DNA from: a virus | Direction: 5' to 3' (one strand) | Virus record (IMG/VR): IMGVR_UViG_3300036828_000667 | Location: 1 to 64,000 of that record | DNA length: 64,000 nucleotides | In this document: positions 1 to 64,000 of the stretch, one piece after another | How the letters are laid out: every line of letters starts with the position of its first letter | Numbering within the stretch: position 1 is the stretch's first letter | Notes under the pieces: generated by a model | The model's database searches: none | What the model was told of the DNA's origin: nothing | The model's input: the letters and a program-made list of their open reading frames with translations, nothing else | Translations under genes and position numbers: made by a program

Positions 1-132
1 AAGCTTTGTTTAGAAAGCTAGAAGGACAGTCTATAATGAATCGCCATTGGGCTCTGTAGGACCTTGCACGCACCCTAGAAAAGTCAAAATTGCCGTTCAT
101 TGAGGAGTGATCCTAGTAGAAGAGGGGAACCC

Positions 133-774
133 ATGGGAAGAGCTAGAAGAGACTTCACAAACCAACGCTTTGGTAGACTGGTCGTAATCGAAGCGACTGA
201 TGAAAAAACCAGTAACGGTGCTGTTAAATGGCTATGCCTTTGCGACTGTGGCAACACTACACGAACTCGTAGTGACCAACTCTCATCTGGTAAGATACAA
301 TCATGTGGTTGCTTATACGTTAACGATCTTACCAACAAACGTTTCGGACAATTAATAGCTCTTTATCCTACAGACCAACGCGCAAGCAATAGGACAATCA
401 TATGGGAATGTATTTGTGATTGCGGAAATACAACCCTAGTTCCTACTGACAGCTTATTATCTGGGAACACACAGTCATGTGGATGCTTTCTACCATCTAC
501 TATACACGGCAGGTGCTATACATCTGAGTATAGCAGCTGGAAAAACATGATCCAACGATGCTCAAATCCAAATTCCATAAACTACAAAGATTATGGAGGT
601 AGAGGCATCGTGGTATGCCAACGTTGGATGACCTTTGAGAATTTCTACGACGACATGGGAGACAAGCCAACACCAGAGCATACCATAGAGCGTAACGATA
701 ATGATGGCAATTATGAGAAATCAAACTGTCGCTGGGCTACGCCGTGGGAACAAGCACAAAACAGAAGGTCTTAG
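133..774 (+). CDS. HNH homing endonuclease with repeated N-terminal CxCDCG modules
   Basis: Two RFG.L..CxCDCGN..SCGC repeats plus YGGRGI..C..W and IER.DNDGNY..NCRWAT; ATG 133 follows GAGGGG. Confidence 0.85.
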   Translation: MGRARRDFTNQRFGRLVVIEATDEKTSNGAVKWLCLCDCGNTTRTRSDQLSSGKIQSCGCLYVNDLTNKRFGQLIALYPTDQRASNRTIIWECICDCGNTTLVPTDSLLSGNTQSCGCFLPSTIHGRCYTSEYSSWKNMIQRCSNPNSINYKDYGGRGIVVCQRWMTFENFYDDMGDKPTPEHTIERNDNDGNYEKSNCRWATPWEQAQNRRS

Positions 775-1247
775 ATCATATCTCTATTCAGATGATGCTG
801 AGAGATTACATCTTCTATCTTCATATATTCTAAACCAGCAAGGTGTCTATCCAATGACTCTTTGTCCATTTGTCGCAAGTCATCGAGGACGGTCTTGAAT
901 AGCTCCTCAATGCCATTGATATACGTATGTTTCGGAATGTAGATACCTAAACTGTTCATATCAGTATAATCAACTACGACTACTCTTTGCTGAAGTAGCT
1001 TGTCCCGTAATCTCTCATAAGTGTCTCTATTACGAATGTACAGTTGCCATATCTTGTCAACTGCCCAGTAACTTGCAGCGTAGGAAAGATCATTCCCATA
1101 CTCAGTTATCAATACAAGCTCTGGTGAAAAGTATTCGTGACTAAGAATACCTTTAGGCTCATAGGGGCCTTCTTTTAAGGTAGTCTGAGCAACGCCATCT
1201 ATATTTCTAGGAGGAATAGGCCTTAAGCCACCTTCTCCAGTGGTCAT
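771..1247 (-). CDS. hypothetical protein
   Basis: 158 aa ORF coupled to portal stop. Confidence 0.7.
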   Translation of the reverse strand: MTTGEGGLRPIPPRNIDGVAQTTLKEGPYEPKGILSHEYFSPELVLITEYGNDLSYAASYWAVDKIWQLYIRNRDTYERLRDKLLQQRVVVVDYTDMNSLGIYIPKHTYINGIEELFKTVLDDLRQMDKESLDRHLAGLEYMKIEDVISQHHLNRDMI

Positions 1248-2944
1248 GCGGCAAACCTCTCCAGTCTACGGAAGCCTTTCTCACTATCCGAACGACGTAG
1301 ATTTTCAGCTAGCACTCTAAGCTTTGACTTCAAGGGGTAGAAGTCTAAGTCTCTCGAAGAACGAAGTACTACATAATCCTGACTCGCTCCAGGCACTGCT
1401 CCTATACCACTAGCGCTAAACATCTTAGCTACATTACGGGGCATACCTAGAGTCACTAGTAAGTTGGCGTACAAATCTCCTTGGGCAGCTGGCATAACAG
1501 GTTGGCCACTCTGCGGATCTGTCGTAGCACTACTGGTTCTCCACGTGTTGATAAGAAGACCAGCCGTTTCAGCAATTTTGGCGTAACCATCAATCATCGT
1601 AAGAGCTAGTTGCGGAGGCTTCTTTATTCCTACAGTAACTTCAAAGTTTGATATGTCAGCTTTAGCGACATAGGTGGCAATAACTAGACATAACCTAACT
1701 AGACCCTCAGACCAAGCATTCTGATAATGAATTAATTTCCTGGCGAACACGACATCCTGAGCTTGTAGTGCTGAACCTCTATCAGTTGCAGTTCTATCGG
1801 CTAGAAGATATCCTTTTGGAATACCCGATGATTGGATAGCTTTATCTCTGAAGTACTCAACATCCTCCACACTACTAAGATCAACGTTTGAAGATAACTT
1901 TTCCGCCGCAAAGCCCTGGTCTGAGGGCATGAACAAGACATCTGTTAGACCTGGAGTTTTACCATAAGTCTTCGTACCAAGAGAGGTATCCTTAAATATG
2001 ATATTTTTGAATTGTGCCTTTAGAGCCTGTATTTTCTGTGCCGCCTGGACAGGGTTCGTACTGCCAGTAGGAATCTTTAGCACAAGTCGTTCTACTCGAC
2101 TCGCTCTGGAAAGAGCTAGTAGTGCTTCCAATGTAACTAGATGGTCAAAGTCAATTCTCATACCTTCCAAAAGTGATCTTCCGTACGGTCTGAAGTCTTG
2201 ATCAAATACGGTCATCTGGACAAATTCCCAGGGCTGTAATATCTTCTTACGTCTACCAGATGATGTTGGATTTTTCACCCATCTATTAAACTTGTCGTCT
2301 AGCCTATACCCTACCGCCAGATGGCCTCCGTCCTTAGGAATAACAGCTTCCCATTGGAGGGGATCAATGTATTCCAATCCTATATCAGTAACGTCGGTCT
2401 CTGGCTCTGGACGAGGTAATTCTATCTTGATACCAAGATCACCGTATTTGATTTGGTTTCTAATATAAGACCGACTACGCTTGATAATCTCATTCTTATC
2501 AAGCACAGCCATAACTTGAGCACCAACTGCTCTATCGTTAAATTTAATTGCTATAGGATCTTCGACAAAGCCAACTGCTAGACATTCATCGGCGTAAGTA
2601 TCTAAAGAAATACAAGCCTCGGCCATCGCATCGTCCATAATCTTATAGGTCTGAACACGTCTGTTTCTTTCGTTCTCAACTCGGGACTTACCAACTGTTT
2701 CCTCTAACCAGTGGTCAATGAACTGAAGCTTGATCTCGCCTTGTTGATTACTCAGGTCTATGTTCGGAGGAAGAGAAACATAGCTTCCATCGTCAGCCTG
2801 GACAACCTGAAGACCTAAGCGACCCGCTAATCCGGCAATACGATCTGGAGAGAGAGTGACCGTCTCCATAATGCTTGTCCCTGGAGTCCTCTGTACATTA
2901 GGTCCAGGTCCTAGCTGTGGTACAATTTCGTCATACCAGGGCAT
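1244..2944 (-). CDS. portal protein, T4 gp20-like
   Basis: Motifs YGRSLLE, R.SR..ER.V.KI..G, VEDVEYFR.K...GIPK.YL, AQDV.FAR; AGGAGA before ATG 2944. Confidence 0.88.
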   Translation of the reverse strand: MPWYDEIVPQLGPGPNVQRTPGTSIMETVTLSPDRIAGLAGRLGLQVVQADDGSYVSLPPNIDLSNQQGEIKLQFIDHWLEETVGKSRVENERNRRVQTYKIMDDAMAEACISLDTYADECLAVGFVEDPIAIKFNDRAVGAQVMAVLDKNEIIKRSRSYIRNQIKYGDLGIKIELPRPEPETDVTDIGLEYIDPLQWEAVIPKDGGHLAVGYRLDDKFNRWVKNPTSSGRRKKILQPWEFVQMTVFDQDFRPYGRSLLEGMRIDFDHLVTLEALLALSRASRVERLVLKIPTGSTNPVQAAQKIQALKAQFKNIIFKDTSLGTKTYGKTPGLTDVLFMPSDQGFAAEKLSSNVDLSSVEDVEYFRDKAIQSSGIPKGYLLADRTATDRGSALQAQDVVFARKLIHYQNAWSEGLVRLCLVIATYVAKADISNFEVTVGIKKPPQLALTMIDGYAKIAETAGLLINTWRTSSATTDPQSGQPVMPAAQGDLYANLLVTLGMPRNVAKMFSASGIGAVPGASQDYVVLRSSRDLDFYPLKSKLRVLAENLRRSDSEKGFRRLERFAA

Positions 2945-2952
2945 TATATCTC

Positions 2953-3438
2953 CTATCGGGCATAGCGATGGGGAGAATCCTTGTCGCTTATATACCACTC
3001 GAATTTCACTTTTGAAACAGGATCTTGTGCGATGATGTGAGCTTCAGAACCTGTAACCAATGCAGCTACCGCATATATCTTATTGTGATCCTGCTGTACT
3101 CCTTCAAACGCTAATATACGTGCGTTGATACAGCTAGTTATCGCATACTCTGAGAACTTTGAAAGATATATTCTACTGGATAGAAACAACAAGGTAGGTA
3201 TTTCTATCCTATTAGATACATTAAATTGACCTGAATTGATCCTTGGGTCACCAAGAACCTTGACGTTTATACGAAACTCACCACGACTTTCTTTCTTATA
3301 ATCTGTAATCTGGACTACGTCATTCCGAGAGAACGGTTTATCTGCAAGAATGCAAAAAGTATGATTTACAAACCCGTATTCATAGCTATGTAATCCATGG
3401 AAGTTCTTGCTACTGGAATAAATTAGGAAAGCGTACAT
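2953..3438 (-). CDS. hypothetical protein
   Basis: 161 aa, packed in operon. Confidence 0.65.
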   Translation of the reverse strand: MYAFLIYSSSKNFHGLHSYEYGFVNHTFCILADKPFSRNDVVQITDYKKESRGEFRINVKVLGDPRINSGQFNVSNRIEIPTLLFLSSRIYLSKFSEYAITSCINARILAFEGVQQDHNKIYAVAALVTGSEAHIIAQDPVSKVKFEWYISDKDSPHRYAR

Positions 3439-4547
3439 CAGATATTTTGAGTCATTCTGGCGTGGATTAAACCAGATGTCTCAACAAAATACTCTATCAT
3501 ACTTGAAGTATTAGCGACTGCGTATATTAATGTTTGAGTAGTCCCTGGCGCGTGTGCATAAGGCATATAATTAAACGGTGGCTGAGGAATACTTAACGTA
3601 TGAGGAGTTGGGCCTTGCTTCACGATAATAAATCCTGTCTGTCCAGGTTTAGCGTTAATAATAGAAGATACAGTAGAATTACCTGAAGCCACACTATAGG
3701 TGGCATTTTTAAATAAATTGAAGTCCCATACAACAGAAGATGCCCAATTTATAGCAACGGGAGTCATAGAATTCCAAAACACGTCGGTTGATATAAGTTT
3801 CTGTGCAGTAGCATTAAGCAGCTGTTGTAAATTAGCAATTGCTGAAGGATCAATATTGCCATATGCCAAGCTATTGAGAACGGCCAGAATACCTAGACCT
3901 AAGTTACCTCTTGCAACGGATGCTGTACTATAAAGCTCGGACAAGTTATTAGTTGGAATTAGGAAATTATTAGTATTCTGTGTAGCAGCTGATCCTAATC
4001 CCAGGTTTGATCTAGCTGCTGACTGACTAGATAAATCACCAAGGTTGTTACCTGCGATCAGCGCAGGCCCTTGCTCGACAATAGTCCAGTTACGCGCACC
4101 GTCACTCTCGACAACCAAATAACTGAAACGTTTATTTAACATCACAGCTGAGTTTAAACCATCAATAAAATCAGAACCGGCTGGAGCCACTGCTATAGGA
4201 AACTGACCAATCACACCAGCTAAATCAACTATCCTCCGACGCTGCCCTGGTGCCACAGAGTTAGCTTGGGTTAATGTCCAGGTCCTACCAGTTGAAAGCG
4301 CAGCTTGACTTACTAACTCAAAATCACTAGGCTTCATATTTATATTGATATCACCAACATAAGTAATGAGGCCTGTGCCTGATTTCGTTAATAGATAAGT
4401 TACTAGATCGCTAAAAGTCCCACCAAAAGTATTCCATGGGCCAATAGGATTCCCATTGACATCTAGAGGTCCATACCCCATACCAAAACGGTCTGTATCT
4501 TGGTATGGAGCCCTAGCTCTGGTGAAACCGTCAATGGTTTGTCCCAT
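3438..4547 (-). CDS. tail fibre-like structural protein
   Basis: NNL.DL...AARSNLGLG fibre motif twice; SDGA.NW.I motif. Confidence 0.7.
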   Translation of the reverse strand: MGQTIDGFTRARAPYQDTDRFGMGYGPLDVNGNPIGPWNTFGGTFSDLVTYLLTKSGTGLITYVGDININMKPSDFELVSQAALSTGRTWTLTQANSVAPGQRRRIVDLAGVIGQFPIAVAPAGSDFIDGLNSAVMLNKRFSYLVVESDGARNWTIVEQGPALIAGNNLGDLSSQSAARSNLGLGSAATQNTNNFLIPTNNLSELYSTASVARGNLGLGILAVLNSLAYGNIDPSAIANLQQLLNATAQKLISTDVFWNSMTPVAINWASSVVWDFNLFKNATYSVASGNSTVSSIINAKPGQTGFIIVKQGPTPHTLSIPQPPFNYMPYAHAPGTTQTLIYAVANTSSMIEYFVETSGLIHARMTQNI

Positions 4548-4550
4548 TCC

Positions 4551-7500
4551 TTAAGCTCCGGTCAAGAGGATAACAGCCCTCTGTATAAGACTACGAACTT
4601 TTCTAAAAACACTGATAACTGAATCTTGTACTATAATAAACGTCTTACCATAACGAGTAGAAGCAGTAGCAATTACTGGAGTTACCCAACTCATAGCTCG
4701 ATGGTATATTATACCCTGTTGTACCTTATTACGAACGACAAATCCAATACGCTTAAGCGTAGTACGAGGAACTGTCAAACGACTAGTAATTCTAACTCTG
4801 ATCGATTTCAAAGAAGTCTTACTAACAAACAACGTCTCAAACCAATGAATGGCTACAGACTTATGGTACCCAAAGCTTCTAGTGATCTTCTGGGGGGAAT
4901 AAAACACGCGGACAAAATAATAGGTTACATTTCTACTTAGCTTCTCAGAAACTGTGATCCTAATATGTTTTAGTACTGCCTTTCCTAACATAAACAGCTG
5001 AGCCGATCGAACAATAATTGATTTAGCCTTTCTAGTAGAAATTACATAAGCAAGATGAACATCAGTTACAATCCGCACAGGCTTTAGCATAGTACGACGC
5101 AAACTCGACAGCATATGCTGTGTAAATATTACAGGCTTACCAATAAGGCTTTTAACTATCTCATGGATAGAAATCCGAATTGTCTTTTGCAACGCCTTAG
5201 CTAGGCTAATACGTTCAATGAACCTGATCCCAAGAGACCTGTTGGTGACTCTGGTCAGAGTAATAGGTACAATAGTAACGATACGTAAAACCCTACTTGT
5301 AAAGGAACGTGATATAGTTATAATTTGTTCTTGGAATCCAATTATCTTTGACGCAACTCTTGATAAGGTTAATCTCTCTGGAGTACGAACCAGCGTGCGC
5401 CAATTCGCAGACTTGATCAAATCTAATGTTTGATCTATGTCTATGAATAGCTTACCTTTACTAGTTCTTACGAACTGTAATAACTCGTGTATCGTTACCT
5501 TCAACGTCTTCGAGATAACAACAGTAAAACTATACAACTGACTAGACGCAAACAACACCAAATGTGACGTTCTTACTACAATGAGAACGTTTTCAACAGT
5601 TGATAGATTAAATACCTTATAGACTGCTGGTCTAAATACCGTAGTACGCGAACTCTGTATAAACGCGAAATACTTAGACCCAACTCTAGAGAACGACATC
5701 ACAGGCCGCGTAATGAAAGAGAATAGCTTATTAGTAGCTTTGGTAAAGTCTAGCCTATAACTTGATATCAGAGTAATGTATTTGACTATCAGATTCGTAG
5801 AAGTAGTAACTTCGTTAGTTATATAAGAGAAGACCTTAATACTACTCTTAACCAAGCGAAGCTGTTCAACAGACTGTATATTAAATATCCTGTAAAACAG
5901 TTTGATCAGTTTGACAGGTTGATTAGTGACTAGTCCGAAGATCTTAGTATATGATCTAATTATAGAAGATACAACAGACAGACTAAAGGAAAACGACGAT
6001 TTAAATATCATTTTCGTTGAAGTAAACGTACTTACTGAAGTAATCTGGATGATCTTAACGGCTCTCTCAGTGGCTTTCCATAACTGAGAGTGTTGTATGA
6101 CCAATCTAAACTGAGCAGCTGGCTGCTTAGCTACCAACGAGAGTGTCTGGCCCATAGAGACTAGGTTCTGAAATGATGTGAACTGTATCGATGTAGTCGT
6201 TGCAACAATCTCACTCGAAAAATCAAGAATAATTCTAGCGATAATCTTTCCAGTAGAAATGATCTGATTTGTAATAACAAGTATCGAACCAGGTAGAGCT
6301 TTCGCTATCAAGAAAACCTGACCAGTAATAAGCGAAGGAGTCTTGATATAGATTCTTAGAACAGATAACACTTCAGAAGACCCGAACAAAAACTGGGGAA
6401 AGTAACTTAGCCTAGCTCTAGTTAGTAACATAGAGATAGAGGATGTAATTAGAGTCAATCTATTGAGCACTCTTATGTAAATAATACTTTCTCTTGTAGC
6501 AAAGTTGATAGAACTAGACGGCACGCGTATGATAGAAATAGCCTCAGATACTGTAAGTGCCAATGTTCTGAAGAAGGAGCTTACCCGAGTAGTCGAGATG
6601 ATTTGACTAGATAAGACTGGAAATACTCTACCTCTTTGGAAAAAGAGAACGAGTGAGAGAGCACTAGACATAGTTGCAACAATTGGAGCTATAAACTTGA
6701 ATAGAGCCGTCCTAACTGTGACTGCTTCTTTAGATATGTACGAGAACACAAGATCATACTGCTTAGGCTTTGTAACACGGGTATATAGAAGAATAATTTT
6801 ATTGGTGACCTTGCTAGTAGTAGCTGTAGCAGATACAAAAAATGTAGAAACCACTTGACGAACACGCGTTATGCCGAGATGTTGAGAAAGGACAACACCC
6901 ACACGTGCTGGGATAGCCCTTGTGATTCCCATCAACTCGGACAAGACAATCCCGAAAATCTTGTATGGGTTCTTAGAAATACTAAGAGACTGGACCATAG
7001 AAAATGCAGACAATCTACCAGAAAACTTGATACTAGAAATGGTCTCCTGACTTAGAAAATTTCTTACTACAATAAGACTTTTGGTAAACCTGAAATTCTC
7101 TGAGTTGATAATAACAACGTTTTTCGAAACATATGAAGCATAGCTGACAACCTGACTACTAAAAACCTGAATTATCGCTACCGGAAGTGTATGCAAGCCC
7201 TTGACAGCAGATACTACTAAAAGACTTCCGGTCTGGACAGTTCGCATTAAGCGAAGAGTCATATATCCTTTAGCAGTTAGCAGATTATTAGTAACAAACG
7301 ACGCCTGATATTTATAGATAGGAGCTAGCTCGGTAACTATCGAAGATATGCTAAATATAATCTTTGATCGAAGTGATTTAAAGAATTTGATCACCTGACC
7401 TATAGTGACGCTAATACTACGAGACACATACTTTATGAGAGACACTAGACTAGAGCTAGAAACATTAACAAATTTCAACAAAGAAATACGTCTAGTTATT

Positions 7501-9284
7501 ATCTCTAGTGTGGAGAAGAGCACTACCCTAACAGGACTAGTTCCCTTTGTGACACTCTCACCAACTTTGAACAAAAACGGCTTACTGGGACCTCGAATAA
7601 CTACTAACAAAACCGAGATGGCGTAGGGTAAAATCCTACTAATATATCTAATAAAAGAGATTACTTGGGACGACGTCAGCACAGTAGTTTTCGATACAAT
7701 AGCAGTTCTAGTGACTTTTTCTGGTGAAGAGAAAAGTCTAGTAAGAGATGGACTAGATAGCCTTGTAACAGATTCATGGACTGAGAATAAAATTGTTCTT
7801 CTTAAGCTTCTAGTAACTGCCAGCACAACAGAAATCGGGTTAACAACGACAGGTATCTTTTTAGTAGATAACTTGATACCAGTTACAAGCTGGGCAGACT
7901 TAATAGATAGCTTACCTGTAACGTTCTTCGTTACGAAGTTAGCCCCAGTGAGTGTAGAGTACGTAGATAGCGTCGATCTCAGTGCAATATTTGATTTAAA
8001 AGTCTGAACAGTAGCTATGCTGGTTTCAAATACTGAACTCAGCTTAGCTAAACCTTTAGCGATTCTAATAGTCTCATTAGAGTATATTGAAATCAGCTTA
8101 GCAGTCATTCCTCCAATGAACTTTTGAGAAACAACAGACACAGTCATACTAGGTATTGCTGTCGTTACTGTACCGGTACTAAAATCACTAGAAAAGTCTT
8201 TGTTGAAATCGCCTCCAGCGGTATCAACCATAAAGTCGGCAGAGTTAAAATCAATAGAGCTAAAATCAACAACACTACCGCCAGCACTACCGGCATTAGT
8301 AAACGATATTAGCTTAGAGAGCACTACCTTAATAGCTCTGATAGTCAATACACTAGTCTCGGTTATCGAAACTTGTTTCTGTCTAGCTAACATCCTAGCA
8401 GTTTGAAGTATTTCAGATGTAGCTATTGAAAGCTGTCTTTGTGTAACTGAGGCTATTATACGTTGAACAGTCAAGACTTCACGAGACTGTATCAGCAACT
8501 GCTTAATAGTAGATGTTCCAGTAAGTTTAGCGTAAATAATAGATACAGCCATACTAGGTATTACTGTCGTCGCTGTACCAGTACTAAAATCACTAGAAAA
8601 GTCTTTGTTGAAATCGCCTCCAGTACTAGACGTACCACTAGCACCAGCATTAGTAAATGATATTAGCTTAGGTAACTTCCTAATAGCTTGAAATATTTCA
8701 GACGTAGCTATTGAAAGCTGTCTCTGTGTAACCAAGGCTCTTATACGTTGGACAGTTAAGACTTCGCCAGAATACAACAACAGTTGTCTTACATTAGGTA
8801 TTCCGGTAAATTTAGCAGGAATAATAGATATAGTCATACTAGGTATAGTTGCTGTACCAGTACTAAAATCACTAGAAAAGTCTTTGTTGAAATCACCTCC
8901 AGTACTAGAAGCACCACCACCAGAATTGAGGAAGGATATCAGCTTTGATGTAGATGCTCCTACTACCTTAGCAGCTTGGACAGTAAACCTAACAGGTTGA
9001 GCAATCGAGATCAGCTTCGGTACATTAGCAGCTGTTCGCTTGACAGTTTGAACAGTTAATACACTTGAATGAGCAACCGAGATTAGCTTTGGTGTAACTA
9101 ACGCTTTTATTCGTTGGACAGTTAATACTGCACTAGAGTGTAACGAGACCAGCTTAGGAGTAGATGCCCCAGCACTGATCCTAGTGGCAGTGATAGATAC
9201 AATGCTTGACTCAGTAACCGCCAGTTTACCAGTTACATTTTTTGTTACTTGACTAGCCCCAGTGACTACCTGTCCAATGGGCAT
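4551..9284 (-). CDS. giant low-complexity S/T/I/V/K/R-rich repeat protein, probably virion-associated
   Basis: 1577 aa open frame, about 19-21 aa pseudo-period, three GGDFNKDFSSDFSTG motifs. Confidence 0.7.
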   Translation of the reverse strand: MPIGQVVTGASQVTKNVTGKLAVTESSIVSITATRISAGASTPKLVSLHSSAVLTVQRIKALVTPKLISVAHSSVLTVQTVKRTAANVPKLISIAQPVRFTVQAAKVVGASTSKLISFLNSGGGASSTGGDFNKDFSSDFSTGTATIPSMTISIIPAKFTGIPNVRQLLLYSGEVLTVQRIRALVTQRQLSIATSEIFQAIRKLPKLISFTNAGASGTSSTGGDFNKDFSSDFSTGTATTVIPSMAVSIIYAKLTGTSTIKQLLIQSREVLTVQRIIASVTQRQLSIATSEILQTARMLARQKQVSITETSVLTIRAIKVVLSKLISFTNAGSAGGSVVDFSSIDFNSADFMVDTAGGDFNKDFSSDFSTGTVTTAIPSMTVSVVSQKFIGGMTAKLISIYSNETIRIAKGLAKLSSVFETSIATVQTFKSNIALRSTLSTYSTLTGANFVTKNVTGKLSIKSAQLVTGIKLSTKKIPVVVNPISVVLAVTRSLRRTILFSVHESVTRLSSPSLTRLFSSPEKVTRTAIVSKTTVLTSSQVISFIRYISRILPYAISVLLVVIRGPSKPFLFKVGESVTKGTSPVRVVLFSTLEIITRRISLLKFVNVSSSSLVSLIKYVSRSISVTIGQVIKFFKSLRSKIIFSISSIVTELAPIYKYQASFVTNNLLTAKGYMTLRLMRTVQTGSLLVVSAVKGLHTLPVAIIQVFSSQVVSYASYVSKNVVIINSENFRFTKSLIVVRNFLSQETISSIKFSGRLSAFSMVQSLSISKNPYKIFGIVLSELMGITRAIPARVGVVLSQHLGITRVRQVVSTFFVSATATTSKVTNKIILLYTRVTKPKQYDLVFSYISKEAVTVRTALFKFIAPIVATMSSALSLVLFFQRGRVFPVLSSQIISTTRVSSFFRTLALTVSEAISIIRVPSSSINFATRESIIYIRVLNRLTLITSSISMLLTRARLSYFPQFLFGSSEVLSVLRIYIKTPSLITGQVFLIAKALPGSILVITNQIISTGKIIARIILDFSSEIVATTTSIQFTSFQNLVSMGQTLSLVAKQPAAQFRLVIQHSQLWKATERAVKIIQITSVSTFTSTKMIFKSSFSFSLSVVSSIIRSYTKIFGLVTNQPVKLIKLFYRIFNIQSVEQLRLVKSSIKVFSYITNEVTTSTNLIVKYITLISSYRLDFTKATNKLFSFITRPVMSFSRVGSKYFAFIQSSRTTVFRPAVYKVFNLSTVENVLIVVRTSHLVLFASSQLYSFTVVISKTLKVTIHELLQFVRTSKGKLFIDIDQTLDLIKSANWRTLVRTPERLTLSRVASKIIGFQEQIITISRSFTSRVLRIVTIVPITLTRVTNRSLGIRFIERISLAKALQKTIRISIHEIVKSLIGKPVIFTQHMLSSLRRTMLKPVRIVTDVHLAYVISTRKAKSIIVRSAQLFMLGKAVLKHIRITVSEKLSRNVTYYFVRVFYSPQKITRSFGYHKSVAIHWFETLFVSKTSLKSIRVRITSRLTVPRTTLKRIGFVVRNKVQQGIIYHRAMSWVTPVIATASTRYGKTFIIVQDSVISVFRKVRSLIQRAVILLTGA
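8176..8900. repeat. three copies of a 41-bp repeat encoding GGDFNKDFSSDFST
   Basis: gtactaaaatcactagaaaagtctttgttgaaatc(g/a)cctcc at 8176, 8581, 8860. Confidence 0.9.
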
Positions 9285-10096
9285 TAAAGTATTATCACTT
9301 TATTGATTGTCTTTGGGACACTCACTGACTCAGTAGACTGCATAGGCAATACCCTCCCCAGCTGAGCAGCCTTACTAAGGCTGACAAACTCAGGTGACGT
9401 AGAGCCTATAGTCTTATTAAGTCCCAAACGCTTTGATATAATCTCTGGCGAAGTAAAGTCATACTCACGTTGATAGGCAACAGCCGCAGGTTTGAACGAA
9501 ACCAGCATTACCGTAAAAGTCCGAGAAGTAATCGTTGGATTATAGGTAACTGAATTGGTAGAAGAAACAACAATAGATCCGCCTCTAACCGATACACTAT
9601 TATTTGCTGCTACTATACTATCAAATGGTATAGCCCAACCACTAGGTTGATTAAAAGTATCAGATGTCCCTGTAGTACCCGTATATACACAACCAAATAA
9701 AGCTTCATTAGATGAAGTTAGGGGTCCAGATGAAACCGATGGAGTAGTAGAAGTCCCGCCAACCAAAGCAGGGTTTGCATCAGTTAGAAAAGGACCACCT
9801 GTAACGGACCCGATAGCTAATGCAAGAGCACTAGCAGAAGAAGCTCTTGTCCAAGTTATCTTCTGACCAGCGTTTATTGCTATACAATTGTGACATACCC
9901 AAAGGTAAGCCCCACTACCCGAATTAAGTAACTGATAAGTATTTCCTACATCATCACCAAGAGAAACAGACGCTTGCCCTGAAATACCAGCAGCACAAAT
10001 CGAAGCCCCTGCTGGAATATTATTTGGTAACGTCCTAGATATAGTCAGTCCTGATAAAGCACTTGCACCTCCTTGGTCTGCAATTACTATCGCCAT
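9284..10096 (-). CDS. virion structural protein (beta-rich)
   Basis: S/T/G-rich, D..GNTY motif; C-terminus carries the S.E repeat style of its neighbour. Confidence 0.6.
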   Translation of the reverse strand: MAIVIADQGGASALSGLTISRTLPNNIPAGASICAAGISGQASVSLGDDVGNTYQLLNSGSGAYLWVCHNCIAINAGQKITWTRASSASALALAIGSVTGGPFLTDANPALVGGTSTTPSVSSGPLTSSNEALFGCVYTGTTGTSDTFNQPSGWAIPFDSIVAANNSVSVRGGSIVVSSTNSVTYNPTITSRTFTVMLVSFKPAAVAYQREYDFTSPEIISKRLGLNKTIGSTSPEFVSLSKAAQLGRVLPMQSTESVSVPKTINKVIIL

Positions 10097-10761
10097 ACAT
10101 ACAATCCCCAGAAGGTCGCTTCACTTAAAGCCCTAGGCACTACCTCTGGGTCCAAACTACCTATCTCCAATTCTTCGAAACCAACGTCCTTGATCAGTTT
10201 TTGAATGTCAATACCATCATTAGCCCATCCCCTCTCTAGAGTAGGAACAACTCTAGTTACATTGTTGACGACAAACATCTTGGCACCTGGGAAGAGGGAA
10301 TCCCTTATAGTCCTGAGATCTTCTTCAGGATCGAGACAATGCTGTAGAACCCATACAACGACAGCAAGATCAAACTTCATATGTTTCCTAATCATATCAA
10401 ATGATTTCGGAGAACAAGCGAAGAAGCTATCGTCATCTACATGATGGGCTGCAAAGCCTCTCATACTAGAACTTATGTCAACCCCTATGGCTGTGCAGTT
10501 ACTCTTGCTTATCAGTTCCTTGGAGATCCTTCCTATCCCACAACCATAGTCCAAAACAAACCTTTCTCCGGCGTCGAGTTTGACCTTAGAAAGGATCAGG
10601 TCGGTCAGGTATGGAGTTTCCCTAATCCACCTTTCTTTAGAGCTTTGATCAAACTCTGTAGTAAGGATAACATTTCTAGCCTGTTCCATACTAGGAACGT
10701 TGAAAACACCAGGATAATAAGTAGCCTCATCGTAAGCAGGCATAGTCATGTTGGTTTCCAT
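10087..10761 (-). CDS. class I SAM-dependent methyltransferase
   Basis: VLDYGCGIGR motif I, GVDISSSM, FDLAV...VLQH. Confidence 0.88.
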   Translation of the reverse strand: METNMTMPAYDEATYYPGVFNVPSMEQARNVILTTEFDQSSKERWIRETPYLTDLILSKVKLDAGERFVLDYGCGIGRISKELISKSNCTAIGVDISSSMRGFAAHHVDDDSFFACSPKSFDMIRKHMKFDLAVVVWVLQHCLDPEEDLRTIRDSLFPGAKMFVVNNVTRVVPTLERGWANDGIDIQKLIKDVGFEELEIGSLDPEVVPRALSEATFWGLYVWR

Positions 10762-11549
10762 AGTGCTAACCTAGGTGACGCTATCCCCATAACAACCTTA
10801 CCTTCCTTTTCTAATTGTTTTAACGCTAAATAAGCATTGTCACGACCAAATGGACATTTATCAGCAATTTGCTGAGTAGTTTCCCACTCTCCTGACATAA
10901 CAGCTAAAACAGCCTTAGCTCTAGTCCCACGATTCTGAGCTTTCTTGGAAGCAGAAATTCTCTTACCGATCTCGACAAATTCACCTGAAGCTTTCTTCTC
11001 AGCTATTACTCTATTACGAGCATCGCTCATTTTAGCTAGAGTCTCGTCAGAGTGCTTAGTACCTATACGATGGTGAGGTACCCAACCAGATTTGTTGGCC
11101 GGACTACTCTCACGGGCTACTGCAGCATTTCCTTTCCAAACTTCTTTTTGCGCCTCTGTTGGCAAAGGATTATTAATCCAATGCTCACGCATTGTTTGAC
11201 TAATTTTATCCTGGACTTCTGGAGTAAGACCAGGATGTACAGTCATATGAACATTATACCTAGGACTTAGAGTATCTATATAAAACTGTTCTCTTACAAA
11301 TCTATCCCTAACCTTACACTCTTCCAAAAATCTAATCTTAAATCCTACTCCTTCAAACTCATTCCAGGATTTCTGAAACTCAGGACTGGAATGGTCATTT
11401 CTTTTTAGTGTATTTGTATGTAATCGAAACCTTTCCTCTAAGGTCATAGTAGTTGAACCTACATAGCATTCTCCTCTCGGGGCATTATCTCGTGAGATCT
11501 TGTAGATAAAAGCAGTAGTTCTTACTCTTTTCTTACTGTTATCAACCAT
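10746..11549 (-). CDS. GIY-YIG homing endonuclease with NUMOD3 motif
   Basis: FIYKI..YVGST..R...H, REQFYID..YN, GTKHSDETLAKMS. Confidence 0.85.
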   Translation of the reverse strand: MVDNSKKRVRTTAFIYKISRDNAPRGECYVGSTTMTLEERFRLHTNTLKRNDHSSPEFQKSWNEFEGVGFKIRFLEECKVRDRFVREQFYIDTLSPRYNVHMTVHPGLTPEVQDKISQTMREHWINNPLPTEAQKEVWKGNAAVARESSPANKSGWVPHHRIGTKHSDETLAKMSDARNRVIAEKKASGEFVEIGKRISASKKAQNRGTRAKAVLAVMSGEWETTQQIADKCPFGRDNAYLALKQLEKEGKVVMGIASPRLALWKPT

Positions 11550-11679
11550 TTGGGTACTCCTTGCATCAGACTCTCTGCAAGCGTACCCATAGCCAAATCA
11601 CGCACCGGCTGTCTACTGATCCCCGATTGTTATCGGGTTGTACTACAGCCTCAACAACCCTAGCTAACCCCTTGATTTC

Positions 11680-12369
11680 TCAATTGAATTGGTCCTTAAA
11701 AGTAAAATTGATACTATCGCCAATACTGACTGCGATACCAGCAAAGTCAGCATGAGCAAACATCGACCCACCTCCAGGCAAAGTAGCTGGCCAAGGCGAG
11801 GCAGTGGCACCTCCTAAGCCAGGGCCATACTGATAAGCACCACCATCACCACCCGGAGTAAACGACGTACCTACAGGCCAGCCAGAAGCAGTTGATCCAA
11901 GCTGTGCTCTAACAACAGTGACAACCGCAGCAGTCTGACCCGCAGTGACCAGAACAACTTCGTTGCCTATCTGAGCATAGTAGTTAAGAGCAGTTGGACC
12001 TGTCTGTGCACCAAGACTTATAGACGTGGTACCAGATGCAATGGAGACAGCAAGAGTCGTGGTTGGTGAGTTAGTACCAGAGTCGAACAAGCCAGCTTCC
12101 GAGATGGTTTTAATAGCAGCTGCTGTTATCGATCCAGTTACCTGATAAGTATCAGCCAACTGAGCGGTAGTGATTTGCACAGACGTACCAGTCGCCCTAG
12201 CCTCAGATGCAGGAAGGAAAAGGTTCACATCCGAGTTAGTTGAACCCGTTATAGTAGGAGCAGCATTCGCACCACCCCAGCCAATGAATTTTGGCTCAGT
12301 GCCATTACCCTTCAGCTTGTTGGTGATGATCGACCGGCCACTGTAGGTCGCAGTTGCGTTATTCGTCAT
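11680..12369 (-). CDS. virion structural protein
   Basis: TISEAGLFD and F..I....GDSINFTF motifs typical of tail/fibre-attachment proteins. Confidence 0.6.
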   Translation of the reverse strand: MTNNATATYSGRSIITNKLKGNGTEPKFIGWGGANAAPTITGSTNSDVNLFLPASEARATGTSVQITTAQLADTYQVTGSITAAAIKTISEAGLFDSGTNSPTTTLAVSIASGTTSISLGAQTGPTALNYYAQIGNEVVLVTAGQTAAVVTVVRAQLGSTASGWPVGTSFTPGGDGGAYQYGPGLGGATASPWPATLPGGGSMFAHADFAGIAVSIGDSINFTFKDQFN

Positions 12370-12375
12370 GGAGTG

Positions 12376-13767
12376 TCATCCTTGTTTCTCCAGAAAGGAC
12401 CGAGAATACTTTTTCAATTCTGACTTTACTTGTTCCAGTGGGGGAATCCAGTTACCTGGGGAAGATTGACGGAATATTCTAACTGAAGGATACCAACACG
12501 ATGTATCTCCCTCATGAAGCCATATCCAGTACGGATTTGTAGATAGTAGAAGCCAAGTCGGGACTCCCATTGATCCCGCCAAATGAGCAATCGAGGTACA
12601 TGTTGTGACAACGAGATCCAAGTTTAAGAGAGTCATAGCCGTTCCAATATATCCTTTAGAAGCCATAACATTTCCAATATCTAAACATAACTCCTCTGCG
12701 CCATTATCTCTAATAGCTTGACTACCTTCCCCGACTTGTAAACTATATAACGAAATATCGGGATTTTCAGCTAGTTCAAGTAAGAACTCAAAAGGTATCC
12801 TTCTATCATTATCGGAATCATTCTCAGGATTACCAGACCACCTGATCCCTACCTTAAGGGACTTGGTTTTAGGACAGAGAACGCCGCCTTTCCTAAACGC
12901 CAGGACTAGGTCTTTATCCGGCTCTACTCTTGCTCTAATGAAACCAGGATCTGGCGGTACATTATCAGGCATTGACTTATGAAACTTCGCTAGGCTCATT
13001 AGAAACAAAGCATAATCAGCTTTAACATCTCTATATGGAGTTTCCATTTCAAGGAATTCAATATGATGTCTGTAGCACCACATCAGCTTCTGGCAGTCAG
13101 GTAGAGTGACGTGCAAAATCCTACAGTCTGGATAAGTCTCCTTCAGCCACACAAGATATCTAGAAAAAAGGATTCTGTCTCCCGTTCCTTGCTCACCATG
13201 AATGAGAATGGTCTTTCCATTCAAGTCTTCGCCGTTCCACATAGGAAATAGTAACTTGGGGTATTGATAAATCCCCGTGGCATGCATTCTGCATTCGTAG
13301 TATTCAAATCCCTTATCCCATTGCCCTGTCTTTAGGTAAAACAGTGCAAGACTCCACTTAGCCAACATATACTCTGGATTCAACCGGATGGATTCTTTAA
13401 ACTGTAACTCTGCCTCGTCAAGCATGCCCATAGAAGACATAACAAGTCCCATATTGCCATGACAGACAACAGTAGGTCTCATAGACAATGATCTTTGAAG
13501 AACATCATATGCTAGCTTATAGTCTCCATAGTTCCAAAGACTAGCACCTAAGTCACACCAAATATCAGGATCATCCGGTAGTAACTCAGCTGACCTCTTC
13601 AGAGCAATAACTGCCGATAAAAAATGTTTTCTACTTTTACAGTTGTTTCCGTAATTATGCAGAGTAGAAGCGATCTCAGAGATAAGAACACTCTCAGATC
13701 CCTTTACCTTCTGAATAAGCTCCGGCTTTTTGATTCTGACTTGAGGAACGGAAGGCAGCTGTCTCAT
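12376..13767 (-). CDS. TPR-containing glycosyltransferase (GT-B, GT9-like)
   Basis: N-terminal TPRs; EQGTGD.I.F.RY; LDLVVT..TSIAHLAGSMG.PTWLLL. Confidence 0.85.
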   Translation of the reverse strand: MRQLPSVPQVRIKKPELIQKVKGSESVLISEIASTLHNYGNNCKSRKHFLSAVIALKRSAELLPDDPDIWCDLGASLWNYGDYKLAYDVLQRSLSMRPTVVCHGNMGLVMSSMGMLDEAELQFKESIRLNPEYMLAKWSLALFYLKTGQWDKGFEYYECRMHATGIYQYPKLLFPMWNGEDLNGKTILIHGEQGTGDRILFSRYLVWLKETYPDCRILHVTLPDCQKLMWCYRHHIEFLEMETPYRDVKADYALFLMSLAKFHKSMPDNVPPDPGFIRARVEPDKDLVLAFRKGGVLCPKTKSLKVGIRWSGNPENDSDNDRRIPFEFLLELAENPDISLYSLQVGEGSQAIRDNGAEELCLDIGNVMASKGYIGTAMTLLNLDLVVTTCTSIAHLAGSMGVPTWLLLSTNPYWIWLHEGDTSCWYPSVRIFRQSSPGNWIPPLEQVKSELKKYSRSFLEKQG

Positions 13768-13772
13768 AGTGT

Positions 13773-14063
13773 TTAAGCTGCCTTAGGTGTTTCCGTATTA
13801 GCAGTCTCTTCAAGCTCCACCGTAACGAGTATCTTAGCACCCTGCTTGAATAACTGTTCTGCTACAGCAACTTCCTCCCCAACAAATCGGAAAGTTGGAG
13901 TTCCGTGTCTCGGATTAGCGCTAACCAGTTCTATCTCCATGCAATCCACCATAGCGTTGATGGGCTTGCCCTCGAACTCAACCCTGACCGGGGCGGATGT
14001 CATGCTGACGCTGTGAACATGGAATGGGACTTTCAAAGCCATGATTAACCCTCTCTCTCTCAC
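13773..14063 (-). CDS. hypothetical protein
   Basis: ORF in operon. Confidence 0.6.
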   Translation of the reverse strand: MRERGLIMALKVPFHVHSVSMTSAPVRVEFEGKPINAMVDCMEIELVSANPRHGTPTFRFVGEEVAVAEQLFKQGAKILVTVELEETANTETPKAA

Positions 14064-14362
14064 TTCTTGATTAGACTTTTCACTTTTTCAACCAACCGTC
14101 GGAATGATCCCTGAAGTTTCCACTCCCTGGACCATATTTCACCTAAGTCTGTAGTCTCCGGTCTTAAAGCACCACAACAAGGACATACAGGTCCTACACT
14201 CCTACCAGCCCAAAGTGGCTTAAAAACCTGAGGATAATTTTTGGCAAAAGATTCATTATTCTGGTAAACTCCCGGAGCGTGACACTTCTGGCAAGCTCTG
14301 GATACTGACGCTGAAAGAGACTGACGACGTATAATAGCGTTAGTTACATATTGAGTAGTCAT
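14060..14362 (-). CDS. hypothetical protein with two CxxC motifs
   Basis: CQKC and CPCC. Confidence 0.6.
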   Translation of the reverse strand: MTTQYVTNAIIRRQSLSASVSRACQKCHAPGVYQNNESFAKNYPQVFKPLWAGRSVGPVCPCCGALRPETTDLGEIWSREWKLQGSFRRLVEKVKSLIKK

Positions 14363-14386
14363 AGTCTTATTCCCCTTGTAGTCATA

Positions 14387-14806
14387 TTACGTTAGACCAG
14401 CGGCTAGAGAGCTAGGTTGGAACTGCAGCGTATCCCCATCCTGGATAAGCTTAGGATTAGCCAGCGGACCCATCGCCCAGCAGTTACCCAAAGTCAGCCC
14501 ATCCCAAATGAGCCCATAAATAACAGTTCCCCAGTCCCCACCATTTGCTGTAAACTGTATGAGCGTTGTATTAACACACTGTCCAGGATTACCTGACGCA
14601 GGTGAGAACGTAACTGATTTCCTAGAGTATCCTTTACCAACAGGTTCTGTGACCCCGCCAGCCGTAGAGGTAGGTACTGTAGTAGACAATCCTATAAACC
14701 AAGTCGTAGGTCTGGTATTTGGTCCTGACATAGAAACAGTCGTATACGCCCAATTTAAAATCGCTAACTGTGCAAAATTAGAGAACTGAGATATATTTGT
14801 TGGCAC
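14387..14806 (-). CDS. phage tail-associated protein
   Basis: GYSRKSVTF..N...I.F....WGT..DGDTL.F pattern. Confidence 0.65.
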   Translation of the reverse strand: MPTNISQFSNFAQLAILNWAYTTVSMSGPNTRPTTWFIGLSTTVPTSTAGGVTEPVGKGYSRKSVTFSPASGNPGQCVNTTLIQFTANGGDWGTVIYGLIWDGLTLGNCWAMGPLANPKLIQDGDTLQFQPSSLAAGLT

Positions 14807-15288
14807 TAGAACTCTCCATATTGCAATAGCTGGTAGTCAGGACTAACTACGCTGATCTTCACACTTGCTCCACCGTCGATCGTAGTAAGGATGATGAAGT
14901 CATTGCCAAAAGCAGTTAACTGGGGGGCGACCCCATATGGTGTAGTCGAGTTAGCAGGCCAGTGTTGAATTACAAACGTTCCTTGATTGTAGATATCTAA
15001 ATGTACCCTTCCAAGATAAGGTGGAGGAGGCCAGTTATGAACAACAAAGGAGGTGATATCGTCTTGAAGAATAAGTCTGACGTACTCACCGAGGCTCCTA
15101 TCTATAACGAGATCAGGACCCTGAGAAAGAACCTGCTGAGAAAGTATAGATACCGTATTAAAGACCGCTACCGGTGGTACAATCCCTGCCGGACCTAAAG
15201 GTATAACATTGATCTCTTCATTATCAAGCGTAATCTCTATGAGAGTAAGAGTATCGCTTATATCAATAACAGTTACATCATCGGACAT
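14806..15288 (-). CDS. tail-associated hypothetical protein
   Basis: coupled ORF, T.DGG motif. Confidence 0.55.
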   Translation of the reverse strand: MSDDVTVIDISDTLTLIEITLDNEEINVIPLGPAGIVPPVAVFNTVSILSQQVLSQGPDLVIDRSLGEYVRLILQDDITSFVVHNWPPPPYLGRVHLDIYNQGTFVIQHWPANSTTPYGVAPQLTAFGNDFIILTTIDGGASVKISVVSPDYQLLQYGEF

Positions 15289-15658
15289 ATAAATTCCGGA
15301 CTGGCTGTACCAGCAACCCTGTCGCTACCCCGTCATTATTATCAATGTAAAACTTCAAGATCGGTCGCTGAGGAAGCGGGCTAACCCTAAGTACTTCGAA
15401 TACGATCCTACCTACACCCAAAAAATCTGTATCCGCAGGAGTCAAAGAAATAGACAACTGACTGGTATCAGCCATGAGATGCATTCGCGACGTAAGATCA
15501 AGGTTATTATTTGGTAGATTAACCCTTTGAACCCTACCATTCAAAGTCCAAGTTGCAAGTGACTGGGGAACTGGAGGATCACCTACTACAAATTGGAATA
15601 TCGAAGACCAAGCAGCATTTATTTGCATCTTTTGGGCGACATATCTACGAGTACCCAC
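15278..15658 (-). CDS. baseplate/fibre adaptor-like protein
   Basis: ISLTPADT..L motif, coupled ORF. Confidence 0.5.
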   Translation of the reverse strand: MGTRRYVAQKMQINAAWSSIFQFVVGDPPVPQSLATWTLNGRVQRVNLPNNNLDLTSRMHLMADTSQLSISLTPADTDFLGVGRIVFEVLRVSPLPQRPILKFYIDNNDGVATGLLVQPVRNLYVR

Positions 15659-15912
15659 TATATAGAATCCTTTACGAAATAAAAAATCTTGCCATCATAG
15701 TATAACATACCTCCACCATCGGTAATATCCACACCAAATTCATGACCATTTATCATAGCACGCTGTCCGTGAGTGTCCGGGAAAAATACAAACGGGTCAC
15801 ATACCCCATTATTTATGTTACCAACAAATATTACAGTACTAGGGTGATTAGGAGCCTGTATTTGCTGAAGGTAAGCACACGTCATAAATGCGATCGTAGT
15901 AAACATCGTCAC
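15658..15912 (-). CDS. hypothetical protein
   Basis: coupled ORF. Confidence 0.45.
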   Translation of the reverse strand: MTMFTTIAFMTCAYLQQIQAPNHPSTVIFVGNINNGVCDPFVFFPDTHGQRAMINGHEFGVDITDGGGMLYYDGKIFYFVKDSI

Positions 15913-16099
15913 GGGTTTATCCTTATACGTACATTTGCTTGGGATGACGCCCCTCTCATAATATCAGCTATAGACTTATCAAAATCAATATAGAGAAAAC
16001 CATCCCTAGAAGTATATCTGACTTGATTGCCAGACACAGTAAGGCTTCCCCCTGTAAACGATTCATACTCTTGTAGTAGTCTTAGAACGTGACTATCCA

Positions 16100-16618
16100 T
16101 TAGATATGGACTGTCGCTTTTACAACACAAGTATGAGTAGTCGCATGAGTCGCAGGATCTTCATGATACTGAACAGAGACCATATTAAACCCACGCTCTT
16201 TCAAAGCAGCATTAATAGCGTGTTGTGTCTTTTGAAAATCAACCTGACTAAGTCCCGTACAGGTGATGATGAAACTATCTCCGGTTTTACCGTTGGGCAC
16301 GCCCACGGCATTCGCACAGCCACTAGCATGGAATGCACTGATAGCATCAGCCAATGTAGCCGCTTCTTTAATACCCTGGATACTTTCCCGAATAATCTTT
16401 TTCGCTGGAGTCAACAACATGGACATGCTTTCATCTCCTATCCATTTTGAGTCGTGTACCTTCCAAGGACCATACTTTTTATTTCCCGCAGCATTTACTT
16501 CTTTTTCAGCACGACTTCGCAACTGATGTTCAGTATCAGAATTTCTTACACTAGCTGTCTTATGAAGAGTCATTTTGTGCCCTTGTGGGGTCTTAAGAAC
16601 AATCCACAATTGGGCCAT
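16100..16618 (-). CDS. hypothetical protein
   Basis: GGAG RBS, 172 aa. Confidence 0.65.
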   Translation of the reverse strand: MAQLWIVLKTPQGHKMTLHKTASVRNSDTEHQLRSRAEKEVNAAGNKKYGPWKVHDSKWIGDESMSMLLTPAKKIIRESIQGIKEAATLADAISAFHASGCANAVGVPNGKTGDSFIITCTGLSQVDFQKTQHAINAALKERGFNMVSVQYHEDPATHATTHTCVVKATVHI

Positions 16619-16675
16619 GGTTACTCCAGAACAAGACGCTTGACATTGGGTCTAGGCATGGTACCGTGGCGATGT

Positions 16676-16760
16676 GCACACCGAACCGGAGCATACCTAC
16701 CCACGCCTTCCCGCGCCATTCCAAACCATACCCAACCTACCCTCACCACACCGCACCATA
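16676..16760 (+). ncRNA. pentamer element E1, 17 units
   Basis: (C/G)C-NNN x17; TTGACA 16640; ends CCACA CCGCA CCATA. Confidence 0.85.
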
Positions 16761-16777
16761 CTATTACCTAGTACATA

Positions 16778-17578
16778 CTACCCACTGTGAGGCAGGCTCA
16801 CCCCAACATTTGGAAGAACGGGCGAGACATCCGATGGACGCACCACACCAGCAGTCGCATTTGGCTGGACGTTCACGGGTGCGGTAACTGGCACTAAACC
16901 ACCAGCGTTCGGCCCTGTATAGTTGACTTGCTCGATATCAAGAATCGATACATTACTATAATCTTTTTCCTGTGCGACTCTCATAGCAATAGACTTGGCC
17001 TCTTCTGGAGAAGAAGCTCTAATCGATAGGTGCTCCGTTCGTGGCGTTTCTGTCTCCGGAGTCGAATACTGAATTTTCACGGCGAACGTATAGAGCCCTC
17101 CCGGAGCAGTGAGAGTAGGATCGTGACCTGCGAAGTCTTCACCAAACACAGCCACATGCACTGAACGCCTCATGGCATTTTCACTTATTTTCATGACTTG
17201 GGTTCCTGTCGTTACGATACAAGAATCACTGTAATGCGGTGACAGTTCCCAAGGAACATTAACACCGATATAGTTCAACGCTCTGGTGAGAATATCCCTA
17301 GGATTGTCTACACCGTATTGTTTAGCTAAAGTCCTAACCAAACTCCCTTGTGAGGTGTCATTGACCAAGGCCATGACATCCTCGACTGGCAAGTGATCTC
17401 CTCTTGCAATAGCATCAGTACTCGGATCACTAGGATCAGTATCAGGAGTACCAGGACGCTTAGACATCAGATGAATAGGGAGTGCATCTGAAAATGCGCA
17501 TATAAACTGGAAATCTCTTCGCGAGAAGTCATCTCCTAACATTCTTAATCTATCCCACACACGTAATGTCGTCACCAT
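16778..17578 (-). CDS. hypothetical protein (contains E1 match)
   Basis: 266 aa, GGAGA RBS. Confidence 0.75.
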   Translation of the reverse strand: MVTTLRVWDRLRMLGDDFSRRDFQFICAFSDALPIHLMSKRPGTPDTDPSDPSTDAIARGDHLPVEDVMALVNDTSQGSLVRTLAKQYGVDNPRDILTRALNYIGVNVPWELSPHYSDSCIVTTGTQVMKISENAMRRSVHVAVFGEDFAGHDPTLTAPGGLYTFAVKIQYSTPETETPRTEHLSIRASSPEEAKSIAMRVAQEKDYSNVSILDIEQVNYTGPNAGGLVPVTAPVNVQPNATAGVVRPSDVSPVLPNVGVSLPHSG

Positions 17579-17606
17579 GACGTTTTCTCCAAAAATGAGA
17601 CGTACA

Positions 17607-18134
17607 CTACTCTACCCAGTTTTTACCACTCCGAATATAAGAAATCATAACATGACTAACTCCAAATTCTGCTGCTAAACTCGTATTAATACCCCAATAG
17701 TGAGAACGAGACCTAATATCATCAACTTGTGATCGCGTAAGCTTTGAATTGCCGTTGCGTTGACCTTTCCCACTAGTTCCGTGTTCAATCTGGTCTTTCA
17801 CATTTTTTTCATGAGTATCCCATTTAATATTTTCAGGCCAGCGGTTATCAGAAGGATTTCCATTAAGATGACGACATTCTTGCCCAGGTGGACAAGGACC
17901 ATAAAACGCATTCAGGATAAGAGCATGAACTCTATATGTCTCCAACTTCCTTTCTTCGCCCTTCCACCGTCCAACTGTCATATACCCATCAGAGTTAGAT
18001 GTTAATTTTCTAAACTCAATCTCTTTTATAGTACGATTCTTAAACCTTCCTCCAGGAAGTACCCTAACACGACCACGATTTGAGACCTGATGGAACGGCC
18101 AACTCTCGATATCTTTCCAAATCTCTTCAGTCAC
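17607..18134 (-). CDS. NUMOD4-HNH homing endonuclease
   Basis: EIWKDI..QVSNRGRVR; RVH.LI..AF; CRHLNGNPSDN; GTG start after AGGAGG. Confidence 0.88.
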   Translation of the reverse strand: MTEEIWKDIESWPFHQVSNRGRVRVLPGGRFKNRTIKEIEFRKLTSNSDGYMTVGRWKGEERKLETYRVHALILNAFYGPCPPGQECRHLNGNPSDNRWPENIKWDTHEKNVKDQIEHGTSGKGQRNGNSKLTRSQVDDIRSRSHYWGINTSLAAEFGVSHVMISYIRSGKNWVE

Positions 18135-18281
18135 TGTGATCCCTCCTAGTTTTACAGTCGTAGTTTTACAAACAGAAAAATCGGCGGCTGGCGGGAGACC
18201 GCCTTCCTCCGTCAAATAACCGCCAATCCATGGAGATTTAGTCCAACGTACTCCTGTTGTACGATCGACGCAAGAGGGAAT

Positions 18282-18767
18282 TCACTTCTCAGGCTTGGGT
18301 TTTGGCTTGGGGTTATAGTGCGGCTCGATAAGCTTCAGTATTTTGTGCAATCTGACTATAGCTCTATCTAACTCTTCATCCTTATCTTCTTTGATCCCTC
18401 TCAATTCCTTCAACTTACCGACTGCATGAGTTAGAGCAGCGTGAGCTAAAGTCTTACTGATACTAAGACTTGTACCAAGATGTTCAATCTGATGATGCAA
18501 ATGTGTCTCTACATCCCCAGGCGCAATATCTATATGAGCGGCATGCGTAATCCCCGTAATTACTGCACTGGCAAGAACTGATTTATGATGTTCCTTTACA
18601 GTTCCAAGAACCTTGCTAGCAGCACTGTGAACTGCCTGCTGTCCCTTACCGTTAACAAAACCGTTTATTCTAGATTTAATATCAGGTGACTTTGGACGAT
18701 CCCCCATTGTACCAAACATATATTGATCTTTTTCTATGAAGTCCAAAACACTAAGAACATAGCTCAT
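18282..18767 (-). CDS. hypothetical protein
   Basis: 161 aa coupled ORF. Confidence 0.65.
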   Translation of the reverse strand: MSYVLSVLDFIEKDQYMFGTMGDRPKSPDIKSRINGFVNGKGQQAVHSAASKVLGTVKEHHKSVLASAVITGITHAAHIDIAPGDVETHLHHQIEHLGTSLSISKTLAHAALTHAVGKLKELRGIKEDKDEELDRAIVRLHKILKLIEPHYNPKPKPKPEK

Positions 18768-19411
18768 TGAGATCCACCGTTCTTGGCCAGCATGTTGGAA
18801 AGTTCACGTGGACTCTTGCTTAGGTCACTAGTGCCAGCATCAGTAGTATCAGGTGCAGACATCTGATTTTGTATTCCTGTTGTCCCTAGAAGGCTAGTAG
18901 CACCTGTAGTGAGAGAAGATTGGGGCGTTGTCGTAGGAGGGTTGATACCTATAGATGATTGATCTAAGCCAGGACTAATAGGAGGCCTATTCAGGTTATT
19001 GGGACCGACATCGCCGGTCTGATGTTGACCCGTCAAGGACGGTTGACGTAAGCCCGTAGGTGGCTCACTGGATACAGAATTCGTTGTAGTCGTAGATCGA
19101 CTAGAAATATTCCCTAGGTCAGTCGTAGGATTATCATCAGAATAAGTCTTACCAATAAGCTCTCTGAGAACGGAAGAAACTGGGGAAGAGAAACTGGTCA
19201 AGGACTCACCTCGCTTCCTGCTATAAAACGCCGCGAGAGCTTGTTGTCTACGCTTAGCCTTGGACTTTCCCTTAAATCTGGGATCATCGCTGTTAACGAA
19301 GTCCTTTATCCAGGCACCAGCACCACTAGACACTGATAAGGGCATATCTTTACTCCTAGTCACATTACTACGTTGACCAACCATATTAATTGTATTGAGA
19401 ATATAACGCAC
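18764..19411 (-). CDS. hypothetical protein, S/T/P-rich tail
   Basis: WIKDF..SD.P.FKGKSK..RR..ALAAFY motif. Confidence 0.7.
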   Translation of the reverse strand: MRYILNTINMVGQRSNVTRSKDMPLSVSSGAGAWIKDFVNSDDPRFKGKSKAKRRQQALAAFYSRKRGESLTSFSSPVSSVLRELIGKTYSDDNPTTDLGNISSRSTTTTNSVSSEPPTGLRQPSLTGQHQTGDVGPNNLNRPPISPGLDQSSIGINPPTTTPQSSLTTGATSLLGTTGIQNQMSAPDTTDAGTSDLSKSPRELSNMLAKNGGSQ

Positions 19412-19437
19412 TTAAACATACCTCATTTTCCAGAATG

Positions 19438-19724
19438 TCTCGGGCAAGAGGTATAAGGCAGCGCTGTCTCTAGTTGCCTCTACCTCTTGCCCGCCGTGGG
19501 TCCTTTAGAGGATATGCACTAGGAGCTTCTCGGGTTTATCCTCCAAAGGCACGGGAGTGATCTCGGACAAAGCAGCACAAGGTACAGATACCTTTCCAGA
19601 TGATTCCTTCCTTGTACTACTTTGTCCGCCGTGGTCCCGAAACTAGTATGCGAAAAACGATCACTTAGCACTACGAGCACTGCGAGTACCTTGTGAAATC
19701 GATTTCTAATTTCAGGCACGGGAG
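19438..19724 (-). ncRNA. candidate structured RNA with two tandem units
   Basis: CTCCCGTGCC-stem-GGAC(C)CACGGCGG-stem-CCGAGA twice; most stem mismatches are G-U on minus strand. Confidence 0.6.
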
Positions 19725-19726
19725 CT

Positions 19727-19918
19727 TCATTTAATAATCCGTTTCAAGTCAGGAACTTTCCTCTTATTTCGCAATCTCAATTCACTCAACCGGTTCATTA
19801 CCGCCCTTTCGTTACGTCCCCTTGAATTAAGAGACATAGCCAAACAGGCAGGATCTACCTTGACTTTGTCATTATGCCACTGCTTAAGAAATTCATCGTC
19901 CTCTTTAGACCACTTCAT
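19727..19918 (-). CDS. small HTH/Myb-like protein
   Basis: KWSKEDDEFL...R.ERAV..RL..L. Confidence 0.5.
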   Translation of the reverse strand: MKWSKEDDEFLKQWHNDKVKVDPACLAMSLNSRGRNERAVMNRLSELRLRNKRKVPDLKRIIK

Positions 19919-19919
19919 T

Positions 19920-20213
19920 TCACTTGGTCTCAGACTCCAGTGGACGTAATGGAGGTAATGGTACTGTTTCGGTTTCGTCCGATTGTAATCCGAAAGTGGT
20001 ATTACTTCTATTACCACTTATACATTGCGACAGTAATGTGTGAATTGACGCAAGATCACGACTACGTACATCAGCTTGCTTTACCAACGCAAAATAGATC
20101 AAGCCCAATAGAGCCATGTTCATGACTACTAGAGCAAGGGATAATGGCTGCGATTTAAGAGAATCCATGAAACTGGCAGCAGCCTTACCAGCCTCTTCAA
20201 CAGGACCAGTCAT
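19920..20213 (-). CDS. single-TM membrane protein
   Basis: hydrophobic LSLALVVMNMALLGLIYFAL. Confidence 0.6.
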   Translation of the reverse strand: MTGPVEEAGKAAASFMDSLKSQPLSLALVVMNMALLGLIYFALVKQADVRSRDLASIHTLLSQCISGNRSNTTFGLQSDETETVPLPPLRPLESETK

Positions 20214-20219
20214 TGGTTA

Positions 20220-20492
20220 TCATCCTGTAGGATGCTTAGAAGCATCTTCAGGTGTCTTTGCCTTATGGTGTTCTTCAGGTGCTTTTGCTTTATGGTCTTC
20301 AGGCTTCTTTGCCTTTACAGGCTCCTCGGGCGGGGGAGGCTCAACATGAACCGGGTAGACCGGCTGATCGTCAACGCCCTCGGGCTGATCGCCGAGCGTG
20401 TGGATCACGGGCCTAATCATCTCGTCCCGAGAATGACGATATTCTGGGAACCCACCATCAGCACCCACGATCTTTTCAACGTATTGAGCCAT
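20220..20492 (-). CDS. P/E/K-rich hypothetical protein (contains E2 match)
   Basis: AGGAGA RBS. Confidence 0.7.
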   Translation of the reverse strand: MAQYVEKIVGADGGFPEYRHSRDEMIRPVIHTLGDQPEGVDDQPVYPVHVEPPPPEEPVKAKKPEDHKAKAPEEHHKAKTPEDASKHPTG

Positions 20493-20546
20493 TGGTCATC
20501 TCCTTTGTTGACAAGACTACCTCAATAGGTGTTAAAAGCTTCTTCT

Positions 20547-20611
20547 ACGGACCATTCCGATCCGAAGCCAGCCCCACCGTGCCTATCCCCTCCCCAGCGA
20601 ACCGAACCACA
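20547..20611 (+). ncRNA. pentamer element E2, 12-13 units
   Basis: TTGACA 20508; CC-NNN register; ends CCGAA CCACA. Confidence 0.82.
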
Positions 20612-20846
20612 CACACTTTATCACGATCACACACTATCCTGGGGCACGTCTCTAACTCTAGTCCAAGAATCACTACTCTTGGTATAGAACCAAACGCTAG
20701 CGTCGTCACACAAAGCGACTATCGGATTAACTTCGGACCCCTGTGAAACCTGGACAACTTTTCTAGTCTTACCAGGAGGATTAGGTTGCTGAGGTGCCAT
20801 GTTCATCCAACCTTCTATCCATACGCGTGTCATCATGACCTTGTCC

Positions 20847-21083
20847 TTAGATGGTGTGGCGTATTAAATACTTTCCAACTAGAAAACATAGTTCATTTAC
20901 TATCAGACAGGTAACAATCACTGTAATGCCAGTAAGAGTACCAACACCCGCTTTCTGCAATAGAACGGCAGCAACAATTGCAAGTACCAACCCAAGGAGG
21001 ACAAGTACTACCAATGAGCGCTGAAGTCCTTGTAGAAAGCCCGTGACTCCGCTTATCCCTAGTAACGTAAAGGTAAGTTTCAT
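20847..21083 (-). CDS. small membrane protein
   Basis: two or three hydrophobic segments. Confidence 0.55.
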   Translation of the reverse strand: MKLTFTLLGISGVTGFLQGLQRSLVVLVLLGLVLAIVAAVLLQKAGVGTLTGITVIVTCLIVNELCFLVGKYLIRHTI

Positions 21084-21104
21084 ATTGTTTCCCCATTGTT
21101 ACAG

Positions 21105-24100
21105 TCACGCAGCCATTTTAGTTTTAAAGGTGTACTCAATACGCCCTTTAACTGTAATATAAGCAGATGGATCAGCTGACCTAATCCATACGATCTCACG
21201 ATCGGCTATCAAGTGTATATCGCCTTGATTGTCTACCGAGTATGGCATAGTCGGAGTGATATCAAGTGATGGAGTATATGCTATGAAACACTCACCACGT
21301 CTGACTTCAAGAACTATGCCTATTGCAATATCTTGAACTAATCCAGACGCTATAGGTATCCAATCGCCCTTGACGTTGATCCACTCAAACGACAACATTC
21401 CCCCAGGCTGGAGGAAGTTTGGAAGATACCAGAATTTATTGGTAACGTATCCCCAGACTTGAGAAGTCTTAATATAAGCTAGAACACCACGTAGCTTACC
21501 AGCAATCGTAGTAACCAACGATCTACTATATAGAGATAGAGTTAGATAGACTGATCTAGATCCTTGGACAACCTGTGTCTGAGAAAGACGGATTAGTACC
21601 TCAATAGCAGTTTTAAGGAAATTCTGATTGATAACGATATTGACAATATGAGCCACAGTACCCTTAACTAATAAAATAGAAGAGTCGTATATCAATACGA
21701 TCTTAGCACGGTTCGGCCTGGGAAGCAAGAGGATTTCCCCTGAGACAAGGCCTACCCTCTTGACGACCGAAACAAGTCGCTGCACACTCTCAGCCTGAAT
21801 AAACGACACCAGCCTTCTGGCAATAGAGCTTCTCGTTATAATCTGAGACTGGAAGAGTAAGAACTGGCGAAGAGACGATCTGAGAGAGACCAACGTCTCT
21901 GGACTTACTACAGACAAAGACCTTGTAAATAGCTTACCAAAAGAACTGGTTAACACCCCATGACTAACAAACGTAGCTAGCCTGGACAACAGCTTAACAG
22001 CAGACACCAACTCAGATTGAGTCACAGCAATGATTCGACTTGGTATCTTTCCTATCGCAACGACACTAGAGTTTATAAAAGAGAGTGTCCTGTAGAATGA
22101 GACCATAGCAACTCTAGTAACAATCTCAGGATGCAATATGGATACGGTTTTTAGAAATGCTCTTTGGTTAAACTGAGTAACCACTTCGTGGCTAACGAAG
22201 GAAGCCAGTCTACCTGTCAGTCTAATCAATGAGTAGAGTTGAGACTGAGTGAGTGTTGTAAGCCGACCGACAACCCTAGAGACCGAAGCGACCTGCGACT
22301 GAGCAAATACTGCTAGCTCTGGACGCGTAACCTGACGAGTAATCAGTTGTCCAATCAGTGTAGACAAGGTCTTAAAAAATGCCTTCTGATTGAACTGAGT
22401 TACAATCTCGGGACTAGAGAACTGTTTGATCCTACTAAATACCTTAACTAGACTAATAGCTTCACTTGAAACCAGAGACCTTATACTAGTAATCGCTCTA
22501 GCGGACGACAGTATCTGAGACTGTTGAAATATCCCGTAAGCTGTATTCCTGGTAGACATAAGTATGGATATAGCTGTATGAACTATTATAGTTCTACTTG
22601 TCAAAGTTATATGTGTAATGAATTCTCCAGTCGAGAAGGTAAAGGTTTTGGTAGTTGAAATTGCCCTAGTGAAAATTTGTGGATTCGTAGTTAGAATCGA
22701 CTGTAGTTTAGTTCTGATAGCTGAATAAGTCAGAACTTCTGCGAGTGTAGTCTTGACGATCTTAACAGCCTGACGTACGGCTGTAAGAGCTTCACTGCTG
22801 GTAGCGACGATCGACCGAGTGACAACCCTAACTAAGAAGACGGCTTCAGAGCTAGCCAACGTCAACATACGCGAAGACAGCCTAACCAGAGACAAGAATT
22901 CAGAACTGGTTAAGGTAACAGTCCTAAAGAACGTTTTGATTTGACTTAAAGACAAACTCTCACTAATCGATAGGGTAACTACTCTAAACCTACTAGAGAC
23001 CCTGGCTAATGTCAGAGACTCAGGACTTGCAGTAGTTATAACATGAGAAACACTACCTATAACATCTGCATACAATTCAGAACTAGTAATAGATATTGTA
23101 CGTAGTAAGCTCTTGACTCTAGTCAGGGTTAATACTTCATTGGTAATCACTGTTATAATACGGGAAATACTACCTATTACGTCTGCATACAATTGAGAGC
23201 TAACAAGAGATATGAGTTTTTGGTTTACTACTACACCGGACTGAAACTGCGTAACTGCAGTTACTAGTTCTCCAATCGAGAATACCCTGAATCTACCAGG
23301 AATCTTAGCTAGTGTAAGTGTTTCTCCACTAACGACAGCTACGATATGTGAAATGCTACGTATTATACCAGCATACAATTCAGAGCTAGTAAGAGTTATG
23401 GTACGTAGTAAGCTCTTGACTCTAGTCAGGGTTAATACTTCACTGCTAGTAACTATTATAATATGAGAAATACTACCTATAACATCTGCATACAATTGAG
23501 AGCTAGTAAGATATATCGTGCGTAGTAGACTCTTAATTCTAGTCAGAGTCAGTACTTCATTGCTAGTCACTGTTATGATATGAGAAACACTATCTATTAC
23601 ATCAGAGTAGAATTCGGAACTGGTAATAGATACGATATGAATATACTGTCTAACTGTAGTTATCGTCTCGACTATCGACAACGTGATTGTTCTAAACTTA
23701 CTTGAAATCCTAGCGAGTGTAAGTATCTCTGGACTAGAAATCTGTAAGAACTTGGCAGTAATCTTTGCAGTAACTCTAGAGACTAATTCAGGATCGACGA
23801 AGACCAGCATCTTAGTAACTGATCTAATAAGATACACAGCCGAAGAATTGAAGAAAACCGTAACTCTCGATATGCTCATAACAAATTTTGATAGACTAGG
23901 TTGAATAACAAGTAACTTACCTGTTACGTTCTTATTAACGAAGTTAGCCCCAGTAATCATAGAAAGCATAGGGTTAATCGTAACAAGCTTTCGAGTACCA
24001 AAGGTTTGATACGTTGGAATAGCAGTTAGTGTCTCCGCAATCGACAACGTAACCGTCCTAAACCTACTAGAAATGCTGAATAGCGTAAACGCCTCTGGAT

Positions 24101-25025
24101 TAAATACGCCTAAAACTCTAGATATATTCGATATCCTAGTAAGACTCTCAGAACTCGTTAAAGTTATTGTCCTAAAACTCTGTACAGATCGTATACCAGT
24201 AACTACCTGATGTGAAGTTATAGTAGTAATTGCTTTCTGACGTAGAATAGATCGTATACCAGTAACTGCCGGATGTGAAGTTATAGTAGTAATTGCTTTC
24301 TGACGTAGAATAGATCGTATACCAGTAACTGCCAGATGCAAAGGTGCAACTGTTATCGGCAGTTGGGTTACAACTGGACCACCACCACCAGAAAAATCAG
24401 GTGTAACAATAGTAGCTGTACCAATTCTAAATAGTACGTCAGAGCTACCGTTAGCACTTGCTGTAGTCAGTACCCATTCAAGCTGAATGAACAAATACTC
24501 ATTACTCAATACTATAGGAGATCCGCTGTTCATAACAATCGTTATACTAGAATTAGTGTCTACAGTAGTTGATAAGGTAATATTCGCACATTGAAAAGTT
24601 GCTTGTAACTTAGTAGCTGCAGAACCATCGGCATTTGCCGATTTCCATACCTGGGCAGCAATATTCCCAATAGCGCCAGCTACAGTAGCACGCATATTAA
24701 AATTAAAAGTCCAAGCTGTGCCTGCAAAAGTACCTGTATATGCCGGAGTTATAAAACTATCACCAGCCCCAGCATTAGTAGCATCACTACCTTTTGTTGG
24801 ACCGGAAGAAAAAATACCAATTGGATCAGTAAAAGCAGAAGCTGAAGAAGTAGATGATGCGCCTAACCTAGAAGCAAAATATGGCGTACTAGTAGAAGTA
24901 GTACCTACAAGCCAGCCATAGGTGGAGTTGGCTGCAGTCGGAGCAGTACCGCCATCTTGTAATTGACCAAAGAAATTAGGTGACGGAGCAGCCGTACCAA
25001 GGATATACAGTGTTTTAATAGCCAC
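21105..25025 (-). CDS. second giant S/T/I/V/R-rich repeat protein with globular N-domain
   Basis: 1306 aa; T.TSSE.LT repeats; shares TGANFV.KNVTGKL with 4551-9284. Confidence 0.72.
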   Translation of the reverse strand: MAIKTLYILGTAAPSPNFFGQLQDGGTAPTAANSTYGWLVGTTSTSTPYFASRLGASSTSSASAFTDPIGIFSSGPTKGSDATNAGAGDSFITPAYTGTFAGTAWTFNFNMRATVAGAIGNIAAQVWKSANADGSAATKLQATFQCANITLSTTVDTNSSITIVMNSGSPIVLSNEYLFIQLEWVLTTASANGSSDVLFRIGTATIVTPDFSGGGGPVVTQLPITVAPLHLAVTGIRSILRQKAITTITSHPAVTGIRSILRQKAITTITSHQVVTGIRSVQSFRTITLTSSESLTRISNISRVLGVFNPEAFTLFSISSRFRTVTLSIAETLTAIPTYQTFGTRKLVTINPMLSMITGANFVNKNVTGKLLVIQPSLSKFVMSISRVTVFFNSSAVYLIRSVTKMLVFVDPELVSRVTAKITAKFLQISSPEILTLARISSKFRTITLSIVETITTVRQYIHIVSITSSEFYSDVIDSVSHIITVTSNEVLTLTRIKSLLRTIYLTSSQLYADVIGSISHIIIVTSSEVLTLTRVKSLLRTITLTSSELYAGIIRSISHIVAVVSGETLTLAKIPGRFRVFSIGELVTAVTQFQSGVVVNQKLISLVSSQLYADVIGSISRIITVITNEVLTLTRVKSLLRTISITSSELYADVIGSVSHVITTASPESLTLARVSSRFRVVTLSISESLSLSQIKTFFRTVTLTSSEFLSLVRLSSRMLTLASSEAVFLVRVVTRSIVATSSEALTAVRQAVKIVKTTLAEVLTYSAIRTKLQSILTTNPQIFTRAISTTKTFTFSTGEFITHITLTSRTIIVHTAISILMSTRNTAYGIFQQSQILSSARAITSIRSLVSSEAISLVKVFSRIKQFSSPEIVTQFNQKAFFKTLSTLIGQLITRQVTRPELAVFAQSQVASVSRVVGRLTTLTQSQLYSLIRLTGRLASFVSHEVVTQFNQRAFLKTVSILHPEIVTRVAMVSFYRTLSFINSSVVAIGKIPSRIIAVTQSELVSAVKLLSRLATFVSHGVLTSSFGKLFTRSLSVVSPETLVSLRSSLRQFLLFQSQIITRSSIARRLVSFIQAESVQRLVSVVKRVGLVSGEILLLPRPNRAKIVLIYDSSILLVKGTVAHIVNIVINQNFLKTAIEVLIRLSQTQVVQGSRSVYLTLSLYSRSLVTTIAGKLRGVLAYIKTSQVWGYVTNKFWYLPNFLQPGGMLSFEWINVKGDWIPIASGLVQDIAIGIVLEVRRGECFIAYTPSLDITPTMPYSVDNQGDIHLIADREIVWIRSADPSAYITVKGRIEYTFKTKMAA
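24186..24330. repeat. 63-bp in-frame tandem repeat, about 2.3 copies
   Basis: agatcgtataccagtaact at 24186, 24249, 24312. Confidence 0.9.
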
Positions 25026-25081
25026 TTAGTCAATCCAAGTAAAACTATATGTAGACCTTACCCAAGGCATTACACATCTCT

Positions 25082-25783
25082 CTAAGACACGTTCCACTGA
25101 GTCTGAGTAGGCCAGCTGTATACGAGAGGCCATGGTAATGTTGGAGGAGTAAACCCACCTACAGGAAATATCGCTGTATTTGATATTCTGAGTTCGTCAA
25201 TGTAACCATTAAAAGGAGAGCCAGCAGTAGGGAAGACACTATTTCCTATTCCTACGCTAGCGGTTGCAGTACCAATATTCTGAGTGCTAACACCACTCCC
25301 GCTTGCTGACGGTACGCCATTAAGAAACCCAGTTACGTTATTAGAACTGTCTCTTTGCCATGCGACGTGATACCACGTACCTGTAACAGGTGTAAAATCA
25401 ATATGAAAAAAGTGAGTACCGGGTTGATCACTGAAATACAAATTAAGACCACCCCCTGTAATCCAATTGATAATATTAGTACCCATACCTAACATACATA
25501 TATTACCAGCTGTTGAATTCCAATTAACCCAAAAATCAAAAGTAAAAGGCGAACCAGACGGGAAATAGAAATCAGGACTAGGATCTATGGCTAAACCATC
25601 ATAATTACCACCTGTAGTGCAATTTAGTGATCCACTACCAAAGTAAGCGTTACTAGATATTGTACCGACACCTCCCTGAACACTGTATGGCGCTACATTG
25701 TGTCCATTACCAGAGACATCAGTAAAGGTGCTAGAACCTGGGGGACCATCGAAATGGCAAACGAACAGAGGATTAGTAGCCAT
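25082..25783 (-). CDS. LamG/concanavalin-A-like domain virion protein
   Basis: FT.DFW, WYHVA..R, FNGYIDELRIS. Confidence 0.82.
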   Translation of the reverse strand: MATNPLFVCHFDGPPGSSTFTDVSGNGHNVAPYSVQGGVGTISSNAYFGSGSLNCTTGGNYDGLAIDPSPDFYFPSGSPFTFDFWVNWNSTAGNICMLGMGTNIINWITGGGLNLYFSDQPGTHFFHIDFTPVTGTWYHVAWQRDSSNNVTGFLNGVPSASGSGVSTQNIGTATASVGIGNSVFPTAGSPFNGYIDELRISNTAIFPVGGFTPPTLPWPLVYSWPTQTQWNVS

Positions 25784-28700
25784 TATGAAGCATAACCATA
25801 GGACGAGCCATCGGCTATGATCTTAGAATGATCATCAGTAGTCCCCAACCATTGCCAGCAGTTAAACTTTGTGATCCCTTGGTCAGTTTTAAGAAAAACA
25901 TCTACGATTGGAGTCTGGGATAGAGGACCGCCTTGGCCTCCTCCAGTTGCTCCAGTCATACTGAACGAAACAACATCAGATAACCAATTAGCAAAACCTG
26001 AAAAGGAGTCAGCACCAACCCCACCACTCGGACCAGTTCTAGTAATAGTTCTTAACCCAGCCTGAGTTAGATCAATAGTAGCTGTAAAGTTGTTCTGGAT
26101 TAAATTGGAATCAAAAGCATTTGATGTTATACTAAAACGAAGACTGCTTGAACCTGTATAGATTGCTGGTCTGAGCACGTTTATGAGAAACGTATCAACG
26201 TTTCCCCACAAAATCATAGCATCAACGTAACCTGCGATAGACTCTTGCCAACCAAAGAATTCACGACGGCCTCGACTGAACAAAGGATCTTCAATAGAGC
26301 CATTTAGATCAGCAATCATACGTCCGCCTGTATTTCCAAATGCTGTCAACCTAGGCATTGGATGAGGACGGAATTTCAGAGCATTAGACACAGCAGTAAC
26401 AGTACCAGTAGCCGCAGAAAGATTAACTGGAGAACCGCCTTTCGAGGTGGCTACTTGAAATTGTCCCGTTGTCATACCAGCTGATAACACATAAAATGTC
26501 GTACTTTGATCAACAGGAAAAGTGCCGGTTGTTGTAAAATGGACAGGAGTATCAACAGATAAACTATGACCTGACCACAAAACAAAATTACCAGAAAATG
26601 TAACTGTAGATTTAGTACTGTTTCCAACAGGCTTTGATGTTAGAGTCGTCTCGAAACAGAAGTTGTTACTACCATCAGTAAAGATATTACCAACCATAAA
26701 TGGAGCACCCATATTCGCATGGACGCCTGCCATATCAGTAACAAACATTTTATGACCAGGAATAGCCCATTGGTTTATATTAGCCATTGAAGTGAGCGGA
26801 ATACGGAATGTACCATTGTCCCACGTGAACCTCTCGATCATATTATAAATCGCGGTAGGGCCGTTAGCATCGTCGAAGCGAGTAACAATATCAACTTTGT
26901 TAATTTCATTACCAAGCAATAAACAACTCTCTGTCACACCAAAAGTAGGACCAAATACCATATTTTGAATTTTACTTTCTTTGAACACGTTTCTTTTGAC
27001 AGTACCATACATACCAGCAAATTTGCAACCTTGTACACTAAGAACATTAGTAGCAGCACTAGCAAGATTAAGGCTAATATTTGTACCCTCGCAATGTTTA
27101 TATTCTAAATATTCTATGTTCTTATCTACCTCAATCCCGGTATTATCACCACAAACTCGACATCGTTCGAAGATCACACGTTTAGAGGTGCTAGGTTGTA
27201 ACCCCTGGCCATCTAAGGCACAGTCCTCAAATTTGACGAATCTGCCAGTCGCTATACTAGGTCCCCAGGGCTCTAAGGCACGAAAACCTCTAAATATTTG
27301 CTCTTGATCCCAGCCTGCACCCAACGCATAAATACCAGCTGGTCCTATTGGAGCATATTGATTTCCTCCGTCATTAGTACCAGGAAAAATCATAGGCCAT
27401 TTAGCTGAGAAGCTACAATACGTAGGTTCACTAATAGTGACAGCACCAGAAGAGTTAATCGCTATGATCTTGACATACTGACACACACCAAAATTAGGTG
27501 GGTTTGAGGCATTTACAACACTAGGATCAACAGGATTAGCTACATAGAAATTTTGTGTGTCTATCCCAGCAACTCGAATCCATTGACCAACATAAAAAAG
27601 ATTATATCTAGTAGGATCTTTAAGCTGGAGAACTGTAGAACCATGCTGGACTGAGTTGATAAGAGCCCACTGTCCAAAAGCAGCAGCATCAGTATTACCA
27701 CAGGATAACTGATCAAATACCGCACCATAAGCCTCTATAAGCATTTTCCTCTGAGAACCACTTCCTGGAACATAAGCGATTTCGTGAGGAAATCTATAAT
27801 ATCCAGGAGGAATAACAGTCTTCACCCACTCTCTATTCAGTGGAGTAACAAACAATGGATTAGAGAAACCAGTGTGATTACCCTGACCACCATCTGAAAA
27901 TGTAATAACTGATCCACCTGGAGTAGTTGATATCTTGAACGAAGTCCCAGGAACAAGCCCAGTTGCTGAAGCATAGAATAATGTAAGCTTGCATGGTTGA
28001 GTAGGTGAAATAAGGTTTTGAGGTAATGCTTGATCTGATACAAAGCAAACTGGAGTATTAGCTGTGATGTTATGACCGCTCCATTGTACGTCTGAGCCTG
28101 AGAACGTCACAGGACCATAAATGCCTGAAGCACCTCCGCTAGTGCTGACTGGCACGTTAGGAGGACTAGGAAGGACACCTCCGACTTGCCATGCATTATC
28201 AGCTGAGAATGAAAACGTATCCTTCGTGAAGTGTTGTCCAGGAGTACCTTGTGTGTAGTCGAGTACATAGTATGGCTGAAGAAGAGTTATTCCTGATGGG
28301 GCTGGCATACCTCCAGGTATGAAACAAAAACAGTCATTGCGTCTCATATCATGGTTAGGCCAATGAACGACAGTCGTACCGCCGCTATCGATAGTTACAG
28401 GATAACTACCACTTCTAACTTGCCGAGAGATCGAAGATGCCCAATCCCACCAAGGACCAGAAGTACCATCTATCACTTGATTCCATGTGACACCGTCCCC
28501 ATGAACCCCATAATCTCCAACATTCAATACAGGTAACTGTCCGGTAACTCTTTCCCAGTATTTACCGTCAGCAGACTGGACATTGTTAAACATTGGTCCT
28601 TGTGTTGTAGCTGGTTTCCAGAAACAGAAACCTTCCTTGTCACCAATCCCCAATGTGACTACGAAGCTCATACCAGGGTCTAATGTAGCTGCCTGTAACT

Positions 28701-28815
28701 GAGCAATAGAATCAAATGGGATAATCATACTAAGCAAAGTCCGCATAGTAGCGGCACTAATAGCTCCAGTACCAGTCGTCGGCAGACTTGAGTTTATGAC
28801 ATCACGAACTGTCAT
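25783..28815 (-). CDS. tailspike/receptor-binding protein, paralogue B
   Basis: YGVHGDGVT, beta-helix-like core, colinear with 28831-31884. Confidence 0.75.
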   Translation of the reverse strand: MTVRDVINSSLPTTGTGAISAATMRTLLSMIIPFDSIAQLQAATLDPGMSFVVTLGIGDKEGFCFWKPATTQGPMFNNVQSADGKYWERVTGQLPVLNVGDYGVHGDGVTWNQVIDGTSGPWWDWASSISRQVRSGSYPVTIDSGGTTVVHWPNHDMRRNDCFCFIPGGMPAPSGITLLQPYYVLDYTQGTPGQHFTKDTFSFSADNAWQVGGVLPSPPNVPVSTSGGASGIYGPVTFSGSDVQWSGHNITANTPVCFVSDQALPQNLISPTQPCKLTLFYASATGLVPGTSFKISTTPGGSVITFSDGGQGNHTGFSNPLFVTPLNREWVKTVIPPGYYRFPHEIAYVPGSGSQRKMLIEAYGAVFDQLSCGNTDAAAFGQWALINSVQHGSTVLQLKDPTRYNLFYVGQWIRVAGIDTQNFYVANPVDPSVVNASNPPNFGVCQYVKIIAINSSGAVTISEPTYCSFSAKWPMIFPGTNDGGNQYAPIGPAGIYALGAGWDQEQIFRGFRALEPWGPSIATGRFVKFEDCALDGQGLQPSTSKRVIFERCRVCGDNTGIEVDKNIEYLEYKHCEGTNISLNLASAATNVLSVQGCKFAGMYGTVKRNVFKESKIQNMVFGPTFGVTESCLLLGNEINKVDIVTRFDDANGPTAIYNMIERFTWDNGTFRIPLTSMANINQWAIPGHKMFVTDMAGVHANMGAPFMVGNIFTDGSNNFCFETTLTSKPVGNSTKSTVTFSGNFVLWSGHSLSVDTPVHFTTTGTFPVDQSTTFYVLSAGMTTGQFQVATSKGGSPVNLSAATGTVTAVSNALKFRPHPMPRLTAFGNTGGRMIADLNGSIEDPLFSRGRREFFGWQESIAGYVDAMILWGNVDTFLINVLRPAIYTGSSSLRFSITSNAFDSNLIQNNFTATIDLTQAGLRTITRTGPSGGVGADSFSGFANWLSDVVSFSMTGATGGGQGGPLSQTPIVDVFLKTDQGITKFNCWQWLGTTDDHSKIIADGSSYGYAS

Positions 28816-28830
28816 CAGAGATTTTCCTGG

Positions 28831-31800
28831 TTAAGAGGCATACCCGTAGCAAGCGCCGTCGGCTATGATCTTAGAATGATCGTCCACAGTCCCTAACCAT
28901 TGCCAACAGTTAAGCTTAGTGATTCCTTGGTCAGTTTTAAGAAAAACATCTACGATTGGAGTGGCGTTAAGAGGACCACCCTGACCTCCTCCAGATGCTC
29001 CAATCTGCCATATCCCTATGTAATCAGATAACCAATTAGCAAAACCTGGGAAAGGAAGTGAGTCTGCTCCGATTGGAGTACTTGTAGTAGTTCTAGTAAT
29101 AGTTCTAAGTCCTGGTTGGGTTAGATCAATCGTGGCTGTGAAATTGTTCTGGATCAGAAGAGAGTCAAAAGCATTAGCTGACATATTCAAACGAAGACCG
29201 CTTGAACCTACATAAGTCGCTGGTCTGATCACGTTTATAAGGAAAGTATCTACGTTTCCCCAAAGTTGAATTCCATCAGTATATTGACCAGTATTTCCAT
29301 CTGACCAACCAAAGATCTGACGACGACCTCTACTGAATAGCGGCTCTTCGATAAGAGAGCCACACATATCACTAATCCCTCGTCCGCCTGTATTTGCAAG
29401 TGCTGTTAGTCGAGACGTGGGATGAGGACGGAATTTAAGAGCGTTAGATACCCCTGTATGAGTACCAGAACCTCCAGTGAAAGTAACAGGTGAACCTCCC
29501 TTGGAAGTGGCTACTTGGAAAGTTCCTGTAGTTAAGCCAGCTGATAATACATAGAGAGGAAAGCTTTGATTAAACCCAGAAGGCAAAGTTCCTGTCGTAA
29601 GGAAAAAGACCGGAGTATTAACAGGCAAGTTATGATTTGCCCATTGAACATTCGTACCAGAAAACGTAACTGTAGCTTTAGTAGTGTTCCCTACAGGCTT
29701 GGAAGAAAGAGTCGTCTCAAAACAGAAGTTACCACTACCATCGTTATAAACATTTCCAATTACAAATGGCATACCCATATTTTGAAATGCACCTGCCATA
29801 TCAGTGACAAAACACTTATTACCAGGAACACACCACTGATTTATAGGCCCCATCGCGGTAAACGGAATACTAAATGTGCCGTTATTGTACGTAAATCTTT
29901 CAATCATATTAACAATAGGATTTACCATACCAGCATCATCGAAACGATTAACAGTATCAATATAACGTATTTCGTTACCAAACAACAAACAGTTATCTGA
30001 CATTCCAAATGTAGGGCCAAAAACCATGGTACCGAGTTTACTATCTTTAACAATAGTTCTTTTTACTGTACCTCCTACGGTATAAAATTTAGAACCTTGT
30101 ATACTGAGAATATTATTACAAGCACTAGCAATATTTAGAGAAATTTTATCACCTTCAATATGAGTATATTCATCATGCTCAGAGAGTTTGTCCACTTCAA
30201 TCCCGGTATTGTAACCACAAACTTGACCACGTTCAAAAACTGTACGTCTAGATGACCCTGGTTGAACTCCTTGACCTTCCATTCTAACATCAAAAATATG
30301 CATAGTCCTCCCGTTAGAACTCTGAGGACCCCATGGTTCTAGCGAACGCATGCCAAAAGATACAATATCACAATCCCATCCTGGACCCATACCATAAATA
30401 CATGCTGGACCACTCCCAGGTATACTATCATCTGACATACCCGGATAAATCAAAGGCCATTTAGCTGAATAAGTATAAGCTGTAGGCTCGCTAATACCAA
30501 TGGCTCCAGATGAATTAACTGACGTGATCTTGACGTATTGAAAAACCTGTAGATTGATCGGCCATGAGTCAGGCCCTTGACTCGTAGGCGGAGCTTGATA
30601 ATGATTCTGTAAGTCCAAACCACCAATAAAAATCCATTGACCAACATAAAAACGATTATACCTAGTAGGATCTTTTAGCTGAAGTGTCGTAGCACCATTC
30701 TGGACTGAATTGATAAAACCCCAAGCTTTAGGATTCTGCATAATAACAGAACTACCATCAGTATTACCAACACCAGTAGAATCAAATATAGCACCATAGC
30801 TTTCCATAACCATTTTTCTCTGAGAACCACTCCCAGACTGTGCAGCAGACTCATGAGGCATTCTATAGTATCCAGGAGGAATAACGCTCTTCACCCACTC
30901 CCTATTCAGTGGGGTAATAAACACAGGATTAGAGTAACCAGTAGCATTACCAGAGCCACCATCTGTAAACGTAATAGGAGACCCACCTGGAGTAGACGAG
31001 ATTTTAAATGAAGTCCCTGCAACAAGTCCTGTCGATAAGGCATAGAAAAGCTGAAGTTTGCATGGTTGATTAGGTGGAATTAAAATCTGAGGTAATGCTG
31101 CATCTGAAGTAAAGCACACAGGTGTATTAGCTATGATATTATGTCCACTCCATTGCACATCTGATCCTGAGAACGTCACAGGACCAAAGATGCCCGAAGC
31201 ACCTCCAGTAGTACTAACAGGTACATTAGGAGGACTAGGCAAAAGACCACCGACTTGCCATGCATTGTCAGCAGAAAAGGCAAAGCTATCTCTGGTAAAG
31301 TATTGTCCAGGAGTACCTTGTCCCAGATCGAGTACAAAATATGGTTTGAGAAGAGTAAGTCCAGTTGGGAGTGTCATCCCTCCTGGTATGAAGCAAAAGC
31401 AATCGTTACGCCTCATATCATGCTTGGGCCAGTGAATGACCGTAGTACCTCCACTGTCAATAGTAGCTGGGAAACTCCCTCCTCTGTTCCGTCGAGTGAT
31501 TGTAGCTGAAAAATCCCACCATGGACCCGACGAACCATCATCTACTTGATTCCATGTAACACCATCACCATGAATTCCGTATTGTCCAACATTCAAAACT
31601 GGTAATTGACCTGTAACTCTTTCCCAGTATTTACCATCGGCAGACTGGATGTTATTGAACATTGGACCTTGGGTAGTAGCTGGTTTCCAGAAAGAGAAAC
31701 CTTGCTTATCACCTATCCCTAATGTTACTACGAAGCTAATCCCTGAATCTAAGGTTGCTTGTTGTAGTAGAGTAACAGAATCAAACTGAACGATCATACT

Positions 31801-31884
31801 AAGCAAGTTACGCATAACAGCAGCAGTAATAGCTCCAGCACCACTACTTGGAAGATACGAATTTATGACATCACGTGTTGTCAT
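28831..31884 (-). CDS. tailspike/receptor-binding protein, paralogue A
   Basis: YGIHGDGVT, beta-helix-like core. Confidence 0.75.
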   Translation of the reverse strand: MTTRDVINSYLPSSGAGAITAAVMRNLLSMIVQFDSVTLLQQATLDSGISFVVTLGIGDKQGFSFWKPATTQGPMFNNIQSADGKYWERVTGQLPVLNVGQYGIHGDGVTWNQVDDGSSGPWWDFSATITRRNRGGSFPATIDSGGTTVIHWPKHDMRRNDCFCFIPGGMTLPTGLTLLKPYFVLDLGQGTPGQYFTRDSFAFSADNAWQVGGLLPSPPNVPVSTTGGASGIFGPVTFSGSDVQWSGHNIIANTPVCFTSDAALPQILIPPNQPCKLQLFYALSTGLVAGTSFKISSTPGGSPITFTDGGSGNATGYSNPVFITPLNREWVKSVIPPGYYRMPHESAAQSGSGSQRKMVMESYGAIFDSTGVGNTDGSSVIMQNPKAWGFINSVQNGATTLQLKDPTRYNRFYVGQWIFIGGLDLQNHYQAPPTSQGPDSWPINLQVFQYVKITSVNSSGAIGISEPTAYTYSAKWPLIYPGMSDDSIPGSGPACIYGMGPGWDCDIVSFGMRSLEPWGPQSSNGRTMHIFDVRMEGQGVQPGSSRRTVFERGQVCGYNTGIEVDKLSEHDEYTHIEGDKISLNIASACNNILSIQGSKFYTVGGTVKRTIVKDSKLGTMVFGPTFGMSDNCLLFGNEIRYIDTVNRFDDAGMVNPIVNMIERFTYNNGTFSIPFTAMGPINQWCVPGNKCFVTDMAGAFQNMGMPFVIGNVYNDGSGNFCFETTLSSKPVGNTTKATVTFSGTNVQWANHNLPVNTPVFFLTTGTLPSGFNQSFPLYVLSAGLTTGTFQVATSKGGSPVTFTGGSGTHTGVSNALKFRPHPTSRLTALANTGGRGISDMCGSLIEEPLFSRGRRQIFGWSDGNTGQYTDGIQLWGNVDTFLINVIRPATYVGSSGLRLNMSANAFDSLLIQNNFTATIDLTQPGLRTITRTTTSTPIGADSLPFPGFANWLSDYIGIWQIGASGGGQGGPLNATPIVDVFLKTDQGITKLNCWQWLGTVDDHSKIIADGACYGYAS

Positions 31885-32204
31885 CAGACCATCCTGATTT
31901 CACCGTGCTCTACAAAGAAGTGAGCACGACATCCACTGAGTAGTAGTATTGAACTAGAGTTTGCTTTTAACGAGAGATCGTAGAAGCTATGTCCTACGAA
32001 CTCCCACCGACCGGGCTTAGGATGAATAGTCAAAGGGACATGAGTTCGCCAGCAAATGACGATATGAGTATTATTCGTAGTGAAACATTTAGGACACTTG
32101 AAAAGAATGCCATCACTATCGACTACCAACGTACTTGAAATACAACGCCAAGCCTCCTCGGATTCCAACTTTATAAATTCCGGCTCTAAATCAGTTAGTT
32201 TCAC
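31884..32204 (-). CDS. conserved small Cys/His protein
   Basis: F.CPKC..H..W......SL...SI....C..HFFV..G.I. Confidence 0.6.
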   Translation of the reverse strand: MKLTDLEPEFIKLESEEAWRCISSTLVVDSDGILFKCPKCFTTNNTHIVICWRTHVPLTIHPKPGRWEFVGHSFYDLSLKANSSSILLLSGCRAHFFVEHGEIRMV

Positions 32205-32212
32205 AGCTTAAC

Positions 32213-33670
32213 CTAGTGATACCGCCAACTAGCGCCGTCACACAAAACAGATGATATCGTCGATCCAGTCGTACCTACCGCTGCATTATATGTAGGTGAT
32301 GCAACTCCATTAGAAATCTTGACAGCTTGTCCAATAAGAGCCGCCGAAGGTGTTGGCAAAGATGCTATCGTATATAGATACTCTGGATAATTTCCATATA
32401 TTAAATGATTTGTACCACTATTAACGATATTATTACCAAGGTTCGAAAACGTATTACCAGTGATCAAGACCTTAGTTGAACCCGACTGTAGAAATATACC
32501 TGTCCCCGCTGGCGTAGAATCTGAATTATAGAATACATTTCCTGATATCACACTTGACCATGTAACTGCTTCCTGCACAGCTACTCCATTATTGGTACTG
32601 CCATTATGAAGTATAACGAAAACATTGTTGATGATTGAGAACCCCCCTATTCCTACCTCCAGAGCAATTCCAACTGAATTGGCAGGGTCCATATAAAACG
32701 TACTTCCGTTAATAGTTACTTGCGACATAGATGATTCTAAACGAACACCACCTCCATTACTACCACCAGCATTAAATTGACAGCCGACAACAGCTAGCTC
32801 GGCTTGGTTTACTAACCCGGGTGGCGCACGAATACCGTAAGTAACGCCTGTAAAATTACAGGAAGTAAACGCAAGTCCTTGGGTATAATTTCCGTATACT
32901 ACTCCAGTACCTAGTAAGTTAAAGGTTGATCCAATAAAGTTATGAGCAACTGGAAACGTTGATGAAGTACCTTGTACGATAACACCCGTGCCGAGAGTCT
33001 GCCATAAACTAGGCGGCCCTGGTCCGTGGAAAATATCCCCTATCCAATTGATATTATTCAATCCATTAATGATTACACCTGTAGTCCAATAGTTAGGACC
33101 AATCGAGTAGCCACCATTACCACGTACAGCAATTCCAGATATCTCACTTACCGGACCATAGCCAGGAGTCGAAGTAGCCTGTCCCTGATTCACCTGGATA
33201 GCGTATCCTCCAGATGCTCCAGCAGTACCAGTGGTAATCGAGAAATCCTTGAAGTGAATACTATTCTGTTGGCTTTGCAGATTGATATTAAATCCAATCC
33301 CAACAGTTGGGAATGTCAACTCAGTTGCTTCGGCTCCATCACCAACAATCACCAAGCTATCTGTAGATGAAGTAGTAGACCAAGTATTCGGTGTTGTTGA
33401 GAACAGATACTTTCCAGCTGGAAAGTAGATACACTTACCTGTAGTAGAAGCAGGAAATCCAGCTATGGCAGCATTATATGCTGGAGTATTGTCCGTTAAG
33501 TTATCTCCTTTACCTCCATAAGCAGTAATATCTACACGTTTTTGATCAAGCAAGATAGCCGAAGAGTTCACTATATCATGCAGAATACCTCTAACAGCAA
33601 CAGCGGTGTTAGCTTGACCAGAAGGAAGATTAGTGTCAATCTCAGAATTAAGCGCTGATTGTGACTTCAC
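32213..33670 (-). CDS. tailspike with pectin-lyase-like beta-helix
   Basis: YGGKGD..TDNT.A...AI, IYFPAGKY, I.GN.F repeats. Confidence 0.82.
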   Translation of the reverse strand: MKSQSALNSEIDTNLPSGQANTAVAVRGILHDIVNSSAILLDQKRVDITAYGGKGDNLTDNTPAYNAAIAGFPASTTGKCIYFPAGKYLFSTTPNTWSTTSSTDSLVIVGDGAEATELTFPTVGIGFNINLQSQQNSIHFKDFSITTGTAGASGGYAIQVNQGQATSTPGYGPVSEISGIAVRGNGGYSIGPNYWTTGVIINGLNNINWIGDIFHGPGPPSLWQTLGTGVIVQGTSSTFPVAHNFIGSTFNLLGTGVVYGNYTQGLAFTSCNFTGVTYGIRAPPGLVNQAELAVVGCQFNAGGSNGGGVRLESSMSQVTINGSTFYMDPANSVGIALEVGIGGFSIINNVFVILHNGSTNNGVAVQEAVTWSSVISGNVFYNSDSTPAGTGIFLQSGSTKVLITGNTFSNLGNNIVNSGTNHLIYGNYPEYLYTIASLPTPSAALIGQAVKISNGVASPTYNAAVGTTGSTISSVLCDGASWRYH

Positions 33671-33714
33671 TGCATAAGCTCATTAGACCTGTACCTGTGA
33701 CTTCGATAGGAGTT

Positions 33715-34278
33715 TCAAGGTGCGGCTTCATATACGCCAGAAGCCACAAATTCATATGGAGGAATAATATTAAACATAAGACCAATAGCAGACGGACTCG
33801 TCAAACCAGGAACAATCGCTATCGCAGTAGCATTAGCTCTAGCTATTCCAAACAACGCATTCCATTGAGAGTCGTCAGCACTGCCTGTAGCATGATAAAC
33901 TGCACTCGTAGAAAACATGAAGTTAGTCTTAACAGGCAAATCTACATACGCGTTGCTAACCCAGTTAGCACTTCGAGGTCCACTAACCTGGACTACAAAT
34001 TCAAAGCATATTGTAGTACCTAGCTTTCTATATCTGCCAATAGCCGTATAGATTATACCAGTAGCTAATGTACCTGTACCAGCAGAATTCCTATATCCAA
34101 ACATCGTAGGAGTATACGATTGCCAAGGAGCAAAGTTACCATCAATTGTAAGATCACCGTGTATGTGTACATTCTTTCGAACTAGTAAGTTTCGATTTAC
34201 ATTGAGATCCAGGAAAGGATGTGTCTGCTCGCTAGCCCCTGGTTGGGTCCATGAGGGTCGCCAACCCTTAGTTGACAT
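33715..34278 (-). CDS. tail fibre-associated protein
   Basis: WQSYTPT, GRYRKLG, SGVYE motifs. Confidence 0.65.
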   Translation of the reverse strand: MSTKGWRPSWTQPGASEQTHPFLDLNVNRNLLVRKNVHIHGDLTIDGNFAPWQSYTPTMFGYRNSAGTGTLATGIIYTAIGRYRKLGTTICFEFVVQVSGPRSANWVSNAYVDLPVKTNFMFSTSAVYHATGSADDSQWNALFGIARANATAIAIVPGLTSPSAIGLMFNIIPPYEFVASGVYEAAP

Positions 34279-34436
34279 AACCGCTCACCACACCTAACCC
34301 CAAGGGGAGGCTCTGGACGGGCTTTCCCGTGGCCCTGTGGGGGGTAGCTGGGGAGCCGGAAATCTGCACTGGCGGGCTTCTAAGCAGAGCCTGGACCCAC
34401 TTGCCATCCAATAGATCCATGGGGTAAGAACAATAT

Positions 34437-34511
34437 GCATACCGCCCCTCTCCAGGCCGCTGCACGGCATACCGAACCGCCCCTGCCCTGACCAAAGCAC
34501 ACCGCACCATA
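34437..34511 (+). ncRNA. pentamer element E3, 15 units
   Basis: TTGCCA 34401; ends GCACA CCGCA CCATA CTTT. Confidence 0.85.
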
Positions 34512-34537
34512 CTTTCTCCCTTTTTCATCACCCAACT

Positions 34538-34906
34538 TTATTCCTTTTTATTGAGACAAGCCTTGTCATCAGGGTATCGGCCACAGAAAGCTTTTGCTTG
34601 TTCCATGATCCAATCACGTCCCTGGTCTTGTGACATATCTTTCCAGCTTTTAGTAACTGTCACGGTCTTAGTTCTGTATTGAATAGTAGGTTTAGGAGTA
34701 GGCTTAGGTTCACGGTATTCACGCTCACGATGATGAACTATCGGTCTGGTAGTATGGTGTCTTGGTTCAGATGTTGGCTGTCGTTCCCGATACTCAGGTT
34801 GCTGAAACGACTGCCAGCAGCCCCACATCCACTGTGGACAGTTCTGGGCGTGAACTGGGCTGACCCCAAACAGGATGAAGACAATAGCTCCGATGACTAC
34901 TTTCAT
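34538..34906 (-). CDS. secreted hypothetical protein
   Basis: signal peptide ending VHA. Confidence 0.65.
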   Translation of the reverse strand: MKVVIGAIVFILFGVSPVHAQNCPQWMWGCWQSFQQPEYRERQPTSEPRHHTTRPIVHHREREYREPKPTPKPTIQYRTKTVTVTKSWKDMSQDQGRDWIMEQAKAFCGRYPDDKACLNKKE

Positions 34907-35014
34907 TTACTCACCAATCTGTCTTCAACCAAAGAAAAAGTAGATAAGCAAAAGAGCCAACACCACAAAAAACAATATAGGAAAAAAAATCGGATTATAG
35001 TTCATCTTATAATC

Positions 35015-35308
35015 CTAGCTCCCTATGATCTTCCACGCGGTTCCGTTATAATAAACTAAAACATGGTTTGACCCACCACCAACCACAACAGTCGAAACAG
35101 TAGTAACTGTCGCATCGGTCACAGGCATGACCATGCCCTCACTTGGTCCTACAGGTAAACCTGACACTAACCCAGCTACAGGAAAATCACATGTATTCAT
35201 ATTATGAAGAGTAGCTTTAAGCCCAGTAACATTAGTACTGGCGTAAATGTTTGGCGTAACGTTAGCTTCGATTTGTCCATCGATATCAGACTTTAGAAAA
35301 GCAGCCAT
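35015..35308 (-). CDS. small fibre-like virion protein
   Basis: VTDAT....V.GGGS..V.V.YNGTAW; related to 42462-42659. Confidence 0.65.
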   Translation of the reverse strand: MAAFLKSDIDGQIEANVTPNIYASTNVTGLKATLHNMNTCDFPVAGLVSGLPVGPSEGMVMPVTDATVTTVSTVVVGGGSNHVLVYYNGTAWKIIGS

Positions 35309-35509
35309 CTAGGTCTCCTTTTGTTGAGTCACGATCTTGGTGATTTCTCTAACAATCGAATGGTATGGACTACCATCATATTCTTCATTGAACTGATTAC
35401 TCAGTCCAACTGCCTCTTCTTTCGAATACGGTCCCTGACAGTTCATCACAGGTTTACTATCAGTATCATGATCAATAATGAGAATAACAAAAGCTGTTTC
35501 CAGTTTCAT
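35309..35509 (-). CDS. hypothetical protein
   Basis: coupled ORF. Confidence 0.5.
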   Translation of the reverse strand: MKLETAFVILIIDHDTDSKPVMNCQGPYSKEEAVGLSNQFNEEYDGSPYHSIVREITKIVTQQKET

Positions 35510-35512
35510 GAT

Positions 35513-35953
35513 TTAGAAGTCCGCCCCCTGACACTCAATATCTATTTCTTTACCAGTACTTACAGCAGCAATCATACATCTGACCTGGAGAAGATCAGTT
35601 GGATTGAGAAACACAAAAGCCTGGCCAGTTTCGTCTAGTGGCAATGCTGATATGGAATTGAGTAGACTTACCGAAGGTACTGTGCCAATATATCCAGCAT
35701 TGGCTGGGACAGTCACAGTCCCAAGAGGTGTGAAGCCTACTGAGGAGGAGCCTTGATCTGTGATCCCAATCTGAATATCGTGTGCAGACGTATCGTTGTT
35801 GGACGCAATCACAGCATATACTTTGGTAGGGGCTGTACTTCCATTGGTAATTCCACCTAGAGCAACAGTAACTAGATTAAGAGCACTGGTGGGAAGTATC
35901 TTCCCTTTCTGACTCCAAGGAGTCTGTAACGCTGTTGGGACCATATTAACCAT
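35513..35953 (-). CDS. virion structural protein
   Basis: beta-rich, GGAGA RBS. Confidence 0.6.
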   Translation of the reverse strand: MVNMVPTALQTPWSQKGKILPTSALNLVTVALGGITNGSTAPTKVYAVIASNNDTSAHDIQIGITDQGSSSVGFTPLGTVTVPANAGYIGTVPSVSLLNSISALPLDETGQAFVFLNPTDLLQVRCMIAAVSTGKEIDIECQGADF

Positions 35954-35997
35954 TAAAGTATCTCCATCTGTTTCAATTTACAGTTGGACTTTTTCAA

Positions 35998-36285
35998 TCA
36001 TGCGAGCCAAATCTCACTCCTATTGTCTAAGGTAATAAGCCCGCTATTAGAGATTGCTTCAATACGATGATATCCAAAAGAATACTTATCGTTTATTGGA
36101 TAACTGGGACAATCAATCTGATTAGAAGTAATCGTAATCCAGTCTCCGGCGTTGAAACCAGACGGAAGAACTGGTACCTTGTCTAGAACTATCTTCTTTA
36201 CAGGCATCAGGGAGCTTGCCCTGACAATAGCAGGAGCTACGAAGAGAGATCCCAATCCAATAAGAAGAGAACGACGAGCAATCAT
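35998..36285 (-). CDS. twin-arginine-signal small protein
   Basis: RRSLLIGLGSLFVAPAIVRA. Confidence 0.65.
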   Translation of the reverse strand: MIARRSLLIGLGSLFVAPAIVRASSLMPVKKIVLDKVPVLPSGFNAGDWITITSNQIDCPSYPINDKYSFGYHRIEAISNSGLITLDNRSEIWLA

Positions 36286-36327
36286 GGCCTTTCCTTACAA
36301 CATTAGAAGAACCTTACCGGCATAACG

Positions 36328-36900
36328 TCATGCGCCTAAGACTTTACGCATTCGTTTTTTAAACTCAGGTTGTTTCAATCTAGCCTGATAATGCGTTATT
36401 GCATTTGGATTTTCAAAAGTATGAACACGATGAAGATTTTCAGGGTCATAAATAATATGAGAGAAGGAGCCTACATCCTCTTCCTGATTTTTATAACGTA
36501 CCGAAGATATCCCTTTATTCTTAAGCAACCTTCCAACAATAGAGTCATGATCATGAGGATGATTTTTAAGACTAGCCTGAAGATTCTCATGTTCATTCTT
36601 GGTAATCGTACCCATAGAGTGTAATTTTTTGACAATATGAGGAGCAGGAGATTCATCTCCCCAGGTGTCTTCAACGTCAATAGACTTACCTGACGGTTTA
36701 TATTTGTAAGCACGAATCTCAGTATCATGCCTACTCCCAACACCTTGGATTATATTTTTTGCTGCATCAATCGATCCAAAATGTGATCCAGGATTGGGAG
36801 CACCAAACTTCTTATATGTCCCGTGATAAAGGAGGGTGTCCCAAGAAGATTCGGCTAGTCTAGCATCTACTAAACTACGAATGATGTCTATCGTTCCCAT
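36328..36900 (-). CDS. putative ADP-ribosyltransferase-fold protein
   Basis: LYHGT, GSHFG..AA, GI..V.Y.N..ED.GS.S.II.DP. Confidence 0.55.
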   Translation of the reverse strand: MGTIDIIRSLVDARLAESSWDTLLYHGTYKKFGAPNPGSHFGSIDAAKNIIQGVGSRHDTEIRAYKYKPSGKSIDVEDTWGDESPAPHIVKKLHSMGTITKNEHENLQASLKNHPHDHDSIVGRLLKNKGISSVRYKNQEEDVGSFSHIIYDPENLHRVHTFENPNAITHYQARLKQPEFKKRMRKVLGA

Positions 36901-37636
36901 TTACCGCTCCTGTCAACTTAGGACCGATGGAGATCTTGGTAACTCTATGTTATGTTACCTTCCCCAGTTTCTTACTGTAATACAGAACGATATGACAGCC
37001 AATGCAATGGCTAGACAGATTTTGTATACAGTCCAATCCAGATTGGTGTCGCGGACTACATCCAACATACTAGAAAAGCAGAATGCGAGAGCGAGGATCA
37101 TACCTATGACTGCTACACGCTCTCTATACAGAATGACACTATCCTGCCTTGTCATATACGAGTCTGACTGTTCCATGGCCAATCAACCTATGATAATTGA
37201 TCAAACCCTCTCTTACTAACTCTAACTTATCGAAGGATAGTATCTGTTCGGCAATCACCAGTTTCTTCCCAAAGTCAACGTATATAACATCCGAGGTAGA
37301 TACGAATGGTTTTTGATCACACACTTTCGTCGTCCAGAAATTTGAGCTTTGGTAATGTTGGTTTCTTCTTATTCCTTCTCCCAGATGAGAGCCCTTCATT
37401 CGCACGAAGAATTTTAAGAACATAAAGATCTTTTTTTGATATGAATCCATAGTCAGGGTAGATCCCATGTCTTTCTCGAAATGCATTAATCCTATTCATT
37501 CCGTCCTGAGATACATACTTATTGCGATGACGCCTGTGAATACTAAGCGTTGACTCTGTTGGCTTTAAAAAAGGAACTGAGCACTTCCTAGGACCAATCT
37601 GGTCCAGACCAGCTTTAAGGTTCTTAGACATGGGGA

Positions 37637-37849
37637 TCACACACTTTCATTGAAATCCTTCTGCGGTCCTCTCTGTCTTTTCGGCTGACCATATTGCCGT
37701 ATAGCAATATCACTAACTGTAGCTATATTGGTGTTGTGTATCCTAGCAATATTCCTAAGAAGTTCCTTGTTAGAATACCTTTTGACTATATCGTGTTTTT
37801 CACTATCAGTGAATTTACGCACTCGTCTGAACTTCTTGACGTAAGGCAT
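37637..37849 (-). CDS. small HTH protein
   Basis: LRNIARIHNTNIATVSDI. Confidence 0.5.
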   Translation of the reverse strand: MPYVKKFRRVRKFTDSEKHDIVKRYSNKELLRNIARIHNTNIATVSDIAIRQYGQPKRQRGPQKDFNESV

Positions 37850-38055
37850 GCTAGCTCTCGTCTGGTAGTTTAAGCTTGTCCCTTCTGGCCATCACTTTGA
37901 TTGTTTTAGCGATAAGAGGTACATCCTCAGGCGAACAGTTCAGTTTCTCTAATGCTCTTCTGAAATAATGATCGAAGTGACTGTGGTGAATACCAGTTAG
38001 CCTACATATTCTCGCTTTGTAAGCTTTGTTGAGATTAAGGGACATTGTTACAGCC

Positions 38056-38571
38056 TTATTGAGACCGGTAGCCCAGCTGATCAAGTCTACTCGATATGTT
38101 ACTGTAGACAAGATTGTCGATACCCGTAATATAGTCCAGCGTTTTGTTATGACAGTTGAAAGCGAACACACGCCATGTAACCTTATTAGTTAAGGCTAAT
38201 AGATCGGTCCCGAAGACCTCGACAAAGGATAGGAACAGACTAGCGTTATCAGACTTAGCACTATAGTATTGGCTTAAGACAAACTCATCAAACTCCTCCG
38301 AAAAAGCGGAGAACACCTTCAGAGCAAAACTAGAAATATCAGGAGTGTTATCAGGAACACGGATATCGACTGGGATATCTAGCTTATAGATAAGAGGTGC
38401 AGCCTTATCAAGACCATCTATCTCAGCTTCTTTGAGAGAGATACCACGAGAAACTGGGGAAAGGAATAACCTGCAATCAGCCTTGTCAAGGATCAAAGAG
38501 AGTTCATCGATCTCGGTGTAATCTGTAATTACAGTACCATCAGAAAACTGTACGACTTTATTACAACTCAT
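38056..38571 (-). CDS. hypothetical protein
   Basis: 171 aa. Confidence 0.6.
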   Translation of the reverse strand: MSCNKVVQFSDGTVITDYTEIDELSLILDKADCRLFLSPVSRGISLKEAEIDGLDKAAPLIYKLDIPVDIRVPDNTPDISSFALKVFSAFSEEFDEFVLSQYYSAKSDNASLFLSFVEVFGTDLLALTNKVTWRVFAFNCHNKTLDYITGIDNLVYSNISSRLDQLGYRSQ

Positions 38572-39077
38572 TCCGATCTAGTCTCAGTACAAGCATAAGG
38601 TCCAGCTATACGATTAGCTGCCTCAACATAAGCTTGATGCGCTTCGTCTGGCGTATTAAATGTACCAAGACAAATGTATTTATTATCACGCTTGATTCTA
38701 GCCTGCCATCTATTACCGTTAGCCACTACACCTTTCAGTCCACTGGTAGTATTCTTACGCACACTGTTATAACGATTTTGCGAAGTAGTTGCTGGACGTA
38801 GGTTTGTCCAAATATTATTTGCCTTATTCCTATCTTTGTGATCAATTTCATCTTCTGGCCATTCTCCTTTCATCCACAACCAGATGATACGATGTACCTT
38901 ATAATCCTGTCCTTGATATCTAACTACCACATATCCGAACTTATGAATACGACCTGCCTTAGATCCTATAGGAGTGTTCTTCCTAGGCCTTATTGTCCAG
39001 ATCAGATCACCGGTCAATGGATTGTAATGAAAAATCTCTCTGACAGTATCTGCTGTCAGATCATTTACATATTCCAT
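38568..39077 (-). CDS. HNH-AP2 endonuclease
   Basis: HRIIW, IDHKDRNKANN..NLR, SGLKGV..WQARI..LGTF. Confidence 0.88.
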   Translation of the reverse strand: MEYVNDLTADTVREIFHYNPLTGDLIWTIRPRKNTPIGSKAGRIHKFGYVVVRYQGQDYKVHRIIWLWMKGEWPEDEIDHKDRNKANNIWTNLRPATTSQNRYNSVRKNTTSGLKGVVANGNRWQARIKRDNKYICLGTFNTPDEAHQAYVEAANRIAGPYACTETRSE

Positions 39078-39098
39078 ATTCTGTTTTTCCTCTGATGG

Positions 39099-39269
39099 TC
39101 AATCACGGATGAAACGCTGGATGACAAGTTGATTATTTGACAAGGATGCTTTATACCTACCGTCATCGCCAATCTTTTCACAGATTTGACGAGCCTCAGA
39201 ATCAGTAACACTGTCCTCCTTGATCCCAAGTTGAACTTTAGTCACGTGATCCGCTGACACTAGCACCAT
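39099..39269 (-). CDS. 56-aa protein paralogous to C-terminus of 39402-39920 (not in ORF track)
   Basis: MVLVSADHVTKVQLGIKEDSVTDSEARQICEKIGDDGRYKASLSNNQLVIQRFIRD. Confidence 0.7.
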   Translation of the reverse strand: MVLVSADHVTKVQLGIKEDSVTDSEARQICEKIGDDGRYKASLSNNQLVIQRFIRD

Positions 39270-39315
39270 GACCTAACATCCCTCTTGACTTTCAGACTGA
39301 CCTATGCTCACATCA

Positions 39316-39380
39316 CCACTTCACCCCGAACCGACCCGAACCATGCCACCCCGATCTGCACCCGTCCGCTCCATACCACA
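39316..39380 (+). ncRNA. pentamer element E4, 13 units
   Basis: TTGACT 39285; ends CCATA CCACA CTTTTT. Confidence 0.82.
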
Positions 39381-39401
39381 CTTTTTATATCACACATATA
39401 T

Positions 39402-39920
39402 TCATTCGGCGGACCACTGGATGATAAGCTTGTCGTTAGATAGACCAGCCTTGAAACTGCGATTATTGGCGATTTGTTCGACTATCTGTCTGGCACGAAC
39501 AATGGTCACTTCTTTTTCCATGATTCCTAAAGCTTCACGAATAGACTTACCTACCCGCACCTTAATCATACCACTACTCCTTGTCGTGCCATCCGAATTC
39601 AACCTACGTCTCCACTCAAGATTACTAGGACGGTTATCAAACCTAATATCATTCAGATGTTTAGCCATATACCCAGGTTTTTTAACCTGTCCAGTGAACG
39701 CAGATAATATAAACCAATGAGAAAGGTAACGACGATAGTGTTTTATAACTACCAAATAACCATCAGGGGTAAGAGTTTGTATTCTAAGTTCTGTCTTCTC
39801 TACGACTCTATGGCCAACGATACCACCCGGTAACACTCTAATACGACCATGATCAGAAGCTTGGTGATAAGGCCAATCTGGAATGTCTTTCCAGATCTCA
39901 CCCTTGTGTCCCCGAATCAT
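39402..39920 (-). CDS. NUMOD4-HNH protein fused to an extra C-terminal domain
   Basis: EIWKDI..QASDHGRIR; HLND...DNR.SNLEW. Confidence 0.75.
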   Translation of the reverse strand: MIRGHKGEIWKDIPDWPYHQASDHGRIRVLPGGIVGHRVVEKTELRIQTLTPDGYLVVIKHYRRYLSHWFILSAFTGQVKKPGYMAKHLNDIRFDNRPSNLEWRRRLNSDGTTRSSGMIKVRVGKSIREALGIMEKEVTIVRARQIVEQIANNRSFKAGLSNDKLIIQWSAE

Positions 39921-40137
39921 CTTTCATACTCATGGGGGGGGGTTCCGTATCACACCATTCGGAGTGAGCATGTAATAGATCACTCTCGGCTCGTGTGAAG
40001 AATATCGTCCCACCAAGGTCACGACCTAACAATTTCTCTGCTTCGTCCCGTGGAATGTAACCTATCGGCTTTTTGTCGTCATCGGTCGCAAAGACAGAGT
40101 TCTTCCAACTCTTTTCAATAACTAGCCATTCTCTCAT
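39898..40137 (-). CDS. hypothetical protein
   Basis: GGGG RBS. Confidence 0.55.
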   Translation of the reverse strand: MREWLVIEKSWKNSVFATDDDKKPIGYIPRDEAEKLLGRDLGGTIFFTRAESDLLHAHSEWCDTEPPPMSMKDDSGTQG

Positions 40138-40176
40138 CGGTCACCCCTTGACTTCCAAACCAACCCATGCTTACGT

Positions 40177-40258
40177 GACCGTCTATCCCATCCGAACCAG
40201 TCCAATCCTATCCTATGCACACCGCACAGAATGACCTAAGAGAAATCTTAGGTCATTC
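40177..40258 (+). ncRNA. pentamer element E5 (8-10 units) with GAAA-loop hairpin
   Basis: TTGACT 40148; GCACA CCGCA; 13-bp stem 40229-40258. Confidence 0.85.
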
Positions 40259-40263
40259 GCTTT

Positions 40264-40476
40264 TCAATCAGTGTCATAACCATCTGCGCTATAGTAGTTA
40301 TTTTCGTGGTACGGACACTCTTCTCTCATGAGAGCTAAGCAACGGCGAATAGATGCACTGCTTGTCCCATAGGACTCAACCACGTGGTCGCACCTTGAAC
40401 AAGTAACCTTGACACTGGGAACTTCCCCGTGATCACCTTCCAATTCGATTTCATCTATGGTACATTTTACCTTCAT
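40264..40476 (-). CDS. small Cys-rich protein (contains E5 match)
   Basis: CSRC, RRCL..MREECP. Confidence 0.7.
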   Translation of the reverse strand: MKVKCTIDEIELEGDHGEVPSVKVTCSRCDHVVESYGTSSASIRRCLALMREECPYHENNYYSADGYDTD

Positions 40477-40682
40477 GGCGCATCGTCAGGCCAGTATTTG
40501 AACTGGTTCCTAGATTGCCAATTATATATAGGTTGCCAGATCCCAATCTTCGCTAGTAGCTTCAAATACAATGGAGCGGCAGCATGACAAGCAACTAGCA
40601 TCTGATCGTAATGATCGTTGTGAGCCTTGATCCGGTCAAGAAAGGGAGTCTCTCCCTTCGTATGTTCACCGATTGATCCCAT
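40473..40682 (-). CDS. hypothetical protein (contains E6 match)
   Basis: ATG 40682 after GGAGG. Confidence 0.65.
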   Translation of the reverse strand: MGSIGEHTKGETPFLDRIKAHNDHYDQMLVACHAAAPLYLKLLAKIGIWQPIYNWQSRNQFKYWPDDAP

Positions 40683-40729
40683 ATCCCCCTCCACTTGACT
40701 CACAAAGATTATTTGGCTACTATCCAAAC

Positions 40730-40811
40730 GCGAGCCAAACCGGTCCACTCCACGCCCCTCCTTCGCTTACCGATCCACACAGAATGGCCTGAGAGAAATC
40801 TTGGGCCATTC
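40730..40811 (+). ncRNA. pentamer element E6 (10 units) with GAAA-loop hairpin
   Basis: TTGACT 40695-N17-TACTAT; stem 40782-40811 with two G-U pairs. Confidence 0.85.
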
Positions 40812-40920
40812 GCTATTCCATTGCCTTCACGGTAAAGATTTCGTCAACCTGACCACCACACGTGCAAGGCCAGTATCTCATAATTTAGCATTTGCGTTCA
40901 CCACAAACCTTCGTCATTGT

Positions 40921-41196
40921 CTAATTCACGTTTCTGTCCACCACAATCGGGACGTTATCCAGGTCACGAGTAAGTCTAATCGTATCGTAAAAATCTCGTT
41001 CCTCGTCATCCGTAAGTGTATTACCAAACTCTCCATGTGCCAAACCAAGCTCGAATGAGTCAAGTAGTTCTGTCTTACCAAACTTCTCTACTATGTGTGC
41101 AACAACACGGTCTTTCATAGCATCGCTACCTGAGGAAAGTCGGATGAACTTTTCCCAGGTTTCGAAAGATACCATATGGCCGTACAGGTGCATCAC
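40921..41196 (-). CDS. hypothetical protein
   Basis: 91 aa. Confidence 0.5.
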   Translation of the reverse strand: MMHLYGHMVSFETWEKFIRLSSGSDAMKDRVVAHIVEKFGKTELLDSFELGLAHGEFGNTLTDDEERDFYDTIRLTRDLDNVPIVVDRNVN

Positions 41197-41271
41197 TCAC
41201 TGTAGCACACAGCACAACCATGTCCAGAGACTTGACACCTAGCTATGGAATGCTTGAACTACGCACCGTCG

Positions 41272-42384
41272 TCATGGCGTCGAATAGGTCCAGGTGTTGA
41301 TCAGCAACGGCGAAATCCCAGAGATGCCGGTCGCCGCTACAATACCGACCCAAGCCATGGAACCGCCAACGGCCGTTGGAATATCGATACCGGTCCAGGT
41401 ATGCGTGTAACAAGTCTCTCCGGGACAGACACCGTCGGCCGTTACATCATACATGCTGAGCGTCAGCTTGCTACCATCGTAAACGGTCGTCGCCGAGTAG
41501 ACATGCCCAGTCGTGGTGTTTTGCTTATTGCTTGGCGAATTAAGGGCCACTGGACTTGTAGAAAGCTTGTCGACACCGACATAATGATAGTTGGTGCCAC
41601 CCTCACCAGGAATACACGGCGACTGTCCCGGTGCGACATTGCCGGGCGGTTGGGTGTCGGTGCGATAAATCTGCACCGACGAATAAACGAAATCCCAGGA
41701 ACTTGCGACCAGTGGGCTGTAACTATCAAGCTCAAGAGCAAATACACGATCCGGCGGCTCCGGCTGGCTCCAGCCCTGGAAAAATCCAGCCTCGCAACCT
41801 GCACCACCCGAAAAGTGCTTGCCGTTGAAACCCGCAGGATTGTTGGTCGAATTTTGCACGACGAACGCCACATTCTGGCCGTTCGGCACAAAAGTAAACG
41901 TAGATTTGAAGGCTCTCGCGTCTACCTGCGTTTGATAGATCAGACTGGCCCCAATATGCGATAGATTGGCAGGGATCAAATTAACCTGATTGCCCGACAA
42001 TCCCATGCCGTTGGAACCGCTTGCCCAGAATTTCTGCTCGCCACCGGCACTGGGAAATTGCACCCCGCACGAGCCGGACGAAGAGAAGCCAGCCGAGCAG
42101 TCGAATGCAACGACACCCGTGGGTGGCTCGATTGGTTCGATCGGCGGCCGTTCCGGTCGGACACACGGTACTGCTGCAACGTCTACCATGCACAACTGGA
42201 GCTTCTTACCGCCGACTGCAGCATCGGAAGGACACGGCACGGCCGTACCGCCGGTAATGCAAATATTGATGGTCTGGGCATGTGCTGGCCACAACCAAAG
42301 CATTCCGCATATCGCTAACAAGACAACAAAGATGAAAAAGCTCAAAAGACGTTTTTCTTTCTGCAGATTCATGGCAATCCCCAT
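41272..42384 (-). CDS. secreted legume-lectin-like (ConA fold) protein, GC-rich
   Basis: signal peptide; F.STFTF, AFVVQN, FALELDSY, AWVG..AATG. Confidence 0.7.
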   Translation of the reverse strand: MGIAMNLQKEKRLLSFFIFVVLLAICGMLWLWPAHAQTINICITGGTAVPCPSDAAVGGKKLQLCMVDVAAVPCVRPERPPIEPIEPPTGVVAFDCSAGFSSSGSCGVQFPSAGGEQKFWASGSNGMGLSGNQVNLIPANLSHIGASLIYQTQVDARAFKSTFTFVPNGQNVAFVVQNSTNNPAGFNGKHFSGGAGCEAGFFQGWSQPEPPDRVFALELDSYSPLVASSWDFVYSSVQIYRTDTQPPGNVAPGQSPCIPGEGGTNYHYVGVDKLSTSPVALNSPSNKQNTTTGHVYSATTVYDGSKLTLSMYDVTADGVCPGETCYTHTWTGIDIPTAVGGSMAWVGIVAATGISGISPLLINTWTYSTP

Positions 42385-42397
42385 TCGATTCCTTCAA

Positions 42398-42422
42398 CCA
42401 GTGCACAGCGCAGCATACCGCA
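42398..42422 (+). ncRNA. truncated pentamer element E7 (3' part)
   Basis: CCAGT GCACA GCGCA GCATA CCGCA CTTTTTATATCAC; same 3' flank as E4. Confidence 0.65.
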
Positions 42423-42461
42423 CTTTTTATATCACCTAGAGAACACTACTATCATTCAGAA

Positions 42462-42659
42462 CTATCCAACAACCCACGCCGTACCATTGAAAAACACAGG
42501 CACAACCACGGCACCTCCACCAGTAAGAACCGCACCAAATGCTGGTGTTGTGGCATCCGTCACGAAGGCTCGATCACCGGGTTGGAGATTGGTAGTCGGT
42601 ATAGCCTGCAACGCCGCAACCGTATACCGCTTTTCACCGCCAAGGATGTTGGTCGCCAT
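42462..42659 (-). CDS. small fibre-like virion protein
   Basis: G.RAFVTDAT...GGGA.VVPVFFNGTAW.VG. Confidence 0.7.
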   Translation of the reverse strand: MATNILGGEKRYTVAALQAIPTTNLQPGDRAFVTDATTPAFGAVLTGGGAVVVPVFFNGTAWVVG

Positions 42660-42711
42660 GGAGAACTCCTTTCATTTGACCTTTGAAGACTACTGTTTAA
42701 CTCTTTTTCTT

Positions 42712-43386
42712 TTATTCAAACCTAGCAAAGGAACCAGCTATACGATCAGCAGCTTCAGCATATGCCTTAGCCGCATCCTCAGGCTTATCGAAACAACCCA
42801 AGTGAATTGTTTTACCTGCGTGTCCAATACAAGCTCTCCATTTATCCTTATGACGCCAGACACCCTTAAAACCACTTGTGTTATTCTTCTGCTTTGAACG
42901 ATTATACTTATTCTGTATATCGGTTGCTGAACGGAGATTGTCCCATATATTATTAGCCCTATTTAAATCCTTATGATCAATCTCATCTTCTGGCCAGCTT
43001 CCTGTCATCCAAAGCCATATAATACGATGCACACGATAACTCTGTCCACAAATCTCAACTTGTATATACCCATCGCTGCAAAGACCACCTGCCTTGTCTC
43101 CAGCCATAGCATTACTTGATCGTCCAACTTTCCATGTAAGACAACCAGTCATTGGATCATAGTCAAATAATTGTCTGACTAACTCAAATGTCATACTTTC
43201 TTCAGGCATCTCCACGTCGTTAATAATACAGGAAAGCTCAGTCATGGTTCCAAACTTCCTAGTTTTACTATATAGTCTTATAACCCATGTTTTTAGATAG
43301 GTAAGCGTAGCTGACCTGTCATCAAAGCTGACCTGGACCCCGGCAGACCCCATCTGGCACCCTCCCGGAGCCCTCAGACTGGACAA
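42712..43386 (-). CDS. HNH-AP2 endonuclease (true start probably near 43200-43250)
   Basis: paralogue of 38568-39077. Confidence 0.82.
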   Translation of the reverse strand: MSSLRAPGGCQMGSAGVQVSFDDRSATLTYLKTWVIRLYSKTRKFGTMTELSCIINDVEMPEESMTFELVRQLFDYDPMTGCLTWKVGRSSNAMAGDKAGGLCSDGYIQVEICGQSYRVHRIIWLWMTGSWPEDEIDHKDLNRANNIWDNLRSATDIQNKYNRSKQKNNTSGFKGVWRHKDKWRACIGHAGKTIHLGCFDKPEDAAKAYAEAADRIAGSFARFE

Positions 43387-44010
43387 AGACTATAAAATAA
43401 AGTTACTTTACAACAGACAGCAAGATAGAAATCTCAACCAGAGTTTCTGATTGAGATCCCTCACATCAACTTTCTCACAGTCTCTGCAAGTTTCTCTCGT
43501 GGTACCGAAGCCAACTGCCGGAATATATCATCGACAGGAACCTTCTTCGCCATGGCAATCTCGTTGGAAATTTCGCTGATATGGGCCAAATATTCATAAT
43601 GCGACATCGTAGTAGTCTCCCTTAGTGTAAGGCCATGCATGGTCGATAGGAAACCCAGGAAGGTCTCCCTTGTTGCCAACTTCATGGTCCGTACGAGGTA
43701 GCTCACCCACGGTCTCCATTCACGACCTTTTACAAAAAAGGTCTTTGCAGTGGTCAATCGATCAATCGAGCCACTGGCTATTCTCTTTGCTGTCCCACGT
43801 CGTTCTTTTCTTTGTCTGTCTGTCACTCTACTTATCGATTGGCAAGACGCCAAACCTGAGTCTTGTAGGCAAACCGGTCAACACTCATGACCCTTCAAAG
43901 GCGTGAACCTTCTCTTTAGGTCCCACCTTCAGGTCCTCCCTAGGTCCGGCCTAGATCCCTCCTTACAACACATTGCACATCTCCGACAACCATGAAAACA
44001 ACAAAAAGTT

Positions 44011-44223
44011 TCAATTTTCCTCGACAGCCTCTCGGATGGCAAACTGTAGAGCTTCGATCGTAGGAATGATCTCCATTAGCTCCTCCAGGTTTGTATCAAC
44101 CAAGTCTTCATGCTGTCCGTCTTCAATCAATCTATAAGAAGTAGTCAAGGTACGTCTGAAAGAAGCGAACCTCTTGCATGTCTCAATATGGTTTTCAGCC
44201 AGTTCTATAGTTAGTTGTTTCAT
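44011..44223 (-). CDS. hypothetical protein
   Basis: last gene of the main minus block. Confidence 0.55.
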   Translation of the reverse strand: MKQLTIELAENHIETCKRFASFRRTLTTSYRLIEDGQHEDLVDTNLEELMEIIPTIEALQFAIREAVEEN

Positions 44224-44309
44224 GTAGTAGGTTTTCCTGTTGTGCTAGTTTAACTGAGATAAGGGCGGTAGGTCCCCTCGATCCCTCCCCAGCCCAGCCC
44301 CTCCCGGCA

Positions 44310-44379
44310 TTGTCAAGCCTGTACTGTGTATAACATGTGAAATTTGGCATTTGCAAGGCTTTGGGAACCATGCTACGGT
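44310..44379. promoter_or_regulatory. divergent sigma70-like promoters at the strand switch
   Basis: TTGACA on minus near 44311-44316; TTGCAA-N17-TACGGT on plus 44351-44379. Confidence 0.45.
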
Positions 44380-45203
44380 ATGTACCTGAAAATCGAGGTC
44401 AGACTTCCTCTGAGAAGCCTGAGTTATTACTATTGCCAAAGACCATAAGTCAAAACTACTACCAATTAACTATAGGAGATTTGCCGGTACAATTGTCCCA
44501 CCAAATCCGAATACAACTCAGAGGTGTAATTGCTTGTAATTGCTATCCTAGCCTGGGAGAGCGGTAGGGAGCCCTGTGGTTAATCCGACTCGCACCCCTA
44601 CCCTTGTCAGGCTGGTCACTGAAATCATCACCAGCGGCCTTCCCTGGAGCTTGACGGAGGGATCGAAATGAAACCGATGTGGTGTAGCTACTGCGGCTCT
44701 AAGAACCATACCTATCGGCTATGCCCATTATAGCATGTCCAAAGACCCATATCAGTACTGCTAACCGTGATCCAGACCATTATGTGAAGGATAAATCCTA
44801 ATGAACCATATGAGAAACTTTAGCACCGTTATCGATAATGGAAAAGTCCTATACATCTGGGGTAGTTCCAGGATAGTAGGATGGCTTCTGACCAACATCA
44901 TCGTAGCAATAATAGCATGGTTTGGAGTAGCTTGGATTACATAAGACAGCTGCGAAGGGGGAGGGGGTTATGGCTTATCAGTCCATCGAAAAGTGCATTC
45001 TAGACTGTTCTGATTTAGTCAAAAGAGGCATCACGATCCACCAGAAGTGGACGTGTCACGAGCCCTAATACAATTCACTACTCAGGACGATGTGAAAAGT
45101 GTAAGAAAGCGAGTCGTATCAAGGAATGCGGCTATATAACAAGTCGAACTCTGGTAGCTGATATATCCTTGGAAAAGATCAGAATTAAAGTTATCAAATA
45201 AAG

Positions 45204-45467
45204 ATGGACCGGGGAATGAAGATGGCGATGGCGAATAAAGAAGATGATGAAGAAATCAGATATGTCATCGAGCCACACAATGTCAGACCTAAACAGAAAG
45301 TCGTTACGGTCTATTGTGGTAACGAACTGATATGTTCGTTCTATATGCACTCATATGAGAATAGACAGTTCTGTGTATTTATGTCAAAGTATCTAGGCGA
45401 GGTTTACACTGATCTAAAGAATCCAATGGCACCAGGGCTTATCATTGAACTTTCCCAAAAGAAATGA
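45204..45467 (+). CDS. hypothetical protein
   Basis: 87 aa. Confidence 0.55.
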   Translation: MDRGMKMAMANKEDDEEIRYVIEPHNVRPKQKVVTVYCGNELICSFYMHSYENRQFCVFMSKYLGEVYTDLKNPMAPGLIIELSQKK

Positions 45468-45497
45468 CACTCAGATTCGAAAGGTCAATAGATAAAG

Positions 45498-45557
45498 TAT
45501 GGTGTGGTATGCTGCGGTGTGGTTCGAGGGGCCGCGGGCTGGTTTGGTTAGGGTTGC
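45498..45557 (-). ncRNA. pentamer element E8, 12 units
   Basis: NNN-GG/GC register on plus; tandem with E9. Confidence 0.8.
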
Positions 45558-45578
45558 AGAACACAGTATGAACTAAAG

Positions 45579-45633
45579 TATGGTGCGGTATGCTGAGGAT
45601 TGCGATGGTCTGCGCTGGGTCGCTGTGCTAGGC
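45579..45633 (-). ncRNA. pentamer element E9, 11 units
   Basis: TTGACT(-) 45663-45668 N17 TATGGC; ends GCATA CCGCA CCATA. Confidence 0.82.
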
Positions 45634-45674
45634 AGACAAGCCATACCAAACGGTGGATTCGGAGTCAAGGGAGA

Positions 45675-45962
45675 ATGACGATGATAATAGAGCTTCCTGT
45701 CACGATCGTTTGGGACTGGGAAGGCAACCGTTCCCTCGGTAAACATCGCAGGCTACGTCGGACATTCACAGTACGCATGAGCACCCAGGATGATGCTGGA
45801 CCACTAACTTATTGCACCGAATACCCACCTAGAGAGAATTCAAGATGGCAAGTCGACCATGGTGTACTATCGACATTGCTAAGCAATGAAGCTAATAGTG
45901 AAATATGCATGCGTGCGGTAGATGATCCAGAAGGCTATGAACCACAGTATCTAAAGGAGTAG
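45675..45962 (+). CDS. hypothetical protein
   Basis: ATG after GGGAGA. Confidence 0.55.
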   Translation: MTMIIELPVTIVWDWEGNRSLGKHRRLRRTFTVRMSTQDDAGPLTYCTEYPPRENSRWQVDHGVLSTLLSNEANSEICMRAVDDPEGYEPQYLKE

Positions 45963-46367
45963 TCAATGGGAACACGTAAGTCACCTAGTCGATTTGATGT
46001 GGATCTGTCAAAGTTGGACGAGGACGAACCTTTTTTTATACTCAGGGGCAATGACGAGTTGGCCGCAGAACTCGTTAGGGATGAATCACGATAAAGTTCT
46101 CGCGGCCTATCAATGTGCCGAAGACATGAGGAGGTGGAACAAGAGAAAGACACCAGACTAAACCTATTAATTTTTGGAGGGGAGAATGATTACTAGGAAA
46201 GAAGTGATTAAAAGACTACAGGATCAATTACAGTGGAGGTCCCACACCGGGAGATTGATGGGGCAAGTAATGGTACCAAGAGAGCATGCTGAGTTTATAA
46301 TAGAAAACTTGATCCATCTGACAGAGCTACATCCCAACGAGAAAACATTCTAAAATGGAGAGAACCA

Positions 46368-46877
46368 ATGCAAGCTACCTTCCACCAGTTCATCGATAAA
46401 ATCAGAGTCGAAACACTCCGAACGTTCAACGAAAATGGAAGTATACACCCAACATGGTTTTTACAAGAAGAGGATGGCCAGATCCTACTTGTGGCCACAC
46501 CATATACAGATGATCTGACAAAAGACATGGTAGACTTCGCCATTAGAGAAGCCATCAGAATTAAGCATATCCAACGCTACGCGTATATTTCAGAAGTTTG
46601 GATGGCATTTCAAAAAGATTTGACTTCACTAGAAGACTACAAGGGACTAAGACCAAGCCAAAGACCTGATCGGAAAGAAGCATTGATGTTTATAGCAGAA
46701 GACATTTCAGGAGACTATATAATGTCGTACTCTGATATCTACAGAGACTCCAAAACTGACCTTGCTATGATTGCTGAGATCAAGATAGACGGAAAAGAGG
46801 TAGACCCAGATACTCTTAAAGGACGTTTTGTAAAAATGTTCAAAGGAAGGAAGAAGCCCTCAGGCTCGCCACACTAG
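46368..46877 (+). CDS. conserved phage protein
   Basis: SEVWM..RPSQRPDRKEAL motif. Confidence 0.7.
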   Translation: MQATFHQFIDKIRVETLRTFNENGSIHPTWFLQEEDGQILLVATPYTDDLTKDMVDFAIREAIRIKHIQRYAYISEVWMAFQKDLTSLEDYKGLRPSQRPDRKEALMFIAEDISGDYIMSYSDIYRDSKTDLAMIAEIKIDGKEVDPDTLKGRFVKMFKGRKKPSGSPH

Positions 46878-47188
46878 CTAGATCAGCGCTAGAAGGTTAC
46901 TGCCGAGAGCTATAGTGAAAAGGCTTCACCTAATCTTCGTCCTCACAGGTTTCAGGAGTACATAGGTAGCACTCTGTCCGTCGGTGGTGAATAAACCAGC
47001 ACCTTCCGCAGTACCACTTACCGTCGTCCCCCTTCATGGGTTGAGGCTTCTCGCAGTCCCGCGGACAGTGGTAGTGATCAGCTTTCATACTCACCGCTCC
47101 GCAGAGTTCGTCTTTGACCATAATTTAGGACAGCTTTCTCCGAAGAGGACCATCCTTCCTTACCCCATATCTCCATTAAGTACAAAAG

Positions 47189-47268
47189 TATGGTGCGGTG
47201 TGCAGCGGTTAGGCATGGGATGGGCGGGCTGGCGACGGCGAGGCACGGGTTGCATTGGTGTGGGTTGG
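47189..47268 (-). ncRNA. pentamer element E10, 16 units
   Basis: follows hairpin 47281-47317; ends GCACA CCGCA CCATA CTTTT. Confidence 0.85.
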
Positions 47269-47325
47269 TAGGATAGAGGACAAAGGACCAGAAGATTAGA
47301 TATCCTCTGATCCTTTGAACAGATG

Positions 47326-47390
47326 TGCGGTTTGGTATGCTGTGGGCCGGCACGGCTGGGGGTGGCGCGGGAAGGCTTGGCATGGCTTGC
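47326..47390 (-). ncRNA. pentamer element E11, 13 units
   Basis: TTGACT(-) 47421-47426 N17 TAGTCT. Confidence 0.88.
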
Positions 47391-47433
47391 ACCAAAAAGA
47401 CTACTACCAAACTTACCGCTAGTCAACCACTAT

Positions 47434-47847
47434 TTACCTGATACGCTGCACTAAGCAACCTTCCGATTTTGCCTGCCACGTCCCACACCACTGGCCAGCT
47501 TCAACAGGTCGCAAGATCCACTTTCGTGAATATTCCCAGATCGGAACGACCTTTTTTTCCATGACCTTCTGGCCGTTCTCGTCTAAGACGAGTTTGTTCT
47601 TTTCACCCCGCTTAGACCGTGAGATTTCCTGTGTCCCGACTTGCGTGGCAAATTTCATTTTGACCGCGGACACAGCTGAACCCAAAGTTTTCATGGGATC
47701 GGGCATCTTCTCGGTCTTAGCTGCGAAGAAGCTCTGTCCGACGCCCAATTTATCAAGAGGATATTTGGCGACCCCATTACGGTTACCACGTTTCGACTTC
47801 GGCATTTCCACCGCGTCGATGATTTCAAACGTCACTTGCTCTTCCAT
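47434..47847 (-). CDS. putative DNA-binding phage protein (contains E10 and E11 matches)
   Basis: KYPLDKLGVGQSFF motif. Confidence 0.75.
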   Translation of the reverse strand: MEEQVTFEIIDAVEMPKSKRGNRNGVAKYPLDKLGVGQSFFAAKTEKMPDPMKTLGSAVSAVKMKFATQVGTQEISRSKRGEKNKLVLDENGQKVMEKKVVPIWEYSRKWILRPVEAGQWCGTWQAKSEGCLVQRIR

Positions 47848-48227
47848 TCTGTTCTCCGTCTTTTGTGAGACGGCTCTTGACCGTCCTCTGTCACCATTTT
47901 ATCTCGTCACGATCCCATTGGGACCGATTACACTCTACAAAAATAGGGTGCTCCATAGCCCTTGTCAATAGCCTAGACACTACAGGCCATTGGCTACAAA
48001 GTGCCTTGGCAGGCGTGATCTAGGCCTACTCATATCTTAAAAGCCACTAGACCAGAACATTTTAATTCCACTGGGGAGAGCCGCATTGGCCTTTTTTCCG
48101 ATGGCCCAGGCCAAGGCTCCCATGCTGCACTGCACAAAACGATTTCGAATCAACCTGCCGTCTTGACCCCCGGACCACACGGTCTACACTACCCCAAGTC
48201 GTTCCCTCTCGCAGATCGGTTGAAAAA

Positions 48228-48479
48228 ATGACGAACAACCGGAATGACTTCGTTGACCGTGTCATGCGCATGACTTGTGGTGAAATAGAGGACTATGCCA
48301 GCCAACATAACATGACTCTAGAAAGTTTCTTGGATATGGTTTGCGACTGTATAGTAGACATGATGGACCAAGAGGTTTCAGAGCTAGCTGATAAATACGG
48401 TATTGACTCCACTAAAATGGCAGATAGCATCAAAAATATCATAGAAAAGTACCTAGCTCATAGCAGCACTAAACACTAG
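48228..48479 (+). CDS. hypothetical protein
   Basis: upstream TTGACC..TACACT. Confidence 0.55.
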   Translation: MTNNRNDFVDRVMRMTCGEIEDYASQHNMTLESFLDMVCDCIVDMMDQEVSELADKYGIDSTKMADSIKNIIEKYLAHSSTKH

Positions 48480-48622
48480 TCCACCTCGACCGGTTTCACA
48501 TTTCTTAACAATGTCGAGTTCCATACACAAAACAGTTGATTGTAACAAGGGGCAAGTCTAAGATCAGAAAACTGCCTGTACAGTATAAAATCTGAATCAC
48601 CTAAATAAAGAGGGCCACAAAG

Positions 48623-49387
48623 ATGTCGGACCTTGCCCCAAAGCCAGCCGTTTATCCTCAACGAGAACCCATGGAAGACGAAATATCGGGGATTGGACTT
48701 ATCCTCGATGAAGCGATTACTTTCAAGAAGGTCCAGGATGACTTGGTAAGACTTCTGTCATCAGAATGCCCAGACGCAGGCATCTGTGCTATTCTGGACA
48801 TTTCCCAGGAACTTCTCGACAAGTTCAAGGTCAAGGTCAAAAGGAAGATCCGAAAGGTCAACGTCGACTTGGGGCTCTCCGTTAGCTCCGAGAGCAACGA
48901 AAGATCATTCTGGGAATTCGTAAAAGAGACAACTGGGGATATAGACTTACTGGGATGGCCCAGCTACTATAGTTGTATGGGCTGTGTAAGGAAAGAAGCG
49001 AACTCGATAGTCCACTCAGTAGACAAATCATTCCATCGGACCAGGGAAAGCCATGCTGGTGGAAGAGGCATCTTTTTCCAACACCCAGACCTGATCACTC
49101 TGTTAAGACTGAACTTCAGAAGAAAATACCATAGCGATATAGTCAAGTATGTAATAGACAATCAACTGAACGTATTCAAGATAACATGTAAGGAAGTTGA
49201 TAGAACCACCTTATTACCACCAGATCGGGTAAAAGGTGAACCTGTATTGATCAGAAGGATTAGGTTTATTCAGGTACAGGTTTTAGAAAACCTTTTCAGT
49301 GTTATAGTCGAAGCTCGTATGCATGCCAACCAAGTCGAACGGGATAGGCTATTGGAGATCACACCTGAAAACGTGTTTATCCTATAG
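48623..49387 (+). CDS. hypothetical protein
   Basis: 254 aa. Confidence 0.65.
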   Translation: MSDLAPKPAVYPQREPMEDEISGIGLILDEAITFKKVQDDLVRLLSSECPDAGICAILDISQELLDKFKVKVKRKIRKVNVDLGLSVSSESNERSFWEFVKETTGDIDLLGWPSYYSCMGCVRKEANSIVHSVDKSFHRTRESHAGGRGIFFQHPDLITLLRLNFRRKYHSDIVKYVIDNQLNVFKITCKEVDRTTLLPPDRVKGEPVLIRRIRFIQVQVLENLFSVIVEARMHANQVERDRLLEITPENVFIL

Positions 49388-49433
49388 TTTATGCCGACTG
49401 ATATCCCTAAAGGATTGATGTCGGTTCGGAAGG

Positions 49434-49805
49434 TTGGACTTGCGCCTAGGATGGAGAATACCCAGGAGGATTGGCAAGATCCTTGGTTACCTGGAAGGGT
49501 TCAAATCCCTACATCCCTTGCCCTTAAGAAAGTTCAACCTTCCACCAAAAATAGGGGAAAGACCTTTGAAGAAAGAAAAGAAGGAGAAGGAGAACAAGGC
49601 ATATACTATAGCCGACGAACTATCCAATTGGCTAACTAAAAACAAAGTAGATATAGGTGATGCTATCGATGCCATGGCTAGGTTAATAGGATTGGCTGTA
49701 GGTGTCAGCGTAGACTATGAGGAAATAGAAACCATACTACAGAATATCTACAAGGAAAGTCTCAAAGCGGCGTACTTTTCGTATAAAAAGAATCAAGCTA
49801 ACTAG
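49434..49805 (+). CDS. hypothetical protein (start probably internal; contains E12 match)
   Basis: helical C-terminal half looks coding. Confidence 0.6.
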   Translation: MDLRLGWRIPRRIGKILGYLEGFKSLHPLPLRKFNLPPKIGERPLKKEKKEKENKAYTIADELSNWLTKNKVDIGDAIDAMARLIGLAVGVSVDYEEIETILQNIYKESLKAAYFSYKKNQAN

Positions 49806-49913
49806 ACCAGTATAACAATGGGAGGCTACAATGAAAAAAAGTGTAAGTGGGGCTGGTGACTTACCACCAGCCCCTTTGGACTACGCTGTCTCTTATTCTC
49901 AGGGACTAAATTG

Positions 49914-49978
49914 TGCGGTTTGGCCTGCAGCGGAGCGGATAGGCTAGGTTCGGATAGGCAAGGAAAGGCGTGGTATGA
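49914..49978 (-). ncRNA. pentamer element E12, 12-13 units
   Basis: TTGACA(-) 50011-50016; ends CCAAA CCGCA. Confidence 0.85.
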
Positions 49979-50027
49979 ACAATCACTCCCTTAGCCTAGC
50001 TCACAAAAGCTGTCAAGGTTCTTTTCG

Positions 50028-50552
50028 ATGTACTTACCACCTTGGGTGAAGGTCGACATGATTGCACTGAAAAATAGAAAACGGTTATCACAGTTGGTCA
50101 GGATGCTAAGTTCTGGCCATCAAGGTGAAGCAATGGCAGCCAGAGACGCTGTTCAAAAAATCTGTTCTTTTAACGATCTAGCAGATTTGATCGAGAGTGG
50201 TAGTGATTTTAAAAAAGCAGAATTGCAGTTCGTGTACGACTCAGGACATGAGGATGGATTCAAAAAAGGTTTTGAAAAAGGGCTTCAAGAAGGAAAACTC
50301 GGTAGTAATAGCTCACGTCCTCCTCCCAGTTCTCATAAGAAGGGCGACATTTTCTTCGACATTGGCGATAAACCTGACATAATTAAAGAAAAGATACAAT
50401 TTTGTCAAAAGCATAAAGATAGACTCAGAAAAGATAGGGAAAAAGAATTCATCGCCAATATAGTTAATTGGACCACGGTTTTAAATAGACCTCTAACTCC
50501 AGGTCAAGAGAACTGGCTAAACGATATATACGCCAGACTAGGGGGTAAATAA
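50028..50552 (+). CDS. conserved phage hypothetical protein
   Basis: RMLSS.H.GE..AA; REKEFI; LTPGQENWL.DIY. Confidence 0.7.
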   Translation: MYLPPWVKVDMIALKNRKRLSQLVRMLSSGHQGEAMAARDAVQKICSFNDLADLIESGSDFKKAELQFVYDSGHEDGFKKGFEKGLQEGKLGSNSSRPPPSSHKKGDIFFDIGDKPDIIKEKIQFCQKHKDRLRKDREKEFIANIVNWTTVLNRPLTPGQENWLNDIYARLGGK

Positions 50553-50735
50553 TATGAAAACAATTACTACAAATGACGCACTTGATCTCACTCGTAAAAG
50601 AGCCTACGAGCTAATAGAAGAACACACACTTTCAATACCTTACAGTGAGCTTATACCCACAGAACAACTAGTAAGTCGTGTACTCATGGAACTAGTAGCT
50701 AAGTACTTAAAACAGGAACTGGGGAGGACTCCTAA

Positions 50736-51068
50736 ATGAAGCTAGAGAAAGTCATATCAGAAGCCGTCGAGAACATCCTTACCAATAACTTCGAAATTAT
50801 TGATAAGCAAATAGTCAGACTTGTAGAGAACGAAGTGATGAAGGCCCTAGAACAACTTCTTAAGGATAGGATAAGAACTAAGGTAATAGAGATCATCGAA
50901 GAACATAGCCAAAGGATCATTGAGAGGTCCCAAGAAATACTTCTAGTATACGAAGGTGGGGATTCTGATCTCAAAGAGGTAAATAACGTAGCCGAAAAAC
51001 ATCTAGACCAAGTTGAGGCTGATATGAGAAATAAAGTACAAAGAAAAAAGGGAACTACAGAGGAGTGA
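50736..51068 (+). CDS. coiled-coil hypothetical protein
   Basis: GGAGG RBS. Confidence 0.6.
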   Translation: MKLEKVISEAVENILTNNFEIIDKQIVRLVENEVMKALEQLLKDRIRTKVIEIIEEHSQRIIERSQEILLVYEGGDSDLKEVNNVAEKHLDQVEADMRNKVQRKKGTTEE

Positions 51069-51397
51069 CCCATGCCTATGGGACCTGACGACCATCTGGT
51101 TGAAACAATCAAGAACGTCCTCTGGAAAGATGAAGAATTACTGGATAGGGCTATTCATAAGATAATAGAAAAGAGAATACATTTCATACTAGAACAGCAC
51201 ATAAACAATGGTTTGTCATCTAGACATATTTCAGAAGTTCTAGATGAATACATAACTTACCATATCAAAAGAATTCTCAGTTCGACTTTGGAACTGGAGG
51301 GAAAGGAGTAGTGGTTCACGATTTGGTCTTTTTGCCATTATTTAAACAGTAGGGAGGTCTAGATGTTGGCCGGCCCCTTTGGTAGAGTAGAGGCGAT

Positions 51398-51871
51398 ATG
51401 ACTATTTACACTATCTACCATGTTCCTAATATAAAAGTAGGAGCAACCGATAATTTAAAAACTAGAATGGCTAGATACAAGTCTAGATACAAGGAGGTTG
51501 AGATAGAAATACTCTTGAAAATGAGATTCGAACAAGTACCAGAATATGCAAGATGGTATATAGTAGGAACTTATGAATGGATATTTGCTGATATGTATGG
51601 ATACCCTAGAGGTTTTCATTACTATATCAGCAGATATAGTAATAGAGTAAAACAAAGTCCATATAGCACTTTAGAACAAATTAAGTCTAATTACGGGAAA
51701 CAACATGCAAATGATTACTTTAATCAAATTACTGTAACAAACGAAACACTATGGAAATTCCTATCGTTGCTTTTAAATCAACAAAGTTACATAGAGAGAC
51801 TTGTCAAAGAGATATTCCCAAATTCTTCTCCTCAATCCTTTCCTCTGGCACTCTTTCTCTTCACCAGCTAG
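51398..51871 (+). CDS. GIY-YIG-like protein
   Basis: IY....KVGAT.NL..R...Y. Confidence 0.45.
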   Translation: MTIYTIYHVPNIKVGATDNLKTRMARYKSRYKEVEIEILLKMRFEQVPEYARWYIVGTYEWIFADMYGYPRGFHYYISRYSNRVKQSPYSTLEQIKSNYGKQHANDYFNQITVTNETLWKFLSLLLNQQSYIERLVKEIFPNSSPQSFPLALFLFTS

Positions 51872-52105
51872 TTAAATCACCAGTTAGTTAAGTCAGTAAA
51901 AGACGAGGGGAGTATGAGGGGAGTTTTTCAATAGTTTGTCAATTCTACTTAGGTATAGGTTTATATCACACTATGTTACAAACTGTAAGAATGGGATATA
52001 CTTTAGACACGACAAAAAGCCCCATTAGACTATGTCTAGGGGTTTATGGTCATTTGGGGGTTGTTTTTAGGATGTAAGGAGGTGCTGTTGTGGATAGCCT
52101 CTTGG

Positions 52106-52326
52106 TTTTATCAGGCGCCTGATAAAATTCCCTGGATTACCTGCGGTGCACCACCGTAACCCAGTATGGTTAGGAGAATAGCTTCCCCCTGGAATACAGG
52201 GGCCTGCTCGTCTATTAAAGATCCACGGGCCAGACCGTCAGTCGCTGGATTTTTCTCACCGTGGTAGCAGCCATGGCAGTCGCCGTTAGGTCGGCCCCAT
52301 GGCACCGCTGTAACTCGCGGGTAAAC
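52106..52326 (-). ncRNA. candidate structured RNA, about 220 nt
   Basis: TTGACT(-) 52356-52361 N17 TATGGA; several stems; palindrome 52106-52127. Confidence 0.5.
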
Positions 52327-52382
52327 GCATCTTCCATATTAGAAAACGAACTGCTAGTCAACATCACTTGGAGATAAAATTG

Positions 52383-52437
52383 TGCGGTATGGGATGCATG
52401 GGGCAGGTCCGGCAGGGTAAGCGTCGGGGTGGGGTGG
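52383..52437 (-). ncRNA. pentamer element E13, 11 units
   Basis: TTGACA(-) 52469-52474; ends CCATA CCGCA CAATTTT. Confidence 0.83.
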
Positions 52438-52711
52438 ACAAAGCTTCATTACTATCATTGCAATCCATTGTCAAGAAGTCTAAAATCAAGCCTCCCGTCC
52501 TCCCCTGGCTGGAGCATAGGATGAAAAAAGGCCCATATCGCAGAAGAACCCTTGTCAGAAAATACAGGTTTCATCCCTATGAGAATTTTGAGTCAGGTAA
52601 GGGATGGAACCTTCCCCATAACAGAAAAAGGGTAAAGAAACATCATGGTCCAGCACTAAATAAACTAGGTCAATTAAGACGTTTTTGGATTACTGTTACA
52701 AGAACATACAG

Positions 52712-53077
52712 ATGAAAGACCTTACCTATCTCGACAAATACAGAATGCCTATCCCTGAGGTCTGCCTTGTAGGAAGTGGTACAGTCGACCTAAAGTTCAA
52801 CGGAGCCTTTGCATTTGCCATAAAAGGTGTTAGTGTTGTGGTAATAGCAGGACGCGGTAAGGGATGGGATCACGTATCAGTCTCTTGTGAAAACAGAACT
52901 CCAACTTGGGAAGAAATGGAAACGGTCAAGAGGATGTTCTTCAAAGACGATGAAGTAGCCATGCAATTGCATGTAGCTGTTGAGGATCACATCAATATGC
53001 ACCCTTATTGTCTTCATTTATGGCGCAGTTACAATAAGCTTAGGCCAATTCCACTTCCACCAAAAGGATTCGTGTAA
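52712..53077 (+). CDS. conserved phage protein
   Basis: GWDHVSVS..RTPTWEEM..VK..FF..QLH..HPYCLHLW. Confidence 0.8.
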   Translation: MKDLTYLDKYRMPIPEVCLVGSGTVDLKFNGAFAFAIKGVSVVVIAGRGKGWDHVSVSCENRTPTWEEMETVKRMFFKDDEVAMQLHVAVEDHINMHPYCLHLWRSYNKLRPIPLPPKGFV

Positions 53078-53343
53078 TGAAACGAGCAGATTTCGTTAGA
53101 GCCTACGCAAATCGTTCTGGACTATCAGATAAGTGGGCAAACATAGGGTTGATAGATAGACATGATGGCTGGGTATTTGTAGCTCTGCCTTGTGTATGTG
53201 GTGAAGATGGTTGTCAGGGATGGGCCATGCTCTCAGCTGAGCAAGTCTTACACCACTTACAATTCAATGCTCCTGATGGGCTACGTGAAGCCTATATGAA
53301 ATCTGTTGAAGACGAGGAAGCAAAGACATAGGCATGAATTGAT

Positions 53344-53613
53344 ATGAAGTATAGGCATTACAAACTACCGCAAAGAGGATATAGACACGACTGGAATGAA
53401 GCCAGAAGAATTCACGTATTTCTTCTAAGATGTGAAGGATTGTCATATGGAGAAATTGCATTACGTCTTGGTGTAACCAGACAAGCAGCTAGAGAAATGT
53501 ATCGTAGAGCAGCCCATATGTTAATGTGGGCATGGCGACATATACTACAACCTCATACAATGATAGACCCAGAGTGTAGACTAGAGGCAGAGGAACATGA
53601 GAGCGACGAATAA
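53344..53613 (+). CDS. sigma70 region-4-like HTH protein
   Basis: LR.EGLSYGEIALRLGVTRQAAR. Confidence 0.7.
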   Translation: MKYRHYKLPQRGYRHDWNEARRIHVFLLRCEGLSYGEIALRLGVTRQAAREMYRRAAHMLMWAWRHILQPHTMIDPECRLEAEEHESDE

Positions 53614-54206
53614 CCGTGACTTCCACCCAGTACCGATTTTAGGTGGAGATCACTGTCCGAAGTGTGGTAACATCATGCAAAGGTACACTCATAACCCAAA
53701 GTGGAAGCCTCTCCCTGGCCGTGGCTTCTACAAACACTGGGATCGGTGCATAGACTGTCGGCGATATTACAATCCAGCTGATGCCTATGTTAAAGGAAGT
53801 AAAGATGAGTGATGATTGTAAAAAGCGTCAACTTGCAATGCTCATGATTGATGAAATAGAAAAATCATTGGCACGTGGCACTAAACATTACAACAAGAGT
53901 GGGAAGTTGCTAAAGACACCTAAGGCTGTCTTAGAATGCTTACTTAAAGACGGAAGTGTTGAACTCAAGTATAGGAAAGAGAAGGATGAATAGTGTAGTC
54001 AAATTACTGATAGAAATAGCTGGGGAGGTTGGAAGTGCTGTTGTGTTTGTAGCTGGTCTAAGAGCCTTAGCACTTTCTGTAGTTACAGAAGTAACCTCAA
54101 CTTCCCCAGAGGAACGTGGTAAGATAAATAATCTGATAATCAAAGCAATGGTGTTTATCGCAATTGCTTTTTCATTTCTCATACATACAAGACTATAGGA
54201 GTCGAA

Positions 54207-54587
54207 ATGAAGCTAGTTGGATGTGTGGTTCTCTTATCGGTAGTCTTCTCCCCAGTTGCCTATTCTGAATTTGTCCCTGGTAATGTGTTTATTGAAAGCT
54301 GTAACAACCCTAGTCCTGAACGTCAGGCAGCTTGTATAGGTTTTACGGCAGGGGTTACCGATAGCTATCTCAGGTCTGGTCAATTTTGCTTACCACCAAA
54401 TGTTACTCCAAAAGAGATTTCAGATTTCACGAAGTACTACATCAACAAAACTGTTTCAATCCGCAATCAATCAGCCCTCATGATGGTGCTGTATGCATTG
54501 AAATCACGGTGGCCGTGTGTTAATAGTGGACCACGGATGGTCTTCCAACTACCTCCCCAGTTCCAGTTTCAATTCCGTGGGTTCTAA
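54207..54587 (+). CDS. Rap1a/Tai-like secreted protein
   Basis: signal peptide; GN.F...C..C.GF..GV.D..FCLP..VT..WPC. Confidence 0.7.
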   Translation: MKLVGCVVLLSVVFSPVAYSEFVPGNVFIESCNNPSPERQAACIGFTAGVTDSYLRSGQFCLPPNVTPKEISDFTKYYINKTVSIRNQSALMMVLYALKSRWPCVNSGPRMVFQLPPQFQFQFRGF

Positions 54588-54798
54588 AGGAACAGTACGA
54601 TGATGACAAAAATCTACCTGATCGACCCGGGGGCATCAGACGGTTATCCTGGTCTTGTAAAAGAAATTGTCAGAGAGAACATCGAAGCGTTCGATATTGT
54701 CGAGTACACGAATTTATATGGAAAACATGGGTATTACGTGTTTGACGGCATGGTAAAAGATGATATCGTTTACAGACGGGTGATTCGCGTCGCTAGAA

Positions 54799-55062
54799 TT
54801 GCAGAAAAGAAGGAACAAAAGAATGGCCAAGGCGGTCAGACGACCTCCGAAGGGACACCATGATGGCAGTGGAATAAAACTTGCTGTCAAATTTACACCG
54901 AAGCTTTTTAAAAGAATAAACGAACGGGCAACCAAACATAACAAAAACTTTTCAGAAATCGTGAATGAGACTTGTGAATGTGGTCTATTATGCTTGGAAG
55001 AATCGGAGCGGGACGAGCCTAATTATAAGACAGTGGTGAGCCAACATGAAGATCGGGCCTAG
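54799..55062 (+). CDS. ribbon-helix-helix-like protein
   Basis: LAVKFTPKLFKRINERA....FSEIV. Confidence 0.5.
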   Translation: MQKRRNKRMAKAVRRPPKGHHDGSGIKLAVKFTPKLFKRINERATKHNKNFSEIVNETCECGLLCLEESERDEPNYKTVVSQHEDRA

Positions 55063-55212
55063 GTTCTAAAGCTTCCTGGACAGCCTAGGTCTGACGGTGG
55101 AGGAGTACAGGACTATACCTTAGTGCCCCCAGTACTCCTCCACTACACTATAAGGAATCCCATAGCAAATGACGAAGGGGGTTCCTAAACTGTAACACTA
55201 GGAGTAACTAAC

Positions 55213-55803
55213 ATGATGAAGCAAACCTCGTTGGCAAGGCATATAACCGTAGAGATTCCTAGTGAGAACTCAGCTGATGTTGACTTTCTTCATGAGCTAG
55301 AAGAAGCTCATGACCACGACAATTTGAAAGACGTAGGTGCTGGTGTCGAGAAAGCATTCAAGGACAGAGTTGAAAAAGAGTTCTCAGGACAAGACATTAC
55401 ACCAAAGACACGGGCGTCCATCACAGACTTCTGTATATATTTAATGTCGATTGCAAAATTTTACGGTTATGATCTTTTACTAGGTGGGTTTATTACTACT
55501 GTTCACGAAGACATGTTTTCTGTACGAACTCAACCTACCAAAGGGATTACGGCTCTCATAGAGTCAACGTTCACGTATTTTGACGATGAGGGAAACTATA
55601 AACTCACTGCCAATGGTTTCATGAGAAGGGATTGGGCAACTGCCCCAGACGATCCAGTCAGCCGACGTAATCAGATCCTGAGAGATAACAACGATATTTT
55701 TCCCGGATTGCAATACAGTAATGCCAACACCAATAAGCTCCATATTCATATAGAAATAACAGGACAGTTCCCGCTATTAATCCTCCCAGTTACCTACCAA
55801 TAA
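55213..55803 (+). CDS. hypothetical protein
   Basis: C-terminus paralogous to next ORF. Confidence 0.7.
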   Translation: MMKQTSLARHITVEIPSENSADVDFLHELEEAHDHDNLKDVGAGVEKAFKDRVEKEFSGQDITPKTRASITDFCIYLMSIAKFYGYDLLLGGFITTVHEDMFSVRTQPTKGITALIESTFTYFDDEGNYKLTANGFMRRDWATAPDDPVSRRNQILRDNNDIFPGLQYSNANTNKLHIHIEITGQFPLLILPVTYQ

Positions 55804-55837
55804 ATTATAGGGGCTGGGAAGATGGGGGGATTATTGT

Positions 55838-56098
55838 ATGTCCAATGTAATCAACTTACCTATAATGGTAAGAGCGAGATTCTCTTATTTTAATACCAAA
55901 GGTATATTTCAATTATCAGCAGACGGTCATATGAGGCAAGATTGGGCTACTCACTCCAATCTGCCACGGCCTAGACGTACCCAAATCATCCAAGACAATA
56001 AAGGAATGCCAGGAATGCCTGGAAGGGCTTCCGCGTATTTCATACATATTGTCACACAGGATAAGAAACGAACTCTCGTACTTCCGGAGACACCTTGA
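55838..56098 (+). CDS. hypothetical protein
   Basis: paralogue of preceding C-domain. Confidence 0.65.
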   Translation: MSNVINLPIMVRARFSYFNTKGIFQLSADGHMRQDWATHSNLPRPRRTQIIQDNKGMPGMPGRASAYFIHIVTQDKKRTLVLPETP

Positions 56099-56158
56099 AC
56101 AGGGAGGAAAATCAGAACTCAACATGAACAACAAGCAGAAAACCGTAATCACCTATAG

Positions 56159-56437
56159 ATGAAATACTCTAAGGATCGGAGACAAACCATGGATCACGCT
56201 GAACTTCTTGCTAACCTCAATACAGCACTAGACAACTTCGTGAACAGTAGTGATGGAACTAAGCAAGAACTGAAAGATGATCTCGAAGACTTTCGAGACG
56301 ATATAGACGGACGTATCATGGCCCTGGAAGAAGAAATCGAGGAGGAGCAAGGCGAAGATACAGATGAAGATGAAGGAGATGACGGTGAGGAAGCGCCGAT
56401 TGTAGAAACGGGAGAAATGGGAGAAGAGCCGAAGTAA
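56159..56437 (+). CDS. very acidic small protein (contains E14 match)
   Basis: D/E-rich; start probably 56189. Confidence 0.7.
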   Translation: MKYSKDRRQTMDHAELLANLNTALDNFVNSSDGTKQELKDDLEDFRDDIDGRIMALEEEIEEEQGEDTDEDEGDDGEEAPIVETGEMGEEPK

Positions 56438-56445
56438 TAGAGATT

Positions 56446-56544
56446 AAGTCATCCTCTGTTTTTGAAATGACAGAGGATGACTTGTGCGGTTTGGTTAGGA
56501 ATGCAGTGGCTCGGCAGGGTTCGCTTCGGTTTGGTATGGTTCGA
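56446..56544 (-). ncRNA. pentamer element E14 (11-12 units) with 3' hairpin
   Basis: TTGACA(-) 56576-56581 N17 TACGTC; stem 56446-56483. Confidence 0.85.
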
Positions 56545-56565
56545 ACATGCGGGACGTAGCAGAAC

Positions 56566-57183
56566 TTGACCGTCTTGTCAAATGGGTGCAAAATGTCCAA
56601 GAAGTTCTCAATATCAGTGGACCATAATGCATTAAGGCAATTTCCGTTTCTGGATCGACTCCAGAAACAACAATTCCCCATTTCAACCCTCAATGAAGTT
56701 ATGTACGTTCTTGAAAATAGACCTGAAGGATTCAAAATCGAGTTGGTTTATAGTGTATTGAAAGTGTCGTTAATTAACGTCAATAGAGACACCAATGACG
56801 ACTACTTGGGATTGCCGAAGATTGAAGGTCAGTTGAAAGACCTGTGTGATGTGATCAGAGAGACCACGTCATATGGAACACGTGGGGGAGTCGACCCAAG
56901 GACACAAATATATTATAGTAGGAAGTCGTCTATTCTACAGGGTAGTAACCTTAGTGATGATGCTCTGATAGCTCCTAATTATGTTTCTAATAGAGGTTTG
57001 AGAAAACGCCATCCTCTTGATCTTGTGTCCACAGAAGAGGTCGTTAAAAGAAGGGAACTTGCTAACCGACACTGGCAAGAACAGAAAAAAGAGCAACGAA
57101 GAAAACAACAGTCCAGTATCAACTCAAAAATCCGGAATGCTCAGGACTTTTTGACAAGAAGCAATTTTGACAAGAAGCAATAA
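56566..57183 (+). CDS. hypothetical protein (contains E15 match)
   Basis: start probably 56593. Confidence 0.7.
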   Translation: MTVLSNGCKMSKKFSISVDHNALRQFPFLDRLQKQQFPISTLNEVMYVLENRPEGFKIELVYSVLKVSLINVNRDTNDDYLGLPKIEGQLKDLCDVIRETTSYGTRGGVDPRTQIYYSRKSSILQGSNLSDDALIAPNYVSNRGLRKRHPLDLVSTEEVVKRRELANRHWQEQKKEQRRKQQSSINSKIRNAQDFLTRSNFDKKQ

Positions 57184-57201
57184 TAATGTTAACCTTCTTC
57201 G

Positions 57202-57299
57202 GCGAACCGGTCCAATCCGAACCGACCCTATCCCTACCGGACCCTTGCACAGCATACCGCACATCTACCCCTCAGGCTGTATTACACAGCCTGAGGGGT
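57202..57299 (+). ncRNA. pentamer element E15 (12 units) with 3' hairpin
   Basis: TTGACA 57167 N17 TAACCT; stem 57267-57299. Confidence 0.87.
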
Positions 57300-57321
57300 T
57301 ATTATTATTAGGAGGTTAGAG

Positions 57322-57918
57322 ATGGTGACCAAAGAAATGGTAGATGAGTTCTGTAAGCATCTGATTGATGAAGGAAAGATCGTAGAAGCTGGGTGGCTAG
57401 GCTTTAAAATCATGGTGCTTGAACCTGTTGATCTCTCGGAGAATCAAGTCGAAGATATGAAAATGGCATTCTTTGGTGGTGCTTATCATCTGTTCACGTC
57501 GATGACAAGGATGTTAGACCCTGGCAAAGAGCCGTCAGACAATGACATAAAGCGTATAGATCAAATCAATACAGAGCTTGAAGCATTCGTAGGAGTGTTT
57601 GAAGAAGAGCTAAGGAAACGTCAACAGAAACCACCTATATCAGAAGATCCAGCACCAACTCTAGGTGATGCGCCTATCGAACAAGAGTATCGTAGTAAAA
57701 TGCAAGCTGTTGCCATGACCTTAGATAAATTCTTCAATGGCGAGCTTGAAGGAAACGACAGACACACCGGATTTGTCCTACTAGTATTCCCCTTTGAAGA
57801 AAGGGAAGGACGGTGTAACTTCATTTCAAATGGTGCTGATCGAGAGGATGTAGTCACACTTTTCAAAGAAATGATCCAAAAATTTTCTGGCCAACCAGAT
57901 ATAGTTGGACATGCTTAA
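57322..57918 (+). CDS. two-domain conserved phage protein
   Basis: AFFGGA..LF domain plus GFVLLVFPF..CNFISN domain. Confidence 0.75.
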   Translation: MVTKEMVDEFCKHLIDEGKIVEAGWLGFKIMVLEPVDLSENQVEDMKMAFFGGAYHLFTSMTRMLDPGKEPSDNDIKRIDQINTELEAFVGVFEEELRKRQQKPPISEDPAPTLGDAPIEQEYRSKMQAVAMTLDKFFNGELEGNDRHTGFVLLVFPFEEREGRCNFISNGADREDVVTLFKEMIQKFSGQPDIVGHA

Positions 57919-57929
57919 GGAGGTTAACA

Positions 57930-58568
57930 ATGACCAAAAAGGGACCGCCTAACGTTTTTTGTCTACTATGCAATGAAGGATTTGGAAACAATGTTCATCT
58001 AGGTCGTCACGTACTGCAAATGCATGGAATTAACTTTGCCGATTATGATTGGTACAAAGTACAGAATAACATCGAACCACCTTGCTGTGCCAATTGTCAA
58101 GGTCCAGCAAAGATACACTCAGGTCGATATATAAAATTTTGCAGCACTGAGTGTAGTAGCGCCGGCCATATGATTTCTGACGAAGCTAGAGAAAGAGTTG
58201 CGAAGAGTGCGAAGCTAGTAGGTCTAGCAAATCGTACACATGGCGAAAGTAGTAAAGATAATCTGACACCTGAATATAGAGCGTATCACAGTATGCTCTC
58301 ACGATGCTTGAACTCAGCTGACGCACGCTATCCTAATTATGGCGGGAGAGGCATCAAAATCTGTGACCGTTGGCTTGGTGAAAATGGCTTCCGCCATTTT
58401 CTTGAAGATATGGGACGTAGACCGTCTAGCGACTTATCTCTTGATCGCTATCCCAACAATAATGGAAATTATGAGCCAAACAACTGCCGTTGGGCAACAC
58501 GTAGCCAGCAACAGCGTAATAAGAGTCGTGTAAAATCACTAGACAATCCTCCCGATATACTACCATGA
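57930..58568 (+). CDS. HNH endonuclease with N-terminal zinc fingers
   Basis: C2H2, YGGRGIKICDRW, SLDR..NNGNYEPNNCRWAT. Confidence 0.87.
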   Translation: MTKKGPPNVFCLLCNEGFGNNVHLGRHVLQMHGINFADYDWYKVQNNIEPPCCANCQGPAKIHSGRYIKFCSTECSSAGHMISDEARERVAKSAKLVGLANRTHGESSKDNLTPEYRAYHSMLSRCLNSADARYPNYGGRGIKICDRWLGENGFRHFLEDMGRRPSSDLSLDRYPNNNGNYEPNNCRWATRSQQQRNKSRVKSLDNPPDILP

Positions 58569-59140
58569 AATCAAAAACAATAAAACTTATCAGGAACCGT
58601 AACGTCCCCTTACCTGGGGACGTATATATTAAGAGGCTTGCTGTGTATCGTGTCGTCATGTACGATGAGACTAACGATACTACACTATTCGCTACCACTA
58701 ACGATATCATTACTATCTATGGTCAAATACCACGGTTGGAGATAAGAAAAAACGACTTTTACCCTTGTCCCTACCAGCTACTAGGTCCTGCCATTCAGGT
58801 ATTCGAACTAGATGAAAAATACAGTGAAAAGAGTCTAGTAAACCTACAAGACTATCGCTTACAGCATGTCAAAACATATGAGAGGATCGGCCTACCTGAA
58901 TTGTTTGAAGACATTGAAGACGCAAGGACTAGAGTTTACACAGTGCCAGACGAGCAAGGAGAACAATTTCCTGGACTGAAAGGAAAGTCGTTCCAGGTAT
59001 TGGTACCTTTCATGTGCATCTCAAAAGGGACATATAAAGAACGTTATCAGACACTTGACTTGCCAGCTGATAAGGGGTATTTCAAAGCAATGAGATATAC
59101 GGCATGGCCAATCTTCTACGTCCCCAGTAGATTTGAATAA
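58565..59140 (+). CDS. hypothetical protein
   Basis: 191 aa. Confidence 0.65.
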   Translation: MKSKTIKLIRNRNVPLPGDVYIKRLAVYRVVMYDETNDTTLFATTNDIITIYGQIPRLEIRKNDFYPCPYQLLGPAIQVFELDEKYSEKSLVNLQDYRLQHVKTYERIGLPELFEDIEDARTRVYTVPDEQGEQFPGLKGKSFQVLVPFMCISKGTYKERYQTLDLPADKGYFKAMRYTAWPIFYVPSRFE

Positions 59141-59418
59141 TCACTTGCGTCGTACCATCAGAGATGATAGGGAGCCAATCATGACATTCCTGGTGACGTG
59201 ATATGAGGTAATTATATGAGACGGTCAGATGATTTGCTGATACTTTTAATTCGAGAACACCATATACAACTATCACCAAGAACTGTGAAATCACTACTAA
59301 CTAGCATAGGTCTCTTGTCCAACAACAAATATCTAAGTGCAACTCAGGTGAAAAAGTTCAGAAAACCACGGATAAGTTCTAGTTCTAAAAAAGTAGCAGT
59401 AAAAAGAGGGAAAGTAAC

Positions 59419-59661
59419 ATGACGAAGCATGTAATGAATATTCTAGATCAAACTGGCCACACTACTATCGGATGGGATGCAGGCAACGAACAGGAAATAG
59501 CTATTGCTAAAGAAGCTTTCGATAGTGCTATAAAGAAAGGATACCATGCGTTTCACGTTATTGAAGAAAAGGGTGGAGAGACTAGACGTGGAGAACGTAT
59601 GACAAGATTTGATTCTGACGCAGAACGGATGATCCTGATGCCGCAATTACAAGGAGGTTGA
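59419..59661 (+). CDS. conserved small protein ending PQLQGG
   Basis: D.TGH....WD..A...F..FD..A...P...GG. Confidence 0.7.
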   Translation: MTKHVMNILDQTGHTTIGWDAGNEQEIAIAKEAFDSAIKKGYHAFHVIEEKGGETRRGERMTRFDSDAERMILMPQLQGG

Positions 59662-59662
59662 T

Positions 59663-60346
59663 ATGATATTTGCCGCCTATCAACGATCTATAGGCATCTC
59701 CACACCTCTCCCACAGTCTGTAATTTTTACAATGGCCGACTCTATGACAAATACCTGTAGCTCAACCTATCCAACCTATCCAGTCTGGCATAATAACATA
59801 ATAGTTTTTAACGACAGTACTCGTACATATAGTGTATATAACCCCACCACCTGTACCAACAACACGGTTGCAAGCACCTGTTTTCCTATTATACTCCAAT
59901 GGCCAGATTGGCATGATCACATTTCTATGCCAAACATTATCCAAGAAAGGATGGAGGCAGAGAACGCTAGGCTAGAACTCCAAAGACAAGCTATTGCGGA
60001 AGCTAATAGAATTGAAATGGAGAGAGCTAAGGAAAGAAGACTTAGCTCTGAGAAGGCCAAGCAGTTACTTCTAGAACACCTAACGTCTGAACAACGTGAA
60101 ACAGTTGAGAAGAATGGATGGTTTGTTATCGAAGGTGGTCGATCGAAGAAACGTTACCGGATAAGATCCAGTGGTGTTACTGGTAATGTTGAGGAGATGG
60201 ATGGAGAAAGAGTCATAGCCAAATATTGTTGTCACATATCACATAGTTATCCACGCTCGGACCATCATCTCACCCAAAAGCTCATGCTAGAATGGGATGA
60301 AGAAACCTTCTTACGACTAGCTAATAAAACTGCGATAGGCTCATAG
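59663..60346 (+). CDS. conserved phage protein
   Basis: KA..LL.EHL..EQ; C.H....P..D..L.QKL.LE.DE..FL. Confidence 0.7.
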   Translation: MIFAAYQRSIGISTPLPQSVIFTMADSMTNTCSSTYPTYPVWHNNIIVFNDSTRTYSVYNPTTCTNNTVASTCFPIILQWPDWHDHISMPNIIQERMEAENARLELQRQAIAEANRIEMERAKERRLSSEKAKQLLLEHLTSEQRETVEKNGWFVIEGGRSKKRYRIRSSGVTGNVEEMDGERVIAKYCCHISHSYPRSDHHLTQKLMLEWDEETFLRLANKTAIGS

Positions 60347-60902
60347 TCTCTCAAATGACAACCAGCAACCTGTACGGTTATGCTCGGCCTTGGTGGAGAC
60401 AAGCAAGCGTAGCCTTTGATCTTTGACCAGTTCAAGAAACTCCTCGCAGTGTGGTAGTCGCAAAAACTCATTGGTTGCTTCAGTAAGATCGTCTAGGGGA
60501 ACGAATGAATCCTGCCAGTGCGCACCAATGAGCAATGTGATCTGGACTGTCAGTTCGTCTTTTTGGGTAGTCATGTGCTCTCGCCTGTAATAAGGTGTGT
60601 AAAAAGGAATGTAACAATGAAAAAACGAATTATCAAGAAGGCCATGCGAAAAAATATGGTGTGGTGCACCCATGAAGTCTATGCCCCAAACATATTACCG
60701 TGTTCAGATCTTAACTGCCCCTTCAAGGAAGACAAAGCCCGCTTAGCCAAGCCAAAAGAACTCAAGCAATGCAGGTCATTTCAAATAACCAAGCCTACTG
60801 ACGAGTTCGAAAACTCGGTTAGCGTCCTCATAGCAAAGAGAAAAGCAGTACCTGAGATAATACCAGATAAAACCATTAGACGAAAGATAGCAGTCGCCTG
60901 AG

Positions 60903-61328
60903 ATGGTGAAGATACGTAATGTCGACCTGAGTGATCTAGTCGACCAATTCAAGGACTTCACAAAAGTCCTTGGACCCGAGGAGGTCAAAATCCTCTCTGA
61001 TGCTGATCTCCTCCTACATGTTACCATACCTCATGACGAACCTGGGAAGCTAGCCTACTTAAGCAAGAGCGCTCAAATCCAATCTAAGCTCAATAACCTT
61101 CTTTCACGACTATCCTATATTTTTAATATGACCACTATCGATAGAGATAGTTATTGGGGAAACTTGATAGAATCACAAGAAGTCGAAGGCCGAGAAAAAC
61201 GATACATAGCCTTAACACGTGATCCTAAATTCAGAGATTTAGAAGAGACCAAGTCAGCCTTGGAAGTCATACGGGATCACACTAGTAGTTTACTTTGGAT
61301 ACTCAAAACCATAGCCGGGAGGCTGTAA
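60903..61328 (+). CDS. helical protein, possibly UvsY-like
   Basis: size and coiled-coil pattern only. Confidence 0.4.
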   Translation: MVKIRNVDLSDLVDQFKDFTKVLGPEEVKILSDADLLLHVTIPHDEPGKLAYLSKSAQIQSKLNNLLSRLSYIFNMTTIDRDSYWGNLIESQEVEGREKRYIALTRDPKFRDLEETKSALEVIRDHTSSLLWILKTIAGRL

Positions 61329-61329
61329 A

Positions 61330-61611
61330 TTGGCAAAAGCAACAACGCGAGAACGTCAACCATTGACTAAGCGTGCGTTGCGTATTTATATAATAGTCAA
61401 ACAGTACGGTCCCCCAGTAGGACTTCCTATGTCCGTAGTGGACATACAGAAATATATTCCAGAAATAACCGTTGATTGTATCAGTCCACGTATGCCAGAG
61501 CTTCGTGAAAAAAGATGGCTTCTGCGTATTGGAAAAGCACCGCGTCCAAATCGAACTGGACGTTCGCAAAGCCAGTGGGTTTATAGAGTAATTAACGAGG
61601 ATGAACTTTGA
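61330..61611 (+). CDS. winged-helix-like protein
   Basis: SPRMPELREK..R....GR...W. Confidence 0.55.
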   Translation: MAKATTRERQPLTKRALRIYIIVKQYGPPVGLPMSVVDIQKYIPEITVDCISPRMPELREKRWLLRIGKAPRPNRTGRSQSQWVYRVINEDEL

Positions 61612-61623
61612 GTGGCAACAGAT

Positions 61624-61645
61624 GGACGTGTAGCTCAGCGGTAGC
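61624..61645 (+). pseudogene. tRNA 5' fragment
   Basis: GGACGTG TA GCTC AGCGGTAG; no T arm found. Confidence 0.4.
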
Positions 61646-61648
61646 ATC

Positions 61649-62176
61649 ATGGCAAAACACAATGAAGAAAATGATCTATGGTTCCTTAGCAAAATCGCAG
61701 ATGGAACCATTTCTGTATCCGAAGACGGAGAGGTCTTCAACAACAAGACAGGTAGATATATAGGCGCTCAACAAGGAGCAGGTTACCTTAAGATTTCTAT
61801 GGCAAAGAGAGTTGATGGAAAACTTGTTATTGTCCATATGCAAATCCATAGGTTAGTATGGCTACATTTCAAAGGACCTATTCCTCAGGGACTAGAAGTC
61901 AATCACAAAGATTTAAACAAATCGAACCCACGATTGTCAAATCTAGATTTACAAACACCCAAAGGGAATGCTGAACATGCCACCTTAAATGGTGTTGACC
62001 GACGCTCAAAAACAGGAGGCCATAAAAACGCTAATGCCAAATTTACACGTGAACAAGTCGAGATGCTACGGAGACAATTCAAATCGAAAGAAACCACAGT
62101 TAAAGAAATAATGATAAACTATAGTGTTTCTAAGCCAGTTGTGTATTGGATGCTGGAAGGAAGGACCTATAAATAG
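61649..62176 (+). CDS. HNH endonuclease
   Basis: IHRLVW..F.GPIP..EVNHKD.NK.N..L.NL. Confidence 0.88.
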   Translation: MAKHNEENDLWFLSKIADGTISVSEDGEVFNNKTGRYIGAQQGAGYLKISMAKRVDGKLVIVHMQIHRLVWLHFKGPIPQGLEVNHKDLNKSNPRLSNLDLQTPKGNAEHATLNGVDRRSKTGGHKNANAKFTREQVEMLRRQFKSKETTVKEIMINYSVSKPVVYWMLEGRTYK

Positions 62177-62201
62177 CTACTAACCTGTAGGATTTATAAC
62201 A

Positions 62202-62531
62202 ATGGTAGAATTTGGAGCGTTCATTCGCAAAGAACGAGAGGCCAGAGATATTAGCTTACGAAAGATGGCCAAGAAGATTGGTGTAAGTGCAACCTATCTA
62301 TCACAAGTGGAACTTGATAGGTTCCCACCACCAACTGAGGATAGGGTAAAGGCTATTGCCAAGATCATTGACTGTAATCCTGACTACCTACTGGCCAAAG
62401 CTGGACGGATCTCGACCGACATTTCCGACATCATTAAACGTCGTCCGATCGAGCTTTCGATGCTTATTCGAGCCGCCAAGTACTTGAGTAACGATGACAT
62501 TGCCCAATTGATTAATGCGGCGTCAGCGTAG
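62202..62531 (+). CDS. XRE-family HTH regulator
   Basis: SLRKMAKKIGVSATYLSQVE. Confidence 0.88.
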   Translation: MVEFGAFIRKEREARDISLRKMAKKIGVSATYLSQVELDRFPPPTEDRVKAIAKIIDCNPDYLLAKAGRISTDISDIIKRRPIELSMLIRAAKYLSNDDIAQLINAASA

Positions 62532-62625
62532 GAGCCTCACTGGTAAGTCTTTTAGGCCTGGAGGCCCTACCACCTGGCCTGTCCATAATTCGCGTCAGTG
62601 GGCTTCCAACAAAGAGGAGAGGGTA

Positions 62626-62811
62626 ATGCGTTGCGATCGGTGTCAGGGAACAGGCTGGGATCGGGCAGGAGTACACCCTGTACTTGGGCCGCTCTTCGAT
62701 TGCAACCATCCGTGTACTGAATGCGGCGGGTCAGGCATCGCCCACTGTTGCGACGGCATCTGCGAACAGCCTTCAATTGACAAGTCTATAGATGACAAGC
62801 TAACATCTTGA
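62626..62811 (+). CDS. small DnaJ-like zinc-finger protein
   Basis: CDRCQGTG, CTECGGSG. Confidence 0.6.
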   Translation: MRCDRCQGTGWDRAGVHPVLGPLFDCNHPCTECGGSGIAHCCDGICEQPSIDKSIDDKLTS

Positions 62812-62812
62812 C

Positions 62813-62877
62813 GCCTACCGTACCACTCCGACGCCAACCACACCGAGCCGGTCCATACCTTTCCAAACCAAACCACA
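62813..62877 (+). ncRNA. pentamer element E16, 13 units
   Basis: TTGACA 62777 N18 TAACAT; ends CCAAA CCACA CTTTTTT. Confidence 0.85.
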
Positions 62878-62932
62878 CTTTTTTATTACTACTAGATATT
62901 CAGGAAAGGCGAACATGAGAGGTTAGGTTAAA

Positions 62933-63085
62933 CTAACTTCGTTCTTCCTTTAGCTCAGCTACAAACTTCTTAATCAGAGTTGTTAAGGTTGGAGTGTGCT
63001 TAGCTGGAAAGTTACCAGCAAGTACCTTGGCAATAGCATACCGAATTACCTTAAACTCTTCCTCAGTTAGCTCCAACGTTATCAC
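62933..63085 (-). CDS. 50-aa hypothetical protein (not in ORF track)
   Basis: GTG start after GAGG; MITLELTEEEFKVIRYAI... Confidence 0.5.
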   Translation of the reverse strand: MITLELTEEEFKVIRYAIAKVLAGNFPAKHTPTLTTLIKKFVAELKEERS

Positions 63086-63314
63086 TAGGCACCTCGCCTT
63101 TCTTTATCACGCTAACCTTACTATCATCGATCTTCAGAGTAAACCTCTTATTATCCACAACTTCTCGCCATCTATTTTCCTCAATATAAGCACAGGCTTT
63201 AAGGTAGTCCGTCAAACAAAAAACATGAGTATGTATCTGTGACCAACACGGATGCTCACGGCATAAGTGTTCAATCTTGGCGGCTAACTCCCTGAGTGGT
63301 GATTGCATACCCAA
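63063..63314 (-). CDS. hypothetical protein
   Basis: GGAGG RBS. Confidence 0.55.
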   Translation of the reverse strand: MGMQSPLRELAAKIEHLCREHPCWSQIHTHVFCLTDYLKACAYIEENRWREVVDNKRFTLKIDDSKVSVIKKGEVPSDNVGAN

Positions 63315-63410
63315 CCTCCCTTTTGTGTGACCATAAAGTTACACTTAAATTGAATCTGATTCTGGGAATTGACCTGCCAAGGCTGATAGGCGAAAACTCA
63401 TATTGCAAGG

Positions 63411-63514
63411 TCGAACCGCTGCCTTGCTTGCCAAACCGGGCCAAGCCGGCGCGGACCAAACCTCCGCACACCGCACAATGGGAGTAGTCAAATGGCTTGC
63501 AGACTACTCCCATT
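63411..63514 (+). ncRNA. pentamer element E17 (13 units) with 3' hairpin
   Basis: TTGACC 63369; GCACA CCGCA; stem 63477-63514. Confidence 0.88.
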
Positions 63515-63533
63515 AACACAGGAGTAAAACAAC

Positions 63534-64000
63534 ATGCTAATTTCAGTCACGATCTCCGGAATCCGACCTTTAATCCTCGACGCGTTTTCCGAGGAAGCGT
63601 TGCTTAAGGGGAAGGGAGGAAAGAGTACAGCCCAGCCCAAGGAACTGAGTCCCTTGGATCAAGCCAAGCGTAGGTTATACTATAATGGAGATGGTACCGA
63701 CGTTCCTATATTCCCAGCAGACAACCTACTCAGCTGTATCATCGCTGCCGGGCGGTTTATCAAGGTCGGGAAAAGGCAACTAACTACTCGCGACAGTACG
63801 ACAGTAACTTCATTCCTACAGATATCAGAACTATATCTTCCCATTAGGTCGATAGATGGATGGCGAGTCGACTCCAGGAGCATCGTCAACCCGTCTACAA
63901 AAGGTCGTCACATATGCTACCGTCCCATCTTTGACGACTGGGAGTTAGATTTCACGCTCGACATCGATACGAATGAAGCGAGCGACAGCTTGGTTAGACA
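63534..64000 (+). CDS. RAMP/Cas7-like protein, truncated by the window end (not in ORF track)
   Basis: AGGAG RBS; MLISVTISGIRPLIL..., PIFPADNLLSCI, D.R.IV...GRH..YRPIFDDWELDFTL.ID; no stop to 64000. Confidence 0.7.
   Translation, partial: MLISVTISGIRPLILDAFSEEALLKGKGGKSTAQPKELSPLDQAKRRLYYNGDGTDVPIFPADNLLSCIIAAGRFIKVGKRQLTTRDSTTVTSFLQISELYLPIRSIDGWRVDSRSIVNPSTKGRHICYRPIFDDWELDFTLDIDTNEASDSLVR

Follow-up and report, generated by a model that had tools for sequence, protein, structure and literature searches.

Why does a short tandem repeat spell, five bases at a time, a peptide that the adjoining gene also encodes? We addressed this question for the repeat E5, using a 64,000-nt stretch of viral DNA (hereafter the window) and the whole 113,838-bp genome to which it belongs.

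The repeat E5 matches the neighbouring gene at the first two bases of its codons

The E5 tract (40179-40228, + strand) parses directly into ten 5-nt units of the pattern NNN+CC, namely CCG(TC) TAT(CC) CAT(CC) GAA(CC) AGT(CC) AAT(CC) TAT(CC) TAT(GC) ACA(CC) GCA(CA), with CC as the unit end seven times and GC, TC and CA once each. Its triplets translate into PYHESNYYTA, and the codons of the neighbouring gene at 40285-40314 (- strand), CCG TAC CAC GAA AAT AAC TAC TAT AGC GCA, give PYHENNYYSA, residues 55-64 of its 70. By re-parsing both sequences, we could confirm that this pairing, proposed in an initial annotation of the DNA, is exact, as is its count of 8/10 identical leading dinucleotides; the separation it had put at about 60 bp measures 57 nt from repeat to site. 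The remaining two dinucleotides (AG/AA and AC/AG) agree at one base each, which gives 18/20 guide bases (0.90) under the one-base-skip rule of the VIPR systems described below. The site lies in the reading frame of the gene (40264-40476), and the skipped base is its wobble position.

Scanning the entire genome on both strands with the NN?NN pattern gave the site as the sole top match of E5, and no second site reached 17/20 or more. None of 300 shuffled E5 guides attained 18, the shuffle maximum being 17. The last two units, ACACC GCACA (40219-40228), are conserved 3' units common to most units of the genome; hence the terminal "T A" of the decoded peptide belongs to the common scaffold and is not specific evidence. 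With the eight variable units alone, the score was 15/16 at what was still the sole top match genome-wide, a level that 0.7% of shuffles get to. Among the seven variable units with a matching dinucleotide, base 3 was identical in three (CCG, GAA, TAT) and a C/T transition in four, and all seven were synonymous. A nucleotide-only 21-mer search over the window was not significant alone (16/21, the level of shuffles). The E5 signal comes from codon positions 1 and 2 and from proximity, and the observation is real and highly non-random.

The phage encodes a Vipr homologue with guide units on both sides

Such a code has been described for VIPR (Viral Interference Programmable Repeat) in three 2026 preprints (PMC13142463; 10.64898/2026.04.26.720927; 10.64898/2026.10.15.759431). 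There, the guide RNA consists of 9-16 pentamers and is coated by a small RAMP protein (with RRM core, Gly-rich loop and thumb), which conceals a fixed GGY. The two variable bases of each pentamer pair with double-stranded DNA, leaving out every third base, which coincides with the codon wobble; binding is possible to either strand, and transcription is silenced as a result (PMC13142463). The first paper allows "a related consensus" besides GGY (PMC13142463).

The gene that we call vipr (63534-64175, + strand, to 64000 in the window) encodes a RAMP/Cas7-like protein of 213 aa (phrog_4652). Searched alone against the PDB, it gave one match, "SUSP1 Vipr protein" (36pp, E=4.7e-5), and a profile built from 38 Vipr homologues retrieved the same entry at E=1e-14 over profile positions 16-184, with 169/198 covered. 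The AlphaFold model (pLDDT 84.6) had Csm3/Cas7 chains as best folds (E about 1e-6), and the thumb Arg (R138 in SUSP1) and the G-loop Arg-Pro are kept. The earlier suggestion of an RNA-guided system with a Cas7-like protein corresponds to this published system. One guide unit stands in front of vipr and ten behind it, where the units are accompanied only by an HNH-like ORF and by a 66-aa fragment of the vipr C terminus (genome 64949-65149). In IMG/VR relatives whose Vipr is 58-62% identical, arrays also lie directly behind vipr, and several unrelated contigs carry guide units together with a Vipr gene.

Two observations touch on this arrangement. First, the 66-aa ORF (L001:1949-2149) is a paralogue of the C-terminal part of Vipr (phrog_4652, E=1.9e-9) that sits between two groups of guide units and has the G-loop GLGSMRP, a second CC-type variant; it may be what remains of a second vipr gene, or else a small accessory. 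Second, IMGVR_UViG_3300036791_000741 (6640-7860) encodes a Vipr with 62% identity to ours and, behind it, 12-13 CC-type guides with a constant CACCACAGGCGACAG between them. This contig looks temperate (integrase, RecT-like and exonuclease genes), and its guides had no match within the 12.5 kb examined.

E5 itself has the features of a solo VIPR RNA (vrRNA) gene. Besides a small RAMP homologous to SUSP1 Vipr elsewhere in the genome, it has ten tandem pentanucleotides, within the 9-16 of known systems, and its match follows the NNxNNx skip rule at 18/20. The skipped base falls on the wobble on either strand, including the antisense strand of the gene at 49434-49805. The 3' tail of the units is invariable, GCACACCGCAC followed by ATACTTT.. 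or a hairpin, without a pseudoknot of the SUSP1 kind. Located 23 kb from vipr, E5 has predicted expression signals of its own, being preceded by a -35 motif and followed by a terminator-like hairpin. GGY was not found on the presumed transcribed strand; the strand of promoter, tail and terminator carries N-C-C, which sets this genome apart from the canonical VIPR type, not from the system. No CRISPR array of identical 23-50 nt direct repeats was found, PADLOC, NCBIfam and Rfam gave zero matches, and megablast against phages gave none either.

Eight candidate codes were tested on the genome, and only the one using the first two bases of each triplet plus one skipped base (t1t2) was significant beyond the unit itself. 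Bases t2t3, contiguous triplets, zero, two or three skipped bases, and t1+t3 returned only the trivial period-5 self match, contiguous triplets scoring below NN plus skip. Since only the first-two-bases, one-skip code is significant, E5 is probably a stand-alone vrRNA gene of the phage's own VIPR system. As VIPR was published in 2026, E5 is not categorically new.

Other readings of the array were discarded. A translated array, or one decoded in 5-base codons by special tRNAs, is at odds with a genome without tRNA genes and with decoded strings that contain stops, and the array is without a start codon or ribosome-binding site. An antisense RNA against the neighbouring mRNA and a protein-binding repeat of the TRAP, Rho or CsrA kind were dropped on the Vipr homology.

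About ten dispersed guides resemble a resident gene nearby

E5 is one of a family. The genome contains 33 period-5 CC/GG arrays compared with 0-3 in shuffles; there are about 30 guide-like units of 5-24 pentamers each, some 16 of them in the window, and at least 17 are solo guides scattered over 50 kb of a phage that retains vipr. Windows of seven units scoring at least 13/14 genome-wide lie nearly all within 400 nt of their own unit, which holds for ten units. About ten dispersed guides have their matched resident gene within 400 nt, at a match of roughly 0.8-0.9. Shifted-register and reversed decoding controls gave no matches. Over the aligned guide/resident stretches, agreement is 77/90 at codon position 1, 87/90 at position 2 and 24/90 at position 3, and every guide match that was checked keeps the codon phase, in either relative orientation.

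One member is E6 (40695-40811, + strand), the solo guide gene paralogous to E5, with a promoter TTGACT-17-TACTAT at 40695-40723, pentamers at about 40732-40781 and a hairpin at 40782-40811; it spells KGTTPFLD and matches KGETPFLD in the resident gene at 40635-40658 (-). The guide upstream of vipr (E17, 63431-63472, +) spells EALLKGKGGKSTA, identical to residues 21-33 of the resident Vipr. Behind vipr, the unit at 64193 spells IGVGVMRPERKRQYGQY compared with the resident IGIGVMRPERKRQYGQY, and these two guides flanking vipr match its start and its end. The 16-unit solo guide at 16681-16757 (+) matches 17057-17104 (-) in the gene 16778-17578 at 27/32 (YTFAIKIQYST for the resident YTFAVKIQYST); this target gene is without homologues in IMG/VR. 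The guide at 20552-20608 (+) matches 20343-20378 (-) at 19/24, with a core of 14/14, and the one at 47329-47385 (CC on the - strand) matches 47626-47661 (-) in a DUF7303 gene at 21/24, with KMKFATQVGT identical. For 49917-49973 (-), the match at 49766-49789 is on the strand opposite the gene 49434-49805 (+), and by its coordinates the skipped base is again the wobble. The guide at 56488-56539 (-) scores 13/14 at 56267-56287 (+), in frame in the gene 56159-56437, and that at 57207-57243 (+), which has a terminator hairpin, has a weaker match of 13/16 at 56788-56811 (+).

Not every unit behaves in this way. The solo guide at 47192-47268 (-) has just a weak five-residue peptide match, 41 nt away. 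No in-genome match was found for the solo guide at 34472-34508 (+), nor for 39316-39377 (+), 45582-45618 (-), 52386-52437 (-) and 62818-62874 (+). The guides of three relatives (L004, L012 and L013) had no self targets within the 11-12.5 kb examined of each. The C-rich, period-5-like stretch at 44274-44305, without conserved end or match, is probably not a guide; it lies where leftward and rightward gene blocks diverge. Period-5 matches at genome positions 80872-80903 and 78041-82 are inside coding sequence, one of them in a gene with repeated ..AHPIV.. motifs, and are not guide units.

This family bears on the simplest alternative, that E5 is a C-rich period-5 intergenic repeat, such as a protein-binding or curvature element, whose likeness to the neighbouring gene is accidental. 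The short length of the match speaks for it, and it is refuted by the shuffles and the sole top genome match of E5, the outcome of the code test, the same relation in about ten units and the linkage of such units to a Vipr gene in unrelated contigs. We consider coincidence extremely improbable.

The guide RNA probably corresponds to the CC strand

We then considered which strand of E5 is transcribed. A promoter-like site precedes the repeat on the + strand (40148-40176), with a -35 element TTGACT (40148-40153), a 17-nt spacer and a weak -10-like TTACGT (40171-40176); a consensus scan did not call it because of this weak -10. The -35 region is common to E5 and E6. More generally, 13/18 dispersed units have TTGAC[AT] on the CC strand 31-56 nt (mostly 37-44) before their first CC, for an expectation of about 0.055 per unit, and the motif is unenriched on the other strand or on the other side. 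Downstream of E5, a tail hairpin (40229-40268, +) consists of a 13-bp stem (40229-40258) followed by GCTTTTCAAT and was called as intrinsic-terminator-like (-18.8 kcal/mol, z -7.7). Read on the CC strand, units throughout the family have their constant part 3', and in about half of them a stable hairpin comes next.

The E5 and E6 cassettes are paralogous, and their hairpins differ by one fully compensated pair and two further changes. The latter are G.U pairs on the + strand and C.A mismatches on the - strand, and the E6 hairpin pairs fully only on the + strand (-19.7 compared with -14.2 kcal/mol). It was the core hairpins that were informative in this comparison; the energies of whole 95-nt flanks did not separate the strands. 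Furthermore, the unit tail CC-ATACTTTATCAATT aligns at 11/14, in the same orientation, with GG-ATATTTTATTGATT of GG-type relatives. In SUSP1 the GG strand is the vipr strand, as it is in 31 distinct loci of IMG/VR with Vipr proteins 27-45% identical to ours. CC is found on the vipr strand in our genome, in its three closest relatives and in one further lineage (5 loci). In our genome vipr and the arrays are co-oriented, as in SUSP1.

The protein differs between these two groups as well. In SUSP1, G1 and G2 are read by D177 and W178 (10.64898/2026.04.26.720927). The G-loop has D/E followed by F/Y in 31/31 GG-type proteins, and CC-type G-loops have V-M in four loci and S-M in one locus and in the 66-aa vipr fragment. 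At the beta-1 residue equivalent to SUSP1 H17, GG-type proteins have Asn or His and the V-M clade has Asp. The association between G-loop and scaffold comes from one or two lineages and represents few evolutionary events. As for composition, 292 of 350 pentamers carry CC and 44 carry GC, and the base before CC is a purine in 60% on the CC strand, which means that it lacks the constancy of the Y in GGY. Together, these sequence comparisons lead us to argue that the scaffold was changed, not inverted, in the CC-type clade. Placing [N-C-C] on [G1-G2-Y3] would keep a pyrimidine in the pyrimidine-only pocket with its conserved Arg and would free the position whose Asp reader is lost, the guide dinucleotide staying in place.

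The canonical alternative is that the RNA is the GG strand (- at E5), an ordinary GG-N-NN vrRNA antisense to vipr with AAAGUAUGGUGCGGUGUGC as 5' leader. The GG-strand framing is then exactly as published (GG, one base, NN), TGATAAAGT, which precedes the cluster units, can be read on that strand as an extended -10, and the 60% purine at base 3 of the CC strand becomes a weak pyrimidine preference. Against this, the -35 motif, the terminator and the G.U pairs of E6 all indicate the CC strand, a promoter scan found no - strand promoter adjoining E5, the vipr strand is the RNA strand in SUSP1 and in the 31 relatives, and the G-reading residues would have been lost in the very clade in which GG remained strictly kept. 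Hence we regard the GG strand as unlikely, and the RNA very probably corresponds to the CC strand.

The third base follows the genetic code without copying the resident gene

The initial annotation had taken base 3 of each unit as a sign that the repeat originated from its target. We examined this with all units of the five strongest guides, in alignments set by the two guide bases alone, because alignments based on peptides would bias the test. First, in split (two-fold) codon boxes the purine/pyrimidine class of base 3 agrees with the resident wobble in 26/28 cases (permutation p<1e-5), compared with 8/20 in four-fold boxes. Second, the base is identical to the resident one in only 7/28 split-box and 2/20 four-fold cases, at or below chance, when about 17 identities are expected at saturation. 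With all ten pairs the deficit was weaker (20 identical third bases for 26.6 expected, p=0.055). Third, in the unit behind vipr only ATG is shared with the resident gene, 15/16 aligned codons being different, and those of two-fold boxes differ in both directions. Fourth, 9/13 aligned Leu, Ser or Arg codon pairs use the other codon family.

The contrast between split and four-fold boxes looks like the mark of two protein-coding sequences that drifted apart while selection preserved their common peptide; neither a free scaffold base nor a base read by class would separate the two box types. The part of the claim that stands is that base 3 is in codon register and codon-aware, and a derivation of the E5 guide from, or its aim at, a coding sequence like the neighbour in codon register is supported. 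Since the third base is rarely identical, the present neighbouring copy is not the source, which is a diverged allele or the neighbour since recoded. Copying as such remains one interpretation, as a third base read by the Vipr clade gives the same pattern. Either the guides were made from a diverged homologous allele that is the true target, or the resident genes were selected to differ from them with the third base counting. It is possible, if rather doubtful, that the base 5' of CC is either read (a triplet code) or a frozen wobble copy, and that guide and recoded resident gene form a linked weapon-and-antidote pair. If true, the resident gene has mostly been recoded to another synonymous codon, and to the other Leu/Ser/Arg family where possible; the pair could spread among related phages by recombination, and this would be the first sequence trace of VIPR guides written from coding DNA in codon register.

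E5 may silence alleles carried by rival phages

The neighbouring gene (40264-40476, - strand) encodes a Cys-rich protein of 70 aa ending in ...CPYHENNYYSADGYDTD, without Pfam or PHROG family. The homologue search that had been proposed as a check yielded five viral contigs at 56-61% identity, 2/5 of which also carry vipr. The gene homologue occurs together with VIPR arrays or vipr on IMGVR_UViG_3300050821_001888 (19-569) and on two further contigs (L029 and L031), and this gene family and VIPR travel in the same phage group. None of the five homologues was a better target than the resident gene, the best E5 match there being 15/20. Likewise, pattern scans of IMG/VR and metagenomes, for an E5-spelled allele and for the E5 unit, found no rival allele that fits E5 better, and no Asn-or-Ser version of the E5-spelled allele was found in metagenomes.

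Natural VIPR targets are rival phages, satellites and other VIPR systems, and solo guides exist (PMC13142463; 10.64898/2026.10.15.759431). On this model, the + (CC) strand of E5 would be transcribed from the sigma-70-type promoter near 40148-40176 to the hairpin at 40229-40268, giving an RNA of about 85 nt with [N-C-C][N-N] units in place of [G-G-Y][N-N]. By analogy with SUSP1, Vipr protomers would coat this RNA, one per unit, hide NCC and present NN to double-stranded DNA, and binding would block transcription. E5 would then silence the allele of the same gene in closely related phages that share the cell, and the resident copy, which differs by one Asn/Ser codon and by wobble bases, would be partly protected. 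As the guide adjoins the resident copy, guide and resistant allele would be inherited together; they would be kept close because a recombinant with the guide but without the resistant allele would silence itself. By analogy with the known systems, we lean slightly towards the silencing of rival alleles, with a linked and recoded own copy, as the purpose of E5.

The resident match of E5 (0.90) is above the threshold of 0.8 used in the papers to call targets, and the phage's own gene may thus be bound. Published sets contain no self matches of 80% or more (PMC13142463), so that the near-self matches found here differ from what was described, and self scores are lower than non-self scores (10.64898/2026.10.15.759431). 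Solo guides could accordingly be read as programmable repressors of the phage itself, Vipr-E5 at 40285-40314 acting as a roadblock or timer of the leftward operon. With resident matches of 0.79-0.91, five guides are at or around the threshold, and VIPR silences rather than cuts, on either strand, so that self-binding need not be lethal; the guides matching the start and end of vipr would suit autoregulation, and the guide-beside-target layout would represent cis-regulatory modules. The absence of such matches from the published sets, and the lower self scores there, are unfavourable to self-regulation. Moreover, every guide has one to several mismatches to its resident gene, the switches of Leu/Ser/Arg family look like escape and not tuning, target sites lie anywhere in genes and not near promoters, and the below-chance wobble identity is left unexplained. 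We therefore hold self-regulation to be rather unlikely, below the silencing of rival alleles.

Genome context and implications

The phage is only distantly related to known phages: in its terminase it shares 37.5% identity with Pseudomonas phage QdP_Psa3 and 34% with Xanthomonas phage phiXF1, two phages of about 114 kb. It carries at least four HNH genes (AP2-type homing endonucleases) on the - strand (38568-39077, 39402-39920, 42712-43386 and L001:3253-3807), which cluster in the region of the solo guides E4-E6; two of them (repeat families D11 and D20) are paralogous, with 73-74% identity over parts of their length. Elsewhere on the - strand, 25783-28815 and 28831-31884 are adjacent tandem paralogues of about 1010 aa with 72-84% DNA identity over long stretches (families D2-D5, D7, D12 and D16). 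Internal repeats of 63-405 nt at 22980-24374 and 8074-9144 (-) belong to genes of 1306 aa and 1577 aa, which look like repeat-domain structural or fibre proteins. A 370-aa ORF (41272-42384, -) with an N-terminal signal-like segment and without PHROG family lies in a stretch of GC 0.49, compared with about 0.43.

This genome addresses two questions, where VIPR guides come from and how a phage avoids silencing itself. The GG to CC switch together with two loop residues makes a testable prediction of scaffold specificity and offers a route to orthogonal guide/protein pairs. The roughly ten near-self guides bear on self/non-self discrimination and on the linkage between guide and resistant allele, and the codon-like free third base suggests either that coding sequence was the model for the guides or that three bases are read in this clade. 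Finally, about 30 guides in a lytic-looking 114-kb phage show the possible size of an arsenal.

Comparison with known systems

The Cas7 backbone (Csm3/Cas7) of class 1 CRISPR systems has the same fold, with one protomer for a fixed number of bases and a thumb that interrupts pairing. However, VIPR has a period of 5 with 2 bases paired and Cas7 a period of 6 with 5 paired, and CRISPR repeats, Cas1/Cas2 and a nuclease partner are lacking here. Free-standing homing endonucleases of phages are alike in logic only, as a selfish weapon located beside a gene whose resident copy is resistant and acting in mixed infections; in contrast, the weapon here is RNA-guided and expected to silence, not cut, and there is no evidence of its copying into the rival genome.

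Non-canonical VIPR arrays (10.64898/2026.10.21.760802) share the period of 5, Vipr-like folds and a fixed trinucleotide other than GGY. In the portion of that text available to us, the scaffolds named are GAC, CAC, WGT and TGH, and NCC, covariation of the G-loop and targets are unmentioned. The solo vrRNAs of F5 satellites and of VIPR-null SUSP1-like phages (10.64898/2026.10.15.759431) are likewise stand-alone, wobble-aligned guides, including guides that match the start and end of vipr, and their lower self than non-self scores are discussed as avoidance of autoimmunity. Here, in contrast, vipr is kept alongside the solo guides, and the layout of some ten guides beside their targets is not described in the accessible part of the text of that study.

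The type II VIPR of Escherichia phage SUSP1 is similar in several respects. Both have a homologous small RAMP, guides in which about 9-16 pentamers precede a constant 3' part, a code of two bases per unit that skips the codon wobble of the target, targets on either strand, and one guide upstream of vipr with the array downstream. They differ in the scaffold (N-C-C with a free first position here, G-G-Y in SUSP1), in the G-loop (GVMRP instead of GDWRP), in the beta-1 residue (Asp instead of His/Asn) and in the tail (a C/A-rich motif of short length, in some units with a plain hairpin, instead of a pseudoknot). No vap gene, typical of VIPR but not universal, was recognised here, and self matches of 0.8 or more are present where the paper found none. 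Compared with VIPR as described so far, what is unusual in this phage is the NCC scaffold with its covarying residues, the solo guides beside resident genes and the codon-like third base.

What the first reader, a model, noticed from the sequence alone, without database searches (positions are those of the whole stretch)
40635..40811. E6 decodes to KGTTPFLD versus adjacent KGETPFLD and shares its hairpin with E5
7/8 aa with 40635-40658, including a synonymous TTA/CTT Leu swap. E5 and E6 end in near-identical GAATG.CCT.AGA-GAAA-TCTT.GG.CATTC-GCT hairpins but carry unrelated triplets, implying a scaffold that is duplicated and then reprogrammed.
Basis: partly seen in the sequence, partly recalled or inferred. 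Interest (0 to 1): 0.72.

Follow-up and report, generated by a model that had tools for sequence, protein, structure and literature searches.

The report
Phage VIPR guide RNAs, C-rich variant
The two look-alike hairpins end two small guide-RNA genes of a VIPR system, a CRISPR-like phage weapon first described in 2026; this copy uses CC instead of GG as its fixed letters, and each guide spells a variant of the gene next door.

Summary
Dropping the last two bases (CC or GC) of each 5-base unit in 40737-40776 (+) spells KGTTPFLD. The gene 69 bp away has KGETPFLD at 40635-40658 (-), with the TTA/CTT Leu swap. No unit-order shuffle out of 300 reaches 7 of 8 residues within 500 bp. The two 30-nt GAAA hairpins exist only at E5 and E6 in the 113.8-kb genome.

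E5 and E6 are stand-alone guide-RNA (vrRNA) genes of a VIPR system (bioRxiv 10.64898/2026.04.26.720920 and two companion preprints). The genome has about 30 such 5-nt-periodic elements. It also has a Vipr (Cas7-like) gene at 63534-64175, with one guide before it and an array of about ten after it. The published rule, two bases read and one skipped, holds here.

Three things differ from print:
- The RNA strand is C-rich (NNN-CC, not GGY-NN), and the Vipr residues that contact guanine are changed.
- The third variable base tracks the target codon.
- About ten dispersed guides each lie within 400 bp of a resident gene that they match incompletely (at most 77%). This fits guides aimed at rival phages' alleles, each linked to its own resistant copy.

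This scan has already found VIPR systems, C-rich arrays and guides beside their targets on other DNA. No true target was found.

The parts
40695..40723 (+). E6 promoter: TTGACT, 17-nt spacer, TACTAT
   Evidence: Called by the consensus scan. The same -35/17-nt geometry is found at 14 of 30 elements on the C-rich strand, against about 1.9 expected.
40727..40776 (+). E6 guide tract: ten NNN-CC/GC pentamers; units 40737-40776 spell KGTTPFLD
40777..40820 (+). E6 3' tail: ACACA, then a 13-bp hairpin with GAAA loop (40782-40811), then GCTATTCC
   Evidence: On the + strand the fold is a full 13-bp stem (z -3.0). On the - strand the stem is broken (z -0.15).
40635..40664 (-). Resident near-target of E6: codons 7-16 of the 69-aa gene 40476-40682 (-)
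   Evidence: 6 of 8 dinucleotides and 7 of 8 residues match.
40148..40176 (+). E5 promoter-like site: TTGACT, 17-nt spacer, TTACGT
40179..40218 (+). E5 guide tract: eight pentamers that spell PYHESNYY
40219..40268 (+). E5 3' tail: ACACC GCACA, then a 13-bp GAAA hairpin (40229-40258), then GCTTTTCAAT
   Evidence: Called as a + strand terminator. Fold z -6.5.
40282..40314 (-). Resident near-target of E5: the C-terminal PYHENNYYSAD of the 70-aa gene 40264-40476 (-)
   Evidence: 7 of 8 dinucleotides match, reached by 0 of 300 shuffles.
39313..39377 (+). E4, a further solo guide (TTGACT promoter; tail CCACAC-TTTTTATATC)
16673..16757 (+). Solo guide; its near-target lies 303 bp away at 17060-17098 (-), 11 of 13 units
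20549..20608 (+). Solo guide; its near-target lies at 20352-20378 (-)
47192..47393 (-). Tandem pair of guides (E11 47329-47393, E10 47192-47271) that match gene 47434-47847 (-). E11 matches 10 of 10 dinucleotides at 47632-47661.
49917..49976 (-). Solo guide; 7 of 8 match at 49766-49789
57199..57258 (+). Solo guide with TTGACA promoter and a strong terminator hairpin
63413..63472 (+). Guide just upstream of vipr; it spells vipr residues 21-30 (EALLKGKGGK), with both Leu codons swapped between codon families
63534..64000 (+). vipr gene (runs to 64175, beyond the window); 213-aa Cas7-like RAMP protein P0001

Best explanation
E5 (40148-40268) and E6 (40695-40820) are two stand-alone vrRNA genes of the phage's VIPR system.

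Each is transcribed from the + strand by its own sigma-70-type promoter. Each gives an RNA of about 90 nt: an unstructured run of 5-nt units (three variable bases plus CC), then the handle CCRCACA, then a terminal GAAA-loop hairpin that ends the transcript.

By homology with the solved SUSP1 complex, Vipr protomers (gene 63534-64175) should line up one per unit. They would hold the fixed bases and present the variable ones to double-stranded DNA, where two bases are read and every third is passed over. Binding silences transcription.

Because targets are coding DNA in codon register, the variable letters read like a peptide. E6 and E5 spell variants of the hypervariable patches of the genes beside them and match the resident copies only partly. 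I infer that they are aimed at the alleles carried by rival related phages, and that the resident allele acts as the linked antidote.

Shown here:
- the anatomy of the elements;
- the Vipr homology;
- the one-base-skip register;
- the closeness of guides to their near-targets;
- the incomplete match to the phage's own genes;
- the indicators of which strand is the RNA.

Inferred:
- expression of the guides;
- assembly of a protein-RNA complex;
- silencing;
- rival alleles as the targets.
For: Periodic elements:
- 30 pentamer-periodic elements in the genome, against 0-1 in shuffled genomes.
- Unit position 5 is C in 97% of units. Position 4 is C in 79% and G in 19%.

The Vipr protein:
- Profile match to PDB 36pp 'SUSP1 Vipr protein', E 1.6e-14.
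- hhalign to SUSP1 Vipr, probability 98.4%.
- The AF2 model (pLDDT 82) hits Csm3/Cas7 chains.
- It belongs to phrog_4652.

The skip rule:
- With one skipped base, 8 guides reach at least 7 of 8 matches, against 0-1 guides with 0, 2 or 3 skipped bases.
- 12 best hits lie within 500 bp of their guide, against 0-3 for the other rules.
- Adjacent matches are listed.

Locus layout:
- Promoter, repeats and tail follow the same order as in SUSP1, with one guide upstream of vipr and an array downstream.

Which strand is the RNA:
- Promoter geometry is present at 14 of 30 elements on the C-rich strand, against 4 of 30 on the other strand.
- A terminator and a promoter are called on the + strand.
- The folds favour the + strand.

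Alleles and self-match:
- Homologues vary exactly at the guide sites.
- No guide matches its own genome above 0.77.

Mechanism: taken from bioRxiv 10.64898/2026.04.26.720920, 10.64898/2026.04.26.720927 and 10.64898/2026.10.15.759431.
Against: - No RNA data exist for this phage.
- No target with at least 80% match was found for any guide. Exact scans of IMG/VR for the E6 and E11 patterns were empty. The two genome hits for E6 are at chance level and lie in unrelated genes.
- Read on the other strand, the units are GG-N-NN. That is the published arrangement, so the strand is not settled.
- On the two read bases alone, E6's match to its neighbour (6 of 8) is only modestly beyond chance (6 of 300 shuffles).
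- E5 has only 7-8 variable units, fewer than the published 9-16.
Confidence: 0.85

Rival explanations
1. The guide RNA is the G-rich strand, the canonical GG-Y-NN form. It would be read antisense to vipr, with the conserved handle at its 5' end. The TTGACA boxes and hairpins on the C-rich strand would be incidental, or would serve the neighbouring genes.
For: On that strand the unit order (two fixed bases, one semi-fixed, two variable) is exactly the published one, and the semi-fixed base is a pyrimidine in 59% of units. TGnTAAAGT-like extended -10 motifs precede many units on that strand (seen in the sequences). 12 of 19 solo elements would then run the same way as the surrounding genes.
Against: The -35 box, 17-nt spacer and distance to the repeats are present at 14 of 30 elements on the C-rich strand, against 4 of 30 on the other. 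T-runs follow the hairpins only on the C-rich strand. The G.U pairs become C.A mismatches on the G-rich strand. All [VS]M-loop relatives have C-rich arrays on the vipr strand, while all D[FYW]-loop relatives and SUSP1 have G-rich ones. The guanine-contacting residues H17, D177 and W178 of SUSP1 Vipr are D, V and M in this clade. 41% of units would put a purine into a pocket said to exclude purines.
Confidence: 0.12
2. The guides regulate the phage's own neighbouring genes. They would act as timed self-silencing or autoregulation, for example of vipr by the guides that flank it, and not against rival alleles.
For: About ten guides lie within 400 bp of the gene they resemble. E11 matches 10 consecutive dinucleotides of its neighbour. 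Two guides flank and match vipr itself.
Against: Every full-length self-match is 0.77 or lower, under the 0.8 cut-off used in print. The mismatches include Leu and Arg codon-family swaps, the only silent changes that alter a base the guide reads. Homologues vary exactly at the guide sites. Print reports self-match scores lower than matches to rivals' sequences.
Confidence: 0.2
3. These are ordinary intergenic promoter/terminator cassettes, like the PeSL cassettes of T4-type phages. The peptide resemblance would be chance.
For: The elements sit between small early genes and do contain promoter-like and terminator-like sites.
Against: Strict 5-nt phasing at 30 sites, against 0-1 in shuffled genomes. 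A Vipr homologue sits beside an array. The best genome-wide matches cluster within 400 bp of the elements, and only under the one-skip rule. 0 of 300 shuffles reach the E5 and E6 amino-acid matches.
Confidence: 0.02

Closest known systems
Type II VIPR of Escherichia phage SUSP1 (Vipr + vap1 + vrRNAs; bioRxiv 10.64898/2026.04.26.720920 and 10.64898/2026.04.26.720927; PDB 36pp)
   Same: A homologous lone Cas7-like protein. Guide RNAs of about 100 nt made of tandem 5-nt units with a constant 3' tail. A TTGACA-type promoter. One guide upstream of vipr and an array downstream. Targets read two bases on and one off, in codon register.
   Different: The fixed letters are CC (C/G then C) on the transcribed strand instead of GGY. 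The third variable base is unconstrained in composition and tracks the target codon. The tail is CCRCAC plus a plain hairpin or ATACTTTATC, not a pseudoknot. Vipr has D, V and M where SUSP1 has H17, D177 and W178. There are about 30 guides, most of them scattered over the genome. No clear vap gene is present.
Solo (orphan) vrRNAs of VIPR-null SUSP1-family phages and F5 satellites (bioRxiv 10.64898/2026.10.15.759431)
   Same: Stand-alone guide genes away from the array. Guides that match the start and the end of vipr. Self-match is lower than the match to rivals' sequences.
   Different: This phage keeps its own vipr. Its solo guides sit beside at least eight different ordinary genes, not only at the VIPR locus.
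Non-canonical VIPR repeat units (GAC/NN, CAC/NN, WGT/NN, TGH/NN; bioRxiv 10.64898/2026.10.21.760802)
   Same: 5-nt-periodic arrays next to Vipr-like folds, with fixed letters other than GGY.
   Different: A CC-type unit is not named in the text I could read, and the figures are not held. No statement about the strand or about a third informative base.
Class 1 CRISPR Cas7 backbone (Csm3, Cas7)
   Same: RAMP fold. One protomer per fixed stretch of guide. Periodic interruption of the guide-target duplex.
   Different: No CRISPR repeats, spacers or cas genes. A 5-nt period instead of 6 nt. A gapped code.

Membership tests
VIPR system | A Vipr protein: a lone, minimal RAMP/Cas7-like protein homologous to published Vipr | tested here: met
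   Profile match to PDB 36pp 'SUSP1 Vipr', E 1.6e-14. hhalign probability 98.4% over 164 columns. The model hits Csm3/Cas7 chains.
VIPR system | vrRNA made of about 9-16 tandem pentanucleotide units with fixed and variable positions | tested here: met
   30 elements of 7-20 units, against 0-1 in shuffled genomes. E6 has 10-11 units. E5 has 8 plus 2 tail units.
VIPR system | The fixed trinucleotide is GGY | tested here: not met
   On the promoter-bearing strand the unit is NNN-CC. Position 4 is C in 79% and G in 19% of units; position 5 is C in 97%. On the other strand it reads GG-N, with only 59% pyrimidine. Print allows 'a related consensus' and non-canonical units.
VIPR system | An invariable 3' tail after the repeats | tested here: met
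   CCRCAC followed by a hairpin or by ATACTTTATC, at all elements. It is not the SUSP1 pseudoknot.
VIPR system | One-nucleotide skip rule, with the skipped base at the codon wobble position | tested here: met
   Skip 1 beats skips 0, 2 and 3: 8 guides reach at least 7 of 8 matches against 0-1, and 12 best hits are nearby against 0-3. The matches are in frame.
VIPR system | Guides flank the vipr gene | tested here: met
   Guide 63413-63472 lies upstream. An array at 64185-65411 begins 10 nt after the stop codon.
VIPR system | vrRNAs are expressed, bound by Vipr, and silence matched DNA | not testable with these tools
   No RNA or protein data exist for this uncultured virus.
VIPR system | An accessory vap gene beside vipr (typical, but not universal) | tested here: inconclusive
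   An HTH_3 protein at genome 62202-62528, E 1e-12, lies 1 kb upstream, with an HNH gene beyond it. Nothing is adjacent, and homology to vap was not tested.
Intrinsic terminator (the E5/E6 hairpin) | A G+C-containing stem followed by a T-run on the transcribed strand | tested here: met
   E5 is called on the + strand (13 pairs, then GCTTTTCAAT). The E6 tail GCTATTCC is weaker and was not called.
CRISPR array | Identical direct repeats of 25-40 nt alternating with spacers, plus cas genes | tested here: not met
   No Rfam match. The elements have a 5-nt period. The only RAMP gene is vipr.

The most novel reading that the evidence does not exclude
In this Vipr clade (G-loop G-x-G-V-M-R-P) the code has shifted. 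The protein would hold CC instead of GG, and the third variable base would be read, or at least copied from the target. The guides would then be true triplet guides (3 read + 2 held) with no skipped base.

Resident genes would be protected by their different wobble bases. Each solo guide would sit beside its own resistant allele as a linked poison-antidote pair, used against sister phages.
Probability: 0.3. Interest if true: 0.8.

Novelty: new variant of a known kind. Interest (0 to 1): 0.55.

Why it matters
VIPR is months old in print and has been characterised only for GGY/NN guides.

A branch with different fixed letters, together with matching changes in the base-contacting residues, would show how the protein-RNA code can drift. 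If the third base is read, it would give a second programmable code, which would matter for designing compact DNA-binding tools.

About ten guides sit next to partly matching resident genes. This offers a natural data set for how phages tell self from rival, and for guide-plus-resistant-allele linkage in warfare between related phages.

For the genome scan, the finding is correct and already explained in kind.

Tried and rejected
- Ordinary translation in all frames, and reversed and complemented readings, give no KGTTPFLD.
- Rfam and tRNA scans of the window found nothing.
- There is no DNA or protein match in the phage collection for the region or for a large structural gene.
- My first reading was minus-strand promoter/leader cassettes of the PeSL type. 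I dropped it once the 5-nt phasing and the Vipr gene were seen.
- Search for real targets:
  - Our guides against 56 related loci reach 0.73 at best.
  - Exact IMG/VR scans for the E6 and E11 patterns and for the hairpin found nothing.
  - Two genome-contig hits for the E6 pattern lie in unrelated genes, which is the number expected by chance.
- Relatives of the E11 and E6 neighbour genes were not recovered as DNA from viral or metagenome contigs.
- Guides in five related loci show no strong within-locus matches, so the closeness of guides to near-targets could not be replicated there.
The 1.5-kb contig that carries close alleles of both neighbour genes could therefore not be read.

Full report
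**Setting.** The window is the first 64 kb of a 113,838-bp IMG/VR virus record, estimated 77% complete. It has a T4-type portal gene and several HNH homing-endonuclease genes. It has no DNA or protein match in the phage collection. Genes run leftwards up to about 44 kb and rightwards after that.

**The observation.**
- KGETPFLD is encoded at 40635-40658 on the minus strand. It lies in a 69-aa gene whose ATG is at 40682.
- KGTTPFLD appears in no ordinary reading.
- On that rule, units 40727-40781 (+) spell NEKGTTPFLDT.
- Within 500 bp, 7 of 8 residues is reached by 0 of 300 unit-order shuffles. 6 of 8 first-two-base matches is reached by 6 of 300. For E5, which spells PYHESNYY against the resident PYHENNYY at 40285-40314, the count is 0 of 300.
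- The two 30-nt hairpins occur only at 40229-40258 and 40782-40811 in the genome, and nowhere in IMG/VR.

**The wider pattern.**
- A scan of the whole genome finds 30 non-overlapping pentamer-phased elements, against 0-1 in shuffled genomes.
- About ten of them form an array at 64185-65411, directly after a 213-aa gene at 63534-64175. One more lies just before that gene.
- For nine elements the best genome-wide match of the variable dinucleotides, read with every third target base passed over, lies within 400 bp of the element itself. Among them are a 10 of 10 match (47329 against 47632-47661) and a 15 of 19 match (64185 against 64026-64082).
- The rule is specific. With one skipped base, 8 guides reach at least 7 of 8 matches and 12 have their best hit nearby. 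With 0, 2 or 3 skipped bases the figures are 0-1 and 0-3.

**Identity.**
- The 213-aa protein (P0001) has no Pfam or NCBIfam match and belongs to phrog_4652.
- It has about 95 metagenomic homologues.
- A profile of these matches PDB 36pp, 'SUSP1 Vipr protein', at E 1.6e-14.
- hhalign to the SUSP1 protein gives 98.4% probability.
- An AlphaFold model (pLDDT 82) hits Csm3/Cas7 chains of type III and type VII CRISPR complexes.
- Three 2026 preprints describe VIPR. A lone RAMP protein polymerises on a vrRNA made of GGY/NN pentamers. It sequesters GGY and pairs each NN with double-stranded DNA while skipping every third base, usually the codon wobble. The result is transcriptional silencing of rival mobile elements.
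- In SUSP1 itself I read the same layout: a TTGACA promoter, G-rich repeats on the vipr strand, then a tail.
- E5 and E6 are therefore solo vrRNA genes. The shared hairpin is the terminal part of their 3' tail.

**Which strand is the RNA?** Four lines of evidence favour the C-rich strand.
1. TTGACW, a 17-nt spacer and a -10-like hexamer, ending 3-12 nt before the first unit, are present at 14 of 30 elements. About 1.9 are expected, and 4 of 30 are found in the other orientation. The elements that lack them are mostly inner units of arrays. The consensus scan calls the E6 promoter and the E5 terminator on the + strand.
2. On the + strand E6 folds into an unstructured guide plus a full 13-bp GAAA hairpin (z -3.0). 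On the minus strand the stem is broken by two C.A mismatches (z -0.15). A third G.U of this kind is in the hairpin after 47329.
3. In 55 related loci, every Vipr with a G-x-G-[VS]-M-R-P loop that has a callable array (4 strictly, 6 loosely) has C-rich arrays on the vipr strand. All 33 with D-[FYW]-R-P loops and arrays, and SUSP1, have G-rich ones.
4. The SUSP1 residues reported to read the two guanines (H17, D177, W178) align to D16, V169 and M170 here, while R138 and R179 are kept (with residue roles).

In the published register the held trinucleotide would be N-C-C instead of G-G-Y, so the pyrimidine-only third pocket is still filled by a pyrimidine. Against this, the other strand reads GG-N-NN, which is the printed order. 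I put the C-rich strand at about 0.8. A later preprint reports non-canonical fixed trinucleotides, but names no CC type in the text I could read.

**The third base.** I examined the 75 units whose first two bases equal the resident gene.
- In two-fold codon boxes, the third base agrees in purine/pyrimidine class with the wobble base in 37 of 41 cases (permutation mean 20.5, P<0.0002).
- In four-fold boxes it is random: 7 the same, 9 transitions and 16 transversions out of 32.
- So the guides spell the same amino acids as a homologue whose silent sites are saturated relative to the resident gene.
- A base that is free to drift and is not read would not keep this signal over that distance.
- Either the third base is read in this clade, or the guides are recent copies of foreign alleles.
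- In print this position is a fixed pyrimidine buried in the protein.

**What the guides are for.**
- No guide matches its own genome above 0.77 over its full length. The cut-off used in print is 0.8, and print also reports no self-targets.
- The mismatches to resident genes include Leu (CTT/TTG, TTA/CTT) and Arg (CGA/AGG, AGA/CGG) codon-family swaps. These are the only silent changes that alter a base the guide reads.
- The one homologue of E6's neighbour (P0101, 80% identical) reads E-K-G-A-T-P-F-L-D. The guide spells E-K-G-T-T-P-F-L-D and the resident gene has T-K-G-E-T-P-F-L-D.
- E5's neighbour belongs to a family of about 90 small proteins that are hypervariable exactly at the guide site, just after the conserved motif MREECP. 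A 94%-identical relative has the Ser that the guide spells.
- Two guides match the start and the G-loop end of vipr. These are the same two regions reported for vipr-targeting solo guides in print.
- I infer that the guides are aimed at alleles of sister phages. Keeping each guide beside the resistant resident allele would prevent recombination from producing a self-targeting genome.
- Earlier agents of this scan reached the same reading on other DNA, so it is not independent evidence. No real target was found.

**E5 versus E6.** They share the -35 box, the CC phasing, and the last 45 nt: CACA, the hairpin and GCT-TTC. The hairpins differ by one compensatory pair and two G.U pairs. Everything else differs. 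Other solo guides end in unrelated hairpins. This fits a recent duplication of a guide gene, or of its 3' end, followed by rewriting of the variable letters.

**Verdict.** The finding is real and well read by the first stage. In kind it is already in print (preprints of April-October 2026), and this scan has met it before, including C-rich arrays. The CC-type unit with matching protein changes, the informative third base, and about ten guide-beside-near-target pairs in one genome make it a variant worth a specialist's attention.

Noticed in passing
L003:4952-5146 (genome 64952-65146, beyond the window): A 65-aa fragment paralogous to the C-terminal third of Vipr, with G-loop G-L-G-S-M-R-P, sits in the middle of the guide array. 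The first array guide also partly matches it. It could be a remnant of a second vipr or a decoy.
   Followed up: partly
window 39925-39945: A run of nine G (nine C on the coding strand) lies at the junction of two overlapping minus-strand ORFs: 39898-40137, and the NUMOD4-HNH ORF 39402-39920. This could be a frameshift, a slippery site or an assembly error.
   Followed up: no
window 41272-42384 (-): A GC-richer 370-aa gene with a signal-peptide-like start and a weak legume-lectin match (E 0.0014) lies between guide elements. A short promoterless guide remnant sits at about 42400-42440.
   Followed up: no
window 42712-43386 (-), 39402-39920 (-), 61649-62176 (+); genome 66253-66807 (-): Four HNH homing-endonuclease-type genes (HNH_3 with AP2 or NUMOD4 in two of them; the gene at 66253-66807 was judged by eye only) are interspersed with the solo guides. 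Two kinds of selfish or competitive elements share the same intergenic niches.
   Followed up: partly
L003:2202-2528 (genome 62202-62528): An HTH_3 (Cro/CI-type) protein lies 1 kb upstream of vipr, followed by a small DnaJ-type zinc-finger protein. These are possible accessory (vap-like) genes.
   Followed up: partly
L004:8723-9986: The closest relative's array (Vipr 62% identical) separates its C-rich guides with a constant CCGCACCACAGGCGACAGCC. It shares only the core CCRCACCA with this phage's tail.
   Followed up: partly
window 68188-68287 equivalent (genome coordinates, beyond the window) and 49917-49976 (-): Two guides match nearby DNA out of frame or on the antisense strand of the local gene. 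This fits recognition of double-stranded DNA on either strand.
   Followed up: no

What the first reader, a model, noticed from the sequence alone, without database searches (positions are those of the whole stretch)
47189..47451. E10, in tandem with E11, matches the same gene's end including its stop codon
Triplets ...gtc cag cgc atc atg taa (VQRIM-stop) versus gene end gtg cag cgt atc agg taa (VQRIR-stop, 47434-47451); upstream units diverge. Two guides under one promoter, separated by a 16-bp stem (47281-47317), form a mini-array against one gene family, possibly against different alleles.
Basis: partly seen in the sequence, partly recalled or inferred. Interest (0 to 1): 0.75.

Follow-up and report, generated by a model that had tools for sequence, protein, structure and literature searches.

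The report
Two phage VIPR guide RNAs in tandem
The two five-base-repeat elements are guide-RNA genes of a phage VIPR system (a CRISPR-like, RNA-guided DNA silencer first described in 2026); one clearly reads the neighbouring gene, the other only weakly, and the whole system belongs to an unusual clade whose repeats appear to be written on the opposite strand.

Summary
E10 (47192-47271, -) and E11 (47329-47393, -) are real. They are 2 of about 30 arrays of NNN(C/G)C pentamers in this 113.8-kb phage genome.

They are guide-RNA (vrRNA) genes of a VIPR system (bioRxiv 10.64898/2026.04.26.720920). The genome encodes a Cas7-like Vipr protein at 63534-64175. It is homologous to SUSP1 Vipr (hhalign probability 98.5%). 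This scan has already noted VIPR in at least 294 other genomes.

E11 matches codons 63-72 of the adjacent DUF7303 gene at all 20 first and second codon positions. Only 2 of 10 third positions match, as the published 1-nt-skip rule predicts.

E10's claimed match is there but weak. It covers 6 of 14 variable units (15/18 nt). It is not significant when only the two paired bases count (p=0.18). Counting all three bases gives p of about 0.01. Over the whole guide it reaches 57%, below the published 80% cut-off. No homologue ends in NVSVQRIM.

One promoter-like site precedes E11 and none precedes E10. The 16-bp stem is real.

The new part is the clade. In this phage and 3 IMG/VR relatives the C-rich strand is co-oriented with vipr (30/30 arrays). 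In canonical loci it is the G-rich strand (266/270). The third unit base is unconstrained. The guanine-contacting G-loop residues are replaced (GD[FYW]RP to GVMRP).

Many solo guides sit beside resident genes that they nearly match.

The parts
47434..47847 (-). DUF7303 gene (137 aa). It is the resident gene that E11 matches, and that E10 matches weakly at its last 5 codons plus stop.
   Evidence: Pfam PF23978 E 2.3e-24. phrog_7597. 14 metagenome homologues at 49-93% identity.
47632..47661 (-). Site in the gene cognate to E11 (codons KMKFATQVGT).
   Evidence: 20/20 first and second codon positions equal E11 units 2-11, and 2/10 third positions. It is the best diagonal in the genome.
47398..47426 (-). 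Promoter-like site TTGACT-N17-TAGTCT, ending 4 nt before E11.
   Evidence: The same bipartite motif lies upstream of the C-rich strand in 13/30 elements and upstream of the G-rich strand in 1/30. Background is 0.02.
47329..47393 (-). E11: tract of 13 pentamers NNN(C/G)C. The last two units (ATACC AAACC) belong to the conserved end.
47324..47328 (-). GCACA, the conserved close of solo tracts.
   Evidence: The same GCACA follows 10 other tracts.
47281..47317 (-). 16-bp stem with a 5-nt loop between E11 and E10. No T-run follows it. It is probably E11's 3' tail or a leaky stop.
47192..47271 (-). E10: tract of 16 pentamers (14 variable units plus ACACC GCACC). It has no promoter of its own.
47207..47236 (-). 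E10 units 8-13 (GTC CAG CGC ATC ATG TAA after dropping the fixed bases), the block that resembles the gene end.
47434..47451 (-). Gene end GTG CAG CGT ATC AGG TAA, which E10 units 8-13 match at 15/18 nt.
47182..47191 (-). ATACTTTTGT, the second type of conserved 3' extension. It also separates units in the main array.
63534..64000 (+). vipr gene (213 aa; it runs on to 64175, beyond the window), the protein partner of the guides.
   Evidence: AF2 model pLDDT 83. Foldseek top hits are Csm3/Cas7, E 3.6e-6, probability 1.0. hhalign to SUSP1 Vipr gives 98.5%.
63413..63472 (+). Solo guide upstream of vipr. Its triplets spell 12/12 residues of Vipr residues 21-32.

Best explanation
E10 and E11 are two guide-RNA (vrRNA) genes of a phage-encoded VIPR system.

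By homology with the published system, the 213-aa Cas7-like Vipr protein (63534-64175) coats each RNA, one protomer per 5-nt unit. It hides the fixed bases and shows the variable ones, which pair with double-stranded DNA in a gapped register. This blocks transcription of the bound gene, typically in a rival phage.

In this locus a single sigma-70-like promoter, just after the DUF7303 stop codon, starts transcription at E11. E11 ends in ATACC AAACC GCACA plus a 16-bp hairpin. Read-through or processing then yields E10, which ends in ACACC GCACC ATACTTT.

E11 is cognate to the most conserved core of the DUF7303 family. E10's target is unknown, and its 6-unit likeness to the gene's C-terminal motif VQRI-x-stop is at most a remnant.

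The system belongs to a variant clade. Its unit is NNN(C/G)C, and the C-rich strand is probably the RNA.

Shown here: the tract anatomy, the promoter motif, the fold and homology of Vipr, the E11 match and the polarity statistics.
Inferred: transcription, RNP formation, silencing, and which genomes are hit.
For: Published system:
- VIPR is described. The structure is, and solo guides and rival-vipr targeting.

Tracts:
- About 30 tracts of 7-20 units have 5-nt periodicity.
- A (CCNNN)10 pattern hits at least 118 IMG/VR contigs, against about 0.1 expected by chance (my estimate from pattern specificity and collection size). 66 of them carry a Vipr-like gene beside the arrays.

Vipr:
- It has a RAMP fold and is homologous to SUSP1 Vipr.

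E11:
- 20/20 NN and 2/10 third positions against the neighbouring gene.
- The site lies in the family's most conserved block.

Neighbouring genes in general:
- In 9 elements the best six-frame match in the genome lies within 60-380 nt.
- Codon positions 1, 2 and 3 are identical in 75/83, 82/83 and 21/83 cases.

Strand:
- The promoter motif lies upstream of the C strand in 13/30 elements and of the G strand in 1/30.
- Arrays fill co-directional intergenic gaps and abut the vipr ribosome-binding site in relatives.
- Arrays near vipr are C-co-oriented in 30/30 cases in 4 genomes of this clade. In canonical loci they are G-co-oriented in 89/91 and 177/179 cases.
- The G-loop covaries with polarity: GD[FYW]RP becomes GVMRP, and the N/H at the end of beta1 becomes D.
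- Two homologous GAAA hairpins keep pairing only on the C strand, through U.G wobbles (sequences).
Against: - No RNA data exist. Strand, ends and processing are inferred from motifs.
- The published vrRNAs are G-rich, and on the G strand the unit here still reads GS-NNN. An antisense-transcribed canonical RNA is therefore not excluded.
- E11 matches the phage's own gene at 91-100% of NN positions. The papers report no self hits at 80% or above, so either the third base is read in this clade or the guide acts on self.
- No foreign target was found for E10 or E11 in IMG/VR.
- No clear vap accessory gene was identified.
Confidence: 0.85

Rival explanations
1. E10 is a second guide against the same gene family, aimed at the 3' end, including the stop codon, of a DUF7303 allele carried by other phages.
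For: - 15/18 nt is the best NNN diagonal in the whole genome, and it lies 170 nt away on the gene that E11 matches (p about 0.01-0.02).
- The matched block VQRI-x-stop is the conserved C-terminal motif of the family.
- Other solo guides sit next to the gene they match.
Against: - The NN-only score is not significant (p 0.18).
- The whole-guide NN match is 57%, against the published cut-off of 80%.
- Units 1-7 (LNTNNVS) contradict W124, A126, G130 and L132, which are invariant or nearly so in 14 homologues. None of these homologues ends in NVSVQRIM.
- The 10-unit NN pattern has 0 hits in IMG/VR.
Confidence: 0.2
2. Canonical polarity. The functional RNAs are the G-rich strands (GS-NNN units), transcribed antisense to vipr and to the flanking genes. 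The TTGAC...TA motif and the hairpins would then have other roles.
For: - All experimentally shown vrRNAs are G-rich.
- For about 10 solo units the G strand is co-directional with the flanking genes (my tally from the ORF lists and the array strands).
- The SUSP1 G-strand 5' end (GTAT GGTAA GGTGT) resembles ours (GTAT GGTGC GGTGT).
Against: - The promoter motif is 13/30 against 1/30.
- Arrays fill operon gaps up to the vipr ribosome-binding site, leaving no room for antisense promoters.
- The polarity flip is 30/30 against 266/270.
- The D and aromatic residues that contact the guanines are lost exactly in this clade.
- The conserved end lies 3' of the tract only on the C strand.
Confidence: 0.25
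3. Self-regulation. The solo guides that lie beside their cognate resident genes (E11 on DUF7303, two guides on vipr itself, and others) silence the phage's own genes. This would give timing control or negative feedback.
For: - E11 matches the resident gene at 20/20 NN.
- Five guides reach 83-88% NN on neighbouring genes within 60-380 nt.
- VIPR binding represses transcription on either strand.
Against: - Most matches are imperfect at exactly the positions where synonymous or conservative changes can break NN pairing. Leu/Arg/Ser codon-box switches occur in 8 of 11 cases (my count from the codon pairs).
- In split codon boxes the third base of the unit keeps the codon's purine/pyrimidine class (44/53). 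In four-fold boxes it does not (20/38). This looks like copies of diverged coding alleles.
- The published systems avoid self.
Confidence: 0.2
4. The region is protein-coding. The 110-aa and 88-aa minus-strand ORFs across 47078-47426 would encode proline-rich proteins.
For: Both ORFs exist.
Against: - They are by-products of a C-rich, stop-poor repeat.
- The 5-nt period is incompatible with coding.
- The same tracts occur at about 30 sites in both orientations, with promoters and conserved ends.
Confidence: 0.01

Closest known systems
VIPR systems (Vipr plus vrRNA). Reference: type II of Escherichia phage SUSP1. bioRxiv 10.64898/2026.04.26.720920, .720927 and 10.64898/2026.10.15.759431.
   Same: - A lone small Cas7-like RAMP, homologous to SUSP1 Vipr.
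- Guide genes made of 9-20 pentamers with fixed and variable positions, both upstream of vipr and in an array downstream, plus solo guides elsewhere.
- Matches to coding DNA in which the unpaired position falls on the codon's third base.
- Guides that read vipr genes.
- Phage-borne.
   Different: - The unit is NNN(C/G)C with an unconstrained third base. Canonical loci have a purine there in 93% of units on the same strand.
- The C-rich strand is co-oriented with vipr and carries the promoters.
- The G-loop is GVMRP instead of GD[FYW]RP.
- The 3' end is A(C/T/A)ACC GCAC(A/C) plus a variable hairpin or ATACTTT, not a conserved pseudoknot tail.
- About 17 solo guides are spread over 50 kb, many beside a resident gene that they match at 79-100% NN. 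The papers found no self hits at 80% or above.
Non-canonical VIPR repeat units (bioRxiv 10.64898/2026.10.21.760802; also NNNGG, YNNNG and NNNNG in 10.64898/2026.04.26.720920, methods).
   Same: Vipr-like fold next to 5-nt-period arrays whose fixed part is not GGY.
   Different: The texts I could read name GAC, CAC, WGT and TGH cores and NNNGG-type units. They do not name a CC-strand RNA, a polarity flip relative to vipr, or the covarying G-loop. The figures and tables were not readable here, so overlap cannot be excluded.
Class 1 CRISPR-Cas (Cas7/Csm3 backbone filaments on crRNA).
   Same: RAMP fold with a Gly-rich loop and thumb. One protomer binds per fixed step of the guide, and pairing is periodically interrupted.
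   Different: No repeat-spacer array appears in the region examined. I did not search for cas1/cas2 or other cas genes. The step is 5 nt rather than 6. The guide information is interleaved with fixed bases inside the guide.
Homing-endonuclease 'marker exclusion' cassettes of phages (analogy only).
   Same: A weapon against an allele sits next to a resident copy of that gene. The resident copy differs mainly by synonymous changes.
   Different: Here the weapon is RNA-guided and, as far as is known, binds rather than cuts. No evidence was gathered here for exclusion or for conversion of alleles.

Membership tests
VIPR system | A Vipr protein: a minimal RAMP (RRM core, Gly-rich loop, thumb) homologous to described Viprs. 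| tested here: met
   AF2 model pLDDT 83. Foldseek finds Csm3/Cas7 at E 3.6e-6, probability 1.0. hhalign against SUSP1 Vipr gives probability 98.5%, E 2e-15.
VIPR system | Guide genes made of tandem 5-nt units (about 9-16) with fixed and hypervariable positions. | tested here: met
   E11 has 13 units and E10 has 16. There are about 30 tracts genome-wide.
VIPR system | Fixed trinucleotide GGY (pyrimidine after GG) on the RNA strand. | tested here: not met
   The third base is unconstrained: purine in 60% of units here and 53% in 3 relatives, against 93% in canonical loci on the same strand. The fourth position is C 80% / G 20%. The texts name variant units such as NNNGG.
VIPR system | The G-rich strand of the arrays is co-oriented with vipr and is the transcribed strand. 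| tested here: not met
   Arrays near vipr are C-co-oriented in 30/30 cases in 4 genomes of this clade, against G-co-oriented in 266/270 cases in canonical loci. Promoter motifs lie on the C strand. Transcription itself was not measured.
VIPR system | A conserved 3' extension (tail) after the tract. | tested here: inconclusive
   The conserved A(C/T/A)ACC GCAC(A/C) is followed by a hairpin of variable sequence or by ATACTTT. No conserved pseudoknot was seen, and no covariation model was built.
VIPR system | The variable dinucleotides match a target with one skipped base per unit, and the skip falls on the codon's third position. | tested here: met
   E11 gives 20/20 NN and 2/10 third bases. 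The pooled codon-position identities for positions 1, 2 and 3 are 75/83, 82/83 and 21/83. For E10 alone the result is inconclusive.
VIPR system | No self-targeting at 80% NN or above. | tested here: not met
   Self matches are 85% (E11), 83% and 85% (the two guides on vipr) and 88% (40184), compared.
VIPR system | Guanine-contacting residues (H17, D177, W178 and R138 of the solved Vipr). | tested here: not met
   Only the thumb Arg is kept. D becomes V, the aromatic residue becomes M, and H/N becomes D in this clade. All G-co-oriented relatives keep D plus the aromatic residue.
VIPR system | A vap accessory gene beside vipr. | tested here: inconclusive
   An HTH_3 gene (62202-62531) lies upstream, and small Zn-ribbon-like ORFs and an HNH-AP2 gene lie downstream. 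None was tied to a published vap family.
VIPR system | The RNP binds dsDNA and silences transcription. | not testable with these tools
   Needs biochemistry or reporter assays.
CRISPR array | Near-identical direct repeats of 25-40 nt separated by unique spacers. | tested here: not met
   The repeat finder sees no such family in 46800-48000. Rfam has no match in the window.

The most novel reading that the evidence does not exclude
This Vipr clade (G-loop GVMRP) uses mirror-type guides. The RNA is the C-rich strand, with two fixed bases (C/G, C) hidden by the protein and three variable bases per unit. The third base is read at least partly.

Under this reading each solo guide is a codon-by-codon copy of a rival allele. 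It is parked next to the resident copy of that gene, and the resident copy is protected only by synonymous differences. This would be an RNA-guided form of allele or marker exclusion between related phages.

It would also explain three observations:
- E11 matches its own neighbour at 20/20 NN without apparent harm.
- The third base keeps the codon's purine/pyrimidine class in split codon boxes (44/53) but not in four-fold boxes (20/38).
- Leu, Arg and Ser codons switch codon box in 8 of 11 cases.
Probability: 0.3. Interest if true: 0.75.

Novelty: new variant of a known kind. Interest (0 to 1): 0.5.

Why it matters
VIPR is a months-old class, and its rules come from one G-type subfamily. This clade has three differences from it:
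- the repeats are flipped relative to vipr;
- the third base is free;
- the guanine-reading residues are replaced.

If the C strand is the RNA, Vipr filaments can be built on a different fixed dinucleotide. The code may then be 3+2 rather than 2+3. This bears on how the code evolved and on engineering it.

The phage also offers a natural test of how self and non-self are told apart. Its guides lie beside resident genes that satisfy the published targeting rule.

For the finding as given, the practical result is more modest. E10 and E11 are ordinary members of this system, and E10's link to the gene end is weak.

Tried and rejected
Negative searches:
- Rfam gathering search of the window found no family.
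- ARAGORN found no tRNA or tmRNA.
- blastn of the locus against GenBank phages found no match.
- Exact NN-pattern scans of IMG/VR gave 0 hits for E10 (10 units) and for E11 (10 units).
- A pattern combining the conserved 3' end with four units gave 0 hits in IMG/VR.

Searches for allele DNA:
- Distant DUF7303 loci in IMG/VR (41% identity or less) carry no arrays.
- The metagenome scan gave only 58-61% identical alleles, with no arrays downstream. They are too diverged to test third-base matching.
- Both genome-contig scans (DUF7303 and Vipr) found no relative.
- The genome search does not draw relatives for a virus record.
The contigs of the 80-93% identical DUF7303 homologues could therefore not be read.

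Other checks:
- Decoded peptides of arrays in 118 other IMG/VR loci do not match their neighbours above shuffles. The beside-its-own-gene pattern is therefore not general.
- Guides of L137, L138 and L215 hit neither their own loci nor this genome.

Ideas dropped:
- A diversity-generating retroelement (template and variable repeat at a gene's end). The likeness appears only after removing every fourth and fifth base, and the same tract type recurs about 30 times. I did not search for a reverse transcriptase.
- Five-base decoding by ribosomes, tRNA sponges, and a TRAP-like ring-binding RNA. All were superseded once the VIPR papers and the Vipr homology were found.
- A planted or synthetic feature. 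This was rejected because natural homologues and arrays are abundant in public metagenomes.

Full report
**What is there**

The minus strand between the DUF7303 gene (47434-47847) and a 63-aa gene (46930-47121) carries two tracts with a strict 5-nt period. E11 (47329-47393) has 13 units and E10 (47192-47271) has 16 units. Each unit is three variable bases followed by CC or GC.

A window-wide scan finds 15 such tracts. The whole 113,838-bp genome has about 30, including a block of 10 directly behind gene 63534-64175.

Tracts close with A(C/T/A)ACC GCAC(A/C). A hairpin or ATACTTT follows.

**Checking the observation**

E10 does read ...GTC CAG CGC ATC ATG TAA, against the gene end GTG CAG CGT ATC AGG TAA. 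That is 15/18 nt, and the upstream units diverge.

- Scored on all three bases, this is the best of about 227,000 diagonals in the genome. The shuffle p within +-1 kb is 0.010.
- Scored only on the two bases that the published code pairs, the result is not significant. It is expected 0.32 times in +-1 kb, with p 0.18.
- Over the 14 variable units, 16/28 NN positions match.
- None of 14 homologues ends like NVSVQRIM. All end G-[CVA]-L-[VI]-[QRA]-R-[IVT]-[KRL]. E10's upstream units disagree with the conserved W124, A126, G130 and L132.

The stem 47281-47317 is real and is the only robust helix in the region.

E11 behaves differently. Units 2-11 spell KMKFATQVGT. They match the gene at 20/20 first and second codon positions and at 2/10 third positions. 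No shuffle comes close.

**What it is**

A literature search found the class. VIPR systems consist of a minimal RAMP protein, Vipr, and vrRNAs. A vrRNA has 9-16 pentamers in which a fixed GGY alternates with a variable NN. The NN bases pair with dsDNA while one target base per unit is skipped. The skipped base usually falls on the codon's third position.

Cryo-EM shows one protomer per repeat. G1 is read by H17 and D177. G2 is read by R138 and W178. The pyrimidine sits in a pocket that excludes purines.

A later preprint describes solo vrRNAs and guides aimed at rivals' vipr genes.

This genome has the protein. The 213-aa product of 63534-64175 folds as a Csm3/Cas7-type RAMP. It aligns to SUSP1 Vipr with 98.5% probability.

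The pentamer pattern alone retrieves at least 118 IMG/VR contigs. Of these, 66 have a Vipr-like gene next to the arrays. The feature is therefore natural and widespread. This scan already holds VIPR notes for at least 294 genomes.

**The skip rule explains the odd statistics**

In nine elements the best six-frame match in the whole genome lies 60-380 nt away. Identity at codon positions 1, 2 and 3 is 75/83, 82/83 and 21/83. Eight of the matches are sense-like and two are antisense-like. This fits dsDNA recognition.

**How this locus probably works**

- TTGACT-N17-TAGTCT (47426-47398) ends 4 nt before E11.
- E10 has no promoter motif and starts 9 nt after the stem.
- The stem has no T-run after it.

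E11 addresses the most conserved block of the DUF7303 family. From the protein alignment it would match several alleles at 90% NN or more. The residues involved each have a single possible NN.

E10's target remains unknown.

**What differs from the published systems**

1. *Polarity.*
   - In 53 IMG/VR loci with Vipr relatives at 49% identity or less, arrays near vipr have the G-rich strand co-oriented with vipr in 89/91 cases.
   - In the pattern-derived loci the figure is 177/179.
   - SUSP1 is the same, with a consensus promoter on the G strand.
   - In this genome and its three closest IMG/VR relatives (L137, L138, L215), all 30 arrays near vipr have the C-rich strand co-oriented.
   - These arrays fill co-directional intergenic gaps right up to the vipr ribosome-binding site.
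2. *Promoters.* A TTG[AC]C[ATC]-N16-18-TA motif ends 3-11 nt before the C-strand tract in 13/30 elements, with one further hit at 40 nt. It lies upstream of the G strand in 1/30, and the background is 0.02. Two homologous GAAA hairpins after tracts 40184 and 40727 differ by one compensatory change and by two changes that give U.G pairs only on the C strand (sequences).
3. *Unit.* The third base is unconstrained here and in the three relatives. Canonical loci have a purine there in 93% of units on the same strand. The fourth base is C or G at about 4:1.
4. *Protein.* All G-co-oriented relatives keep G-(L/V)-G-D-[FYW]-R-P and an N or H at the end of beta1. The four C-co-oriented genomes have G-x-G-V-M-R-P and a D. 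V169 and M170 are nearly invariant in the 34-sequence alignment of the closest metagenome homologues, drawn from the 95 found.

These are the residues that read the two guanines in the solved structure. I therefore think the C-rich strand is the RNA in this clade (about 0.7). This is inferred, not shown.

Non-canonical units are reported in print. I could not see the figures to tell whether this type is among them.

**Self-matching**

The papers found no self hits at 80% NN or above. Here the self matches are:

- E11: 85% over the whole tract, and 100% over its 10 cognate units.
- The two guides on vipr: 83% and 85%.
- Tract 40184: 88%.

In split codon boxes the third base of the unit keeps the resident codon's purine/pyrimidine class (44/53). 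In four-fold boxes it does not (20/38). Within a class it is more often the other base (28 against 14). Leu, Arg and Ser codons switch codon box in 8 of 11 cases.

The simplest reading is that the guides are codon-by-codon copies of diverged coding alleles. Whether the third base is read, which would spare the resident gene, or skipped, which would make E11 a self-regulator, cannot be decided here.

**Limits**

- Collection scans accept only exact patterns.
- There are no expression data.

**Verdict**

This is a genuine VIPR guide pair in a variant clade. E11's assignment to the DUF7303 gene is solid, and E10's assignment to the gene end is weak.

Noticed in passing
L135:2950-3150 (genome 64949-65150, just beyond the window): A 66-aa ORF inside the main guide array is a copy of the C-terminal third of Vipr (thumb to G-loop, IGLGSMRPERHGPYGQF). 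The first array guide matches it at 29/40 NN and the full vipr at 34/40.
   Followed up: partly
window 45501-45636 (-): A second two-guide cassette has one promoter motif (45668-45640). It is separated by GCACC ATACTTTAGTTCATACTGTGT instead of a hairpin. Neither guide has a match in the genome.
   Followed up: partly
window 40229-40258 and 40782-40811 (+): Homologous 13-bp GAAA-tetraloop hairpins follow two solo guides. They differ by one compensatory change and by two U.G-forming changes that pair only on the C-rich strand.
   Followed up: partly
window 16673-16757, 20549-20608, 40184-40223, 40727-40776, 57199-57258, 63413-63472: Solo guides whose best match in the whole genome is a gene 60-380 nt away. 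The mismatches are mostly at synonymous or conservative positions (I/V, D/E, S/N, and Leu/Arg/Ser codon-box switches).
   Followed up: partly
L135:4254-4808 (genome 66253-66807, -): An HNH-AP2 homing-endonuclease-like gene lies about 2 kb from the VIPR locus. Whether it has any link to the guides is unknown.
   Followed up: no
window 62202-62531 (+): An XRE-type HTH gene lies about 1 kb upstream of vipr. It is a possible accessory (vap-like) DNA-binding partner or simply a phage repressor.
   Followed up: no
L215:4242-5401 in vipr orientation (9242-10401 in stored locus coordinates; IMGVR_UViG_3300036791_000741): A relative with the GVMRP G-loop carries 12 consecutive C-strand tracts (up to 32 units) directly behind vipr, most opening with a Q-like CAA/CAG unit. 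No targets were found in its locus or in this genome.
   Followed up: partly
window 44271-44305 (+): A short run of 7 units with no conserved end and no promoter motif. It is probably a chance hit of my tract finder, not a guide.
   Followed up: no

What the first reader, a model, noticed from the sequence alone, without database searches (positions are those of the whole stretch)
47326..47661. E11 decodes to KMKFATQVGT, 10/10 aa with the adjacent gene, 8 of 10 wobble bases different
Element: aag atg aag ttc gcg acc cag gtg ggc aca. Gene 47632-47661 (minus): aaa atg aaa ttt gcc acg caa gtc ggg aca. All position-1/2 bases match and every difference is synonymous. The third base is therefore target-derived rather than scaffold. 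Either base 3 is skipped and this is a perfect self-target (regulation), or it is read and the gene has escaped.
Basis: seen in the sequence. Interest (0 to 1): 0.88.

Follow-up and report, generated by a model that had tools for sequence, protein, structure and literature searches.

The report
Phage VIPR guide matching own gene
E11 is a guide-RNA gene of a VIPR system, a CRISPR-like gene silencer of phages first described in 2026. It spells a conserved ten-residue motif of the gene next door, and in this unusual subtype the normally fixed third base of each repeat also carries codon information.

Summary
Positions 47326-47390 (+) hold 13 pentamers NNN-G(G/C). The last ten triplets, reverse-complemented, read aag atg aag ttc gcg acc cag gtg ggc aca = KMKFATQVGT. 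That equals residues 63-72 of the adjacent minus-strand gene (47632-47661): 20/20 at codon positions 1-2, and 8 of 10 wobble bases differ, all synonymously.

E11 is one of about 30 such arrays in this 113.8-kb phage genome. The associated 213-aa gene (63534-64175) is a Vipr homologue (PDB 36pp profile E 2e-14; Cas7/Csm3 fold). E11 is therefore a vrRNA of a VIPR system (bioRxiv 2026). In that system the NN dinucleotides pair with dsDNA and every third target base, the codon wobble, is skipped.

This scan has already flagged VIPR in at least 23 other genomes.

What is unusual here:
- The clade has a GVMRP G-loop and admits purines at the 'Y' position.
- That base tracks coding constraints (Fisher 1e-5).
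- Resident codons match the guide's codons less often than expected (16 vs 27.5, P 0.0014).
- E11 is the only guide whose variable units all match the phage's own genome, and its motif has no Leu/Arg/Ser codon that could escape synonymously.

Whether the own gene is silenced or is spared through the third base remains open.

The parts
47326..47340 (+). Constant 5' units of the guide (tgcGG tttGG tatGC). This header is shared by about 30 arrays of the genome.
   Evidence: Header consensus (tat GG) tgc GG tNt G[GC]. These units do not match the target.
47341..47390 (+). Ten variable pentamers NNN-GG(/GC) of vrRNA E11. This is the guide proper.
   Evidence: 10/10 units match 47632-47661 at codon positions 1-2.
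47632..47661 (-). Site matched by E11 in the resident gene. It encodes KMKFATQVGT (residues 63-72).
   Evidence: The motif is the conserved core of the family (alignment A1).
47434..47847 (-). Resident target gene, 137 aa, DUF7303 / phrog_7597.
   Evidence: Pfam PF23978 E 2.3e-24. PHROG 7597 E 1.8e-22. Fourteen homologues at 93-49% identity.
47940..47968 (-). Promoter-like site (TTGACA-17-TATTTT) upstream of the DUF7303 gene. It contains the enriched TTGACAAG motif.
   Evidence: This is a consensus match only.
47189..47268 (+). Neighbouring guide E10 (16 pentamers). No convincing target in the genome.
   Evidence: The decoded end VQRIM* resembles the C-terminus VQRIR* of the DUF7303 gene, but only 5 of 13 variable units fit.
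47269..47318 (+). Hairpin between E10 and E11 (aggatagagga...tcctctgatcct, then ttt). It is probably the terminator or processing signal of E10.
   Evidence: Read from the sequence. Not tested.
47578..47602 (+). Terminator-like hairpin plus T-run on the E11 strand. It lies inside the DUF7303 gene, about 30 nt before the target site.
   Evidence: This is a consensus match and the count is no higher than in shuffled sequence.
63534..64000 (+). vipr gene (213 aa; it runs to genome position 64175, beyond the window). This is the effector that would load E11.
63416..63475 (-). Sister guide that decodes to residues 22-33 of the phage's own Vipr (ALLKGKGGKSTA). There are three unit mismatches, from Leu/Leu/Ser codon-block switches.

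Best explanation
E11 is a guide-RNA gene (vrRNA) of a VIPR system. The strand carrying GG is transcribed. Protomers of the Vipr protein (63534-64175) are expected to bind one pentamer each, sequestering the G(G/C) spacer and presenting the variable bases. The filament then pairs with double-stranded DNA in a gapped register, two bases read per codon with the third opposite the wobble base, and blocks transcription. E11's ten variable units specify AAx ATx AAx TTx GCx ACx CAx GTx GGx AC, the conserved KMKFATQVGT motif of DUF7303 genes. I read it as a weapon against DUF7303 alleles of competing phages that sits next to the resident allele, as at least eight sister guides in this genome do. This Vipr clade does not fix the third pentamer base as a pyrimidine, and that base spells a synonymous codon. 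I therefore lean towards the third base contributing to recognition here, so that the resident allele, which differs at 8 of 9 possible synonymous positions, is spared. Shown: the anatomy, the Vipr homology and fold, the codon-phased matches and the third-base statistics. Inferred from the published SUSP1 work: filament formation, DNA binding and silencing. Not shown: expression of E11, and any reading of the third base. My odds: E11 is a VIPR vrRNA, about 0.9. Aimed mainly at rival alleles, about 0.6. Third base read and own copy spared, about 0.4-0.45.
For: E11 is one of about 30 period-5 arrays with a shared header. Twenty shuffles of the genome gave 0-1 arrays each. The 213-aa ORF has tblastn homologues in 33 of 114 IMG/VR loci that were fetched only by the pentamer DNA pattern. 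Its profile hits PDB 36pp 'SUSP1 Vipr protein' at E 2.2e-14. The AF2 model (pLDDT 82.6) matches Csm3/Cas7 RAMPs with probability 1.0. R138/R179/P180 of SUSP1 are conserved as R130/R171/P172. The published rule is NN read and 1 nt skipped on the wobble, on either strand, giving silencing; alternative NNNGG repeats are mentioned. Ten guides decode to genes within 60-450 bp. E11 matches a 61%-identical foreign DUF7303 gene (L116) at 9/10 units. Third base: in split codon boxes it follows the resident's class at 19/3 vs 6/21 (Fisher 1e-5), with no association in family boxes. TA_ units are 15 TAY against 4 TAR. Identical codons number 16 against 27.5 expected (P 0.0014; 0.002 with the resident genes' own usage). 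GC3 is raised in target segments. All 5 loci with a GVMRP G-loop have 41-55% purines at that base, against about 0-15% in most loci with a D/E-aromatic G-loop. SUSP1 pocket residues E71-M72 align with the smaller D63-N64.
Against: There is no RNA evidence that E11 is expressed, and I found no clear promoter directly upstream; a hairpin sits there instead. In the solved SUSP1 complex the third guide base and the skipped target base point in opposite directions and do not pair. If that geometry holds here, E11 is simply a perfect self-target. The codon-avoidance signal weakens to P 0.08 when G.T and U.G wobble pairs count as paired, and the analysis was chosen after seeing the data. No sequence carrying the cognate 30-mer, or even the exact NN pattern, was found in IMG/VR. 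The resident peptide is the best match known to me, so no rival target has been identified. The two DUF7303 homologues with enough flanking DNA (L116, L117) carry no arrays.
Confidence: 0.55

Rival explanations
1. The published skip rule holds unchanged. The third base is ignored, and E11 is a true self-targeting guide that represses the phage's own DUF7303 gene (temporal shut-off or autoregulation), and any rival allele as well. The synonymous third bases are then a historical trace: the guide was copied from, or co-evolved with, a coding allele.
For: All 10 variable units match the phage's own gene, the only such case in the genome. The motif contains no Leu/Arg/Ser, so the resident gene cannot escape without changing a conserved residue. 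In the SUSP1 structures the third guide base is sequestered and the skipped base flipped out. Mid-gene sites are effective targets in the published work.
Against: The published surveys found no self-targets at 80% or more NN match. The other self-resembling guides here fall below that level (65-79%), which points to avoidance of self-silencing as the norm. An unread, freely drifting third base should not stay synonymous in 41 of 49 split-box units. Resident codons also should not match the guide's codons less often than chance. No copying mechanism is known for VIPR.
Confidence: 0.3
2. E11 is a decaying or inactive guide, or one that also needs its three constant units to pair (10/13 = 77%, under the 0.8 threshold used in the literature). 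It would then have no effect on the resident gene, and the match would be a relic of its origin from that gene or a homologue.
For: There is no recognisable promoter directly upstream. Counted over all 13 units, the match fraction resembles that of the sister guides.
Against: Ten consecutive perfect units and an intact header and spacer pattern are not what decay leaves behind. The constant units are shared by all guides and so cannot be target-specific.
Confidence: 0.1
3. The element is not a guide at all. It could be a G-quadruplex-forming (GGN3)n tract, a protein-binding DNA repeat, or a sequence translated by unconventional five-base decoding into a peptide copy of the neighbouring protein.
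For: GGNNN repeats fit a two-tetrad G4 motif. The amino-acid-level match first suggested translation.
Against: The arrays co-occur with a Vipr homologue across dozens of unrelated viral contigs. The published biochemistry explains the period and the codon phase. One guide matches its gene on the antisense strand in wobble phase, which rules out translation. Decoded guides contain stop codons.
Confidence: 0.03

Closest known systems
Type II VIPR system of Escherichia phage SUSP1 and a Pseudomonas fulva prophage (bioRxiv 10.64898/2026.04.26.720920; structures 10.64898/2026.04.26.720927, PDB 36pp)
   Same: A small RAMP-fold Vipr protein. Guide RNAs made of tandem pentamers with a G-G spacer. Variable bases match protein-coding targets in codon phase, with the unread position on the wobble. 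One guide lies upstream of vipr and an array lies downstream. Some guides are aimed at vipr genes themselves.
   Different: The base after GG is not restricted to pyrimidine here (38% purines). The spacer is GC in 23% of units. The G-loop reads GVMRP instead of GDWRP, and helix-1 E71-M72 aligns with D-N. The conserved part is a 5' header of 2-3 constant units rather than a 3' pseudoknot tail. About 20 guides are dispersed over 50 kb beside the genes they resemble. E11 matches its own genome at 100% of its variable units, whereas no self-target of 80% or more was reported.
Solo (orphan) vrRNAs of VIPR-null SUSP1-like phages and F5 satellites (bioRxiv 10.64898/2026.10.15.759431)
   Same: Stand-alone guide genes away from the vipr locus. 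Some target rivals' vipr near its start and its end. Self-match scores are lower than scores against rivals.
   Different: This phage keeps its vipr gene. Its solo guides sit next to the resident homologue of their presumed target. E11's self-match is not lowered at the read positions.
Alternative vrRNA repeat types (NNNGG, YNNNG, NNNNG) listed in the Methods of 10.64898/2026.04.26.720920
   Same: E11 and its sisters are NNN-GG/GC repeats, so they belong to a repeat class whose existence is already noted.
   Different: The text I read gives no targeting rule for that class. Here the third N is shown to be codon-aware.
Class 1 CRISPR Cas7/Csm3 backbone filaments
   Same: RAMP fold (Foldseek top hits). 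One protomer per guide segment. Thumb-induced periodic interruption of the guide-target duplex.
   Different: The period is five bases with two or three read, not six with five read. There is no CRISPR array, no cas1/cas2 and no identical direct repeats.

Membership tests
VIPR system | A Vipr protein: a small stand-alone RAMP homologue with an RRM core, a Gly-rich loop and a thumb | tested here: met
   The profile of 34 homologues hits PDB 36pp SUSP1 Vipr at E 2.2e-14 over residues 16-181. The AF2 model has pLDDT 82.6. Foldseek's top hits are Csm3/Cas7 with probability 1.0. R130, R171 and P172 align with SUSP1 R138, R179 and P180.
VIPR system | vrRNA made of 9-16 tandem pentamers with a conserved GGY alternating with variable NN (or a related consensus) | tested here: met
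   E11 has 13 consecutive NNN-G[GC] units. The genome has about 30 arrays against 0-1 in shuffles. The consensus is the 'related' NNNGG form: position Y is 62% pyrimidine only, and the spacer is GG 77% / GC 23%.
VIPR system | Strict pyrimidine at the third scaffold position (the pocket excludes purines in SUSP1) | tested here: not met
   Over all units (header included) the base counts are T 135, A 56, G 52, C 48. E11 has G at 3 of 10 variable units. The same holds in all 5 loci with a GVMRP G-loop.
VIPR system | Conserved 3' tail (a pseudoknot in the SUSP1 clade) after the repeat tract | tested here: not met
   Aligned flanks show a conserved 5' header (tat GG) tgc GG tNt G[GC] and no shared 3' sequence. 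Rfam finds nothing. Other VIPR types have other architectures, so this separates the type, not the system.
VIPR system | Targets follow the 1-nt skip rule, with the skipped base on the codon wobble, on either DNA strand | tested here: met
   E11 matches 10/10 units. Guides 16676, 63416, 64188 and 68201 match 11/17, 9/12, 14/20 and 12/18 units, each the unique best site in the genome and within 300 bp. The 68201 match is on the antisense strand, still in wobble phase.
VIPR system | Accessory gene vap next to vipr | tested here: inconclusive
   No Pfam hit for the small ORFs flanking vipr and the array. An HTH_3 protein (genome 62202-62531) lies 1 kb upstream, and HNH genes are nearby. No vap reference sequence was available to compare.
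VIPR system | vrRNA is expressed, co-purifies with Vipr, and the complex binds dsDNA and silences transcription | not testable with these tools
No RNA data were reachable.
VIPR system | No self-target at 80% or more NN match (reported for the published sets) | tested here: not met
   E11 matches its own genome at 100% of its variable units (77% if the three constant units are counted).
CRISPR-Cas (class 1) | An array of identical direct repeats with unique spacers, plus cas1/cas2 or multi-subunit effector genes | tested here: not met
   There are no such repeats. The only cas-like gene is the stand-alone RAMP.

The most novel reading that the evidence does not exclude
In the GVMRP clade of Vipr proteins the pentamer is read as a full triplet, or the third base at least discriminates between alleles. 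A phage can then immunise its own copy of a conserved gene by synonymous recoding alone. Each dispersed guide together with its recoded neighbour would form a tightly linked weapon-antidote pair that silences the rival allele of that gene during co-infection, acting as a gene-level drive. E11 would be the cleanest case, because its motif has no Leu/Arg/Ser and so allows escape only through wobble bases.
Probability: 0.4. Interest if true: 0.8.

Novelty: new variant of a known kind. Interest (0 to 1): 0.55.

Why it matters
VIPR was described only in 2026 and is proposed as the ancestor of CRISPR effector complexes. Its selling point is that it ignores wobble bases, so targets cannot escape by synonymous change. 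This phage shows a subtype in which the supposedly fixed scaffold base varies, follows the genetic code, and differs from the resident allele more often than chance. If that base is read, VIPR recognition codes are more plastic than the one solved structure suggests: 3-of-5 rather than 2-of-5. Self/non-self discrimination could then rest on synonymous recoding, and guides linked to recoded alleles would be a new form of inter-phage allele competition. If it is not read, E11 is the first clear natural self-targeting vrRNA and points to a regulatory use of VIPR. A single reporter experiment can settle which holds.

Tried and rejected
- Translation by five-base decoding, and a 'reverse-translated' copy of the protein. 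Rejected once the Vipr link was found. One guide also matches on the antisense strand, and decoded guides contain stops.
- G-quadruplex or DNA iteron readings. Set aside for the same reason.
- Artefact or synthetic insert. Rejected because the same array type with the same protein occurs in many IMG/VR contigs of 29-73% GC.
- tRNA and Rfam scans: nothing found.
- Phage database by DNA and by protein: no match. One search failed on a length limit.
- Close relatives of the DUF7303 gene in IMG/VR: none. A metagenome scan gave homologues of 61% identity or less, without arrays.
- Exact cognate 30-mer and exact NN pattern in IMG/VR: no hits.
- The same NN pattern in 596 Gb of genomes: two hits, which is the chance expectation, and neither is a clear DUF7303 gene.
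- Guides of the related loci L012, L138, L139 and L192 gave no self-matches within the 10-15 kb held, so the third-base result could not be replicated on independent DNA.
- Own guides against 1.9 Mb of fetched loci: only E11 (L116, 9/10) and guide 64188 (L012 vipr, 13/18) beat shuffled guides.
- RNA fold of 47180-47620: not informative, z -1.8.
- The first two literature searches by description found nothing. The PDB molecule name led to the papers.

Full report
**Observation.**
Positions 47326-47390 on the + strand read as 13 consecutive pentamers: tgcGG tttGG tatGC tgtGG gccGG cacGG ctgGG ggtGG cgcGG gaaGG cttGG catGG cttGC. Taking the three bases before each G(G/C) and reverse-complementing the last ten units gives aag atg aag ttc gcg acc cag gtg ggc aca, which is KMKFATQVGT. 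The minus-strand ORF 47434-47847 (137 aa) carries aaa atg aaa ttt gcc acg caa gtc ggg aca at 47632-47661. All ten amino acids and all twenty first and second codon bases agree. Eight third bases differ, always synonymously. The register is right. In a scan of both strands of the whole 113,838-bp genome this is the only site with ten matching units; the next best has six. Shuffling the order of the element's codons never came near the peptide score (50 against a maximum of 36).

**A family, not a single element.**
The genome is a single phage contig with a T4-like portal. It holds about 30 arrays of NNN-G(G/C) pentamers between 16.6 and 68.3 kb, against 0-1 in each of 20 shuffles. They share a 5' header, (tat GG) tgc GG tNt G(G/C). 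The header is often preceded by ATAAAGTATGG or ATAAAATTG, which looks like a -10 box, and otherwise by a hairpin.
- Ten arrays decode to a peptide of a gene within 60-450 bp.
- One of them (68201-68290) matches on the antisense strand, still with the unread base on the wobble.
- A dense block of about ten arrays (64188-65414) lies directly behind a 213-aa ORF at 63534-64175.

**What it is.**
That ORF has tblastn homologues in 33 of 114 IMG/VR loci that I had fetched only by the DNA pattern of the arrays. It has about 95 homologues of 43-66% identity with no Pfam domain.
- A profile of 34 of them hits one PDB entry, 36pp 'SUSP1 Vipr protein', at E 2.2e-14.
- The AlphaFold model (pLDDT 82.6) finds Csm3/Cas7 RAMP subunits with probability 1.0.
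- The PDB name led to three 2026 preprints on VIPR, the Viral Interference Programmable Repeat systems.
- In those systems Vipr protomers coat a vrRNA of 9-16 YNNGG repeats and sequester each GGY. The NN dinucleotides are presented for pairing with double-stranded DNA in which every third base is skipped.
- The skipped base falls on the codon wobble, targets lie on either strand, and binding silences transcription. Natural guides aim at rival phages, satellites and other VIPR systems.

E11 is therefore a vrRNA, and its ten variable units specify AAx ATx AAx TTx GCx ACx CAx GTx GGx AC. Notes from this scan show that VIPR has already been recognised in at least 23 other genomes, including guides that sit beside an altered resident copy of their target.

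**How this system differs from the published one.**
- The base after GG, a strict pyrimidine in SUSP1 because a narrow pocket excludes purines, is a purine in 38% of units here. The spacer is GC in 23% of units.
- This goes with the protein. All five loci whose Vipr G-loop reads G(I/V/L)GVMRP (own, L012, L138, L139, L192) have 41-55% purines at that base. Most loci with G.G(D/E)(W/F/Y)RP have about 0-15%.
- In the profile alignment, SUSP1 D177 and W178 align with V169 and M170. The pocket residues E71-M72 align with the smaller D63-N64.
- The conserved part of the RNA is a 5' header, not a 3' pseudoknot tail.
- The paper's Methods mention alternative NNNGG repeats but give no rule for them.

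**The third base.**
I examined 83 non-header units whose first two bases match the resident gene.
- In split codon boxes the decoded third base follows the purine/pyrimidine class of the resident codon (19/3 against 6/21, Fisher 1e-5). In four-fold boxes there is no association (16/7 against 8/3).
- Eight Leu/Ser/Arg positions keep the amino acid while switching codon block, for example tcc/agt and cga/agg.
- Over all guides, TA_ units are TAY 15 times and TAR 4 times, although 56% of decoded third bases are purines.

The resident codon is also identical to the guide's codon less often than its own codon usage predicts: 16 against 27.5 expected in 67 units, P 0.0014. With the usage of the nine resident genes themselves, P is 0.002. 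The target segments have raised GC3, for example 0.85 against 0.50 in vipr 64029-64088, and use rare GGG/CGG/AGG codons. This is what selection for third-base mismatch would produce. Two cautions apply. The signal falls to P 0.08 if G.T and U.G pairs count as paired, and the test was devised after seeing the data.

**Self or non-self.**
By the published rule the sister guides match their own genome at 65-79% of units, under the 80% used to call targets. E11 matches at 100% of its variable units, or 77% if the three constant units are counted. The published surveys found no self-target at 80% or more.
- KMKFATQVGT is the conserved core of the DUF7303 family. It contains no Leu, Arg or Ser, so the resident gene cannot change a read base without changing a conserved residue.
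- E11 also matches a 61%-identical foreign DUF7303 gene (L116) at 9 of 10 units, so it could silence diverged rivals.
- I found no sequence with the cognate third bases. There was no exact 30-mer and no exact NN pattern in IMG/VR, and only two chance-level hits in 596 Gb of genomes.

**Verdict.**
E11 is a genuine VIPR guide gene (about 0.9) in a subtype with a variable, codon-aware third base.

I think it is most likely aimed at DUF7303 alleles of competing phages and kept next to the resident allele, like its sisters. I lean (about 0.4-0.45) towards the third base contributing to recognition in this clade, which would spare the resident, synonymously recoded copy.

The main rival (about 0.3) is that the skip rule holds unchanged and E11 silences its own gene, as regulation. 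A single reporter assay with the resident and the cognate allele would decide between them.

The system is already known, so this is a new variant of a known kind, not a new kind.

Noticed in passing
window 63416-63475 (-), and genome 64188-64287 (-) = L115:2188-2287: The two guides flanking vipr decode to the phage's own Vipr: residues 22-33 (12/12 aa) and the G-loop region (17/20 aa). They mismatch the resident gene at Leu/Ser/Arg codon-block switches and at I/V and V/L changes (9/12 and 14/20 units). This looks like anti-VIPR guides paired with a recoded own gene.
   Followed up: partly
genome 68201-68290 (-) = L115:6201-6290; target 68405-68458: This guide decodes in the sense frame to VVQSLYDTPSNVYDMYD, against AVQSLYDTPSNVYEAYG at the C-terminus of the 641-aa gene 68353-70278 (-). 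It therefore pairs with the antisense strand, still in wobble phase (12/18 units).
   Followed up: partly
window 16676-16760 (-), 20552-20611 (-), 40187-40226 (-), 40730-40779 (-), 49914-49973 (+), 57202-57261 (-): These dispersed solo guides each decode to a peptide of an ORF within 60-450 bp. The differences are conservative (I/L, I/V, E/D, S/N). The 49914 match lies in a 14-codon open frame and may not be coding.
   Followed up: partly
window 34437-34511, 45498-45633, 47189-47268, 52383-52437, 56485-56539, 62813-62877; genome 64370-65414, 67031-67747: About 20 guides have no match in their own genome or in 1.9 Mb of fetched viral loci. Their targets are unknown and are presumably other mobile elements.
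   Followed up: partly
window 47189-47268 (+): E10, just upstream of E11, decodes at its header-proximal (5') end to VQRIM-stop. This resembles the C-terminus VQRIR-stop (VQRIK-stop in homologues) of the same DUF7303 gene. The remaining units do not fit.
   Followed up: partly
window, 11 sites, e.g. 47961-47968 (-), 20508-20515 (+), 56574-56581 (-), 57151-57174 (+), 62777-62784 (+): TTGACAAG occurs 11 times against 3.2 expected (no shuffle reached 11). It is probably the -35 region of this phage's promoters. Several copies lie right beside guides and point the opposite way.
   Followed up: partly
window 39402-39920 (-), 61649-62176 (+); genome 66253-66807 (-): Three HNH endonuclease genes (one of them HNH-AP2) lie among the guides. 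Whether they are homing endonucleases or VIPR accessory nucleases is unknown.
   Followed up: no
genome 62202-62531 (+) = L115:202-531: A Cro/C1-type HTH protein (PF01381, E 1e-12) lies about 1 kb upstream of vipr. It is a candidate DNA-binding accessory (vap-like) gene or an ordinary regulator.
   Followed up: no
L140-L167 (IMG/VR loci with Vipr G-loop GLGD(F/Y)RP, about 40% identical to this Vipr): These loci have long arrays whose fifth base is C rather than G (NNNGC by my detector; GG in 0-28% of units). This is another repeat consensus within the family, and its register and code were not worked out.
   Followed up: no
window 47434-47847 and 63534-64000: The DUF7303 and vipr genes have GC3 of 0.59 and 0.54, against 0.38 for long ORFs of the genome. 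This hints at a separate history for these genes.
   Followed up: no
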